Of a DNA stretch of 46,754 nucleotides, positions 1 to 46,754 are shown piece by piece. The DNA is from an uncultured Gammaproteobacteria bacterium (GTDB lineage Bacteria; Patescibacteriota; Microgenomatia; UBA10105; UBA927): positions 54,487 to 101,240 of the forward strand of contig CAYNWD010000001.1 in the NCBI GenBank assembly GCA_964400835.1. The letters run 5' to 3'. The translations under genes and the position numbers were made by a program. Numbering within the stretch: position 1 is the stretch's first letter; every line of letters begins with the position of its first letter. Below the pieces are notes generated by a model that ran no database searches, had not been told where the DNA came from, and was given only the letters and a program-made list of their open reading frames with translations.

Positions 1-883
1 CGGCAAACAAGTGGAGATCCGATTTAGAAATGACCAAATCATGATACGCCTGGCATTTGTACATCTTGTGACTGTCGCGACCGTCCGGCATCTTGCGCAT
101 TCCTGCATCTCTTCGGTTCTCGTAAAGCGTACTGACAATGCCAAAATTCAGAAGTAATCGCTGCACATTAACCAAGAGCGCCTTGCTGACCGAAGTCAGC
201 CGCACGCTCACGCCTTTTTGCGGAGTTCCGGCCACGTGCCCGTCGCTTGAGAATAACCCCTGAAGAAATCCACGCTGCATTGCTTCGCTGCCTGCCAACA
301 CCGGTTGCGGCACAATATATTTATTTTCATGGGACAATCCATAGCGCTTTGCCATCCGCCACAGGCGGACGGACTCAATAACTGCCTTATCTTCTTTTTC
401 TATATATTGCGCAGCAACGGGGTATGCGCGGGAGACGACCTGCTCCCCGTCTACCATTGCGCTTACCATGTGGGCAAATCGCGGGGCTAGTTCTGCTTTT
501 TCTTTTCGGTAGAAAAACAGTGTCGCAACATCCTCTTTCATGCTCCCGTCGCCCACCAGCCACCCCAGCACCTGGCCCTCCTCGTGTGTTCCGGATATCC
601 CGAACGAGCCGCCGCTTGTCAGAACGATTTTGTCTCCCTTCTGAAGTTTCTGTGCTTCGATTTTCCCCTGTGGCGTATAGACTTTATGATCGCCGGTAAG
701 CCGGATCTGATATCCCTCTTTTGTGACGAGCCGATGTACTTTCTTTGTGCCGGTTTTAAATACAGCAGACGAAAGGTAGGATTTTCCGTCAACCATGACG
801 GTAAACGGTTTTCCTTCCTGATACAAATCGCCAATTGACCGTATGCCGTTCGCCGTAGAAACGAGCGTATCTGCCGTGACGCA
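1..883 (-). mobile_element. Intein with a LAGLIDADG homing-endonuclease domain inside nrdJ (partial; the C-terminal splice junction is outside the window)
   Basis: In frame after extein ..VNCVNP comes CVTADTLVSTANGIRSIGDL (Cys1 codon 883..881, block A-like). Two dodecapeptide motifs follow: LGWLVGDGS (about 574..542) and FLQGLFSSDGHV (about 268..233). Confidence 0.8.
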
Positions 884-1759
884 CGGGTTTACGCAGTTGA
901 CGTACTCGTAATAATAATTGTTGAACCATTTGTTGTAGCGCTCCATAAAGACGACCCCGGGTTCGGCGCTCCTCCAGGCTGCCTGGGCAACCAGGTCCCA
1001 CAACGCCCGTGCTTTGATCGTTTTTTTCACAACCGGCGTCTTGCCCAGGGCAATCCAGTTGGGCATATAGCCGTCCCACTTGGTGTCGTAGTCCGGGTCA
1101 CTGGTGTCGGGAAATACTAAGTTCCAGTCGGCATCGTTTTTCACTGCTTCCATAAAACTGTCCGAAACGCAGACGGAAAGATTTGCGCCGTTTATGCGCG
1201 AGAGGTCCTGCTTCACCGTAATAAATTCCTCCACATCCGGATGCCAGTCCCACAACATAAGCATGAGCGCTCCCCGGCGGCTGCCGCCCTGCTGAATAAT
1301 GTCTTTGGTTGCGACACTAAAAAGTTCCGCCCAGTTGCACGGACCCGAGGAAAACCCATTGACCTTTTTGACCCGTGTGCCGCGCGGCCGCAGACTCGAA
1401 AGGTTTATCCCCACACCGCCGCCGCGGGACATAATCTCCACCATCTGCGCAAGAGTTTTTAAAATGCCGCCGCGGGAGTCGTGCGGACTGGGGATGACGA
1501 AACAGTTGTAAAAGGTGACCTTGTAGCCGGTACCGGCGCCGGAGAGTATGCGGCCGCCCGGCACAAATACAAAGTCCTTCATCGCATTATAGTATTGGTC
1601 CTCCCAGTGATCGCGCTGTTTTGCGGGCTCCTGCTGGGCGATTGCGTGGGCGATCCTGCGCCACATTTCCTCCGGCGTTTTTTCAATCGGGGAGCCGGCC
1701 TCGTTTTTTAAGGCATAGCGGTCCAAAAATACTGTTTTACGAATTCCGGTCAGCTCCAT
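1..1759 (-). CDS. nrdJ: Class II (B12-type) ribonucleotide reductase. This is the 5' part of the gene; it is interrupted by an intein and runs off the left window edge.
   Basis: My own minus-strand translation from ATG 1759..1757 stays open to position 1. It is missing from the ORF track because it has no stop in the window. Sequence: MELTGIRKTVFLDRYALK..FYNCFVIPSPHDSRGGI..SRGGGVGINLSSLRPRG..SSGPCNW..QQGGSRRGALM..YVNCVNP, then intein sequence. The start lies 8 nt downstream of the nrdR stop. Confidence 0.85.
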   Translation of the reverse strand, partial: MELTGIRKTVFLDRYALKNEAGSPIEKTPEEMWRRIAHAIAQQEPAKQRDHWEDQYYNAMKDFVFVPGGRILSGAGTGYKVTFYNCFVIPSPHDSRGGILKTLAQMVEIMSRGGGVGINLSSLRPRGTRVKKVNGFSSGPCNWAELFSVATKDIIQQGGSRRGALMLMLWDWHPDVEEFITVKQDLSRINGANLSVCVSDSFMEAVKNDADWNLVFPDTSDPDYDTKWDGYMPNWIALGKTPVVKKTIKARALWDLVAQAAWRSAEPGVVFMERYNKWFNNYYYEYVNCVNPCVTADTLVSTANGIRSIGDLYQEGKPFTVMVDGKSYLSSAVFKTGTKKVHRLVTKEGYQIRLTGDHKVYTPQGKIEAQKLQKGDKIVLTSGGSFGISGTHEEGQVLGWLVGDGSMKEDVATLFFYRKEKAELAPRFAHMVSAMVDGEQVVSRAYPVAAQYIEKEDKAVIESVRLWRMAKRYGLSHENKYIVPQPVLAGSEAMQRGFLQGLFSSDGHVAGTPQKGVSVRLTSVSKALLVNVQRLLLNFGIVSTLYENRRDAGMRKMPDGRDSHKMYKCQAYHDLVISKSDLHLFA

Positions 1760-1766
1760 ACTATTG

Positions 1767-2213
1767 TTACAGTAGTTTTTTTACTTCTTTTTCAAAATCT
1801 TCTATATCGACAAATTGCCGAAAGACGCTGGCAAACCGTATGTAAGCCACTTTATCAAGCTTTTTGAGCCGTTTGGCAACCAGTTGTCCGATGGTCTTGC
1901 TTCCTATTTCCGTCGTCTCGCCGCCTATAAGTTCTTTTTCTACTTCATCGACAATTCTCGTGACATCTTCTACTTTTATCGTGGTCTTGCCGCTAGCCCG
2001 CCAGATGCCCCGGCCGAGCTTCTCCCGGTCAAACGGTTCCCGTCGCTGATCTTTTTTCATGACCGTCAGCGGCACCGTTTCCACCCGTTCGTACGTCGTA
2101 AAACGCTTCTCGCACTTGGGACAATTTCTGCGCCTTCTGGTCACGCTAAAGTCCTCGTTGTCCCGCGTTTCTATAACTTCCGTGTCTGCATGGTCGCAAT
2201 AATGGCATTTCAT
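1767..2213 (-). CDS. nrdR: Transcriptional repressor NrdR (zinc ribbon plus ATP-cone)
   Basis: MKCHYCDHADTEVIETRDNEDFSVTRRRRNCPKCEKRFTTYERVE has the CxxC..CxxC ribbon, followed by an ATP-cone-like C-terminus. It lies directly upstream of nrdJ. Confidence 0.95.
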   Translation of the reverse strand: MKCHYCDHADTEVIETRDNEDFSVTRRRRNCPKCEKRFTTYERVETVPLTVMKKDQRREPFDREKLGRGIWRASGKTTIKVEDVTRIVDEVEKELIGGETTEIGSKTIGQLVAKRLKKLDKVAYIRFASVFRQFVDIEDFEKEVKKLL

Positions 2214-2227
2214 CGTGAAAACCTTCT

Positions 2228-2275
2228 ACGCTATACGTGGTGCCAATGAACATCCTAAGACACTATCCCTAGTCA
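2228..2275 (-). promoter_or_regulatory. Two candidate NrdR boxes upstream of nrdR-nrdJ
   Basis: acgctatacgtggtgc (2228..2243) and acactatccctagtca (2260..2275) each match about 11/16 positions of the palindromic NrdR-box consensus acaCwAtATaTwGtgt, including the C4/A6/T11/G13 positions. Centre-to-centre spacing is 32 bp. Confidence 0.45.
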
Positions 2276-2441
2276 GTCAACTGGCAACTTGTATATCAAA
2301 AAGGATCAGGTCATTTTTCCAGCCTCGTGAAAAAAATATGAGGAAAAACTACGGGGAAAATACACAAAATAATTTTTCGTCAGCGGCCGCCCTCTCGCAG
2401 GGAAAAGAAAAAGTGTTCAAAAATAAAAAAAGAGCGGCTCG

Positions 2442-2993
2442 TCAGCGCAATTCGGCAACGGTCTGCGCCGTCTCCTGCAGGACGCCGAGCGACCCGGCGA
2501 GTCCGGCAGCAACACTCTCGGGCGCGCGGGAGAAAAGGTCCGACAGAATCTCCTCGTGCTTGGCAGTGGATCCTTCAATCCTTTCATACAGATAGTCCGG
2601 AATCTCTTTCCCGCTCTCTTTGGCTGAAACCAGCTTTCCGGCTGCTTTGGAAAGATATGCTTCTCCTTTGGAAATCGTTTGCTCGGCAAGGCTTTCGTTT
2701 CCCTTGTCCAGAAGCAATACACCCATCATGAGCCGCTTGTCCGCCTGAAGAATGAAAAATTCCGCTTTTTTTGTGGGCTCGACGATGAGGAAATCCAGCA
2801 ATCGGTCGCGGACAAGCTTTACCCTGTACAGCGGATGATCCGGCAATACCCCCGGATACGGCATGATATAGTCAATCTTTTTCTGCTCTTCTGCCGGTTC
2901 TTTTAGGGGAACTTCAGGTGTCTTGGCAAAAATCGCAGACCCCCAACCCAGAACAAGGAGGAAAACGAGGAGTATGCGGTGAACAATTTTCAT
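2442..2993 (-). CDS. Secreted or membrane-anchored hypothetical protein (DUF5667-like from memory)
   Basis: 183-aa ORF with an N-terminal hydrophobic signal (MKIVHRILLVFLLVLGWGSAIFA) and a PGVLPDHPLYRVK motif. The rest is helical and Lys/Glu-rich. Confidence 0.6.
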   Translation of the reverse strand: MKIVHRILLVFLLVLGWGSAIFAKTPEVPLKEPAEEQKKIDYIMPYPGVLPDHPLYRVKLVRDRLLDFLIVEPTKKAEFFILQADKRLMMGVLLLDKGNESLAEQTISKGEAYLSKAAGKLVSAKESGKEIPDYLYERIEGSTAKHEEILSDLFSRAPESVAAGLAGSLGVLQETAQTVAELR

Positions 2994-3031
2994 AAACAGT
3001 GACGTGCCGTCGCATCCCGAGTATAGGCAAT

Positions 3032-3577
3032 TTACTGCGCTGTTGCAAGTTTTCGGATCTCTGACAAATCAATGCCGGAAACTGAAAACATTTCTTTCTC
3101 AAGCGCTTTTACTTTTGGGTAGGACCGGTTCAATATGGCTACCGCTTCAGCCGGAAGATTTTCTTTTCTCCACAGATCAAATCTTCCGTCCACGCCGACT
3201 ATATCATACTTAACCATCTTGTCTGCAAGAAACAATACCTTCTCTTCCCAGCTCTTGGGAGCGGTCGAGGGATCCAGGATTGCATGGAGCGAGTGATTTC
3301 TGATAACGTCGGCGACCTCGTCCATACCTTCTTCTTTGAGAATCCGTACCGCAGTTTCCGGATGCCGTTCTCCCAGCAATCGGGGAACATTTTTATCGAT
3401 GTCATGAAGTAGTGCTGACGCCACAAGGAGCGCTGTATCGACCTCTTTTCCTCTTTTTATGAGGGCCTGCGCAAAAACCCGGGCAACGGTTGCAACCAGG
3501 GCAACATGAACCCGTTTGTTGTCGGGAAGATTGTATATGTCCCAGAGCTTCCTGGCCTGTTCTTCGGTCGGAATCAT
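3032..3577 (-). CDS. HD-domain phosphohydrolase
   Basis: Has the ALLHDIDK HD motif. I chose the start at the internal ATG (MIPTEEQARKLW), which forms an ATGA overlap with the stop of the upstream MFS gene (3574..3577). Confidence 0.8.
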   Translation of the reverse strand: MIPTEEQARKLWDIYNLPDNKRVHVALVATVARVFAQALIKRGKEVDTALLVASALLHDIDKNVPRLLGERHPETAVRILKEEGMDEVADVIRNHSLHAILDPSTAPKSWEEKVLFLADKMVKYDIVGVDGRFDLWRKENLPAEAVAILNRSYPKVKALEKEMFSVSGIDLSEIRKLATAQ

Positions 3578-4728
3578 AAAAGTAAAAGCAAACCGAGACC
3601 GGCAATACCGGCCAAAATACCACCGAAGGAAAACGCAGCACTCGGTGCTACCGTCTGCCAAAGATACCCTGCGATGAGTGACGCGGGCAGAAGCGTTATG
3701 CCGACAACCATATTATATATGCCGTACGCCGTCCCCCGCCGGGAAGGCGCGACGACGTCTGCAACAAACGCCTTCGCCGTTCCCTGGGTCAAACCATAAT
3801 ACAACCCATACAAAAATACGGCAGCCACAAGGACGATCTGGCTGCCGCTGGCGGCAAAAATAAAATAGACCACGCTATACAAAAACCAGCCCGCGACTAA
3901 CAGCCGTTTCCTGCCGATGGTATCGGATAGGTTTGCCAAAGGGTACCCGGTGAACGACGCAATCAGGTTGAGCGCTGCCAAGAGTAAAAATATTTGGGCC
4001 AGGGAGAACCCGACCGACTGGGCCTTGAGTATAAAAAACGCATCCGAAGAATTCCCCATGGTAAACAGAAACGACAGCGCAAGAAACCGGTAATATTTTC
4101 CGCCGAAGGCATCGTGCAGGACAAACGGTTCGTCCTTTGTATGATCCGGAATATCGCGGAGGAAAAAAAACAAAAGGAGGAAAGACAAAACCAGAGGAAC
4201 GACGGCCAAAAGCACAATCCGCTGAAACGCGCCGCGGCTCAGTTGGGCTGCTGCGCCGACGAGGAAACTGGCGACAATCATGCCGACCACCGAGCCCATG
4301 TCATCCATTGCACGGTTTAAGCCGAATGAACGGCCCTCGTGATTACCGGCGGTGGACGATGCAATGAGCGCATCCCGCGGCGCATTGGCCATACCTTTCC
4401 CGCTTCTGTCCAGAAATCGAAGAAGCAGTACCTGCGGCCAAGTCGTTGCCCAAAAAAGCAGAAGCATAGAGGAACGCAAAAGCTGACCGGCGACGACAAT
4501 GGGTTTTCGTCTGCGCAAAACATCGGAGAGGTAGCCGGAAAACGGCTGCATTACCTGTGGGATGGCCTCTGCTACACCTTCGATAAATCCGATAACGGAC
4601 ATCCCGACACCGACAATATTGGCCAGATACAAAGGAATGGCGCGCTTTATCGTCTCTCCGCCGACGTCATTGAGAAACGAAACAACGGAAAGAACCACGA
4701 CATTTCGCGAAAACAACCGCCTGCTCAT
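3574..4728 (-). CDS. MFS transporter
   Basis: 384 aa with about 12 hydrophobic segments. It has an MFS-like loop (GYLSDVLRRRKP) and a repeated 6+6 architecture. Confidence 0.85.
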   Translation of the reverse strand: MSRRLFSRNVVVLSVVSFLNDVGGETIKRAIPLYLANIVGVGMSVIGFIEGVAEAIPQVMQPFSGYLSDVLRRRKPIVVAGQLLRSSMLLLFWATTWPQVLLLRFLDRSGKGMANAPRDALIASSTAGNHEGRSFGLNRAMDDMGSVVGMIVASFLVGAAAQLSRGAFQRIVLLAVVPLVLSFLLLFFFLRDIPDHTKDEPFVLHDAFGGKYYRFLALSFLFTMGNSSDAFFILKAQSVGFSLAQIFLLLAALNLIASFTGYPLANLSDTIGRKRLLVAGWFLYSVVYFIFAASGSQIVLVAAVFLYGLYYGLTQGTAKAFVADVVAPSRRGTAYGIYNMVVGITLLPASLIAGYLWQTVAPSAAFSFGGILAGIAGLGLLLLL

Positions 4729-4785
4729 AATCTGCCCCTTGCCAAGAGAAAATTTCTCTTCTTATAATAGCATGAGTCTTTCTTT

Positions 4786-5613
4786 ATGATCGCGTCTCTC
4801 CTCATCACCTTCCGCGAAGTCATCGAGGCGTCACTCATCGTCGCGACTGTTTTGGGTATTCTCGTGCGGCTCGGGCACCGGGATAAAATCCGCACCGTGT
4901 GGCATGCTACCGGTGCAGCGACTCTCGTCAGCGTCGTGTTGCTCGGTGTGGGAAGCCTCCTTGGGATCAAGGTACAGCAGGTATACTCCGGCAGAATTGA
5001 GGAGGTAGTCGAGGGAGTTCTCATGGTCGTCTCCGCGTTCTTTATAACCTGGGCGGTATTTTTTCTCCACAAGTATTTTGCCCACTATAAAGTACGTCTG
5101 CTGCAAAAGGTCAAAACGGTCGTCGAGCGCAGGCAGCAGCGCGGACTCTTTGCCTTAGTTTTTACCGCGGTGTTTCGGGAAGGGTTTGAAATCGTTCTTT
5201 TTCTCTCCAGCATCTATTTCTCTGAAAATCCGGCGAGCATCCTGTCCGGTTTTGCGATCGGCGCCGCAGCCGGACTTGCGGTTTCCTTTGCATTCTTTAC
5301 GTCAACTTTGAAACTTCCCGTGTACTATGCCTTCCGGTTCTCGAGCATCCTCCTTATGCTTTTTGCCGCCGGCCTCCTGGCCCGCGGGGTGCATGAATTT
5401 ATGGAAGCGGGCATATGGACCTACCCGACTTCATTTCCCCACTTGACCATTCCGTTTCTTCCGGCAGCGGGCACGTTCGCGGCGGATATAATCAAGGCAA
5501 TGTTCGGAGTCCGCAAAACTATGGATTTGGTGCAGCTCACTGTCTATCTGGGGTATGTGTGGCTTATGCACTGGCGGGTATTCGTCCGCAACTCTTCCCG
5601 CACCACGAGCTAG
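4786..5613 (+). CDS. FTR1/EfeU-family high-affinity iron permease
   Basis: Two REXXE motifs sit in TM helices (FREVIEASL and FREGFEIVLF). The protein is a polytopic 275-aa membrane protein. Confidence 0.85.
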   Translation: MIASLLITFREVIEASLIVATVLGILVRLGHRDKIRTVWHATGAATLVSVVLLGVGSLLGIKVQQVYSGRIEEVVEGVLMVVSAFFITWAVFFLHKYFAHYKVRLLQKVKTVVERRQQRGLFALVFTAVFREGFEIVLFLSSIYFSENPASILSGFAIGAAAGLAVSFAFFTSTLKLPVYYAFRFSSILLMLFAAGLLARGVHEFMEAGIWTYPTSFPHLTIPFLPAAGTFAADIIKAMFGVRKTMDLVQLTVYLGYVWLMHWRVFVRNSSRTTS

Positions 5614-5628
5614 CGATCGCTGCTGAAT

Positions 5629-6234
5629 TTATTTCAGCTTTTTCTGACCGTTTGCGCTGTAGTATCCCAGCGCCTGCAGGACGAGGTTGAGTGTTTCCGT
5701 CGGGCCATGCGAATAGGTATTTATGACCAGGTCATAATGCCGCGGATCCCAAAAGTCGCTTGCGCCGTACATCCGCTTCCATTTGGAAATATTTGCTTCT
5801 TCGCGTTCTGCCAGATGCTCCTTGGCCTCCTCCACGGTCAGGTTGTCCCGGTTGACGATCCGGTCTATCCGCAGCGCGTCGTTGCACATGAGGAGCACTT
5901 TCAGAACATGCGGCAGCTCGCGCATGTTCCAGCCGGCAATCCATGACTCCACCACCATGTGCACCGAGGGATTCGACAGCTTCTCACGCATGGCGGTGTC
6001 GATTTTGTGATCGATCTCGTCGCCGTAGTCAGTCGCAAGGTGATGCTTGGGATCATTAGGGTCCTTTTTACCCGCTTGTACGGAAAACTGCCGCGCCCAT
6101 TCCCCGCCGGAAAAAAATTCCCACCCCACGGGCGTAAGATACGGCTTGAGGTTTGCAATAAGTGTAGAGCGGCCGGCGCCGGGCCTGCCGGAAACGGCAA
6201 TGCTTGAATACTTTAAAGGAGTGCCCCTCTTCAT
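5629..6234 (-). CDS. P-loop nucleotide kinase (cytidylate-kinase-like)
   Basis: Walker A motif GRPGAGRST. The track ORF starts at a TTG at 6261. I prefer ATG 6234 (MKRGTPLKY) because a TATAAT sits 6 nt upstream of it. Confidence 0.7.
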   Translation of the reverse strand: MKRGTPLKYSSIAVSGRPGAGRSTLIANLKPYLTPVGWEFFSGGEWARQFSVQAGKKDPNDPKHHLATDYGDEIDHKIDTAMREKLSNPSVHMVVESWIAGWNMRELPHVLKVLLMCNDALRIDRIVNRDNLTVEEAKEHLAEREEANISKWKRMYGASDFWDPRHYDLVINTYSHGPTETLNLVLQALGYYSANGQKKLK

Positions 6235-6289
6235 GTCCCCATTATAATCGTGTCTTGACAAGAATCAAGAAGCTGCAGCATACTAGAGT
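6235..6289. promoter_or_regulatory. Divergent back-to-back promoters, both apparently leaderless
   Basis: Plus strand: TTGACA 6255..6260, 18 nt, CATACT 6279..6284, 5 nt, ATG 6290. Minus strand: TTGATT (plus coordinates 6268..6263), 16 nt, TATAAT (6246..6241), 6 nt, ATG 6234. Neither has a Shine-Dalgarno sequence. Confidence 0.5.
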
Positions 6290-6874
6290 ATGGTGACCAG
6301 CTACCTCCCGGTTTCCTGGAACACGTACCACGAAAGCAGCCAAAAGATTGCCGCGGCCATTCTCGACTCTCCCTTTGTTCTGGACGAAATTGTAGCGATC
6401 TCGCGCGGCGGACTCACGTTTGGGCATATGCTTTCTGACTTTCTGCGCAAACCCATCTCGACTATTACCATACAAAGCTACCACGACATCCGGTCGCAGG
6501 GCGAGGTAAAAATTACCGCCAAGCTGTCCACATCCATAAAAGGAAAACATATTCTCCTCGTCGACGACGTTGCGGACAGCGGCAAAACGCTCAAGCGCGC
6601 AGTTTCGTATCTAAAAAAACTCGCGCCAAAAAATATTACGACCGCCACCATGTATTACAAACCGCACTCGGTGTTCCGGCCGGATTTTTACGTCGATCAA
6701 ACCGACCGCTGGATTATTTTCCCGTATGAAGAAACGGAAACCATCTATCTTCTGACGCAGCAAATGGAAAAGTCGGGCAAGACAAAAGCCCAGATCCAGA
6801 CGTTTCTCGAGTCACTCCGTTTTTCGCCGGCGGATATCAGCTTTGTGCGCAGACATCACCTCGACAAACCATGA
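6290..6874 (+). CDS. Type I phosphoribosyltransferase (purine / xanthine-guanine PRT-like)
   Basis: PRPP-binding loop HILLVDDVADSGKTL; 194 aa. Confidence 0.8.
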   Translation: MVTSYLPVSWNTYHESSQKIAAAILDSPFVLDEIVAISRGGLTFGHMLSDFLRKPISTITIQSYHDIRSQGEVKITAKLSTSIKGKHILLVDDVADSGKTLKRAVSYLKKLAPKNITTATMYYKPHSVFRPDFYVDQTDRWIIFPYEETETIYLLTQQMEKSGKTKAQIQTFLESLRFSPADISFVRRHHLDKP

Positions 6875-7371
6875 CGCCGTCTCTCATTATCGTCTTTGGC
6901 CTCACCGGCGTGGGCAAAACATATGTCGCGGACGTACTAAAAAACGAGTTCGGCTATGCCTCATACAATGCAGACCGCAGCCTTCCCCGCGCCATGCGTG
7001 CGGCGCTGTTTCGCCGGGAAATTATCACGATACCCATGCGCGACGCGTTTCTCACCAACATCCTGCGGGCAATCCGGCGCTTAGCGAAAAAACACCCCAG
7101 GCTTGTCGTCCACCAGGCGCTTCACAAGGATTCCTTCCGTAAAAAGATTGCAGAAGTTTTTCCGGATGCAAAATTTATCCTGGTTACCGCCGATACGAAT
7201 ATCCGGGAAGGCCGGTATATCAAACGCAAGTATTTTAATCTCGGATTGGCGTATCTGCGGCACATGTCCGCACTTTTTGATCCGCCGACCATTGCGCATG
7301 TCGTCCTCACCAATACCGCCAAGGGAAAAGGGGCAATCCGGCCGCAGCTATTGGAATTTTTCCGCGGATGA
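6871..7371 (+). CDS. P-loop kinase (gluconokinase / AAA-like small kinase; substrate unknown)
   Basis: Walker A motif FGLTGVGKTY near the N-terminus. Its start overlaps the upstream PRT gene by 4 nt. Confidence 0.6.
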   Translation: MTPSLIIVFGLTGVGKTYVADVLKNEFGYASYNADRSLPRAMRAALFRREIITIPMRDAFLTNILRAIRRLAKKHPRLVVHQALHKDSFRKKIAEVFPDAKFILVTADTNIREGRYIKRKYFNLGLAYLRHMSALFDPPTIAHVVLTNTAKGKGAIRPQLLEFFRG

Positions 7372-7483
7372 AGCTCCACGGGCTGCCCGCAAACGCCTGA
7401 GCGTAGCTCTGGCAGGCGGGTCTTCTCCTCATTCGGCGAGCGAAATCCGCCGAAGCTCCGATTTAATCGGAGCGAAGGCGGAT
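7368..7483 (+). repeat. Interspersed mosaic repeat family 1, copy A
   Basis: atgaagctccacgg..ggcaggcgggtcttctcc..gagcgaaatccgccgaagctccgatttaatcggagcgaaggcggat. The core 7445..7483 folds as a 7+7 bp hairpin with a GAAG/CGAA internal loop. It shares modules with copies at 22601 and 26430. Confidence 0.8.
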
Positions 7484-8694
7484 GAAAAATTGCTGCTGAT
7501 GTAGTCCACAATTTCCTCTGCAACGCGGCGCTTGGAAGACAAGGGAATAATACGCGAATCCGATTTGGTAACTACGACGACCTCGTTTGTATCTGCCGCA
7601 AATCCCCGGTCTGGCCGGCTGATGTCATTCCCGACGATAGCGTCTGCCCCGCTTTCCCGGAGTTTCTTCTTCGCAATCCGGCCGAGTTTTTGTATGTCCG
7701 GTTCATGCGCTGCTTTAAATCCCACGACCACGGCTTTTGGATTCCATTGTTTTATGCGCGGAAGAATTTTGGGTGCCGGCACAAGCGTCAAACGGTGAGA
7801 CGTGCCGCTGGAAAGCTTTTTGGCGTATGAGCCTTTGACGGTAAAATCCGATACCGCGGCCGCATGAAACACGACTGCTGCATCCGGCACTTCATTTTCC
7901 AGAAGTTTGGAGAGCTCCGCGCTTGTTTCAAAAAACAATTCACGCCTTCTCCGCCGCGGCGCAACGCTTGTTTTACTGCGCAGGATGGTTACGTCTGCTC
8001 CCATTTGGCTCGCAGCATCGGCAAGTGCCGCGCCCATTTTGCCGGTACTCCTGTTAGTAAGAGTCCGCGCGCGGTCGATAAACTCTGTTGTTCCGCCAGA
8101 GGTCACGATGACGCGTTTTCCCTTCCATGTATTGCTGCGGCTCAGAATGGAAACGATTTCGTCCCGTATGAGCCTGACGTCGGCAAGTCTCCCTTTTCCT
8201 TCATACCCGCAGGCAAGCTCGCCTACTGCCGGGTCAAGTATGAAAAACCCCCGGCTTCTCAGTTTGTCCAGGTTTTCCCTCACGACGGGATTCTCCCACA
8301 TGTGCACATTCATGGACGGACATACGAGGACCGCTGCCGTGGTCGCGAGTACGGTTGTGGTAAGAAAATCATCAGCTAAGCCGTGCGCAAGCTTGGCAAT
8401 AATGTTTGCCGTCGCCGGACAGATGACGACAACAGACGCGCGGTCTGCCAGGTCCACGTGCTCTACCCTGCGGTCGGTAAGTACTTTCCTGTAGTCAAAA
8501 CCCTCCGGAAACAAATCTGTGTACACCGCCTGTCCCGATGCTGTCTCAAACGCCGATTTCGGCATAAGGCCGGTCGCGTGCCGCGTCAAAATGACCGGTA
8601 CATCATACCCTTCTTTCCGAAGGAGTCGGATAAGCTCCGGCACCTTTACTGCAGCGATGCCGCTCGTGACCCCCATGACTACGGTCTTTTTCAT
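7429..8694 (-). CDS. coaBC: Bifunctional phosphopantothenoylcysteine decarboxylase / synthetase
   Basis: N-terminal flavoprotein domain (MKKTVVMGVTSGIAAVKVPELIRLLRKEGYDV) and a C-terminal DFP/CoaB domain (VTSGGTTEFID..NRSTGKMG). I chose the start at ATG 8694. The track extension to 8793 looks like non-coding read-through. The last ~15 codons overlap repeat copy A. Confidence 0.9.
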   Translation of the reverse strand: MKKTVVMGVTSGIAAVKVPELIRLLRKEGYDVPVILTRHATGLMPKSAFETASGQAVYTDLFPEGFDYRKVLTDRRVEHVDLADRASVVVICPATANIIAKLAHGLADDFLTTTVLATTAAVLVCPSMNVHMWENPVVRENLDKLRSRGFFILDPAVGELACGYEGKGRLADVRLIRDEIVSILSRSNTWKGKRVIVTSGGTTEFIDRARTLTNRSTGKMGAALADAASQMGADVTILRSKTSVAPRRRRRELFFETSAELSKLLENEVPDAAVVFHAAAVSDFTVKGSYAKKLSSGTSHRLTLVPAPKILPRIKQWNPKAVVVGFKAAHEPDIQKLGRIAKKKLRESGADAIVGNDISRPDRGFAADTNEVVVVTKSDSRIIPLSSKRRVAEEIVDYISSNFSSAFAPIKSELRRISLAE

Positions 8695-9078
8695 AGCTTC
8701 CCGTGGTATATAGTCTGTATTGAGCCTCGCCGGCGCGCAAAACTTGACTGCGGCAGGCAAGCGGATTATAGTAAAGATACTTAGGACTCGCATTGCGGGT
8801 TCTTTTTTGTTTCTAAAAATGCCTATATTTCCGGAGCGTATTTTTTTTCATCAAAACGGCTCAAACGGCGGCGTTGTTGAAAAACCTTCCGTTCGATGGG
8901 TGGGCGGCTATCCGCGAGTCGTGGGGTTAAACGCGCCGGAACCAGCCACATCGAGGGCTCCGCCTTCGCACCCAACAACCGAAGCTCCTCCTCCCGCGCA
9001 ACCTGGACGAGCCGGAGGACACGATTTGCGAGGAGGTCACGCGGGCAGTACCACAGAGCCACAATAATCCTTCTTCGC

Positions 9079-9107
9079 TTGCATGCATATTCTGCTCGCG
9101 ATATACT
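9079..9107 (+). promoter_or_regulatory. Sigma70-like promoter giving a leaderless transcript
   Basis: TTGCAT 9079..9084, 17 nt, TATACT 9102..9107, then 5 nt (agaac) before ATG 9113. No Shine-Dalgarno sequence. Confidence 0.5.
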
Positions 9108-9112
9108 AGAAC

Positions 9113-9730
9113 ATGGGCACCCAGAAGGTAGACTCCCTGGCCTTCCTCAAAACCGAATTTCTTCGCGATGCAAAAGTCATAGACCACGAACGCGGATACA
9201 TCTCGGTTTCCTCCTTTAACCTGCGCATGAAGCCGGCAATACTCAGGGCCGCTTCCGTACTCATCGCGCGTGAATTCAGTCGTGAGGCCATCGATGTCGT
9301 TCACGGCATCCCCCATTCGGGCAACTATCTGGCCACTGCAGTGGCGTTAGCGCTCAATAAAAATGTCCGCCTGCACAGTTCCCGCAAAGACCAAAATATT
9401 CCGACCAGCTGGAAGGATGTGTACCGCGAAGAAATCCGCTCATTTACGACCAGTAACAGCGGCACCACCGTGTTTTCCGGCATTAACCTTTCGTTCGTAA
9501 AAAAAGGCGACCGCGTGCTTCTGGTCGACGACGTGTGCGCAACCGGCGAAACCGGCCACCGCATCATAAGTGGGCTGCGGGACCGCGGGGTAACGGTCGT
9601 GGGATACGCGGTGCTGTTTGACAAAGTGTTTCAGGGAGGGCTCGACCATGTCGCGACCCTCGGCATTAAAACATACTCCTGCGTACGGGTTACCGAAATC
9701 GGAAAACACGACAAAGTCGTTCTCTTATGA
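9113..9730 (+). CDS. Type I phosphoribosyltransferase (adenine/orotate PRT-like)
   Basis: PRPP loop RVLLVDDVCATGETG. Overlaps the guaA start by 4 nt. Confidence 0.75.
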   Translation: MGTQKVDSLAFLKTEFLRDAKVIDHERGYISVSSFNLRMKPAILRAASVLIAREFSREAIDVVHGIPHSGNYLATAVALALNKNVRLHSSRKDQNIPTSWKDVYREEIRSFTTSNSGTTVFSGINLSFVKKGDRVLLVDDVCATGETGHRIISGLRDRGVTVVGYAVLFDKVFQGGLDHVATLGIKTYSCVRVTEIGKHDKVVLL

Positions 9731-11244
9731 TTCTTATTCTGGACTTCGGCAGCCAAACCGCTCACCTTATCAAACGAAGGATAAAGGAGTTGGGCGCGGC
9801 AGTTTCGGTCACGACACCGGACACTGCATTGCAGGCAATAAAAAAAAATCGGCCTGAAGCGATTATTTTTTCCGGCGGTCCTGCGTCGGTCTATGCTACG
9901 GGATCGCCGACGATTGACACCAAAATTTTTTCTCTCGGCATCCCGATTCTTGCCATCTGCTACGGCATGCAGCTGACCGCGCATCTTTTGGGCGGCAACG
10001 TAAAGCCGGGAAACATAAAGGAATTCGGGCCGGCGACGCTACACCTCGGCAGACCATCAAAACTTTTTGACAGTGTCCCTGCCGTCTCCCGCGTCTGGAT
10101 GAGTCACGGCGATACGGTGGTAACGCCGCCTGCGGGATTTCTCCTCACCGGCAGAACGGACACGATTGCCGCGGCCGGGATGACCCATGAAGCAAAAAAT
10201 ATCTACTGCGTTCAGTTTCATCCGGAGGTGGAACACACAGAGTACGGTACGGCAATCCTAAAAAATTTTCTTCTTCTTTGCGGCATCCGGACGAAACCAA
10301 AAAGCCGGAACATAAAGACCATTGTTCAGGAGATAACAAAAAACATTGGCAACCACAAAGCCATCGCCGCAGTTTCAGGCGGTCTTGACTCAACCGTCGC
10401 AGCCACGCTCGTCGCTCGCGCCATCGGTAAAAATCTCATCCCCGTCCACATCGAAAGCGGGCTCATGCGGCCGGGCACCACGGAAAATGTAAAAAAATAT
10501 TTCTCCGAAACCCTTCATCTGCGGCCGCGCATTCTCAACAGAGAAAAAGAATTCCTCACCGCACTCAAGGGAGTGACGGACCCGGAAAAAAAGCGCAAAA
10601 TTATCGGGGGTTTATACATCGATTTTTTTGAAGAAGAACTGGCAAAACACTCCGGTGTGCGCTTTTTAGTCCAGGGAACCATTTACTCGGACGTCATAGA
10701 ATCCAAAGGTACCAAATACGCCGACACCATAAAGTCCCACCACAATGTCGGCGGCCTGCCCAAGCGCATGAAACTGCGGCTTCTGGAACCCATCCGGGAT
10801 TTGTACACCGACGAGGTGCGGCTGCTCGCAAAAAAACTTCTCATTCCGGATGCACTCATTTCCCAACAGCCCCACCCCGGCCCGGGGTATGCCATACGCA
10901 TTGTGGGCGAAGTCACCCGGGAACGGCTGGACCGCGTGCGGCATGCAGACCAAATTGTGGTTGAAGAAATGCAGATAAGCGGCTGGTACCAAAAACTCCT
11001 TCATTCCTTCGCCGTGGCAACCGGCGCGCAATCCACTGCCGTGCGCGGCGACGGCCGTACGTATGCGGAGGTCATGGCTGTCCGCGCCGTCATCTCCTCC
11101 GACCGCATGACCGCCACTTGGGCGCATCTGCCCAGCGGGCTTTTGCAAAAAATATCTTCAAGAATTGTGAATGAAGTTTCCGGCGTCTCGCGGGTTGTGT
11201 ATGATATAACGACCAAACCGCCGGCAACGCTCGAATGGGAATAG
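9727..11244 (+). CDS. guaA: GMP synthase (glutamine-hydrolysing)
   Basis: N-terminal GATase domain (ILILDFGSQTAHLI, ICYGMQL, FHPEV), ATP-PPase motif SGGLDSTV, and a C-terminal dimerisation domain ending ..PPATLEWE. Confidence 0.95.
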   Translation: MILILDFGSQTAHLIKRRIKELGAAVSVTTPDTALQAIKKNRPEAIIFSGGPASVYATGSPTIDTKIFSLGIPILAICYGMQLTAHLLGGNVKPGNIKEFGPATLHLGRPSKLFDSVPAVSRVWMSHGDTVVTPPAGFLLTGRTDTIAAAGMTHEAKNIYCVQFHPEVEHTEYGTAILKNFLLLCGIRTKPKSRNIKTIVQEITKNIGNHKAIAAVSGGLDSTVAATLVARAIGKNLIPVHIESGLMRPGTTENVKKYFSETLHLRPRILNREKEFLTALKGVTDPEKKRKIIGGLYIDFFEEELAKHSGVRFLVQGTIYSDVIESKGTKYADTIKSHHNVGGLPKRMKLRLLEPIRDLYTDEVRLLAKKLLIPDALISQQPHPGPGYAIRIVGEVTRERLDRVRHADQIVVEEMQISGWYQKLLHSFAVATGAQSTAVRGDGRTYAEVMAVRAVISSDRMTATWAHLPSGLLQKISSRIVNEVSGVSRVVYDITTKPPATLEWE

Positions 11245-11250
11245 AGACAA

Positions 11251-11290
11251 CAATAATCCAATAATCAAATAATCCAATAGTCAAATAGCA
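11251..11290 (+). repeat. Five tandem 8-mers directly upstream of the PNP start codon
   Basis: caataatc caataatc aaataatc caatagtc aaatagca, ending 1 nt before ATG 11292. Confidence 0.8.
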
Positions 11291-11291
11291 A

Positions 11292-12161
11292 ATGAAAAAT
11301 CATAAACAAGATCCATACGTAGAACAGGTTGAAAAGGCTGCGGCATTTATCCGCACACAATACCCAAAATCATTTCGACCAAAAGTTGCCCTTACCCTGG
11401 GGTCCGGGCTCAATAAACTGGGAAACATCATGAAACCAATCGCAACAATACCGTATGCCGATATTCCTTCTTTCCCCCTCTCAACCGTGCCGGGACATGA
11501 AGGCATACTCATTACGGGAACCCTGGAAGGTGTGCCGGTTTTGGGATTTAAAGGAAGAAAACATTATTACGAAGTCGTGCACGAAAAAAATCCCATGGAG
11601 AAGGTGACGTTTGGCGTTCATGTTGCGGCACAGCTGGGGTGCTCGCTGTATGTCGCAACCAATGCGGCCGGCGGACTCAATCCGAAATTTAGAGTCGGCA
11701 ACCTCATGGTGATCTCCTCCCACATCGGCCTGTTTCTCCCCAGTCCGCTCCTTGGCCCGCACCACGATTTTGGAGGAAACCCCCTGTTTCAGCCGCAAAG
11801 CGGAGAGTATGATCCGAGCTTGCGCAAAATTTTCCGGAGCCTTTCGCCGGGTATCTATGAGGGAGTCTACACTGCAGTCACGGGCCGGGCGTATGAAACG
11901 CAGGCAGAGTGCCGGTTACTGCGCAAACTGGGCGCGGATGCAGTGGGCATGTCGACTATTCCGGAGATTATCGTTGCCGCAAACCGCGGTATGAAAACAT
12001 TCGGCGTTTCACTCATCACCAATGTCATTGCCAAAGACGGCACCAATGCGACGAATCACGAAGAAGTCATGGCAGTTTTGGGAAGCAGGAAAACAGAAGA
12101 TACTCTGGTCGCCGTTTTTCGCGGATTCTTCCGCAAGCTCCACGCTAGCCGGGGGTATTGA
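11292..12161 (+). CDS. punA: Purine nucleoside phosphorylase (PNP/MTAP family I)
   Basis: LGSGL phosphate loop, VPGHEG, NAAGGLN and GMSTIPE motifs; 289 aa. Confidence 0.9.
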   Translation: MKNHKQDPYVEQVEKAAAFIRTQYPKSFRPKVALTLGSGLNKLGNIMKPIATIPYADIPSFPLSTVPGHEGILITGTLEGVPVLGFKGRKHYYEVVHEKNPMEKVTFGVHVAAQLGCSLYVATNAAGGLNPKFRVGNLMVISSHIGLFLPSPLLGPHHDFGGNPLFQPQSGEYDPSLRKIFRSLSPGIYEGVYTAVTGRAYETQAECRLLRKLGADAVGMSTIPEIIVAANRGMKTFGVSLITNVIAKDGTNATNHEEVMAVLGSRKTEDTLVAVFRGFFRKLHASRGY

Positions 12162-13629
12162 TGACAATCGGCCGCAACCTGCTCATTGCCTCCAGTGAGT
12201 AACGCACGCCCTGGACCCCGACTCCTGACTTTTTGACTCCGAGAAACGGAAAATGATCCGGCCCGCGCTGGGGAGATCCGTTTATCTGCACCGTCCCCAC
12301 GCCGAGCTGTTTGGCGAGAACAAGTCCTGCTCCCTCATCTGCCGTAAACACCGATGCCTGCAGGCCGTAAGCGGATGCGTTCACTATGTTGACCGCTTCT
12401 GCCATGCTTTTGATTTCAATAAAGGAAAGAACCGGTCCAAAAATTTCCTTTTTGACCACAGGCATATCAGCCGTGACTCCGGTCAGAAGTGTGGGCGCGA
12501 CATAGCGCCCTTTCCGTTTCCCGCCGGTAACAAGTTTTGCTCCTGCCTTTTTCGCATCGGCAATTGCCGCCTCTATTGCCTCGGCTGCTTCCTCTGAAAT
12601 CACCGGGCCGACCAGCTTGGTCTCGGGGCTTCTGGGATCACCCATGTGCACTCCCTCCTTCATGGCCGAGAGCACTACGGGAAGTAATTTGGCAAGAACG
12701 GACTTTGTCCCCAGGACATATTTAATTGCCGTGCAGCGCTGACCCGCATAGGAATATGCACCTTTGACGATCTCTTTTGCTGCGAGCAGCAGGTTCGCAT
12801 CGGGGAGGACGAGCGCCGGGTTGTTGCCGCCGCACTCAAAAACCAAAGGCACCATGCCGGCTTTTTTTGCAATTGCGGCGCCCGTATCCGAACTCCCGGT
12901 GAATGTGATCAAATCCACATCCGGATGAGACACCAATGCCTCACCGATATCTTTCCCCTCACCGGTAACCGCAGTCAATACGCCCTCCGGTACTCCTGCC
13001 TTATGGAATATCTGCACGAGATGAAGTCCGCTTATCCCCCCCAGAGTGGGCGGCTTATACACCACGCTGTTTCCCATAAGAAGCGCCGGGACAATTTTGC
13101 TGGCAGACAAATTGACGGGATAGTTAAACGGCGCAATCGCAACCACGGTTCCGTAGGCAACGCGCTCAATAAGTGCAATCCTCCCCTTGTCGTATCCCGG
13201 AAAATTATCGCTGTCGAGCGTTTCACCGCGAAGCGAGAGCGCCTCATCTGCAAAATAATCAGTCAGATCCGCGGTGCGTTTTATTTCGCTTTTTGCTTCA
13301 TCGCGGGTTTTGCCGATTTCCCGGCTCAAGAGATTGGTGAGGTAGTCTTCAAAATGCCGGATCCAGTCTGCCACCAGATGCATGATCTTCACGCGCTGAT
13401 GTAAAGGTGTCTGTTCCCACATGGGCTGGCTGCGGGTCGCAGACATGAATGCGGCATGAAGCTGCGCCTCCGTGACGCTGGAAAGTCTCGCAAGGATGCC
13501 TCCGGTGACCGGGGAGACAACGCCTGCGGTTTTTTTGTTTTTCCCCTCTTCCCAGTCCGTCCCGTTAAAAAACCGATAGACCGGCGGGGTCGTGTCAGTC
13601 GCAAGCGGACCAAAAAATGAGGCAGGCAT
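12145..13629 (-). CDS. gapN: Aldehyde dehydrogenase family, non-phosphorylating GAPDH (GapN)-like
   Basis: ALDH motifs FTGSSDTG, VFECGGNNPALV (catalytic Cys) and EIFGPVL. Converges on punA and overlaps its 3' end by 17 nt. Confidence 0.8.
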   Translation of the reverse strand: MPASFFGPLATDTTPPVYRFFNGTDWEEGKNKKTAGVVSPVTGGILARLSSVTEAQLHAAFMSATRSQPMWEQTPLHQRVKIMHLVADWIRHFEDYLTNLLSREIGKTRDEAKSEIKRTADLTDYFADEALSLRGETLDSDNFPGYDKGRIALIERVAYGTVVAIAPFNYPVNLSASKIVPALLMGNSVVYKPPTLGGISGLHLVQIFHKAGVPEGVLTAVTGEGKDIGEALVSHPDVDLITFTGSSDTGAAIAKKAGMVPLVFECGGNNPALVLPDANLLLAAKEIVKGAYSYAGQRCTAIKYVLGTKSVLAKLLPVVLSAMKEGVHMGDPRSPETKLVGPVISEEAAEAIEAAIADAKKAGAKLVTGGKRKGRYVAPTLLTGVTADMPVVKKEIFGPVLSFIEIKSMAEAVNIVNASAYGLQASVFTADEGAGLVLAKQLGVGTVQINGSPQRGPDHFPFLGVKKSGVGVQGVRYSLEAMSRLRPIVINTPG

Positions 13630-13683
13630 ATATAATATAAGTATAGGTTGCGGGGCGGAAAATACAAAGACCCGAAAGAATGG

Positions 13684-14469
13684 TTACGCCTGCGGGGCCG
13701 CAGCGGTGGCAATCCGTTTGATAATAACCGCGGTCATGTTGTCCGTTGCCCCGTTTTTTTCCGATTCGTCCAATAGCCTGGTCACCGCTGCCGTCATGTG
13801 TTCGTTGGTGGTGCCTGCCGCAGCCAGGATTGTGGAAATATTTTTTTCCGAAACTGCAGCTGAAACGCCGTCGGTCGCAAGCAGCAAACAGTCCCCGGGG
13901 CCCAGCCTGCCGCCCGTAAAACTCGGGAGCATGCCGTACCGCTGGTAGCCGACATATTTGGTCAGCGCACCGGCTGCGTCCGCATCCGGGGTGGTCAGCT
14001 TGGTCAGCGTTTCTTCGTGAAAGTACCACGCGCTGCTGTCGCCCGCACTGCCGACCCAAAAATTCCGGTCACCGATCATGGCAACGACCATCGTCGTCCC
14101 CAGACCCCCTTCGAACCCCCGCTCCCGCCTCTTTTGCCAGAGCGTAATATTGGTCGAACGGAAAATACGGTTCATAAAAAGTTTTTTGTCCGACCAGTAA
14201 AACTGCCGCTGCCGCACCAGTTTATACGCCCAAACTGCGGTTTCACACGCAAGCCTGCTTGCTACGTCGGAGTGAGTCAGCGAACCGATGCCGTCTGCCA
14301 CCACAAAACACTCATCGTTAAAATTCAGGAAATAATCCTCCTGACGGCGGCGGCGGCCAACGCGCTGACTCGCAGCAAAGATGATGACGTCTTTCGGTTG
14401 GGAAAACTTGAGGGTAAACGGATCAGCCAGCCGCATAGCGTTTGGCAACTTCCTCCCAGTTGACGACAT
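13684..14469 (-). CDS. PP2C-family Ser/Thr protein phosphatase
   Basis: [17 protein letters not shown] and LLATDGV metal-binding motifs. The start is uncertain (14469 or ATG 14436). Overlaps the sod 3' end. Confidence 0.8.
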
Positions 14470-15034
14470 TCCACCAGGCGCTCACGTAATCGGCGCGCAT
14501 ATTCTGGTACTTGAGGTAATATGCGTGTTCCCAGACGTCAAGCCCCAGAACGGGCGTTTTCTTTTCCATGACCGGCGAATCCTGGTTTGGCGTGTCCGCA
14601 ATGATAAGTTTTCCCTGATCCTTCACGAGCCACACCCAACCGCTTCCGAAACGGCCCAGCGCAGAAGCAGCAAATAGTTCTTTAAATTTTTCAAAACTTC
14701 CGAATGATGCTTCTATTGTCTTTGCAAGTTCTCCGGCCGGAAGGCGGGCAGAGGCCTTGGGGTTAGGTGCCATAATCTGCCAGAATAAACGGTGATTGTA
14801 ATGGCCGCCGCCGTTGTTTCGGACCTTGGTGCGCACCGACTCCGGCACCGAATCCAGTTCTGCCAGCAATTCTTCAATGGTCGCATTGCTCAATTTTTCT
14901 AGACCGGTCAGGGCGTCGTTAAGGTTTTTGACATATGCCGCGTGGTGTTTGCCGTGGTGAATCTGCATGGTGCGCTCGTCTATAAACGGTTCCAGACTGT
15001 TGGCTGCGTAGGGTAAATCAGGAAGGGTATGCAT
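14423..15034 (-). CDS. sodA: Fe/Mn superoxide dismutase
   Basis: [39 protein letters not shown]. Confidence 0.95.
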
Positions 15035-15076
15035 ACGTCACGGTCTCCTTTCGTCCCCGTATTATATAATACAGAC

Positions 15077-17326
15077 ATGGCAAAACGTAAGACCGAAAAG
15101 CCGGTTGGCTCTCGCTTCCCACCCGGCAGCCCCGAACCGAGCATTCAAGAAAAAAAATACTGGAGAGCCTATCTGCCATATACGTTTTTCCTCCTGCCGC
15201 TTCTTCTCGTTCTCTGGTTTTATTTTTTTATCCTCAAGGATCTCCCCTCGCCAGCCCGGCTCGGCCGCTATGATATTCCGCTGTCGACCAAAATCTACGA
15301 CCGCAACGAAAAGCTTCTTTTCGATATTTTTGTCGACCAAAACCGCACTCCCATCCCGCTTTCTGACATCCCCAAACACGTGCAGCAGGCGACGATTGCC
15401 ATAGAAGACAAGGATTTTTACCGGCACCAGGGTATAAATCCCATCGGCGGAATACTGCGCGCGGTCTTTGCGACATTCCGCAAAGGGAGTCTGCAGGGCG
15501 GCTCGACTATTACCCAGCAGCTGGTTAAGTCCGCGCTCCTCACGCCCGAGCGGACCATAAGCCGGAAAATCAAAGAGGCGATGCTTGCGGTCGTCGTGGA
15601 AATCCTCTATTCCAAAGACAAAATCCTGGAACTGTACCTCAATCAGGTTCCCTACGGCGGCACGGCCTGGGGTATCGAAACCGCCACGGAAAAATATTTC
15701 GGCAAGCATACCAAAGACCTGACGCTCTCTGAAGCAGCACTTCTTGCCGGCCTTCCCCAGGCGCCCACCCGCTACTCTCCGTTCGGCGCCCACCCGGAGC
15801 TTGCGAAAGAACGCCAGAAACAGGTTCTCTCCCGCATGGTCGAGGACCGCTACATTGAAAAGGAGGAAGCAGAGGCGGCCTATACCGAGGAGCTCGTCTT
15901 TAAACAGGAAACCGGCATTAAAGCCCCGCACTTTTCCATGTATGTCCGCGAACTTCTGGTGGAAAAGTACGGCCAGGCGGCAGTGGAACGCGGCGGGCTC
16001 AAGGTCATTACGACACTGGACCTGGACCTGCAGGAATATGCGCAGGCGACCGTCACGGCCGAAGTTGCCAAACTGCGCAGTTTCCGGGTGGGGCACGGTG
16101 CCGCTCTTATCACCAAACCCGCGACCGGCGAAATTTTGGCCATGGTCGGCTCGGTGGATTACTTTGCCTCGCCGTCGGGCAGCTTTAATGTGACGACCGC
16201 GCTTCGCCAGCCCGGCTCGTCGATCAAACCCATTAACTACGCGATCGGCATAGAAAATAAAATCATTACCCCGGCGACCATGTTTTTGGATACGCCCACC
16301 TGCTTTGCCAACATAAATCAACCTGCGTACTGCCCAAAAAACTATGACGGAAAATTCCACGGCCCGGTACAGGCGCGCATGGCGCTCGGCAACTCTTACA
16401 ACATTCCGGCAGTCAAAATGCTCTACCTCAACACGGTTCACACCATGGTCGCCTCGGCCAGCGCATTCGGACTGGACACGATTACGGAGCCGTCCCGCTA
16501 CGGGCTCTCCCTGACTTTGGGCGGCGGCGAAGTGCGCATGACAGACATGGCCGAAGCGTTTGGCGTCTTTGCCAATGCCGGCCTAAGAAAAGATCTCGTG
16601 GCGATCCTCAAAGTGACGGACAAAAACGGTAAAGTGCTCGCTGAATTTAAAGACCCCAACAAAGACCACGACATCCCCTCGCAGCTTCTCCTTCAGGGAG
16701 ACCGGGTCGTCTCTGCCGAAACCGCGTTTCTCATAAGCCACATGCTTCTAGATAACAATGCGCGGCAGGATGCGTTCGGCGCCTCTTCCGCACTCGTTGT
16801 TGCGGGTCACGCGGTCTCGGTCAAAACCGGCACTACGGATGACTTGCGCGACAACTGGACCGTCGGCTACACGCCCCAGTATCTCGCCATTACCTGGGTC
16901 GGCAACAACGACAACACGCCCATGAACCAGGCGCTCGTTTCCGGTATTACCGGAGCCGCGCCCATATGGAATAAGCTTATGGCGCACCTACTGCGCGGCA
17001 AACCCGATGTCTGGCCCAAGCAGCCCGACGGCATCGTGGGCAGCCAGATCTGTGCCATGACCGGTCTCCTTCCTCCCAATCCGGACGGGGACGATAAGGG
17101 CTGCAGCACTCGCTTTGAATACTTTATAAAAGGAACCGTGCCGACCGTGCGGGAAAACTTGCGCCAAACCGTGGTTATCGACAAAGATACCGGCGATATT
17201 GTAGCCCCGGGTAAAGAAGGAGCAAATGTGGAGCACCAGGAGCATGCGGTCGCAACAGACGAAACCGGCGCGGTCTGGTGTCTGGACTGCCCCCACCCGG
17301 AAGAAAAAGCAGTGCTCATTAAGTAA
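15077..17326 (+). CDS. Class A penicillin-binding protein (glycosyltransferase plus transpeptidase)
   Basis: GT51 motifs (AIEDKDFYRHQGI, GGSTITQQL) and transpeptidase motifs (SSIKP, SYN, KTGT). I chose the start at ATG 15077, which has TATAAT 15065..15070 six nt upstream. The track start 15029 would overlap sodA. Confidence 0.9.
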   Translation: MAKRKTEKPVGSRFPPGSPEPSIQEKKYWRAYLPYTFFLLPLLLVLWFYFFILKDLPSPARLGRYDIPLSTKIYDRNEKLLFDIFVDQNRTPIPLSDIPKHVQQATIAIEDKDFYRHQGINPIGGILRAVFATFRKGSLQGGSTITQQLVKSALLTPERTISRKIKEAMLAVVVEILYSKDKILELYLNQVPYGGTAWGIETATEKYFGKHTKDLTLSEAALLAGLPQAPTRYSPFGAHPELAKERQKQVLSRMVEDRYIEKEEAEAAYTEELVFKQETGIKAPHFSMYVRELLVEKYGQAAVERGGLKVITTLDLDLQEYAQATVTAEVAKLRSFRVGHGAALITKPATGEILAMVGSVDYFASPSGSFNVTTALRQPGSSIKPINYAIGIENKIITPATMFLDTPTCFANINQPAYCPKNYDGKFHGPVQARMALGNSYNIPAVKMLYLNTVHTMVASASAFGLDTITEPSRYGLSLTLGGGEVRMTDMAEAFGVFANAGLRKDLVAILKVTDKNGKVLAEFKDPNKDHDIPSQLLLQGDRVVSAETAFLISHMLLDNNARQDAFGASSALVVAGHAVSVKTGTTDDLRDNWTVGYTPQYLAITWVGNNDNTPMNQALVSGITGAAPIWNKLMAHLLRGKPDVWPKQPDGIVGSQICAMTGLLPPNPDGDDKGCSTRFEYFIKGTVPTVRENLRQTVVIDKDTGDIVAPGKEGANVEHQEHAVATDETGAVWCLDCPHPEEKAVLIK

Positions 17327-17432
17327 TGCGCGCGTGCGGAGCGTTCTGACGGTTTACCTGACGCCTCAAATGTGATATAACAGCCACAAGCATTTTCCCC
17401 TGCCGGTTTTTGCTCCAACATTGACGAAAACT

Positions 17433-19895
17433 ATGAAGCGGTTCACCGACCCGGTGTCATTTTTGCTGGACTCATTAGTTGCCATAGGCGACAGCGTCCG
17501 GCTCGTCCTCACCTTTGCCGGCCGATTCGCCGCCGCGGGATTGTTGTATTTTTTTGACCTTTTGCTGGGGCATGTGCGCCGGATTCCCAGGATAAAAATC
17601 CGAAAAACCACAGGACACCGAAAAAAATCCCGCGCCCAGAAAAAAGGCCGGCCGAAAAAATCCCTATTTGCCAAAACACTCGCGGCCTTCTTTGTCCAGA
17701 AAAAAGAAATCCTTTCGCGCTCTTCCCGCACGGCCGGAAAAAGCATCCGCTCAGTCTCCCGCAACCTCACGAGCCTCGCCCCCCGACTCCCGAAGTTTTC
17801 TCTCCGGCTGCCCAAGCTCACTGTTCGGCTTCCCAAACTCAAAATCCGGGGCCCGAGATTCAGGTTTCCCATTCCAAAAAAGCGGCTGCCTAAATCTGGA
17901 AGAATTTTTCCGCCGCCTCCGACACTGTCTGAAAAAGCACGCTGGTTTGTCTACGGCGGGCTGTGTGTCATCGCCGTCATCGCTCCGGTTTCCGGCTACC
18001 GGTGGCTCCGCGAACTCCCCAACCCGAAGCTTTTGTCCCAACGGGACATTGCCGTCACGACAAAAATTTTGGACCGCAACGGCGTTCTTTTGTACGAAAT
18101 TTATGCGGACCAAAACAGGACGCCGGTGCCGCTCACGGAAATTCCCGCCATAGTGCAACAGGCAACGATTGCCATAGAGGACAAAAATTTTTACCTCCAC
18201 AACGGTTATTCCCTGTGGGGCATTGCACGGGCGGTGCGCGAAATGATCCTCCATAAAAAAATCCAGGGCGGCTCGACTATTACCCAGCAGCTTATAAAAT
18301 CCGCGCTCCTCACGCCGGAAGTTTCGCTATCCAGAAAACTCAAAGAACTCGTCCTCGCGATTTGGGCAGAACAGATGTATACAAAGGCCAATATTTTGGA
18401 AATGTACTTAAACCAGGTGCCTTACGGCGGCGCTGCCTGGGGAGTGGAAGCTGCGGCACGGATGTACTTTGGCAAATCCATTTCCGATGTGACACTTGAG
18501 GAAGCAGCCCTCCTTGCCGGCCTTCCTGCCGCGCCGACCCTTTACTCGCCCTACGGCAATGATCCGCAGTCCGCATTCGCAAGACAGCATGAGGTTCTGC
18601 GCCGCATGGTCGAGGACCGGCTTATTTCCCAAAAACAGGCAGACGAAGCGCTGTCAAACGGCGTCCGCATTATCCCGCCCAAGTCAACAATCCGGGCGCC
18701 TCATTTTGTCATGTACATCCGCCAGCTTCTGGAGGAACGCTACGGCCCGCGGCTGGTGGCCCAGGGCGGACTGCGCATCAAAACGTCTCTGGACATCACC
18801 ACCCAGGAACAGGTGGAAAATATCGTCCGCTCAAACATCGAATCGTTGGGCGCGCTGCGTGTGGGGAACGGCGCCGCTCTTATCACCAACCCCAAAACCG
18901 GCGATATTCTGGCCATGGTCGGCAGCCGTGACTATTTCGGCAACAACAGTTTCGGCAACTTCAACGTGACGACCAGTCTGCAGCAGCCCGGCAGCGCCAT
19001 AAAAGTCGTGGCCTACGCCGCGGCTCTGGAAGCGGGAATGACCGCAGCCACAATCCTTGACGACAGCCCGGTCGTATTTCGCGCAGCCGGCTCTCCTGAT
19101 TACGCACCGGTAAACTATGACGGCCAGTTCCACGGAAAAGTTCCCCTGCGCTATGCATTGGGCAACTCCTACAATATTCCGGCGGTCCGGGCTCTTGCCG
19201 CAGTCGGTGTCCCCGCAATGATAGACAAGGGGAGACAAATGGGGATCCAGTCGTGGAAAAATCCGAACCAGTACGGCCTGTCGCTCACCCTGGGCGGCGG
19301 CGAAGTTACGATGCTTGAGATGGCAACGGTATTTGGCACCCTTGCCAATTACGGCAGCCGCGTCAACCTACGGCCGATTCTGGAGATTACCGACTACACC
19401 GGCCGCGTCCTGGAAAAAACAGCCATCGCCAAACCCGTGCGGGCCGTCAGTCCGGAAATAGCCTGGATTCTCACAAATATTTTAAGCGACAACAATGCGC
19501 GCACCCAGGCATTTGGACCGGTGTCCAGTCTCGTCATCCCGGGTCACACCGTGGCAGTCAAAACCGGCACAAGTAACGACAAACGCGACAACTGGACCGT
19601 TGGATACACGCCCGGCATGGTCGTGACCGTGTGGGTAGGCAATAACGATAATACCCCCATGCACCCCCTATTGACCTCAGGTGTCACGGGAGCGGCTCCC
19701 ATATGGCGGGATACCATGGTGGAACTTCTGAAAGGAAAACCCAACGAGGCGTTTGGCCGACCCGCAAATATCGTAGAAGTCCCCTGCAATTTCGGCAAAA
19801 CGGAATTTTTTGTCAAAGGTACCCAGCCGCCAGGAGGCCGCTGCGCGCCGATCCCCACTCCCACGCCGTCGGGGTCACCCACACCTTCACCCTAA
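17433..19895 (+). CDS. Class A penicillin-binding protein paralogue with a long basic N-terminal extension
   Basis: AIEDKNFYLHNGY, GGSTITQQL, SAIKV, SYN and KTGT motifs. About 175 aa of Arg/Lys-rich sequence, including RLPK repeats, precede the TM helix. The start could be ATG 17433 or TTG 17421. Confidence 0.9.
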   Translation: MKRFTDPVSFLLDSLVAIGDSVRLVLTFAGRFAAAGLLYFFDLLLGHVRRIPRIKIRKTTGHRKKSRAQKKGRPKKSLFAKTLAAFFVQKKEILSRSSRTAGKSIRSVSRNLTSLAPRLPKFSLRLPKLTVRLPKLKIRGPRFRFPIPKKRLPKSGRIFPPPPTLSEKARWFVYGGLCVIAVIAPVSGYRWLRELPNPKLLSQRDIAVTTKILDRNGVLLYEIYADQNRTPVPLTEIPAIVQQATIAIEDKNFYLHNGYSLWGIARAVREMILHKKIQGGSTITQQLIKSALLTPEVSLSRKLKELVLAIWAEQMYTKANILEMYLNQVPYGGAAWGVEAAARMYFGKSISDVTLEEAALLAGLPAAPTLYSPYGNDPQSAFARQHEVLRRMVEDRLISQKQADEALSNGVRIIPPKSTIRAPHFVMYIRQLLEERYGPRLVAQGGLRIKTSLDITTQEQVENIVRSNIESLGALRVGNGAALITNPKTGDILAMVGSRDYFGNNSFGNFNVTTSLQQPGSAIKVVAYAAALEAGMTAATILDDSPVVFRAAGSPDYAPVNYDGQFHGKVPLRYALGNSYNIPAVRALAAVGVPAMIDKGRQMGIQSWKNPNQYGLSLTLGGGEVTMLEMATVFGTLANYGSRVNLRPILEITDYTGRVLEKTAIAKPVRAVSPEIAWILTNILSDNNARTQAFGPVSSLVIPGHTVAVKTGTSNDKRDNWTVGYTPGMVVTVWVGNNDNTPMHPLLTSGVTGAAPIWRDTMVELLKGKPNEAFGRPANIVEVPCNFGKTEFFVKGTQPPGGRCAPIPTPTPSGSPTPSP

Positions 19896-19898
19896 GCG

Positions 19899-20360
19899 TT
19901 ATTCGGTCACCGTCACGCTGCCGGTAAAGGTCGGTGCGACGTGATTATGATACTTCCACGTCCCTACTTTCGTGAAAGTAAATTCGTACGTTCCTCCGTT
20001 CGGCACACTTTTGAGCTGGTCGAATCCAGCGTAATTGGTGTGCTGCGGATGCGGCGCAGACGCCGTCCACATGCCGCTTTGTGACTTGTTCACAAAGATT
20101 ACCGTCGCTCCTTTTTTCACCGTGATTTCATCCGGACTGTATCCTTCGTCTGTCTAGGTGACGGTTGTTTTCTCCATGGTTCCGCTGTCGGTACTCACCA
20201 CCATTTCCTCTACACCAGTTGTGCCTACGACCGGCATTTCCTGCACAGTTTCACTGGGTGTGGACGCCTGCTCGACTTCCGTTCCCCGGGAAGAAAGCAT
20301 ATACCACCCCACGCCTGCGCCGACGACAAAAACGAGCAAACCAACGACAAATTTTTTCAT
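19899..20360 (-). pseudogene. Membrane-anchored cupredoxin-like protein interrupted by one in-frame TAG
   Basis: ORFs 20154..20360 (TM anchor plus linker) and 19899..20120 (cupredoxin-like domain) are in the same frame. Translating the gap gives ..EKTTVT-TAG-TDEGYSPDEITVKKGATVIFVNKS... The 73-aa ORF 'start' is a GTG (Val) inside the domain. Confidence 0.6.
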
Positions 20361-20451
20361 AGTCCCTCCTTTGTATGTAATCTATTGTACACTTGCGGGA
20401 TGTGCATTGACAACTGCGTTTGAAGTTTCGTGTTTGTGATTTGGGATTTGG

Positions 20452-20467
20452 TCCGCCAGCTGGCGGA
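20452..20467. terminator. Perfect 16-bp palindrome / hairpin between two minus-strand genes
   Basis: tccgccagctggcgga, followed by tttatta on the plus strand. It lies 5 nt downstream of the ykuK-like stop. The U-tract sits on the strand opposite to the flanking genes, so a terminator function is uncertain. Confidence 0.3.
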
Positions 20468-20471
20468 TTTA

Positions 20472-20942
20472 TTACGTGTACCGGTCCGCCACTTTACTGG
20501 CGGCGTAGCTTTCCGGCTTGACCTTCACATTGTAGCCGCTGCCGCGCACCATGCCCACAATCTCGGCGATCATTTCACGCGTTTCGCCGAATTTACCGAT
20601 GTCCACATGGATTTCCACGTCATATTTGGTGATGCCATCTTTGTGAAGAAGTGCCAGGACGGTCTCTGCCATCTCCAGAGAAAGCCCGGCCTCCTCGTAC
20701 ATGCGCTGCCGCAGAACATAGATTTTTTTGTTCACCACGCGCTTCCAGAAATAAATGCCGCCGCGGCCGATCCGGTGGACCACAATTGCCGTCACAAAAT
20801 CCACCCCGCTGCCGTTGTGCGGTTGCGAATCCGTGCCGATCACCAGCTGATACTTGTGCTCCGGATCTGCCGAGACAAAATCAAGGATTTTCTCGCGGAC
20901 TGCCGGCAAATCCAGTTCGCCAAATGTGGGACTGTGCAACAT
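20472..20942 (-). CDS. RNase H-like YkuK/DUF458 family protein
   Basis: MLHSPTFGELDLPAVREKILDFVSADPEHKYQLVIGTDSQ.. matches the family pattern as I remember it. I chose the start at internal ATG 20942. Confidence 0.7.
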   Translation of the reverse strand: MLHSPTFGELDLPAVREKILDFVSADPEHKYQLVIGTDSQPHNGSGVDFVTAIVVHRIGRGGIYFWKRVVNKKIYVLRQRMYEEAGLSLEMAETVLALLHKDGITKYDVEIHVDIGKFGETREMIAEIVGMVRGSGYNVKVKPESYAASKVADRYT

Positions 20943-21090
20943 ATACTGCCGTATGGTAGCAAAACCACCCCCCAGAAGCAAAATCCGCGAGAGAGGCTTT
21001 TTCCAAACAAAACCCCCTCTTTTTACAAAAAAGAGGGGGTGACGCATCTCTCACCCGGCGCACGTACGTGTGCTGGGTGCGCTGCGCTCT

Positions 21091-21357
21091 TTACCGTCTC
21101 GGTCGGTCTTCTCGAGGACGCGCCTCGTTGACCACCAATGCACGGCCGTTTACATCCTTGCCATTGAACATTTCAACGGCTTTCTTGGATTCTTCGTCAG
21201 ATGCCATTTCGACAAATCCGAACCCGCGTGAGCGGCCGGAATACTTGTCAACAATGACTTTGGCCGACGCCACATTCCCTGCCTGTTTGAACAGGTCATT
21301 GAGCTGGGCATCGTCCATGCTGTACGGAAGATTTCCGACAAACAAATTGGTTGCCAT
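21091..21357 (-). CDS. RRM-type RNA-binding protein
   Basis: RNP-2 motif LFVGNL and RNP-1 motif RGFGFVEM. AAGGAG Shine-Dalgarno sequence upstream. Confidence 0.9.
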   Translation of the reverse strand: MATNLFVGNLPYSMDDAQLNDLFKQAGNVASAKVIVDKYSGRSRGFGFVEMASDEESKKAVEMFNGKDVNGRALVVNEARPREDRPRR

Positions 21358-21508
21358 AGTAGGATATCCTTTCTCCTTAGGACTTGAAGGGGACGCCTAA
21401 AGAGATTTCCCGTAAACGAGGACTCTTCGTAGGCCAAAAACCACACTTTGTTCCCAGGACACCAAACATTATACCACACGGGCGGCCGGGAGCTCAATTT
21501 GCGCAAGT

Positions 21509-22117
21509 TTACTCAATCACTTCTTCCTCATCCACGCTATAGTCGTCATAGCTTTCCCCGGTACCCGCGGATTCATTCTCGCCAGCAAGGGGAATAAAAC
21601 GAAAGCTTGCCGAAAGCGTGTCAAACGTTTTCTGCCAAAAATCCCCCTCACCGAGCTGTGCCTCTGCGTACCAGACGATATCGTCAAAGACCGTACCGAC
21701 CACGAATTTTTTTGCCGGGGAGGTTATGAGAATTTTTTTTGCCGGCTGGCCGCCGAGCGTGGTATCCACGACCGATGCACCCTGAAATGCTTTTTCCGTT
21801 TTTACCCAGGCCGCCACGTCCTGGGCGGTCGTGTCTTTGGCCCAAACGATGATGCGGCCGGGATCATCCGGCCGGGTCAATTCCACGTGGGCATAATTTT
21901 CCTGATCTTCGTCGTGCTTGTTGATGGTGACGCCTTCGGGATAATCAAAGGAAAATCCTGCGGGGTCCTTCCAGCTGACGAGTGTCACGTCCCCGGATTC
22001 CTGTGTGTTTTGCACACCGGGAACCGGAGAGCTTTGCCGGACCTTCCCTATATAAAGCCCTGCGCCCAGTGTCCCGAAAACAATACCGACAAACGCGACC
22101 ACAAGCCAACGCTTCAT
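21509..22117 (-). CDS. Membrane-anchored hypothetical protein with an acidic C-terminus
   Basis: Start at MKRWLVVAFVGIVFGTLGAGLYIG (signal/anchor). No recognisable motif. Confidence 0.55.
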   Translation of the reverse strand: MKRWLVVAFVGIVFGTLGAGLYIGKVRQSSPVPGVQNTQESGDVTLVSWKDPAGFSFDYPEGVTINKHDEDQENYAHVELTRPDDPGRIIVWAKDTTAQDVAAWVKTEKAFQGASVVDTTLGGQPAKKILITSPAKKFVVGTVFDDIVWYAEAQLGEGDFWQKTFDTLSASFRFIPLAGENESAGTGESYDDYSVDEEEVIE

Positions 22118-22174
22118 ACTGCCCACACAGTGTACCACGGCTGCCGGACATTTTGCTATAATGGGCCTAAACCC

Positions 22175-22597
22175 ATGAAACACTCCCTGCGTTTCACCGC
22201 CCTGGTTATAATCCTTGCGGCAGCATCGATTCTACCTGCAGTACACGCTGCCAAGCCCAGATTACGAAAAAGCCGTGCCCCGGCGGTCCGCGGCGTTGCG
22301 TATTCAAGTGCCAGACTTTCGCGCGCCACCAACAGCGTCGTGATCTCTTTTTTGAACCTGGCGTCCGTCTCATCCGTGACGTATACCCTAAGCTACGCTG
22401 CCGGTGGCACGTCGCAGGGTGTCGTCGGAACCCTTGTCCCGACCGGCCAGTCAGGAGACAGCCGGGACCTGTACTTTGGCACCTGCAGCAAGGGCGTCTG
22501 CACGCCCCACTATAGCCCCAAAAACGTAATACTCCTTATCGAAACAACGCTTAAATCCGGCGGGGTCCACACAAAACGTTACCGCATACGCGTCTAG
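22175..22597 (+). CDS. Secreted hypothetical protein
   Basis: Internal start MKHSLRFTALVIILAAASILPAVHA (signal peptide). The upstream part of track ORF 21887.. is antisense to the neighbouring gene. Confidence 0.5.
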   Translation: MKHSLRFTALVIILAAASILPAVHAAKPRLRKSRAPAVRGVAYSSARLSRATNSVVISFLNLASVSSVTYTLSYAAGGTSQGVVGTLVPTGQSGDSRDLYFGTCSKGVCTPHYSPKNVILLIETTLKSGGVHTKRYRIRV

Positions 22598-22600
22598 TGC

Positions 22601-22670
22601 ATGAAGCTCCCCACGCTTGGCAGGGAGCGAAATCCCTCCGAAGCTCCGTTTAATCGGAGCGAAGGGGGAT
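22601..22670 (+). repeat. Interspersed mosaic repeat family 1, copy B (short form)
   Basis: atgaagctccccacgcttggcagggagcgaaatccctccgaagctccgtttaatcggagcgaagggggat. The hairpin core is 22632..22670. Confidence 0.8.
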
Positions 22671-22675
22671 AATTT

Positions 22676-22712
22676 TTGACAATATGCCTATTCTGGCCCA
22701 TAATAGGCATAT
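22676..22712 (+). promoter_or_regulatory. Promoter plus a 10-bp perfect inverted repeat (probable auto-operator) ahead of the wHTH gene
   Basis: TTGACA 22676..22681, 17 nt, CATAAT 22699..22704. The inverted-repeat arms are atatgcctat (22682..22691) and ataggcatat (22703..22712), ending at the ATG (22713). Confidence 0.55.
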
Positions 22713-22961
22713 ATGACACAACAGAATCTTGATGAACTCCGAAACAGGGCAAACGAGCAGCGCCGCAAAACTGTCGAAGACCGAAGAGCTTCCATCGTGG
22801 AACTTGCCAGAATGCAGCCGGTCAAAAACTCCGATATTCAGAAGTATTTCAGCGTGAGCAGACAAACTGCTTCGGGTGACTTATCTGCACTGGCTAAAGA
22901 AGGGGTACTGACAAAAACAGGAAAGCGCAAAAGCACCATCTATATTGCCGCGTCACGCTAA
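22713..22961 (+). CDS. Small winged-HTH DNA-binding protein
   Basis: 82 aa. DIQKYFSVSRQTASGDLSALAKEGVLTKTGKRKSTIY looks like an HTH plus wing. Confidence 0.6.
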   Translation: MTQQNLDELRNRANEQRRKTVEDRRASIVELARMQPVKNSDIQKYFSVSRQTASGDLSALAKEGVLTKTGKRKSTIYIAASR

Positions 22962-22977
22962 ATACTTTGTAGTATTT

Positions 22978-23832
22978 TTACGCCGAAGAACCGGTAAGCG
23001 GCCGCCGGCCCACCCACCACAGGCCAAGAAGCACTGCCGAGCCGAATCCGGCATAAAACAGCCACTGCGCAATTCTAGTCTCCGGCTCCGACTTTTGCAC
23101 CGCCAACACTTCCTGCACGGGCAGGAACCAGACGAGCTGCTGGTGCCCGGTTTTCCCTATTTGCCCCTCAAGCGATCCGGCCGATCGCGTATCGCTGTGA
23201 TAGAGAAGCGCCACGACCGTTGCGGTTTCTTTGGTACTTGCCTCAAGCGGCCCCGGAAGCCGGATATAGATCGTCCCGCTTCCGTCTTTGTGCGTCACAA
23301 ATCTATTCGTGCCCGCCCCGGGCTCGCCGCAGGGAATGTGAGCGATGCTGTGGTTTGGCGGCATACCCACGCGCGAACACCACACCGTATAGACTGCCTC
23401 GGGAACGAGCTTCTCAAAGACAAGCGAGAGTTCTGATCTGGTCTCGTCTGTTCTGTAAGTCCCCGTACCCGTAGCCCCGAGCCAGACGGAAAGCGTTATA
23501 CCCAGCGGCCTTCCTTTGGGAAACGGACCCAGGGCATGCTCCCCTGCTTGATACGGATCGCGGGCGACCTCTCCGCTGCTTGCAAAAAGTGGCAATGAGC
23601 GCTTTCTTTCGTCCGAAACATCGGTTTCTCCCGGCCGAACTAGTATTGAAGTATTTCCTGGATCCTCGAAAAAGACATCCTGCTCGGGAATCTTCATCTG
23701 GGAAAAACTGAAAAACTCCATTGCCCGTTCTTCGGCCACGACGGGAGAAGCTGGGAAGAAAGAAAAAAGAAAAAATAAAGTCAGACCCCACCGAAGAAAG
23801 GGACTGCAAGACCCGATGATCGTTCGTTGCAT
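22978..23832 (-). CDS. Hypothetical exported protein with a C-terminal TM anchor
   Basis: Has an N-terminal hydrophobic segment and a C-terminal IAQWLFYAGFGSAVLLGLWWV helix. No known motif. Confidence 0.55.
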   Translation of the reverse strand: MQRTIIGSCSPFLRWGLTLFFLFSFFPASPVVAEERAMEFFSFSQMKIPEQDVFFEDPGNTSILVRPGETDVSDERKRSLPLFASSGEVARDPYQAGEHALGPFPKGRPLGITLSVWLGATGTGTYRTDETRSELSLVFEKLVPEAVYTVWCSRVGMPPNHSIAHIPCGEPGAGTNRFVTHKDGSGTIYIRLPGPLEASTKETATVVALLYHSDTRSAGSLEGQIGKTGHQQLVWFLPVQEVLAVQKSEPETRIAQWLFYAGFGSAVLLGLWWVGRRPLTGSSA

Positions 23833-23934
23833 GAAGCAAGCACCAGAGTACCAGAAAAACCCGGCTCATGCAAGAATTTTCTGCATCGCGTTGCGAAAAT
23901 CTGCTACAATACCAGACAGAAAATCTTTTCTTTT

Positions 23935-24597
23935 ATGTCCGGCAAAATCATAACGGCCAAAAAAGTAAGTCATCTCGCGCTGGTGCGGCACGGCGAATCG
24001 CTGTGGAATGCCCTGGGTCAGTGGACCGGCTGGACGGATATTGAGCTTTCAGACGGCGGGAGGCAGGAAGCAAAACGGGCGGCAGAGGCGCTGCGGGATA
24101 TAAGCTTTCACACAAGCCATACGTCAGATCTGCGGCGCGCGCAGGAAACGCTCGAGATTATCCTCGCCGAACTCAAACTGACCATTCCCGTAATGAAGCA
24201 CCCGGCAATAAAAGAAAGAAACTACGGCAGCTTGACCGGTAAAAATAAATGGAAGATAAAGGAACAGTACGGCGAGGAACAGTTTATGCTCTGGCGCAGA
24301 AGCTGGGATTACCCGGTACCGGAAGGAGAATCCCTCAAGGACGTCCACAGCCGCGTGGTGCCGTATTTTAAAAAGTCTATCCTGCCGGATTTAAATGCCG
24401 GCAAGCACGTCCTGGTAGCAGCCCACGGCAACAGTCTGCGGGCGCTCATTAAGCATCTCGAAAATATCGCGGATCAGGAAATTCCCAAGCTGGAAATCGG
24501 CACCGGCGAAGTCTACGTGTACCACATAGAGCCAACGAGCGGCAAAGTCATCCACAAGGAAATCCGCACAACAAACCCAAAAAAGGGAAAACAGTGA
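23935..24597 (+). CDS. gpmA: 2,3-bisphosphoglycerate-dependent phosphoglycerate mutase
   Basis: LVRHGESLWN catalytic His motif and ..AAHGNSLRAL. I chose the start at internal ATG 23935. Confidence 0.9.
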   Translation: MSGKIITAKKVSHLALVRHGESLWNALGQWTGWTDIELSDGGRQEAKRAAEALRDISFHTSHTSDLRRAQETLEIILAELKLTIPVMKHPAIKERNYGSLTGKNKWKIKEQYGEEQFMLWRRSWDYPVPEGESLKDVHSRVVPYFKKSILPDLNAGKHVLVAAHGNSLRALIKHLENIADQEIPKLEIGTGEVYVYHIEPTSGKVIHKEIRTTNPKKGKQ

Positions 24598-24603
24598 GGT
24601 GCG

Positions 24604-26421
24604 TTACTTCCTGCCGGCGCGGTTGCGCTCGTTTTTGGAAAGGTGAATTTTCCGAAGCCGCAGCGAGCGGGGAGTAATTTCCACAAGTTCGTCTGCCTCG
24701 ATAAAATCCAGGCATTGCTCCAGTGTCAGGACGAGCGGCGGATCCAGCTGGATTGCGATGTCTGCATTGGCGGAGTGGACATTGGTCAGTTTTTTGGTCT
24801 TGCAGACATTGACGTCTATATCCTCGGCGCGGTTATTGATACCCACGATCATTCCCTCATACACGGGTGTGCCCGGACGGATAAACGCGCGGCCGCGTTC
24901 CTGCACCGTCGTCAGCGCGTACCCGGTGGATGTCCCCGTCTCGATAGCAACCAGAACACCGTTTCGCAGTTTGGACAACGTCGGGTGGAGCGGAAAGTAA
25001 CCGGTAAACCTGCTGGCAAAAAGCCCGTTCCCGCGGGTTTTCGTCAGGATATCGCCGCGGAAACCAAGGAGGTTTCGGCTGGAAATCGTATACACCATGC
25101 GGGTAACGCCGCTCTCGTTGGTGTGCGTATCCACGAGCTGCGCCTTCCTCCGGCCCAGTTCTTCTGCGATGACGCCGACAAAAGAATTTTCTATTTCTAT
25201 GGTCATCTCCTCAAACGGCTCGCTTTTTACAGCGTCGACCTCCTTCATGATGACTTCGGGTTTGCCTACCTGCATCTCATATCCCTCCCGCCGCAAGTTT
25301 TCTAAAAGAACCGCAAGGTGCAATTCTCCCCGGCCGGCGACCACAAACCCGGTCCCCTGGGGATTGGGTGTAATCTCAATGCCGATATTAGTTTTCTGCT
25401 CTTTGGTGAGCCGCTCATGAATCTGTCGGGCGGTGCAGAATTTCCCCTCTCGACCCGCAAACGGCGAGGTGTTGGCAGAAAGGACGATTTTAAGTGTCGG
25501 GCTTTCCACGGCTATGGTCGCAATGGCTGCCGGGTCTTTCGGGTCGGTGATCGTCGTGCCTATGGCAACCGTCGGAATGCCGGTCACGGCTATAATATCG
25601 CCGGGCGCGGATATACTGACTTCTTCTCTCTGCAGCCCGCGGCTCGTGAATACCTGCTCTATCCGGTATGACCCCAGGCTGCCTTTTTCGCTCGTCAAAA
25701 GAACCCCCATGCGCGGCGCGACCGTGCCCTGGGTCACTTTGCCGATGGCAAAAACACCCTTGTGCGGGTCAAAGTCCAGGGTCGACACGAGCATTTTAAA
25801 CGGCGCGTCCTTTTTGGTCTGCGGACCGGGGATACTTCGGATGATTTCTTCAAACAACGGCGCAAGCGAGCCTTCTGCCTGCATGTCCGTCGGGTAGGAT
25901 CGCCATGCCTTCCCTTCCCTCCCCACGGCATAGATGACCGGAAACGTCAGATGGCGCTCGTGGTGGGCCAACTGCAAAAACAGATCCTCGGTCTGTGTGA
26001 GAATTTCTGCCGGGCGCGCGTCTTTGCGGTCTATTTTGTTGATGACGACAATTACTTTGAGGTTGTGCTCAAATGCTTTTTCCAGCACAAATCTCGTCTG
26101 GGGCAACGGCCCCTCCGCCGCGTCTATAATGAGAAGCGCGCCGTCTGCCATGTTGATGACGCGCTCGACTTCGCCGGAAAAATCCGCGTGGCCGGGCGTG
26201 TCGATAATGTTTATTTTGGTGTCACGGTAGAAAACCGAAGTGTTTTTAGCCAGGATCGTAATCCCCTTTTCGCGCTCCAGGTCATTGCTGTCCAGAATCG
26301 TCGTCTGGGTCATTTCCGCCTGGTTGTCGCGAAACGTGTGGGTTTGTTTCAGCATCCAGTCCACGAGCGTGGTTTTGCCGTGGTCCACATGGGCAATAAT
26401 GGCGATATTTCTGATATCCAT
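24604..26421 (-). CDS. typA: Translational GTPase TypA/BipA
   Basis: MDIRNIAIIAHVDHGKTTLVD, DTPGHADF and NKID motifs. The track N-terminal extension (to 26493) reads through repeat copy C, so I use ATG 26421. Confidence 0.95.
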   Translation of the reverse strand: MDIRNIAIIAHVDHGKTTLVDWMLKQTHTFRDNQAEMTQTTILDSNDLEREKGITILAKNTSVFYRDTKINIIDTPGHADFSGEVERVINMADGALLIIDAAEGPLPQTRFVLEKAFEHNLKVIVVINKIDRKDARPAEILTQTEDLFLQLAHHERHLTFPVIYAVGREGKAWRSYPTDMQAEGSLAPLFEEIIRSIPGPQTKKDAPFKMLVSTLDFDPHKGVFAIGKVTQGTVAPRMGVLLTSEKGSLGSYRIEQVFTSRGLQREEVSISAPGDIIAVTGIPTVAIGTTITDPKDPAAIATIAVESPTLKIVLSANTSPFAGREGKFCTARQIHERLTKEQKTNIGIEITPNPQGTGFVVAGRGELHLAVLLENLRREGYEMQVGKPEVIMKEVDAVKSEPFEEMTIEIENSFVGVIAEELGRRKAQLVDTHTNESGVTRMVYTISSRNLLGFRGDILTKTRGNGLFASRFTGYFPLHPTLSKLRNGVLVAIETGTSTGYALTTVQERGRAFIRPGTPVYEGMIVGINNRAEDIDVNVCKTKKLTNVHSANADIAIQLDPPLVLTLEQCLDFIEADELVEITPRSLRLRKIHLSKNERNRAGRK

Positions 26422-26429
26422 ACGAAAAA

Positions 26430-26602
26430 ATGAAGCTCCCATTACCGTACGGTCGTGGTACCTGCCCGTCCGGCAGGCGGGTCTTCTCCCCACGTTTCGA
26501 AGGGAGCGAAATCCCTCCGAAGCGAAAAGATATTCGCTTATATCCGTGGGCTTACGCGAAGGGTATTTCGCGAAGGGGGATAAACCCGCGAAACCCGCGG
26601 GT
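26430..26602 (+). repeat. Interspersed mosaic repeat family 1, copy C (long form with extra hairpins)
   Basis: Same 5' modules (atgaagctccc.., ggcaggcgggtcttctcc, gagcgaaatccctccgaag) and the same closing arm cgaagggggat. Two extra stem-loops are inserted (gcgaa..ttcgc, cgcgaa..ttcgcg), followed by an acccgcg/cgcgggt hairpin. Confidence 0.8.
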
Positions 26603-26661
26603 TACTCACTGTGATCATTATACCACGTTACGGATCCTAGGCTTGGGTTTGGCCGTTGGCT

Positions 26662-26676
26662 TCTCTATAATAGAGA
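26662..26676 (+). promoter_or_regulatory. -10 box embedded in a 7-bp inverted repeat
   Basis: tctctat-a-atagaga with TATAAT at 26666..26671, 16 nt before ATG 26688. Confidence 0.4.
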
Positions 26677-26687
26677 GAGCGGCATAT

Positions 26688-27380
26688 ATGAAAAAATTCC
26701 TAAGCGTCCTCCTCGTCCTTTTTCTCCTTCTGGCCGGCGGCGTCTGGTACATGCTCCGGCCGGCCTCCCTGGGCATAGCTGCGACGAAAGAAAATCTGGA
26801 TTCCATCCATGCCAAGCTGGGCGTGACATTTGAACCGCTCACCGGATCCGCTACCGGCAAAACCCTTATTCTTTCCGGCTCCCACCCGGTGGACCAAACA
26901 TTTACCAGTGAAGAGCTCACTGCCGGCGTCAACAACCGGAGTAATCATTATGCCTACTTTCCTTTTCGCAACGTGCAGATCCGGGTAAACGCCGACGGCA
27001 CGGTCGAGGGGTCGGCAACCGTATCCTTTGCCGACGCCGTCGCCTATCTTGTGGCGCTGGGCGTATCCGGCAAAGATATTGAATCCGGCGCCAAAGAATT
27101 TAATATCCCCAAGACAACACTGCCGGTGTACCTCAAGGTTTCCGGCAATATTACCGACAACAGCAGTTCTATCGCAGTCGCAGCCGCCCGCATAAGCAGA
27201 ATTCCGGTACCGCAGGATATTATTGCCCAGTACACGCCCCAGCTCAACGAACTCATCGAAGACGTCATAGACAGTAGAAAACCCAATTACCACATTGAAC
27301 GGCTGACAGTCGAAAACGGTCGCGTGCGCTTTGTGGGCACGGCACCGGACAAAGAGCAGGCCAGTCGAAGCATCAACTGA
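26688..27380 (+). CDS. Membrane-anchored hypothetical protein
   Basis: Start MKKFLSVLLVLFLLLAGGVWYML. The upstream part of track ORF 26430.. is repeat sequence. Confidence 0.55.
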   Translation: MKKFLSVLLVLFLLLAGGVWYMLRPASLGIAATKENLDSIHAKLGVTFEPLTGSATGKTLILSGSHPVDQTFTSEELTAGVNNRSNHYAYFPFRNVQIRVNADGTVEGSATVSFADAVAYLVALGVSGKDIESGAKEFNIPKTTLPVYLKVSGNITDNSSSIAVAAARISRIPVPQDIIAQYTPQLNELIEDVIDSRKPNYHIERLTVENGRVRFVGTAPDKEQASRSIN

Positions 27381-28155
27381 CCGACCGAATTTTCAAAAAT
27401 ACTATATTCCCCAAAAGAAGTGCTGCTGCAAACGTGTCCGGCAGCGCCGATATTGGTGCGAGAAATAGTGCAACAACCGCCACAAAAACCCCATACAAAA
27501 TCTGGACCCCGAACCGAACCGGCGATGTGCGCGGCTCAGGCAGCATCACCCCTGCAAAAAAAAGAACCGTCGGATCAAAAGCCCTGGCCGCGATAAGTGG
27601 CCATGACACAGGCAGCCTGAATCCGTGGGAGAGTACACTGTAGGTGAACACAAAACCTGCAATCGCAGGAAATCTCCGCAGTTTTCCCCCCGAAACCAAA
27701 AGCGGAGAAACCAGAAGCGCAAACAAAAGGAAATCGGCGACACTCCCTCCCTGCACCAGTTGAAATGAAACGCCCCACCACGAAACCGGAAGGCCCAAAA
27801 GGAGTCCAGCGGCGACCAGTCCGAACGCCGCCGGGTTAAAAAGTATTTTTGCGCCGAGCCGCAGAAAGAGCTTGGAGGAGATGGCCAAAAAGCTTATGAG
27901 GGCAAGCTGCCACCACGCAGCGTCGGGAGAAACCAGAAGGCCGATGATACAACCCGTGACCGCAGCAGCATACGAGGGAAACCATGTCCGCTTTTTCATG
28001 AAGAAAAAAAGTTCATCGAACAAAACGCAGAAGGCGACGGACAAGCCGATGAGCCGCAGTCCTGTCAGTGCCGGGTAGCGCACTATGGTCGAAATCCCGA
28101 TAAGAAGAAGGAGAATCCCAAGCTGTACCTTGGGCATGCGGAGCACATGCGTCAT
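27373..28155 (-). CDS. Polytopic membrane protein (RnfD/NqrB-like resemblance only)
   Basis: 260 aa with about 8 TM segments and an ILFNPAAFGL motif reminiscent of the RnfD/NqrB family. Confidence 0.55.
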   Translation of the reverse strand: MTHVLRMPKVQLGILLLLIGISTIVRYPALTGLRLIGLSVAFCVLFDELFFFMKKRTWFPSYAAAVTGCIIGLLVSPDAAWWQLALISFLAISSKLFLRLGAKILFNPAAFGLVAAGLLLGLPVSWWGVSFQLVQGGSVADFLLFALLVSPLLVSGGKLRRFPAIAGFVFTYSVLSHGFRLPVSWPLIAARAFDPTVLFFAGVMLPEPRTSPVRFGVQILYGVFVAVVALFLAPISALPDTFAAALLLGNIVFLKIRSVS

Positions 28156-28259
28156 ATTTCTACTCTATCACATGACTCTTTGCCCGAAATACCCGGTCGC
28201 AAGCTGAATCGATAACTGTGTCTTCGATAATTGTGCGACGGATGTAGTATAATAAAGAC

Positions 28260-28685
28260 GTGCAGAATCATTTTTTTGTCAGCGGATTTCTTTACCACCA
28301 GCCCACACAACAAGTTCTCCTGCAGCAGCTCCCTGCAGATTCCGCAGGAAATTTTGTTTTTTTCCGCCAAAAAAGTACCGACGGCGCGGCTCCCTCGTCA
28401 GTCTTTCGGCAGTGTCTGGAAGATGCCCTGGGTATAACGATCAAAGAAGACTCGGTTCAACCCGTGTACGATTATGTCCACAAGAGGCTGGGTGATTACT
28501 ATGTCTTTTATGTAAAAGTCGCCCATGCCAAACCACACACCAGTACATCCGGCCACACGCTCTCCTGGGTTCCCTTGGCGCGCGCATCCAAGTACCCCAT
28601 GAGTGAACAAACGCGCCACGACCTGGTGATAGCCGAGCGCGTCATGCGCTCGCTTCTTCCGGCCGATACTCCCAGCCGGCACTAA
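28260..28685 (+). CDS. Hypothetical protein, possibly a degenerate NUDIX fold
   Basis: DGAAPSSVFRQCLEDALGI weakly resembles a Nudix box that lacks its key Glu residues. Confidence 0.4.
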   Translation: MQNHFFVSGFLYHQPTQQVLLQQLPADSAGNFVFFRQKSTDGAAPSSVFRQCLEDALGITIKEDSVQPVYDYVHKRLGDYYVFYVKVAHAKPHTSTSGHTLSWVPLARASKYPMSEQTRHDLVIAERVMRSLLPADTPSRH

Positions 28686-28699
28686 CCGCTCTCCTTTTT

Positions 28700-29884
28700 T
28701 TAGACAAACGTTACTGCCGTCCCTGTTTTGTCCGCGCGACCCGTGCGGCCGATCCGGTGGATGTAGTCGTCGTATGTCTGGGGAATATCGTAGTTTATGA
28801 CATGGCTCACGTTGTCTATGTCCAAACCCCGCGAGGCGACGTCGGTGGCAAGAAGAATCGTGATTTCATTGTTTTTAAACTGTGACAGCACCCGCTGGCG
28901 CTGACCCTGGCGCTTATTGCCGTGAATGGCACCGGCGGCAAACCCGCGGCTCGTGAGCTCCAGCGCAAGCTTTTCGACCCCCCACTTGGTCCTGCCAAAA
29001 ATAAGCACCTTGTCGTACCCCTCCTGGATAAGGAGATCATGCAGGTATTCAATTTTTGTTTTTCCGTTATTTACTTCAATAACGCGTTGCACGATATTTT
29101 CTGCCGCGTCTGCCGTTTTGACGGAAATAGTCACGGGATTGCGGACAAACTGAGATAAGATGCCCGACACCTTCCCCGACACGGTTGCAGAAAAAAAGAG
29201 AGACTGGCGCTCATGCGGCAAAAGGGAGATAAAGTACGAAATATCGTTGATAAATCCTATGTCGACCATACGGTCTGCTTCGTCCAGGACGACGTTGCGA
29301 AACTGCGACAGAGACAAAATCCGCTCTCCCACAAGGTCTTTTAACCTACCGGGCGTGCCGATGACGACATGGGCGCCGTTGCGCAGGTCCTGCCTTTGAC
29401 GCCACACGCCCGCGCCGCCAATGATCATGGCCCAGCGCACCCCCAGGCCGCGCGAAAAGTCGCGCAGTTCAGCGCCGATCTGCAGGGCAAGTTCGCGGGT
29501 CGGCGTAACGATAAGGACTTTCTGATTTCTGTCCTTTGATATTTTTTCGATTAAAGGGATGAGGAATGCAGCGGTTTTCCCCGTACCGGTATTGGCAATA
29601 CCGATGACATCGCGGCCTGCCATAATGGCCGGGATCGCCTGATCCTGGATGGGGGTCGGGACCGTGTAGCCTTTGCCCGCAATGTTGGCTAAAAGAGCCG
29701 GCGAGAGACCGAAGTGGGCAAATGTACGGCCGGGAAGCTCAACAGCTGTCGTCGCGGGAGTAGCGGGAGCCTGCGGCCGGCGGGAAGCGGCGCGGATAGC
29801 CGCAAGCACCGACCCGTTCGGCTGCATGAATCTGCTCCGTCTTTGGCCGTTCCCTGGCCGGTTTCGATAAAACTGTGGTCTCAT
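28700..29884 (-). CDS. DEAD-box ATP-dependent RNA helicase
   Basis: Q-motif PTPIQ, ANTGTGKTAAF, DEAD, SAT and HRIGRTGRA motifs. Confidence 0.95.
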   Translation of the reverse strand: MRPQFYRNRPGNGQRRSRFMQPNGSVLAAIRAASRRPQAPATPATTAVELPGRTFAHFGLSPALLANIAGKGYTVPTPIQDQAIPAIMAGRDVIGIANTGTGKTAAFLIPLIEKISKDRNQKVLIVTPTRELALQIGAELRDFSRGLGVRWAMIIGGAGVWRQRQDLRNGAHVVIGTPGRLKDLVGERILSLSQFRNVVLDEADRMVDIGFINDISYFISLLPHERQSLFFSATVSGKVSGILSQFVRNPVTISVKTADAAENIVQRVIEVNNGKTKIEYLHDLLIQEGYDKVLIFGRTKWGVEKLALELTSRGFAAGAIHGNKRQGQRQRVLSQFKNNEITILLATDVASRGLDIDNVSHVINYDIPQTYDDYIHRIGRTGRADKTGTAVTFV

Positions 29885-30028
29885 AGTTTGATTAAAAAAT
29901 GAAAGAAAAGAAACTGCCTAAATTAAAAGCGGTAACGGTGAGAGGGACAAGATAGGGGTTTATAAAAACGAAGTTCTTTTTAGTAGCTATCTTTATCTTA
30001 CGTCTCGTTGTCTGTCGTTCTAAATTAA

Positions 30029-30051
30029 GCAGATGCTTTTCTTTCATCTGC
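30029..30051 (-). terminator. Candidate intrinsic terminator after the small membrane-protein gene
   Basis: gcagatg / catctgc 7-bp stem with a 9-nt loop. On the minus strand it is followed by ttaattta. Confidence 0.4.
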
Positions 30052-30141
30052 CAACAACAAAGAGTATATCACACCCGGCTCCCCAAGTCCAGTCCGCGAA
30101 AGGGGAAACCTGTGACTTCTTTGTGTGAGAGTACGGGAACT

Positions 30142-30330
30142 TCATTTCACAATCTTCATGCCGTAGTACGCAAGGTAGCCGGCAATCCCGACGGCCAGCC
30201 AGCTCGCCCACATCGGCACGATCCAGTACCCGATGATTGCTTCCCACCCGTTTATGATCCGCAGTCCGTGCAAAACAAAAACCAAGGCAAAAATCCACCT
30301 CGTTGCCGCAACATATTCTTTGGCTTTCAT
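30142..30330 (-). CDS. Small two-TM membrane protein
   Basis: Start MKAKEYVAATRW, preceded by GGAGGTGA about 8 nt upstream. Confidence 0.5.
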   Translation of the reverse strand: MKAKEYVAATRWIFALVFVLHGLRIINGWEAIIGYWIVPMWASWLAVGIAGYLAYYGMKIVK

Positions 30331-30390
30331 ATTTCTCTCACCTCCTCTTTCTTCCACTATAGCACCTCTCCCGCAGGAAAAACACGGCAG

Positions 30391-30972
30391 CTACAATACC
30401 CGCCTCCTGCTTCCCAAAATCATTGCGACAACGACTGAAAAATTTGCACAGACGATATAAAACGGGTATGCAAGCAGCACCGGATCAGGCCGACCCACCG
30501 CAAGCATGCCGAATATTCCCGAGGTTCCGGAGAGAATCCACGTGCTCATTGTTTCGCTTGCCGGGTCTTCGTAGGCTTTGAGAACAGTCAGCACCGTCCC
30601 AAAACTGTCAACAACAATGACCAAAAATAAAGCCAAGTACGCGTGGCTCGTCAGATACCAAAGTACTAAACCAACCCCCGCGCCAGCCAGTGCTTTTCTA
30701 TCCCGGCTCCCCAGTCCACCGTACCCGTATTTGACGGAAAGCACAAAAACGGAAAATACTGCAAGCGTTTGACCGGCTGTAAGCCATAACGAATGGGAAG
30801 CGCCTTCTGCTAACTGGGAAAAAAACGCGATAAAGCCCAACACTGTCCAAATAAACCAGGATGCGCGCTCGGGTCGGGTGGTACCCCGAAAAATATCCCG
30901 GATGTAGGGAACAACCATCGCAACACTCAAAAGCGCCGAGAGGTAACCGAAAACTTGAAGCATGACCCGCAT
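30391..30972 (-). CDS. Polytopic membrane protein, unknown function
   Basis: 193 aa with about 6 TM segments. Confidence 0.6.
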   Translation of the reverse strand: MRVMLQVFGYLSALLSVAMVVPYIRDIFRGTTRPERASWFIWTVLGFIAFFSQLAEGASHSLWLTAGQTLAVFSVFVLSVKYGYGGLGSRDRKALAGAGVGLVLWYLTSHAYLALFLVIVVDSFGTVLTVLKAYEDPASETMSTWILSGTSGIFGMLAVGRPDPVLLAYPFYIVCANFSVVVAMILGSRRRVL

Positions 30973-31081
30973 TATATCAGGGGTGCATCACGGTGTGTCT
31001 TTGAAGGTTTTGCTTCCATTAGTTTTCTGCCCTGTGACGTAGTTTTGAAACCGCACGCTGTACATAAGCGGGTAGTGGGAA

Positions 31082-31753
31082 TTAAAACGGAATATCCGAG
31101 GTGTCCGGATGCGCGAGTAGTTCACCCACATGCCGGTATTTGCACCAGCTGCAATTGGGATTTTCGGGAGGTATCGGTCCTTCCAGTAGGCTACTCACTT
31201 CTCCCATAAATTTTAGGAAAGAATCTTTTTGAATAGCAATTTCCATCCACTGCGGCGGGAAACTGATGAGGGCCTGGCCGTCGGCAAAGGCCACCTGATC
31301 CGGATACATGATGACGAGTCCCATCTTCGTAATATTTTTCGCCTCTCCCCGCGCCGGATGCTCGAATGCATAATGATAAGCCAGAAGCTGCGTCTGGTAC
31401 TTTGTGACCTTTTCTTCATCAGGTTTACTGATTTTAAAGTCGACAATGAGGTAGGTGCCGTCGGGTTGGCGCACCAGAAGATCGTATTTTCCTTTTATGT
31501 ATACCTTGGTCCCCGGCACCGGCTGCGACTCGATAAATCCCCCCTGACTCTCCACCTTGCCGTGCGGCAAAACCGGCGAAAGCGCGCGAAGGTCGCCGCC
31601 GACGAGCGCGCCCTGCAGGCGGGTGTTTAATGCAGTAAACACCGCCGGCATGATAGACCTGGGCCGCTCAATCCGCTGCTTTATTTTGAGGTAATAGCAC
31701 AGTTTGCATTCCTCCCAGAGGTAGGCAAAGTCAGAGGGCGACAATTTAAACAT
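31082..31753 (-). CDS. PD-(D/E)XK nuclease, Cas4/RecB-like, with four Cys
   Basis: GKYDLLV..LIVDFKISK (D..D-x-K core), plus N-terminal CKLC and C-terminal CSWC pairs. Confidence 0.7.
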   Translation of the reverse strand: MFKLSPSDFAYLWEECKLCYYLKIKQRIERPRSIMPAVFTALNTRLQGALVGGDLRALSPVLPHGKVESQGGFIESQPVPGTKVYIKGKYDLLVRQPDGTYLIVDFKISKPDEEKVTKYQTQLLAYHYAFEHPARGEAKNITKMGLVIMYPDQVAFADGQALISFPPQWMEIAIQKDSFLKFMGEVSSLLEGPIPPENPNCSWCKYRHVGELLAHPDTSDIPF

Positions 31754-31799
31754 ATGTGTACATTACGCTCGCCTGACGAAGTCCTGAGTGAAACCGAAG

Positions 31800-31829
31800 G
31801 GCGAAATCAGAAGGCGACAATTTAAACAT
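31800..31829 (-). repeat. Duplicate of the first 10 codons of the nuclease gene
   Basis: Minus-strand ATGTTTAAATTGTCGCCTTCTGATTTCGCC compared with the gene start (31753..31724) ATGTTTAAATTGTCGCCCTCTGACTTTGCC. There are 3 differences, all synonymous third positions. Confidence 0.85.
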
Positions 31830-31887
31830 ACCCGCATAGTACACCTTGGCGGCCTTCCGTGCCTAGTCAAGCCTTCTAAAGACTAGG

Positions 31888-31929
31888 TGTGAAGCTGTTT
31901 CACATCCAAGGTGCAATACGTTCACATCC
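31888..31929. repeat. 42-nt element, copy 1 (upstream of the nuclease gene, 15 nt downstream of the 460-aa gene)
   Basis: tgtgaagctgtttcacatccaaggtgcaatacgttcacatcc. Contains TGTGA-N7-TCACA. Confidence 0.8.
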
Positions 31930-31943
31930 GATTTTGAAATGAA

Positions 31944-33326
31944 CTAGCTATGTTGCTTGCGATTTCTCCTTTTGTGATCAATAGCCCTTTTATAGTCAGC
32001 GGAGACAGCTTTATATTCCTTGCTCCATGATAAAAATCGGTTCCCAATAATTCTTCTCCAAGAAAAACCCATAAACTCAATTGGCGCGGTATTGTAGTTG
32101 AGCTGCGCCTGTAATGCACGGACGCGAAGTTCTTCAAGCTCATCCTTATCACCATTAAAATTTTCTCCGCTGGCTAAGATTTCTGCTCTAACTTGCTGAA
32201 TACCATCATATGCTTCTTGGTAAAGCTTGCCTGTTCTCTCTTTCTCTCCCGAATTTCCCTGCCATGCAAGCTTAGACCAAACGAAATGGGCAATTTCTTC
32301 TATGCTGACCCCAATGAAATAAGCAAACGACTCCGGATTGGTTACAAAAATGTCGTTTTTGAATTCCCCGCTTAACTCGTTTAATGCGCCCTGCGAAAAA
32401 ACTATAAAACGCGAGTTCTCACCATCATTGCCCGGCAACTCTACATATGCAGCTTCCCCTCCGCTCATTTCCTCGTCGAACACTACGAGGGGGGGCTCAC
32501 CCGCCACCCCCAAAGGCACTTGAAAAATCCTGCGAGCCAGGCTAAGCGAAAAGAGGTATATCCAAGCCAACTCTTTTCGCTTAGCGAGCGTATTCTGTTC
32601 AGTCTTGCCTTTGGAATTACCCAGGGTAAACATTTCGACAATCCAACTCAAATCTCTCTGTTTTCGGCTGCGCCAGCTAAGGTAATCTTCATGAAGATCA
32701 TTGTATGTTTCTGCCTCTCCTGGCTCAATAATTAAATCGGGCATCAATTCCTTCAACTTTTGTGCCTCTGATGCAGTTGGATACTTGTGGTCGACCGATG
32801 CCAACCGTACTCCGGCAAGTCCTCGCTCACTTAAAATATATTCCTTCTCTACTTGTCTTGGATTAAACGCGGGATGAGCTTTCCAATAAGTAAAGATGTT
32901 TTCAGGTGGCACCTCAAACCCCAGGACTGGGGAGAACCCGCCATTATGCCGCTCGGCAAAAGCTCGTCTAGTGAGATCATAATCTGCGCTTAACGAATCG
33001 AAAGGACCAATAGCAACCCACTGACCGCTTACCTCCCTTAGGGCGCGGAAAAGTATGACGCCATCGACTCCCAACGTCTCTCCCATCTCTTTCTTAAGTA
33101 TCGACTGAGCAACATGTTCAATCTCCTGTGCGGTTTGGGGGTCTTTTTTGATTTCTTCTAAAAATTTTTTTTTATCTTCTGGTCGACCAGCTCCAACCCA
33201 TCGTGCAAGAGAAACGTGAAGTGGGGGCACACCCAAATCCTCGGGAGAACCAAGTCTACTGGAATACTTACTGAGCAACGACTTCCAATGATCTATTCTC
33301 TGCTTAGGTAGGTCGCTCTCGGCCAT
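31944..33326 (-). CDS. Orphan 460-aa protein, unknown function
   Basis: Long ORF in an AT-richer segment. I recognise no family. Confidence 0.65.
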   Translation of the reverse strand: MAESDLPKQRIDHWKSLLSKYSSRLGSPEDLGVPPLHVSLARWVGAGRPEDKKKFLEEIKKDPQTAQEIEHVAQSILKKEMGETLGVDGVILFRALREVSGQWVAIGPFDSLSADYDLTRRAFAERHNGGFSPVLGFEVPPENIFTYWKAHPAFNPRQVEKEYILSERGLAGVRLASVDHKYPTASEAQKLKELMPDLIIEPGEAETYNDLHEDYLSWRSRKQRDLSWIVEMFTLGNSKGKTEQNTLAKRKELAWIYLFSLSLARRIFQVPLGVAGEPPLVVFDEEMSGGEAAYVELPGNDGENSRFIVFSQGALNELSGEFKNDIFVTNPESFAYFIGVSIEEIAHFVWSKLAWQGNSGEKERTGKLYQEAYDGIQQVRAEILASGENFNGDKDELEELRVRALQAQLNYNTAPIEFMGFSWRRIIGNRFLSWSKEYKAVSADYKRAIDHKRRNRKQHS

Positions 33327-33375
33327 ATTCTTTTTTCTTTATACAATAATTTTTATCTGTGGAGCAACCGTTTGC

Positions 33376-33417
33376 TGTGAAGCTCTTTCACTTCCCGGGC
33401 GCAATACGTTCACTTCC
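33376..33417. repeat. 42-nt element, copy 2 (about 50 nt upstream of the 460-aa gene start)
   Basis: tgtgaagctctttcacttcccgggcgcaatacgttcacttcc. 36/42 positions match copy 1 by eye. Confidence 0.8.
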
Positions 33418-33474
33418 CCAGGCGAAATACCGGGCCGGGCAGCGCAATTGTGCGTTGCAAAATATTGCGAAAAA

Positions 33475-33756
33475 TCAACTTCGGGACCGAAGCCACCAGG
33501 ATTTGAAGACTCCCAGAGAAAGTGTCGAGATAAAGTACCCCACAGCCGGGATGATGGCGGAGATAAACGGACGATCAACGTTTAGAACGATGAGGAAGAG
33601 GGAAATCAAAAGATATGTAGCAAGACCAATGAAGATCCGCCGGGGCCGGCTCGTTTCCCACGCCTTATCCAGCTCGACCTTTCGATTGCGTTCGTTAATT
33701 TCTCTAATGTCCTGTTCTAATGCTTCAAGCGTTATCATGCTGTCCTTATTGTACAT
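33475..33756 (-). CDS. Small protein with an N-terminal coiled-coil and two C-terminal TM helices
   Basis: ITLEALEQDIREINERNRKVELDKAWE, then two hydrophobic helices. Confidence 0.5.
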   Translation of the reverse strand: MYNKDSMITLEALEQDIREINERNRKVELDKAWETSRPRRIFIGLATYLLISLFLIVLNVDRPFISAIIPAVGYFISTLSLGVFKSWWLRSRS

Positions 33757-33794
33757 CCTCTCTCCCGCTTTCGGCTATGAAAATCATCGAAAAC

Positions 33795-34196
33795 CTATTG
33801 CCGGTCTTTTCGCCGGTACACGAATTTCAGCCCGGACCAAATTTCGTCAATAGCAGCCACTTTTATATCGACAAGCCCATGGTCTAATCCGATCTTCATG
33901 ACCTCATTCTCGTCCAGGTCGCTCGGAACGTGAGAGCTTTTTTTGGGCCAAGCGATCCAAAGCATGCCGTCAAACTGTAAATGTGATTTTAATTTCGGAA
34001 AATTCTCCTGCAGTTCGCGTTTAGATTTTGTAAAAAACAGGATAAAGGCTGAACTGCTTTTCAGCGTATGGAAAACACTGATGCCGTCAACATGAAAGTT
34101 CTTCGGGGGCTGCAATACCACCGCAGGAACCCCTTCTTTCATTCCCAATTTATCACGAAGAGATCTTTTTGAATACCCAAAAGATTTTCCAACCAT
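33795..34196 (-). CDS. DUF3052-like protein
   Basis: GYSKRSLRDKLGMKEG..MLWIAWPKKSS..GLVDIKVAAIDEIWSGLKFVYRRKDR matches my memory of DUF3052. Confidence 0.65.
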   Translation of the reverse strand: MVGKSFGYSKRSLRDKLGMKEGVPAVVLQPPKNFHVDGISVFHTLKSSSAFILFFTKSKRELQENFPKLKSHLQFDGMLWIAWPKKSSHVPSDLDENEVMKIGLDHGLVDIKVAAIDEIWSGLKFVYRRKDRQ

Positions 34197-34266
34197 TGGT
34201 TTTATGGTAGCATAATCAAACTCCCTGGCTATCCCCCCTCACGGAAAACGTACTATACTTAAAAAG

Positions 34267-35232
34267 ATGCGAGCCGCTCTTTTTGTCTTTTTTTTCATTC
34301 TTTTTTCCCTTGCTTCTCCGTTTCCCGGCCTTGCGAAGAACAGCGCCGATCCGGTGAATTCGACGATCGCGGCCAGTACCACGCTCCTGCCTGCAGACGG
34401 ACTAACCACCGCGACCATTTCCGTAACGGTAAAGGATAGTTTCAAAAATCCCCTGTCCGGGGATCATATTAAATTGACCGGGAGCGCTGATCCGGGACTT
34501 GTTATAAGCGGCGGGGCGGCGGGCGTCAATCATTTCACTGCGGCCACGGATTCCAACGGAAAAGTCAATTTTACCGTCAGCAGCCGGAACATAAGCCCCG
34601 GAACCGTCACCTTCACCGCCACTGACACCAGCGATCTCCCGCCGGTCACTCTGGGCACCATACGCATCACCTTCACTCCCGCATCCCTCGCGCCGGATCC
34701 CTCCTGCAAAGATTCGGCCCCCACCGGCGCCCCGATGCTTCGGTCCGCAGTTTCAAGCGGTGCAAACCGGATAACCCTGACCTGGACGGAGGCAGCCGAT
34801 CCGGTGAGTTATTATCTGGTCGCCTATGGCACGGCACCGGGGCAGTATACGTATGGCAATCCCAACGTCGGCGGCCGCGGCACTACCTCCTATACCGTAG
34901 GCAGCCTGGTAAACGGCGCCACGTATTACTTTGTGATCAGGGCCGGGAACGGATGCGCGCCGGGAAGCTATTCCAACGAACTTACCGCGGTTGCAGGAGG
35001 AACCGCACAGGCGCCCACTGCCACACCCCGAACGACGAGTAAACCAACGGCTCCCCCGCCGGCGCCAACACAAACAGATATACCCACTCCCACACCGATC
35101 CTCCTCGTTCCCACGCTTGTGGCCGATAGTGTAAGCACAAACATTTTGCAGCGCGCTCTTCTGTTTATTTTTGCCCTGGGAATCGCCGGGATCGCCGGAA
35201 TTATCTACCGGATGAAGCTTCGCAAAGCATGA
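34267..35232 (+). CDS. Surface protein with signal peptide, Ig-like (Big_1/invasin-type) domain, FN3 domain, Pro/Thr linker and C-terminal TM anchor
   Basis: STIAASTTLLPADGLTTATISVTVKD (Big_1-like), ITLTWTEAADPVSYYLVAYG..TSYTVGSLVNGATYYFVIRA (FN3), and TPRTTSKPTAPPPAPTQTDIPTPTP followed by a TM segment. Confidence 0.75.
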   Translation: MRAALFVFFFILFSLASPFPGLAKNSADPVNSTIAASTTLLPADGLTTATISVTVKDSFKNPLSGDHIKLTGSADPGLVISGGAAGVNHFTAATDSNGKVNFTVSSRNISPGTVTFTATDTSDLPPVTLGTIRITFTPASLAPDPSCKDSAPTGAPMLRSAVSSGANRITLTWTEAADPVSYYLVAYGTAPGQYTYGNPNVGGRGTTSYTVGSLVNGATYYFVIRAGNGCAPGSYSNELTAVAGGTAQAPTATPRTTSKPTAPPPAPTQTDIPTPTPILLVPTLVADSVSTNILQRALLFIFALGIAGIAGIIYRMKLRKA

Positions 35233-35305
35233 AGCTTCGCCAAGCTAAGCTAAGCTAAGCTAAACTACGCTTTGATTGCAGGGAGGCCGCCAAATCGCTC
35301 CGGAA
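35212..35305 (+). repeat. Degenerate family-1-like repeat (copy D) with an internal tandem duplication and a pentanucleotide run
   Basis: The unit atgaagcttcgc occurs twice, followed by (agcta)x4 at 35243..35262, then acgctttgattgcagggaggccgccaaatcgctccggaa, which resembles copy B. Confidence 0.55.
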
Positions 35306-35329
35306 AAATAGAAAAGCCAGATCGAATCT

Positions 35330-35758
35330 TTATGCCGGAGGCTTGAGGGAAACCATATATGTTTTGACCGTCTTTTTGATGGCATCGACGGTCGCATCTT
35401 TTACCTCCGGAGGGCTTTCGGCTACCCATTTGGCGAAACGATAGAGCTGCTGATTGTCTATTTCAAGCCATGTATTGTTCTTGTATAGAAAAAGCAGTAA
35501 CGTCGTTACGGCAATCCGTTTATTTCCGTTTTTGAACGGATGATTTTTGACCATGAGGTAGAAGAGGATTGCCGCTTTCTGGACCAGCCCGGCATAGACA
35601 TAGCGCCCGGAGAATGTCTGGAAAGGAACCGCTAAACTACTTTCAAGGATACCCGGAAACCGTGAGGCAAACGCGGGTATGGGTTCATCCCAGTCCATGA
35701 GTTTCTTTGCCAGACTATGAGCGAGATACTCAACTTCGCTGATACTGACACTTCTCAT
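35330..35758 (-). CDS. doc: Doc (death-on-curing) / Fic-fold toxin
   Basis: Has the HPFKNGNKR Fic/Doc motif. 142 aa. The start lies 2 nt after the upstream HTH gene. Confidence 0.85.
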   Translation of the reverse strand: MRSVSISEVEYLAHSLAKKLMDWDEPIPAFASRFPGILESSLAVPFQTFSGRYVYAGLVQKAAILFYLMVKNHPFKNGNKRIAVTTLLLFLYKNNTWLEIDNQQLYRFAKWVAESPPEVKDATVDAIKKTVKTYMVSLKPPA

Positions 35759-35760
35759 AC

Positions 35761-36018
35761 CTATGCGCTCCCCAGAAGCCGGAGTGCTTCGCCGTACTCC
35801 GTCACCGTCTTTTTCACGGCCCGATCGATAATCTGCTTATCCCGAGAGGAGAGCGTCGCCTTTAGAATATTGCCTATATTTACCGGATCGACCAGGTACA
35901 TTTTCCCGACTTTTGTCGCTTTTATCTGGCCCTTTTTGATCCTATAAAATATCGCCACCCTGCTCACTCCAAGCATCTTGGCAACTTCTGTAGTGGATAA
36001 AAAACGTTTTTCCGTCAT
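35761..36018 (-). CDS. Excisionase/MerR-like HTH protein, putative antitoxin of Doc
   Basis: LSTTEVAKMLGVSRVAIFYRIKKGQIKATKVGKMYLV (HTH_17-like) plus a short C-terminal tail. Positioned as the first gene of the pair. Confidence 0.7.
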   Translation of the reverse strand: MTEKRFLSTTEVAKMLGVSRVAIFYRIKKGQIKATKVGKMYLVDPVNIGNILKATLSSRDKQIIDRAVKKTVTEYGEALRLLGSA

Positions 36019-36023
36019 GTTTG

Positions 36024-36077
36024 GTTAAGTGATGTCTATTATCTTAACATGGGTTAAGTTGCTTGTCAATACTTAAC
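36024..36077 (-). promoter_or_regulatory. Two tandem operator palindromes overlapping the TA promoter
   Basis: GTTAAG-N13-CTTAAC occurs at 36024..36048 and again at 36053..36077. On the minus strand a TTGACA, 17 nt, TAAGAT promoter lies inside them. Confidence 0.6.
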
Positions 36078-36115
36078 GAGCGTCTCTCGCTGATTTATAT
36101 GGCTCAACCCTCACC

Positions 36116-36562
36116 TCACCGCCTGCCTGTCGGCAGACAGGCTTTCTTTACAAGTAGCGCGATTTTTGCCTCCTCCGCAGCAGTCAGTTTCGTGAGGGCA
36201 AATGCGGTAGGCCACATGGCCCCTTCATCAAGATTTGCCATGTCGCTGAAACCGAGCGTCGCGTACCTTGCCTTGAACTTATGGGCGCCCTGGAAGAAGC
36301 AGACGACCTTGCCGTCCTTATTCGCATATGCGGGCATCCCGTACCAGGTCTTGGGTGTCAGACCTGGTGCATTAGCCTTGATGATCGCATGGAGACGCGT
36401 GGCCATGGTGCGATCCGGTTCCGGCATCTGGGAAATTTTAGCGAGCACCGCTGCTTCCCCGTCCGCATGGACCGCCATGAGCTCCCGGGCGCGTTCCTTC
36501 ATGGCGGCTCGTTCAAAGTCCGTGAATCCCTTGGCTTTCTTACGAATATTTGGCTTCGGCAT
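36116..36562 (-). CDS. DUF1801/YdhG-like protein
   Basis: [37 protein letters not shown] resembles YdhG-family proteins. Confidence 0.55.
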
Positions 36563-36583
36563 CTCCTTGTATGTAAATCGCGA

Positions 36584-36904
36584 TTACATCATGCCTGAAA
36601 AAAGCAGCACGAGTGCCACTGCGGTAAGAGCGCAGAAGATAGTAACGGTTTGAACGAAAAGCTTCATCCCTTCTGTCTTTTTTCCGCTCATAAAAAACTG
36701 GAGCGGCTGGTAAAAAAATACATACGCCATGACCGTGACCGAGAGGGTAAGGAGGGATAAAAATACGACCGGAGCAAAAAAAGTATCAGGCTTGTCTCGC
36801 AGCGTACGGGTAACAACATTCATGATCGTGACGACCAAGGCGATATACGCTGAAGCTCCAAGGGCATTAACAAGAGGATTCTTGGACATAGGATGATTAT
36901 ACAC
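36584..36904 (-). CDS. Small three-TM membrane protein
   Basis: 106 aa with three hydrophobic helices. Confidence 0.5.
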   Translation of the reverse strand: MYNHPMSKNPLVNALGASAYIALVVTIMNVVTRTLRDKPDTFFAPVVFLSLLTLSVTVMAYVFFYQPLQFFMSGKKTEGMKLFVQTVTIFCALTAVALVLLFSGMM

Positions 36905-36914
36905 CCGTGCTCGC

Positions 36915-37328
36915 CTACTGGGGCGGTTTTCGGATCGGTACCCTTACGCGCATGTCTCTCATGCTGCGATAAAATTCAACGCTCGGTCTGGAGTGGTCCA
37001 CATCGAAATTTTTTGACAATTTTTCAAATGTTTTGCCAATAGATTCTATGTCATCGTTCCAATTCTCTATTTTCTCCTGGGCGTAGAGACCCTTCGGTAT
37101 GGATCCCACGTGGTAGTCCCATTCTTTGGGCACATCGGTTTTTTGCAATTCAACACATGCCCAGTACTCATCTTTTGGCGGCGTTCCAAAAATTAGTCCA
37201 TAGAATTTCCTGCCTCTCAGCGTGGGTAGTTTTTCCTCAAGTTTGTCAAAAGCGGACTTGGAGCCTCGTACACCAGAGTCAGACCTTACGTACATTATTG
37301 TAATTTCTGGATAGTCGTTCGTGGTCAT
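36915..37328 (-). CDS. GyrI-like (small-molecule-binding) domain protein, tentative
   Basis: The size and the C-terminal ..SVEFYRS..VRVPIR pattern are GyrI-like. Has a 4-nt overlap with the upstream gene. Confidence 0.4.
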   Translation of the reverse strand: MTTNDYPEITIMYVRSDSGVRGSKSAFDKLEEKLPTLRGRKFYGLIFGTPPKDEYWACVELQKTDVPKEWDYHVGSIPKGLYAQEKIENWNDDIESIGKTFEKLSKNFDVDHSRPSVEFYRSMRDMRVRVPIRKPPQ

Positions 37329-37828
37329 ACGTTGATTGAGCCGAGACGACCTAATTTTTCAAGATACTTATTGTAAGGTACACGAATGACTTCAGCGCTT
37401 TCCAATGTAAATTCCTTCTCCAAAGCAGCGTGTTCCGTTGGAGGATAATCCAGAACGATGGAGTGGAGGAAATCGTCGATGATGTATAGTCCCACGGTTC
37501 CCTCTTTGTACGAATACTCGGTATAGGCCATCTTCACGATATTCGCCGTCTGGTATCCCCGGCTTTTAAGCCACGAAAACCCCGCTTCTTTGTTTGCTAT
37601 TGGGATAGACTCTATTAAAGTAAAGCGTCCGTCGGATTCTTTGAGGACATGGACTTCGATGCGGTCAGCATACTCGACAAACTTTTCCACATCGTTACCT
37701 GTACGCTGACCATAAAAGTGCGTTGCCACAACTTCTTTGCCTTTGATTGCCCCCTTTTTATGAAGAAGCTTTTGTATATCGTCAAATGAATTTACGAGGT
37801 ATTTTTTTTCCTGGGGCTCCATGAACAC
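37325..37828 (-). CDS. CYTH / triphosphate-tunnel-metalloenzyme-like protein, tentative
   Basis: N-terminal QEKKYLV resembles the EIERKFLV strand-1 signature of the CYTH domain; 167 aa. Confidence 0.45.
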   Translation of the reverse strand: MFMEPQEKKYLVNSFDDIQKLLHKKGAIKGKEVVATHFYGQRTGNDVEKFVEYADRIEVHVLKESDGRFTLIESIPIANKEAGFSWLKSRGYQTANIVKMAYTEYSYKEGTVGLYIIDDFLHSIVLDYPPTEHAALEKEFTLESAEVIRVPYNKYLEKLGRLGSINV

Positions 37829-37923
37829 ATTGTATCATTACTAAAATAGCCCGCCATAAGGGGCTAAAAACCGGTGCCCCTCTGCCATGATCTTGCGCTA
37901 AAGTTTGTCAAACTGGGAAAATA

Positions 37924-38772
37924 TCAAGCCGGCTTATTAGCAGTTACTATATTGTAGCCTAAAAAATTTCTGTATGGCCAAATAAGCAAAGAGGCTGCCC
38001 AGTTTGTCCTATCTTGTATCTGACCTCTAAGCACATCAGGCGATCGCCTAACGGCTCCCTGAAACATCCACTGCCACGTGGGCCAAACATGCGGACTAAT
38101 GTCGGTAACGTGAACATTTTCAAAGCCAGAATCTTGCAATAAATCAGGAAAGGCGCCGTGAGTAAAACGCTCTATACTGGCCATACCAGTGCGTCGTACA
38201 AAGAAGTCAGTTATTAATTTCCGCAACGGGTCTAATGTTTTCCTGTCAGGCACAGAGTACTCAAATAAAGTTAATCTCCCACCGGGCTTAAGTACCCGCA
38301 AAAACTCACCGAGCGCTTGCTCTAGCGGGTCGGCATGAACCAGAGTTTCCATGGTAAAAATTCCGTCTACAGAAGACCCAGGAAGCGGAATGGCGCCGTA
38401 ATTACCGTTGAGTAGTCTAACTTTTTCAGCGCGGTTGCAGCGAGTGTACCGCCTGGCCTCGCTTAAGCGCTCAAAAATGAGATCTATTCCAATGATGTTC
38501 AAACCGAATTCTCCGCTTAAAGTAGCTGCTACCCTTCCAAAACCACAGCCTGCATCCACTACTGTTGACCCTGGGGGTAAGCCAAGTGATTGACCAAGCA
38601 TATTCTCCATGGCACGTAGACCAGCCTTTAGGTCAAATGCCTTGCCGTCGGGTGTGTAACCAAAATGACAGGCACCGCCGAAAGGGCCTGTGAGGTAGGT
38701 GGGAGAATCGGCATAGTAACGTCTCGTCCGATCAACGCCACTGATATTTCTTGCTCTTTCTCCGGTGAACAT
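37924..38772 (-). CDS. Class I SAM-dependent methyltransferase
   Basis: Motif I VVDAGCGFGR, motif post-I IGIDL, and ..LKPGGRL. Confidence 0.85.
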   Translation of the reverse strand: MFTGERARNISGVDRTRRYYADSPTYLTGPFGGACHFGYTPDGKAFDLKAGLRAMENMLGQSLGLPPGSTVVDAGCGFGRVAATLSGEFGLNIIGIDLIFERLSEARRYTRCNRAEKVRLLNGNYGAIPLPGSSVDGIFTMETLVHADPLEQALGEFLRVLKPGGRLTLFEYSVPDRKTLDPLRKLITDFFVRRTGMASIERFTHGAFPDLLQDSGFENVHVTDISPHVWPTWQWMFQGAVRRSPDVLRGQIQDRTNWAASLLIWPYRNFLGYNIVTANKPA

Positions 38773-38920
38773 TTTGGGAATGGTATCAATCTAGAAGTCG
38801 AAAGTCAAACTATAGGCTACTTTCTTCATGCCCTGAACGAAATCCGAACCCAGTTCCGGCAAACCCCCGACGAATGAAGTCGCCCGCCGCTCGCTGACGC
38901 TCGCTGTTCCGCAATAAAGC

Positions 38921-39886
38921 TTATTTATTAATCCTTCCTCTTAACTTACCCATAAGTTTGTTTAAGCGCCAAACTACCTCTCTACCGTCCCCATCTTTTT
39001 CCCTTTTTCTCAGTGAATTCGTATCAATCAGTATTAATTTTCCACTGGGGGTAAATCTTAAATTTTGACTCTGAGCATGATCCATGGAAGGGTCTGGGTA
39101 ATATCCTGTTTCTTCCAAAACCCTCGCTACTGTGGTTGAAAAATCTTCCAGCTGCCTTATCATACCTTCAGTGACTGGATACTCCTCTGGGAGACGAAAG
39201 ACAGAAGGGCTTAATTCTTTCACAAAATTTTGAACCATAGCATACACAATTTGACCCTTGTTGATATATATTTCTTTACCATCTTCTGTAAGTTTTCCCT
39301 GACTTTTCAGCGTAGCAGTTTCTTTGCGTGCCCATGAGAGCCACCCCTTGTCTACTTCTAAAGCACCCTCGGGTATAAATGACACATCGGCAGTTATATT
39401 TTCACAAGCTACAAAAGACACAAATACTGCCGGTACAACAAAAGGACCAAACAGTTCTTCGTGTTTTCGATGCTCCCAAGCAGTTACTACAAGTAATTTT
39501 TCTTTTTCATTTAAGTCTTCAAATTTTACCTTCTTATCTCTATTATGAAATAAAACCAGCCCTGGTTCGTCCAAAGTTTGTTGAAATTCTGCATGATCGA
39601 TTTGTGAAAGCCTAGCTTTTAAACCTTCTAAAGGCCGGCTTTCTTCATCTTTCAAAACTTTTACAACAACGGGAACTTTTACACCATCAATTTCCGGAAA
39701 ATATAAATCCACATAAGCTCCCCGTTCTCCAGAAGGGTTTAAAGCTTCGCAAGAAGATAAAGATCCCGAAAGTAATTCAAGAAAGGTTTTTTCCCTTGAA
39801 GGAGTATTCAAATCACTAAACCTGGGCACTCCTTGAAGCACAAGCTCTGTAACGCTTCGTAAATTATCTACCCCTCCTTCCATCAT
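38921..39886 (-). CDS. Orphan 321-aa protein, possibly with an atypical kinase-like fold
   Basis: VPVVVKVLKDE (VAIK-like) and HAQSQNLRFTPSGKLILIDTN (catalytic-loop/DFG-like, but with the Asp replaced). Weak evidence. Confidence 0.5.
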   Translation of the reverse strand: MMEGGVDNLRSVTELVLQGVPRFSDLNTPSREKTFLELLSGSLSSCEALNPSGERGAYVDLYFPEIDGVKVPVVVKVLKDEESRPLEGLKARLSQIDHAEFQQTLDEPGLVLFHNRDKKVKFEDLNEKEKLLVVTAWEHRKHEELFGPFVVPAVFVSFVACENITADVSFIPEGALEVDKGWLSWARKETATLKSQGKLTEDGKEIYINKGQIVYAMVQNFVKELSPSVFRLPEEYPVTEGMIRQLEDFSTTVARVLEETGYYPDPSMDHAQSQNLRFTPSGKLILIDTNSLRKREKDGDGREVVWRLNKLMGKLRGRINK

Positions 39887-39947
39887 AGCCTCATAATATC
39901 AGTTTTTGGTCCCCGTAATAAACCAAGTTAGGCCTTTTATGTATATA

Positions 39948-40009
39948 TAAACCGGGGTCAGACTTTTACCCTGAGCCCGCCTGCCCTGAGCTTGCCGAAG
40001 GATTGATTG
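39948..40009 (+). repeat. Interspersed repeat family 2, copy 1 (short, with internal duplication)
   Basis: aaaccggggtcagacttttaccctgagcccgcctgccctgagcttgccgaaggattgattg. Confidence 0.75.
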
Positions 40010-40043
40010 CTCTCCTGGTTCGTTCAGTGCATACTGGAAGAAG

Positions 40044-40514
40044 ATGAAAGACGTGCACAAGCTTATTGTTTCTGTAATTGGCTGTGAATTAGTGGGGGTC
40101 CTCGGTACTCCCTTTACCATTTCCGCTATTCCCACCTGGTACGCCACTTTAAATAAGCCGTCCTTTGCCCCACCCAACTGGATCTTCGGACCGGTTTGGA
40201 CACTTTTATACCTAATGATGGGCGTAGCCTTTTACTTAATTTGGAAACAAGGCTGGAAGAAAAAGAAAGTCAGAACGGCTGGCATGTTCTTTCTAGCACA
40301 ACTGGCATTAAATTTTTTCTGGTCACCGGTTTTCTTTGGACTGCGAGCACCATTGTTGGGGTTGATTGTGATTGTGGCTATGTGGGCATTGATCGTCATG
40401 ACCATGAAGAAGTTCTACCCCTTATCAAGACTGGCGTTTTATCTGCTGGTGCCATATCTGCTGTGGGTTAGTTTTGCCACCATACTCAATGCAGCGATTG
40501 TAATTTTGAACTAA
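40044..40514 (+). CDS. tspO: TspO/MBR tryptophan-rich sensory protein
   Basis: WYATLNKPSFAPPNWIFGPVWTLLYLMMGVAFYLIW..FFLAQLALNFFWSPVFFG. Confidence 0.9.
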   Translation: MKDVHKLIVSVIGCELVGVLGTPFTISAIPTWYATLNKPSFAPPNWIFGPVWTLLYLMMGVAFYLIWKQGWKKKKVRTAGMFFLAQLALNFFWSPVFFGLRAPLLGLIVIVAMWALIVMTMKKFYPLSRLAFYLLVPYLLWVSFATILNAAIVILN

Positions 40515-40699
40515 AGAATGAAAACCGGGGTCAGACCTTTACCCTGAGCCCGTCGAAGGGTTGATTGTATTGTCGCAACAGTTTTCCGGAATACTTTAAT
40601 ATGTTCCTGACTTCTCAAATATCTGTGCTGCTCTCCTGCTAGTATCTGATTCAGCACTCCGGCCACACCGCCAATGATGATTAAATCAAATTCGTTCAT
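40511..40699 (-). pseudogene. Remnant N-terminus of an FAD/NAD(P)-binding oxidoreductase truncated by repeat copy 2
   Basis: MNEFDLIIIGGVAGVLNQ is a Rossmann dinucleotide-binding start. From ..RYL onward the reading frame is repeat sequence. Confidence 0.4.
40520..40622 (+). repeat. Interspersed repeat family 2, copy 2
   Basis: gaaaaccggggtcagacctttaccctgagcccgtcgaagggttgattgtattgtcgcaacag... About 87% identical by eye over about 103 nt to 46280..46382. Confidence 0.85.
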
Positions 40700-40733
40700 C
40701 TAGTCATTGCACTAAGAATCACCCAACTTTTGC

Positions 40734-41261
40734 TCAAGGAATTTTATCGAGCTGTTGTTTGATTTGCGCACCTGATTCTGTACCGAAAGTAACAAGTAAT
40801 TTGTCTCCTTCTTGAATTTCCTGATTGAGAGCATTGTCGTTTTTTTCTCCGTTAAGGTAAAACTGCAATACGCCACCGTTACCTGTGCAGAATGTTTCTT
40901 TTGCGCCAGTAGTAAGGCATTGAGAAGTTAATTTAAAAGGGAGGGTCGAAAAGAAATCATTCCAAGTTGTACCTGACTTCTTCACCCGAACAATATTGGG
41001 ATTATTTGCCTCAATATACACGTCCTGAGAAAGATTGTGATACATCGCCGCGGTAAAAACTCTAAAGGTGCCATTGGTAAAAATGGCGAAGGAAGCCTTT
41101 TTATCGACTTCTTGTATGAGAGGCAAAGACTTAGTCGCCTCACCGAGAGACACTTTCTGGCTAGGAATGTCATTTGAATTCTTATAAGAACCAGAAAAAA
41201 TAAAATAACCAGCAGAAAAGAATATAAGTATTATTACTGCAATCGGAATAATTTTATTCAT
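40734..41261 (-). CDS. Membrane-anchored exported hypothetical protein with a Cys pair
   Basis: N-terminal anchor MNKIIPIAVIILIFFSAGYFIF, and ..SQCLTTGAKETFCTG... Last gene of the same-strand cluster. Confidence 0.6.
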   Translation of the reverse strand: MNKIIPIAVIILIFFSAGYFIFSGSYKNSNDIPSQKVSLGEATKSLPLIQEVDKKASFAIFTNGTFRVFTAAMYHNLSQDVYIEANNPNIVRVKKSGTTWNDFFSTLPFKLTSQCLTTGAKETFCTGNGGVLQFYLNGEKNDNALNQEIQEGDKLLVTFGTESGAQIKQQLDKIP

Positions 41262-41331
41262 AAACTTTTATATTCATAGAGTTTGACTAAAATCGAACTG
41301 TGGATTGTATTGATGATTATCCATGGGCTAA

Positions 41332-43722
41332 CTATTTATCATTTACGCTGTGACCACCAAACTGATGACGGAGTGCGGATATGACCTGCCCCGTATATGA
41401 TGGTTTATTTTGTGACTGTTTTCTAAACTCTACGGAGCCTTTGATGATAGGAGCTGGCACGCTAAGCTCGCCAGCCGCTTCCACTGTCCACTCACCTTCT
41501 CCGCTTTGGGTAACCTTACCGGAACAACATTCCTCATTGTCCAGGTTGTCGCCGAATTGGGCATAAACTTCAGCTAACCAGCCGACTAAGCGGGAAGTAA
41601 TCACCGAACCATGATTGTATAGATTGGCAATGGAATGCAAATCAAGAGTAAATGGGGATTTTTTCAGTATCGCAAAACCTTCGCCTAAGGCTTGCATCAT
41701 CCCGTACTCAATCCCGTTGTGGATCATCTTCACAAAATGACCGGCTCCGGAACTGCCTACGTAAACGTAACCGTCACGTATAGCCACACTCCTAAATAAC
41801 ACCTCATTCTCCTGATAAACCGATTTTTCACCACCGATCATCATGCAGGCCCCGTAACGGGCTCCACCCGGACCACCGGAAACTCCCACATCCAGAAAGC
41901 GAATGCCTCTTTCCTTTAATTTTGAATGCAGCTTCATGGACTGTTTGTATGGAGAATTGCCTCCATCAATGACCGTGTCCCCTTCATGCAGGAGCGGCAA
42001 CAGTTCTTCGACTAGGGACTCCACTGCATGATGGGGAACCATCAACCAAACCACCCGCGGTTGAGCCAGCTTGTTTATTAATTCAGTGAGTGTGTACTCG
42101 CCCTGCAGTCCTTCTGTTTCCAGTTCCCGCGTAATCTCAGGAGAACGGTTAAACCCATACACTTTCCATCCTTTGGAAATCATTTGTCTCGCTAAGTTGG
42201 CACCCATTTTCCCTAAACCAATCACACCAACCTCTTTTTTATCTGGCACTTCTGCATTTTTAATATTTCGTCCGAGAAAACTAACTTGGGGATCAGTATC
42301 AACTTCATATTTTCCCAGAGGGACATTCGATCGTTTCCAGTATTCAACAATGGGCTCAGTAAATTTCCATTCAGCTTCAACCTCTCGGAATGAGACAAAT
42401 AAAGATTGCTCGCCGTTTATCGCAGAATATAAGACTTTGGCATACTCTTCGACATATTGCATCTTGGTTTTTTTCTCATAGAGAAAAAAGGAGAAGGATC
42501 TCTCTTCCAGAACCTTCTCGAACCCTGGTTTTTTTGTCCAAAAATTAATGATGACCTCATCATTGGGTGCGAAACGGAAAATAATAGTATTGAGGTTGTG
42601 ATTGGGGTCAATGGCACATAAATGACAAACTGCCGGATGCTTCAGGGTCACCATAATTTCCTTGCGGGTTTCTGCCAGGCGCTTGCCTGCATGAATAGTA
42701 ATAGGTACCCCCTTCCATTTGGGATGAAGAAGCTCTGTCTGCAAGGCAAAAAAGGTTTCTGCATCAGAATTTGAGCCAACTCCCTCAATGGTAGAATAGC
42801 CATTATATTGAGCACGGTAGGTTTTCTGCCGGAGCGTATTTTCTGTCCATGGCGCTAAGGTTGCCAAAGCATCGGCCCGGCTATCGGGTATACCAGCCTC
42901 TTGTGTATTCAGCGGGTAATCCATGGTGAGGCTGGTGAGAATAGAGAGCAAATGGTTCTGCCCCACGTCACGTAGTGCACCGACTGAATCATAAAAACTT
43001 CCCCGATCTTCTGCTCCAATAGTTTCGCGCAATACTAAATCTATACGCTCTATAGATGTATTGTCCCAAATATTCTCAAAAAGATTATTGGAAAAGCGGA
43101 AGTTTTCTATGCCCTGAATAATTTCCTTGAATAAATAGTGATCGATGCGATAGATTTGTTCTTCTTTAAAATAGCTTCTCAATAGTTTTTGAAGCTCCCG
43201 GGCTGACGCCAGATCCAATCCAAAAGGTTTTTCAATCAATACCCGGCTCCAGCCCAATTCGCCGCCACAGGGGATATTCAATTTTACTCTCTCTAGATTT
43301 TTAAAAATGACCTTATAATTTTTGGGTGGAACAGCTAAATAAAAGAGCTTATTGGCACAAACATTCCAGGCTGTTTCGACAGCATGTATTTTTTCAGAAA
43401 GGGACCGGAAAGCATCTCCATCCTCAAAGGCACCCTGCTGATACGAAAAAATTTCACAGAATTGAGAAAAATGTACGTCGTCAACCCGCTCCCCTCGTAG
43501 CTTCGTAAGAACTTGAAGAAGGTAATCACGAAAATCCTGATCCGAAATGGTTCTACGAGAAAATCCAACAATACTTATTTTCTCTGGCAAGCGATGTTGT
43601 TGAAACAAAAACCAGAGAGAGGGAATGATTTTTTTGGTTGCCAAATCACCTGTCATACCAAAAATGACAAGGATGGTAGGGCTAGATATGGATTGATTTT
43701 GTTTGGTTTTTAATTTGCTCAT
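41332..43722 (-). CDS. Fusion protein: glucose-6-phosphate dehydrogenase (N-terminal) plus decarboxylating 6-phosphogluconate dehydrogenase, short Gnd/YqeC type (C-terminal)
   Basis: G6PD: ILVIFGMTGDLATKKIIPSLW and RIDHYLFKE. 6PGDH: VGVIGLGKMGANLARQM, VIDGGNS and GAGHFVKMIHNGIEYGMMQ. One uninterrupted frame. The start is uncertain (ATG 43722, ATG 43773 or GTG 43818). The junction is near 42250. Confidence 0.85.
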   Translation of the reverse strand: MSKLKTKQNQSISSPTILVIFGMTGDLATKKIIPSLWFLFQQHRLPEKISIVGFSRRTISDQDFRDYLLQVLTKLRGERVDDVHFSQFCEIFSYQQGAFEDGDAFRSLSEKIHAVETAWNVCANKLFYLAVPPKNYKVIFKNLERVKLNIPCGGELGWSRVLIEKPFGLDLASARELQKLLRSYFKEEQIYRIDHYLFKEIIQGIENFRFSNNLFENIWDNTSIERIDLVLRETIGAEDRGSFYDSVGALRDVGQNHLLSILTSLTMDYPLNTQEAGIPDSRADALATLAPWTENTLRQKTYRAQYNGYSTIEGVGSNSDAETFFALQTELLHPKWKGVPITIHAGKRLAETRKEIMVTLKHPAVCHLCAIDPNHNLNTIIFRFAPNDEVIINFWTKKPGFEKVLEERSFSFFLYEKKTKMQYVEEYAKVLYSAINGEQSLFVSFREVEAEWKFTEPIVEYWKRSNVPLGKYEVDTDPQVSFLGRNIKNAEVPDKKEVGVIGLGKMGANLARQMISKGWKVYGFNRSPEITRELETEGLQGEYTLTELINKLAQPRVVWLMVPHHAVESLVEELLPLLHEGDTVIDGGNSPYKQSMKLHSKLKERGIRFLDVGVSGGPGGARYGACMMIGGEKSVYQENEVLFRSVAIRDGYVYVGSSGAGHFVKMIHNGIEYGMMQALGEGFAILKKSPFTLDLHSIANLYNHGSVITSRLVGWLAEVYAQFGDNLDNEECCSGKVTQSGEGEWTVEAAGELSVPAPIIKGSVEFRKQSQNKPSYTGQVISALRHQFGGHSVNDK

Positions 43723-43878
43723 CTTAATTTGCTGCTGGGTATCGGAGATGATTTCGGTTGTATGTTTGCCCATCTCCTCAGCGCTATTTGCCGTAAAACC
43801 ACAAACTGTTCTTCGCACAGTGGGCAGAGTAACTCATGCTTATCCATTCGTATCCCTTCCTTTTCGTTGTTACTTTTG

Positions 43879-44127
43879 CTACAGACCCAAAGCTTGATTA
43901 ATAGCGTTTTTATCAAAGCCCAGGATTTTTGCTTCGGTGCCATCATCCTTGGTAATGTGAATACAGGGAACTCCCATTGAACCACAGGTGTCCATTGAAG
44001 CTTGTACCTCATCCGGTTGTTGATCCAGAAGTACATCCTCATACTCAACGCCTTTTTCTTTAAAGTATTCCTTTGCCAATGTACAATAGGGACAAGTTGT
44101 GGTTGAATAAATTTTTACTTTTGGCAT
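43879..44127 (-). CDS. Glutaredoxin-family protein
   Basis: CPYC active site in MPKVKIYSTTTCPYCTLAKEYF; 82 aa. Confidence 0.85.
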   Translation of the reverse strand: MPKVKIYSTTTCPYCTLAKEYFKEKGVEYEDVLLDQQPDEVQASMDTCGSMGVPCIHITKDDGTEAKILGFDKNAINQALGL

Positions 44128-44175
44128 AGAGATTCACCCCCTCTCAGTGAATAATAGCACTTACACGATCACTGT

Positions 44176-44460
44176 TTAGTCATTTCTAGAAATATTGCGC
44201 TCTTTGTCCGGCTCTAAGTAATCATCATCGGCATAGCACCAGATAAACGAGTGTTCATCTGCGGGGTAGCTTGCCATCACTTGATGACCAGTTTCCTTCG
44301 CATGCTTTCTCATATGCTGTGAACAGGAATCACAACATCCAACATATCCGCAGGTTAAGCAAACTCTCTGACCAAAAGGGCAAAAGTGATTCTCCTCACA
44401 TTTTTCGGCTCCCGGTTTGGCAAAACTCTTTGGCAAATGAGTACATTCTGATATTTTCAT
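44176..44460 (-). CDS. UBP-type zinc-finger protein
   Basis: RVCLTCGYVGCCDSCSQHMRKHAKETGH matches the zf-UBP pattern. Confidence 0.7.
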   Translation of the reverse strand: MKISECTHLPKSFAKPGAEKCEENHFCPFGQRVCLTCGYVGCCDSCSQHMRKHAKETGHQVMASYPADEHSFIWCYADDDYLEPDKERNISRND

Positions 44461-44472
44461 AAGCTCACCTCC

Positions 44473-45432
44473 TTAATTATTTTGATACAGTTTTGTGCCG
44501 GGGTGAAATGCCGCCCAGGCAAACCAAAACAAACGAATCGGAATGATCGATTCTCCCGTAACTGTGTTGGTGACCACGATTTCACCATTGGCCTGTTTTT
44601 CCAGTGTGATAGAAATATCATCAAACGTGTCAGTGATTTTTGGGGTTTCATCAAAAACACTCACAGGATAAGCCTTTGAGGAACCGTTTACTTCAACTCC
44701 ATAAACCACAGTTTTAATCTGTAGGCTCCTGTCCAGACCTTTTACGCCAAAGAGAAGCTCATCGTTTTCTTCATATGTCCCATATGGGTATTGGTCGTAA
44801 TTTCTAGTAAAGCCGGTATTTCGGGAAAGAACCTGGGTATCCGGGTGCTCGTTTTTCCATTGACTCCAGGGGACGGTAATAATCGGGACTTTCACTAATG
44901 TTTCACTGCGTCTGGCAGCAGGACCTACAATCGCTTCTCCGGTAATCTGCTGCCAAAGGTTGCCCTCGTGTCGGTCGTACATGACAAGATCACTATTGTG
45001 CAACAGACCAGACACGCCAAACTCAGTGGCTGTTCCATTTACTATCCGTTCAAAGGCAAGAGCAGAACCGCACAAGGGACAAAACGTGATCGCAACAGGT
45101 GTACCTCCCGCTTCATCGTTCACAATCTCATGCCAGTTGAGGATCCTTTGGGGATAGGCTCTGACAACCCCGCGATACTCAAGCGCAAACACCCTATCCT
45201 CCGGCGCAAGCCAGGCATCCGCTGAGACGGCCGACTCAAACTGCGGGCGATCAATCGAAGGAATACAGTCACGGCCCGGGCACCCTTGTACGAGATCTTC
45301 CTTGGCTACCTTGGCCCCAGTGAAATCATCTTGCACGTTTGTGCCTGGCGCCGAGCCTGCGCTCCTCCAAATAAACAATGCCAGTGCAAGGAGGGCAAGA
45401 ACAAACAGTGGTCTTATGGGTATATTTCGCAT
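44473..45432 (-). CDS. DUF3179 protein (exported)
   Basis: DCIPSIDRPQF..VRAYPQRILNWHEIVND..ITFCPLCGSA..GVSGLLHNSDLVMYD, with an N-terminal signal. Confidence 0.85.
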   Translation of the reverse strand: MRNIPIRPLFVLALLALALFIWRSAGSAPGTNVQDDFTGAKVAKEDLVQGCPGRDCIPSIDRPQFESAVSADAWLAPEDRVFALEYRGVVRAYPQRILNWHEIVNDEAGGTPVAITFCPLCGSALAFERIVNGTATEFGVSGLLHNSDLVMYDRHEGNLWQQITGEAIVGPAARRSETLVKVPIITVPWSQWKNEHPDTQVLSRNTGFTRNYDQYPYGTYEENDELLFGVKGLDRSLQIKTVVYGVEVNGSSKAYPVSVFDETPKITDTFDDISITLEKQANGEIVVTNTVTGESIIPIRLFWFAWAAFHPGTKLYQNN

Positions 45433-45434
45433 AG

Positions 45435-45863
45435 CTATATCTGTTGCAGGTGCCGAAGCAATGTGTCAAATCCGCCTCCCACCCAACGCGTGATCTCTCC
45501 TCCGTTTCGATCCAAGAGCACCAGCGTATGCTGGGTGGTCACGGCATAGTTCCGGTTCATCGTGCGATCGTTGTCATAATCAACCTTCAGGATAGTCACG
45601 CCTGGCGGCAGCTGCGCGCTTCTTTGCGTGATCTCCCGCTCCAGCCCGGCACACGTCTGGCACCATCTCGTCGCCGCGAAAAACAGAATTACCGCGCCTT
45701 TCTTCTGTGCTGTGGCAAGAGCTGCGTCCGAATACTCCCTGTATCCCGGCTGGTCCATGCGTATTTCAGATTGCACAGACTGCGTCCCGCCGGACTCGTC
45801 CTTCAGAAAAACAAATCCGACGATGAAAACAAACACGATGATAAAAAGGGTCAATGGTTTCAT
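45435..45863 (-). CDS. Membrane-anchored thioredoxin-fold protein
   Basis: WCQTC redox motif and an N-terminal anchor MKPLTLFIIVFVFIVGFVF. ATGA overlap with the arsR-like stop. Confidence 0.8.
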   Translation of the reverse strand: MKPLTLFIIVFVFIVGFVFLKDESGGTQSVQSEIRMDQPGYREYSDAALATAQKKGAVILFFAATRWCQTCAGLEREITQRSAQLPPGVTILKVDYDNDRTMNRNYAVTTQHTLVLLDRNGGEITRWVGGGFDTLLRHLQQI

Positions 45864-46234
45864 GCTAAAAATGCCTCTATATGAGACAACAACGAGCGCC
45901 TGCTCTTCTGCTGGGCTTTGAGCGAATAGCAAACGAGCTTCCCGCAGCGGTTACTTGCGACCAGTCCCAGCTTTTTCAAATCAGACAGTGCGTGGGAAGC
46001 CGCAGACTGGCTTACTCCTAAAATCTGACAGATGTCCATCACCGGCAGCTCATCAACGTTGTGCAAAAGAAAATAAATGGCGCGCTTTGTGGGATCAGAA
46101 AGCTCTTTAAGAATGAGGGTGTGATCCTGCTGGCGACCGAATACCCGAAGTTCAAGCTGCAGTGACCTGAACTTCCTGTCTGCGACGTAATGGGCATGTC
46201 CCTGGTGCCCATTTATATATGAACGATTGTTCAT
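45860..46234 (-). CDS. ArsR/SmtB-family transcriptional regulator
   Basis: LSDPTKRAIYFLLHNVDELPVMDICQILGVSQSAASHALSDLKKLGLV. I chose the start at ATG 46234, because the track extension runs into repeat copy 3. Confidence 0.85.
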   Translation of the reverse strand: MNNRSYINGHQGHAHYVADRKFRSLQLELRVFGRQQDHTLILKELSDPTKRAIYFLLHNVDELPVMDICQILGVSQSAASHALSDLKKLGLVASNRCGKLVCYSLKAQQKSRRSLLSHIEAFLA

Positions 46235-46279
46235 ATATCCAACTCTACATCGGCGCACTTCCCCTGTCAACTCTTCAGT

Positions 46280-46382
46280 GAAAACCGGGGTCAAACCCTT
46301 ACCCTGAACCCGTCGAAGGGTTGATTATCTTGTCGCAACAGCTTCTCGGAATACTTTAGTATATCTCTGCCTTCCAAATACA
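46280..46382 (+). repeat. Interspersed repeat family 2, copy 3
   Basis: gaaaaccggggtcaaacccttaccctgaacccgtcgaagggttgattatcttgtcgcaacag.., directly upstream of the arsR-like gene. Confidence 0.85.
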
Positions 46383-46540
46383 AAAACCACCTGGCTCGAG
46401 AATCGTAACTCTAATATAAGCAGCGAATTTGTGCGTATTTTCAAAGTTTTGAAGATTTAAGTTCATTAGTCAGCTACGAGAAGAGGTTGATAAAATAAAT
46501 CTTGCTACCGCAACGGCTCGTTACACCGGGTAAACCTTAA

Positions 46541-46753
46541 TTATCTAATATCTTCCCATTTGTTGAGATAACTATCTAACTCAATGTCACCTAGTTTATA
46601 TTTACTACCTTTCTTGTTTATATAAACTAAATAATTAAGCCTCTCTTCCTTTGCGTGTCCTGAAGTAATCCAGCTTTTTACAATATAGTATGGAATTATC
46701 AAAAAATCTCTTTTGTCTTCAGAAAGAAGAACAAAAATATAAAAAACGTTTCC
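46541..46753 (-). CDS. 3' end of an unknown gene entering from the right edge (very AT-rich)
   Basis: My own translation, open from the window edge to TAA at 46543..46541: ..NVFYIFVLLSEDKRDFLIIPYYIVKSWITSGHAKEERLNYLVYINKKGSKYKLGDIELDSYLNKWEDIR. Confidence 0.4.
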   Translation of the reverse strand, partial: GNVFYIFVLLSEDKRDFLIIPYYIVKSWITSGHAKEERLNYLVYINKKGSKYKLGDIELDSYLNKWEDIR

Positions 46754-46754
46754 T

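Follow-up and report, generated by a model that had tools for sequence, protein, structure and literature searches.

Two neighbouring genes, each preceded by a copy of the same short sequence, can be read as a co-regulated pair or as a gene that has been inserted next to another. The question arises at a locus in a 46,754-nt stretch of DNA from an uncultured member of the Patescibacteria (hereafter, the window), where a 460-aa orphan gene and the gene of a Cas4-like nuclease lie in tandem on the minus strand, each downstream of a 42-nt element (Table 1). An initial annotation proposed that the two genes form an accessory module, possibly for defence, with the element as their shared operator or promoter, and offered as a second reading that the copies are direct repeats on either side of a cassette formed by the 460-aa gene. 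The genomes of Patescibacteria are tiny, CRISPR is absent from most of them, and the group is thought to rely on the uptake of DNA; to our knowledge, the gain and exchange of defence genes in this group are poorly understood.

Table 1. Features of the locus, in window coordinates
Feature	Position	Strand	Remarks
223-aa PD-(D/E)XK nuclease, solo Cas4-like	31082..31753	(-)	CxxC...CxxC; PF12705
Terminator-like hairpin at nuclease 3′ end	31094..31110	(-)	
Functional nuclease 5′ end (D2-A)	31724..31754	(-)	Partner of displaced copy
27-codon relic ORF	31746..31829	(-)	MFKLSPSDFALRFHSGLRQASVMYTYV followed by stop; begins at displaced copy; stop overlaps real nuclease start
Displaced partial nuclease 5′ end (D2-B)	31800..31830	(-)	Codons 1-10 plus 1 nt upstream
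42-nt repeat, proximal copy (D1-A)	31888..31929	(-)	
460-aa orphan ORF, cargo gene	31944..33326	(-)	
C-terminal domain of 460-aa protein	31947..32711	(-)	aa 206-460; conserved EE..H.V....AW and E.M...W.R..G....WS
N-terminal domain of 460-aa protein	32712..33326	(-)	aa 1-205; helical lead-in and beta-rich core; R94 / S111 / E160-x-E162
42-nt repeat, distal copy (D1-B)	33376..33417	(-)	Two 22-nt sub-repeats, GGGAAGTGAA
93-aa membrane-type ORF, upstream flank	33475..33756	(-)	
Terminator-like hairpin after 93-aa gene	33476..33495	(-)	

The 42-nt repeat brackets the 460-aa gene

The two copies of the repeat have the same orientation and are identical at 36 of 42 positions (86%), as first described. 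A degenerate 38-nt pattern of the repeat matches at these two places only in the window and found no match in 100 dinucleotide-preserving shuffles, and the similarity between the surroundings of the copies stops at the repeat borders. The distal copy is separated by 57 nt from the stop codon of the 93-aa gene and by 49 nt from the start codon (33326) of the 460-aa ORF. The proximal copy follows the stop codon of that ORF by 14 nt; a nuclease pseudo-start comes 58 nt after the copy, and the nuclease ATG (31753) 134 nt after it. The distances to the two gene starts agree with the earlier estimates of about 50 and 135 nt. With copies only 14 and 49 nt from the ends of the ORF, the cassette reading fits best.

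It is very improbable that the repeat is without meaning, whether because its copies are alike by chance or because they belong to a family of dispersed short repeats. Other dispersed repeats do occur in the window (a 96/31-nt family with three copies, and pairs of 38 and 24 nt), and the copy count covers 46.7 kb of a contig of ~138 kb. The shuffles, however, largely refute the chance version, and the only two copies in the window stand exactly at the borders of its sole compositionally foreign orphan gene. In addition, a second repeat of similar style adjoins them, and the pattern recurs at the nuclease gene in other genomes, as described below.

Each copy is internally ordered, consisting of two 22-nt sub-repeats that both begin GGAWGTGAA; TRF reports a period of 23 at 33387-33430. 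The TGTGA-N7-TCACA inverted repeat that had been likened to a CRP/FNR-type site is perfect in the proximal copy only, and what both copies have in common is GTGAA-N5-TTCAC followed by a second, imperfect GTGAA-N5-TGCRC. The likeness also fails in its spacing, since the CRP consensus is TGTGA-N6-TCACA; that of FNR is TTGAT-N4-ATCAA. One base difference between the copies is concerted, with T in both sub-repeats of one copy and A in both of the other, and together with the ordered architecture it hints that the element has a function of its own. A structured RNA was considered and rejected (folding z-scores of -0.37, -0.02, -1.75 and +0.39 relative to shuffled controls), and Rfam at gathering score gave no match across the whole window. 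Searches for the 42-nt element returned two chance matches in unrelated GC-rich DNA from metagenome collections and none from viral collections.

The nuclease is native-looking, and the 460-aa gene is an orphan

The nuclease is a native-looking, strongly conserved gene of the Patescibacteria, present in >80 genomes. It matches Pfam PF12705 (E = 1.3e-11), and identity within the family across these genomes is 60-80%; a search gave 567 matches, the best 120 of which are 62-80% identical. An alignment of 40 homologues has 55 invariant columns, among them D91, D105-x-K107, Q122, Y126, C16-x2-C19 and C201-x2-C204, which bears out the D..DxK and CxxC..CxxC motifs recognized at the outset. Its composition (GC 51.9%, GC3 0.61) is like that of core genes (GC3 0.54-0.64 for those at 27-31 kb) and places it outside the AT-rich, foreign segment that was initially drawn around both genes. 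That description does hold for the 460-aa ORF, with a GC content of 46.0% and a GC3 of 0.44, compared with a GC content of 53.6% for bases 1-30000. A phage origin of the nuclease was rejected, as no family member is found in IMG/VR viral contigs.

The catalytic core of CRISPR-associated Cas4 (TIGR00372/PF01930), with its D, D/ExK and QxxxY, is present in the nuclease, but its score against the Cas4 equivalog TIGR00372 (31.8 bits) falls below the cut-off of 65, and PADLOC Cas4 models give partial matches only (E = 3e-8 to 3e-6). Moreover, its cysteines are arranged 2+2 (C16xxC19...C201xxC204), whereas the four-cysteine cluster of Cas4 is canonically 1+3 (C...CxxC...C). No linkage to cas1/cas2 or to a CRISPR array was seen: the window contains no repeat array and the nuclease neighbours are unrelated, part of the window genes having been scanned for cas. 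A closer comparison is with the solo Cas4-like nucleases of CPR and DPANN organisms (Hudaiberdiev et al. 2017, PMC5704561). The nuclease resembles these in its RecB-type D...DxK...QxxxY core and four cysteines, in its occurrence outside CRISPR loci in small-genome bacteria, and in its mostly vertical inheritance, strong conservation and frequent proximity to restriction-modification (RM) genes. Its distinguishing features are the 2+2 cysteines and a match to PF12705 rather than to the Cas4 models proper.

The two gene families are not paired in other genomes

Relatives of the 460-aa protein are absent from the 83 loci that carry the nuclease family, and the nuclease is absent from the 7 loci that carry homologues of the 460-aa protein's domains, which adjoin housekeeping genes. 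In SAG AM-312-A20, both families are present but on different contigs. Since homologues of the two proteins never co-occur as neighbours, the proposed two-gene module does not stand by the test that was suggested for it.

These data bear directly on the possibility that the 42-nt element is a shared operator or promoter, through which a transcription factor co-regulates the 460-aa protein and the nuclease as a joint defence or mobile-element system. Its appeal lies in the like-oriented copies of the element that precede the two genes, in two palindrome-bearing sub-repeats 22 nt apart (about two helical turns), and in the matched base difference between the copies. Defence systems also commonly pair a nuclease with a partner, and the occurrence of solo Cas4 beside RM genes has been taken to suggest a possible defence role (PMC5704561). 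We nevertheless consider co-regulation of this kind unlikely. Apart from the lack of linkage between the families and the N7 spacing, the nuclease is native and highly conserved whereas its supposed partner is an orphan; the element lies 49 nt from one start codon and 134 nt from the other, and 32 and 46 nt from the best -10-like hexamers; and the motif is absent upstream of the 77 other nuclease family members. The shared element is no sign of a functional gene pair. A consensus promoter scan detected, by its criteria, no sigma-70-like promoter downstream of either copy. By eye, weak candidates can be seen in TTGCTC-18-TATAAA before the 460-aa ORF and in TACTAT 6 nt before the nuclease pseudo-start.

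Genes are bracketed by nuclease 5′-end repeats in other genomes

A second direct repeat, missed in the initial annotation, lies between the proximal 42-nt copy and the nuclease. Its two 31-nt copies are 28/31 identical and 76 nt apart, and it is a duplicate of nuclease codons 1-10. Five of 77 other loci (6 of 78 with the window) likewise carry the nuclease 5′ end a second time on the same strand: L012 (98 nt at 95% identity), L035 (113 nt at 91%), L081, L029 and L022. Extra copies of control segments of the same gene number 0/78 for the middle, 0/76 for the 3′ end and 2/76 for a fourth segment. The repeats at L012, L029, L035 and L081 are 60-113 nt long, compared with 31 nt in the window, and the nuclease gene is intact.

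The genes that lie between the 5′ fragment and the intact nuclease are a SoFic gene (E = 3e-103), a NYN gene, a gene for an Asp-protease-like protein, and a Bro-N/PDC-S13 gene (E = 2e-126) together with Fic/PDC-S04. At L082, the gene that follows a 5′ fragment is PDC-S06 (E = 1e-163), and the nuclease on its other side is a different, distantly related Cas4-like one (21% identical). No integrase or recombinase is found among these bracketed genes (SoFic, NYN, Bro-N/PDC-S13, Fic, Asp-protease-like and PDC-S06). Relic 5′ fragments without the nuclease gene occur at L082 and L083. At L024, L037 and L056, it is non-coding DNA upstream of the gene that is repeated, a situation analogous to that of the 42-nt repeat. 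The repeats end at different points relative to the ATG (+22/+29, +27, +58/+72, +71, +96 and +127), and at L022 the fragment lies downstream of the intact nuclease gene. Recurrent 5′-end duplication around inserted genes is not mentioned in the part of PMC5704561 considered here.

The content of the upstream slot is variable. In the three closest nuclease contexts, it holds a type IIG/ISP RM gene with DUF6119, a type III RM system with UvrD, and an EVE/YhcG nuclease, respectively. The 75 upstream neighbours include ResIII (four), Fic/SoFic (three), Eco57I, N6_Mtase, type I S and R subunits, Mrr, a Schlafen-type helicase, RhuM and an RT-protease, as well as housekeeping genes such as that for SOD. 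The 93-aa ORF that flanks the slot in the window has a sole homologue among the loci, ~6.5 kb upstream of the nuclease in Gottesmanbacteria, with other genes between. The nuclease 5′ flank is thus most likely an insertion spot where variable genes, often defence genes, enter repeatedly. The 460-aa gene is, as first described, accessory and foreign in composition, and it occupies a slot filled by defence-type genes in related bacteria.

A model for insertion at the nuclease 5′ flank

On balance, and with somewhat better than even confidence, we interpret the locus as an insertion hotspot and the 42-nt copies as the duplicated junctions of a 460-aa cargo insertion, not as parts of a two-gene system. 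In this model, the ancestral locus would have had a single 42-nt copy ~58 nt upstream of the nuclease start. The 460-aa gene, with its low GC3 and orphan status, would have been acquired from elsewhere and have entered by recombination inside the 42-nt sequence, through either a circular intermediate (Campbell-type) or one-sided homology, so that this sequence flanks the insert today. A separate event of the same kind would have duplicated nuclease codons 1-10 and left the relic ORF.

The duplicated 42-nt piece is promoter-proximal in the nuclease, so the insert may have inherited a regulatory site from it. The candidate site is the pair of 22-nt sub-repeats, each of the form GTGAA-N5-TKCAC, and the copies may also carry a putative nuclease operator. 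Because no terminator separates the 460-aa gene from the nuclease, co-transcription is possible, and the hairpin after the 93-aa gene sets the two apart as one possible transcription unit. Any co-regulation would then be a by-product of insertion.

Neither an empty site, with a single 42-nt copy and no insert, nor a close relative of the source genome was found, and we therefore infer the insertion rather than observe it. Several findings also sit uneasily with the model. The repeat borders vary between genomes, with no fixed crossover site or recombinase identified; lengths of 24-113 nt are short for ordinary homologous recombination; and the downstream fragment at L022 is not predicted by a simple version of the model. 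Integration linked to a tRNA was rejected, as the window contains no tRNA genes.

Alternatively, the 42-nt copies could be recognized by a site-specific recombinase, perhaps a Xer-like one, whose gene lies in another part of the genome. The 460-aa gene would then be a mobile module like those of dif/pdif or integron cassettes rather than the result of insertion driven by homology. The copies tightly bracket a single gene, each contains tandem short inverted repeats around a 5-nt spacer, and the window has other bracketed genes, such as a TspO-like gene (40044-40514) between short direct repeats. Several observations nonetheless make this improbable. No recombinase gene was identified in or beside the cargo, including by Pfam search of the 460-aa protein itself, and the arms are just 5-6 nt, unlike those of Xer sites (11 nt) or the attC sites of integrons (57-141 nt). 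The element was not found elsewhere in the metagenome and viral collections. Finally, the bracketing repeats in other genomes are different sequences, drawn from the nuclease coding 5′ end or from other non-coding DNA, and have variable borders, which argues against one dedicated site.

The insertion reading has a parallel in islands with dusA-specific integrases (Farrugia et al. 2015, PMC4482086), which integrate at a conserved gene's 5′ end and leave the gene restored. At the nuclease loci, as in dusA islands, a conserved gene directly follows the cargo, repeats of the gene's 5′ end bracket the insert, and both an intact gene and a displaced 5′ fragment remain. Unlike dusA islands, however, the nuclease loci carry one or two genes (0.4-2.7 kb) without an integrase, their repeat borders differ from genome to genome with no fixed crossover, and the main repeat of the window is made of promoter-proximal DNA that is non-coding. 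The slot also resembles core-gene-flanked defence hotspots, with a conserved flanking gene and content that differs between genomes, and, as in defence islands, RM, Fic, NYN, ATPase and PADLOC candidate genes abound in it. It differs from known defence hotspots in its phylum, Patescibacteria, and in an anchor that is a nuclease with its own 5′ end duplicated, and the window's cargo differs from known defence islands in having no PADLOC match.

Repeated duplication of a 5′ end around small defence-type inserts without an integrase would point to a simple recombination route for gene capture. If so, the region upstream of the nuclease would be a practical marker of where to find new defence or toxin genes in Patescibacteria. 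A bolder proposal, to which we give little credence at present, is that the nuclease start region is an integrase-free landing pad where single-gene defence or toxin cassettes are swapped by short-homology recombination, possibly with help from the nuclease, and that the 460-aa gene, captured there, encodes a new defence effector based on an ADP-ribosyltransferase.

The 460-aa protein has a predicted ADP-ribosyltransferase domain

A word-indexed search of 5.8 billion proteins with the 460-aa protein returned only the protein itself, and a search of 1.84 billion representatives returned 20 distant matches, each spanning one half only. No match was found in Pfam, PHROGs, NCBIfam or PDB sequences, and a PADLOC search yielded 0 families (PADLOC-DB 2.0, E <= 0.01). 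The protein joins two domains, each of which is encoded elsewhere by a gene of its own. A fused two-gene system, with the two domain genes adjoining each other in other genomes, was rejected, since they lie beside genes such as those for ClpB, EF-Tu/S10 and rubrerythrin. Homologues of the C-terminal domain are stand-alone proteins of ~180-295 aa, and its profile gave only noise against PDB sequences.

The N-terminal domain is most likely, by prediction, an R-S-E type ADP-ribosyltransferase. Across 18 homologues, R94, S111 and P140 never vary and N143 and E162 hardly do, and Arg, Ser-x-Ser/Thr and Glu-x-Glu follow one another in an order and at a spacing that match those in T4 ModA/ModB/Alt, C3-like toxins, ParT and ART-PolyVal. 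A single-sequence AlphaFold2 model was unusable (pLDDT 36), but with an alignment the domain was modelled well (pLDDT 88, pTM 0.86). In this model, one strand ends at R94, another carries S111 and is followed by a helix, and a further strand begins at E162, as in R-S-E ADP-ribosyltransferases.

Structure prediction, as suggested in the initial annotation, gave a good model of this domain, with weak matches to ADP-ribosyltransferases. In Foldseek searches of the PDB, the best plausible matches were the ADP-ribosylating toxin ParT (E = 0.64, probability 0.44, rmsd 4.0 over 80 columns) and then PARP2/3. Matches in BFVD reached E = 0.009 at best and include proteins named ADP-ribosyltransferase (E = 0.18-0.47), ART-PolyVal and MuF. 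With hhalign, LYRG aligned with LWRG and DSxT with VSAS of T4 ModA/ModB, at a probability of 7% and E = 0.005. All of this evidence is sub-threshold, and the domain differs from described R-S-E families in having no significant sequence or profile match to any of them. Its 18 homologues hit no ADP-ribosyltransferase family in Pfam at E values up to 10, its profile gave only noise against PDB sequences, and tblastn against 50,697 phage genomes found no match. The protein further departs from known R-S-E enzymes in an extra 85-residue helical N-terminal extension and in its fusion to a 255-aa domain.

If the prediction is correct, the N-terminal domain would modify a protein target using NAD+, and the 460-aa protein could serve as a toxin or an effector of defence, in which the C-terminal domain would be a sensor, regulator or targeting part. 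The suggestion of a defence role comes from the position of the gene, given that homologues of its domains lie among housekeeping genes and that PADLOC found no match. More broadly, the protein and its relatives make up a small, previously undescribed family of probable ADP-ribosyltransferases, and searching with a profile of the N-domain alignment enlarged it by only two proteins. Like ART-PolyVal-type ADP-ribosyltransferases, the domain is also embedded in giant proteins of about 2000-2500 aa, which in PHROGs have a weak tape-measure match only.

A candidate insertion hotspot beside a conserved nuclease gene

The simplest account of our results is that the 5' flank of a conserved nuclease gene is an insertion hotspot. 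The nuclease matches the PD-(D/E)XK family PF12705 (E 1.3e-11) and is only weakly recognized by Cas4 models (TIGR00372, 31.8 bits where the cut-off is 65; PADLOC Cas4 models, E 3e-8 or worse); it belongs to the solo Cas4-like genes within PF12705 and is not Cas4 proper. Such solo genes, of unknown repair or defence function, have been described as over-represented in CPR and DPANN genomes (PMC5704561). A search gave 567 hits, the best 120 of which share 62–80% identity with the nuclease; the source-named entries among these 120 are labelled Patescibacteria (one is Candidatus Wunengus). At the sequence level the family is very conserved: an alignment of 40 members has 55 invariant columns, with D91, D105-x-K107, Q122, Y126 and two CxxC pairs unchanged throughout. 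We recovered 80 genome loci carrying the family, from Gottesman-, Woese-, Roizman-, Levy- and Berkelbacteria, Paceibacterota and others, and no match in IMG/VR viral contigs. The composition of the gene (GC 0.52, GC3 0.61) is like that of the window's core genes.

Immediately 5' of the nuclease, nearly every genome carries a different gene. The neighbours in the three closest contexts are a type IIG/ISP restriction–modification (RM) gene with DUF6119, a type III RM system accompanied by a UvrD helicase, and a nuclease of EVE/YhcG/NucS type. Pfam and PADLOC searches of 75 upstream neighbours identified ResIII (4), Fic/SoFic (3), Eco57I, N6_Mtase, type I S and R subunits, Mrr, a Schlafen-type helicase, RhuM and an RT-protease, together with housekeeping genes such as superoxide dismutase (3), a DEAD helicase and TspO. 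For the 93-aa gene that precedes the 460-aa ORF, the sole homologue is in a Gottesmanbacteria genome, where it lies ~6.5 kb upstream of the nuclease and is separated from it by HflX, a type ISP RM system, DUF7718, DUF5647 and the EVE nuclease. In its behaviour the locus resembles a defence island or a hotspot beside a core gene.

Duplicated nuclease 5' ends around cargo genes

An extra same-strand copy of the nuclease 5' end was found in 6 of 78 loci, the window included (see the table), whereas control segments of equal size were duplicated in 0/78 loci (gene middle), 0/76 (3' end) and 2/76 (a fourth segment). Fragment copies in seven loci (L012, L022, L029, L035, L081, L082 and L083) span 24–113 nt, are 80–97% identical to the intact gene of their own genome and bracket one or two genes of defence type. 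At four of these loci the intact nuclease is preceded by the fragment, and the genes between are cargo: SoFic in L012 (E 3e-103), a NYN nuclease in L029, PDC-S13/Bro-N (E 2e-126) and Fic/PDC-S04 in L035, and an Asp-protease-like protein in L081. None of these bracketed genes encodes a recombinase. In L022 the order is intact nuclease, Bro-N gene, fragment. L082 and L083 have relic fragments only; the L083 relic contains an in-frame stop, and the L082 fragment is separated by a PDC-S06 ATPase (E 1e-163) from another, distantly related (21% identical) Cas4-like nuclease. Repeats analogous to the 42-nt repeat of the window, upstream and non-coding, bracket genes in L024, L037 and L056. Repeat borders differ from genome to genome, and there is thus no fixed crossover point.

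Window features and duplicated copies of the nuclease 5' end at this and other genome loci
Feature	Position	Strand	Description
Nuclease gene	31082-31753	-	223 aa
460-aa ORF	31944-33326	-	N-domain aa 1-205; C-domain aa 206-460
42-nt repeat, proximal copy	31888-31929
42-nt repeat, distal copy	33376-33417
31-nt repeat	31724-31754 / 31800-31830		28/31 identical, 76 nt apart
Relic ORF	31746-31829	-	27 codons, MFKLSPSDFALRF..., opened by displaced 31-nt copy
Terminator-like hairpin, ahead of distal copy	33495-33476
Terminator-like hairpin, nuclease 3' end	31110-31094
5'-end repeat, window			24-31 nt
5'-end repeat, L012	-1..+96 relative to ATG		98 nt, 95%
5'-end repeat, L035	+15..+127 relative to ATG		113 nt, 91%
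5'-end repeat, L081			60-85 nt
5'-end repeat, L029			81-104 nt
5'-end repeat, L022			29 nt
HTH_17 and Fic/DOC genes	35330-36018	-	85 aa, then 142 aa
Further repeat family	39949-39979, 40519-40614, 46279-46374		31-96 nt, 86-97% identical
TspO/MBR-like gene	40044-40514		156 aa
Dehydrogenase fusion gene	41332-43818	-	828 aa
Low-GC stretch	36500-45000		GC 0.44 vs 0.54 for first 30 kb
ORF of lowest GC3	38921-39886		GC3 0.28
Paralogous genes	15029-17326, 17421-19895	+	765 and 824 aa
Hairpin-like repeat	22607-22644/26486-26523		38 nt, 92%
Hairpin-like repeat	7408-7431/26469-26492		24 nt, 92%

Two direct repeats in the window

The initial annotation had noted a 42-nt direct repeat upstream of two minus-strand genes, and this observation holds: the copies share their orientation and 36 of 42 positions, both lie 5' of minus-strand genes, and the degenerate pattern of the repeat matches these two places only in the window and nothing in 100 shuffles. 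The distal copy ends 49 nt ahead of the ATG of the 460-aa ORF, and the proximal copy starts 14 nt past the stop of that ORF and ends 134 nt ahead of the nuclease ATG. The earlier suggestion that the repeats bracket the 460-aa gene as a cassette is supported, and it extends to other genomes with bracketing repeats. A second direct repeat, of 31 nt and absent from the initial annotation, duplicates nuclease codons 1–10 and one upstream base. The stop of the relic ORF opened by its displaced copy overlaps the true nuclease start codon, and the relic pseudo-start is 58 nt away from the proximal 42-nt copy, a distance similar to the 49 nt that separate the 460-aa ORF from the distal copy.

Under the hotspot model, insertions would arise by recombination in short stretches of the nuclease start region, coding or promoter-proximal, and the recombined stretch would end up duplicated on either side of the insert. 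The 460-aa ORF would be such an insert with the 42-nt copies as its junctions, and the 31-nt repeat would be the trace of another event of the same kind. The mechanism is inferred and may have been a Campbell-type crossover via a circular intermediate, one-sided homology or the action of a recombinase; the homology in the repeats, 24–113 nt, is short for ordinary homologous recombination. The repeat signature is similar to that of islands integrating into the 5' end of dusA (PMC4482086), although here it occurs without an integrase, with very small cargo and with variable junctions. What deserves follow-up is that, in Patescibacteria, defence cargo is recurrently flanked by duplicated nuclease 5' ends.

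The 42-nt sequence had also been read as a shared operator or promoter, and its architecture is ordered. On the transcribed strand each copy consists of two 22-nt sub-repeats (GGATGTGAAC... and GGATGTGAAA... in the proximal copy, GGGAAGTGAAC... and GGGAAGTGAAA... in the distal copy); every sub-repeat contains a GTGAA-N5-TKCAC inverted repeat, and a T/A difference between the copies is matched in both sub-repeats of each. The TGTGA-N7-TCACA palindrome described earlier is perfect in the proximal copy but not in the distal one. The ordered sub-repeats, palindromes and matched T/A difference leave room for a protein-binding role; the sequence was probably once part of the upstream control region of the nuclease, and a protein-binding function may have been inherited by the insert. 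Several observations count against a precise shared promoter module: the two copies are not equally far from the start codon or from -10-like hexamers, the motif was not found upstream of other nuclease-family members, metagenome and viral scans did not find it either, and the element gave no RNA structure signal. Terminator-like hairpins occur ahead of the distal copy and at the nuclease 3' end, with none between the 460-aa ORF and the nuclease, a layout that would allow the two genes to be co-transcribed.

Relationship between the two genes

The initial annotation proposed a candidate two-gene, perhaps defence-like module, with a shared operator as one of two readings, and stated that homologues that never co-occur would refute it. 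Searching six-frame translations by tblastn and profile, we found that neither half of the 460-aa protein has a relative in any of 83 nuclease-family loci, and that the 7 loci with homologues of its domains contain no nuclease. The single-cell genome AM-312-A20 contains both families, on different contigs. This lack of co-occurrence in the searched loci, with the two families unlinked in AM-312-A20, speaks against a functional pair, and a defence module of these two genes under one operator is not supported.

A putative ADP-ribosyltransferase domain in the 460-aa protein

The 460-aa ORF is distinct in composition (GC 0.46, GC3 0.44), and its product has no match in Pfam, PHROGs, NCBIfam, PDB sequences or PADLOC, the last a check suggested for the defence reading; among 5.8 billion clustered proteins it matched only itself. 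An exhaustive HMMER search of 1.84 billion representatives yielded 20 distant relatives, each spanning one half only. Residues ~5–200 match proteins of 150–300 aa and also larger proteins (886–2510 aa), in their interior or at their C-terminal end, and residues ~206–456 match three proteins of 178–295 aa. Because homologues of the two halves are elsewhere separate genes that do not adjoin one another, the 460-aa ORF is a unique fusion. Genes around these homologues are housekeeping ones (for example EF-Tu/S10, ClpB, rubrerythrin, NUDIX and CTP synthase).

Across 18 N-domain homologues the sole invariant residues are R94 (L-Y/F-R-G/A), S111 (D-S-x-T/S) and P140, with N143 and E162 (E-x-E-F/Y-I-L) nearly so, which corresponds to the Arg / Ser-x-Ser / Glu-x-Glu signature seen in R-S-E ADP-ribosyltransferases. 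With the homologue alignment as input, AlphaFold2 gave a confident N-domain model (pLDDT 88, pTM 0.86) that places R94 at a strand end, S111 on a strand that leads into a helix, and E162 at a strand start. Foldseek found no significant match to this model; the best plausible PDB matches, themselves non-significant, were ParT, an ADP-ribosylating toxin (E 0.64, rmsd 4.0 over 80 columns), and PARP2/3, and some BFVD matches (best E 0.009) are named ADP-ribosyltransferase, ART-PolyVal-like or MuF. In an hhalign alignment to T4 ModA/ModB, LYRG falls on LWRG and DSxT on VSAS in register, at a pairwise E of 0.005 and a match probability of 7%. Taken together, motifs and model lean towards an ADP-ribosyltransferase N-domain, each single line of evidence being below significance. 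As far as can be inferred, the 460-aa protein would act like an R-S-E enzyme; it fits no described ADP-ribosyltransferase family and represents an undescribed ADP-ribosyltransferase-like family. The C-domain has conserved motifs (EE..H.V....AW and E.M...W.R..G....WS) and no detected relative of known function.

Four giant metagenomic proteins (P0127, P0129, P0131 and P0132; 1982–2510 aa) contain, at an internal position, the ADP-ribosyltransferase-like domain of the 460-aa protein; Pfam recognized nothing in them, and PHROGs gave a single weak match (tape measure). The gene for the stand-alone N-domain homologue P0123 immediately precedes those for EF-Tu and ribosomal protein S10 (loci L090/L091). 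T4 ModB ADP-ribosylates EF-Tu, and the position beside EF-Tu of a protein whose domain weakly resembles ModB may be a coincidence.

Other features of the window

About 2 kb from the bracketed gene, an HTH_17 protein gene is followed by a Fic/DOC gene (PADLOC candidate PDC-S23, E 1.6e-21), likely a Doc-type toxin–antitoxin or defence pair. The composition of the window is mosaic well past this region. The low-GC stretch includes an ORF of especially low GC3, with no PDB sequence match, and, in a segment of GC 0.44, a gene fusing glucose-6-phosphate dehydrogenase (aa ~46–505, E 1e-72 to PDB G6PDs) to 6-phosphogluconate dehydrogenase (aa ~526–824, E 1e-55). Two copies of a further repeat family tightly bracket the TspO/MBR-like gene, and a third is found 5.8 kb beyond them, which leaves a low-GC block enclosed by two copies; the family may be a gene-bracketing repeat like the 42-nt one, or a terminator-like element. 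Short GC-rich hairpin-like repeats at gene ends (38 and 24 nt) are probably shared terminator-type elements. Two adjacent paralogous genes share DNA blocks that are 70–86% identical at a spacing of ~2770 nt, which indicates a tandem gene duplication.
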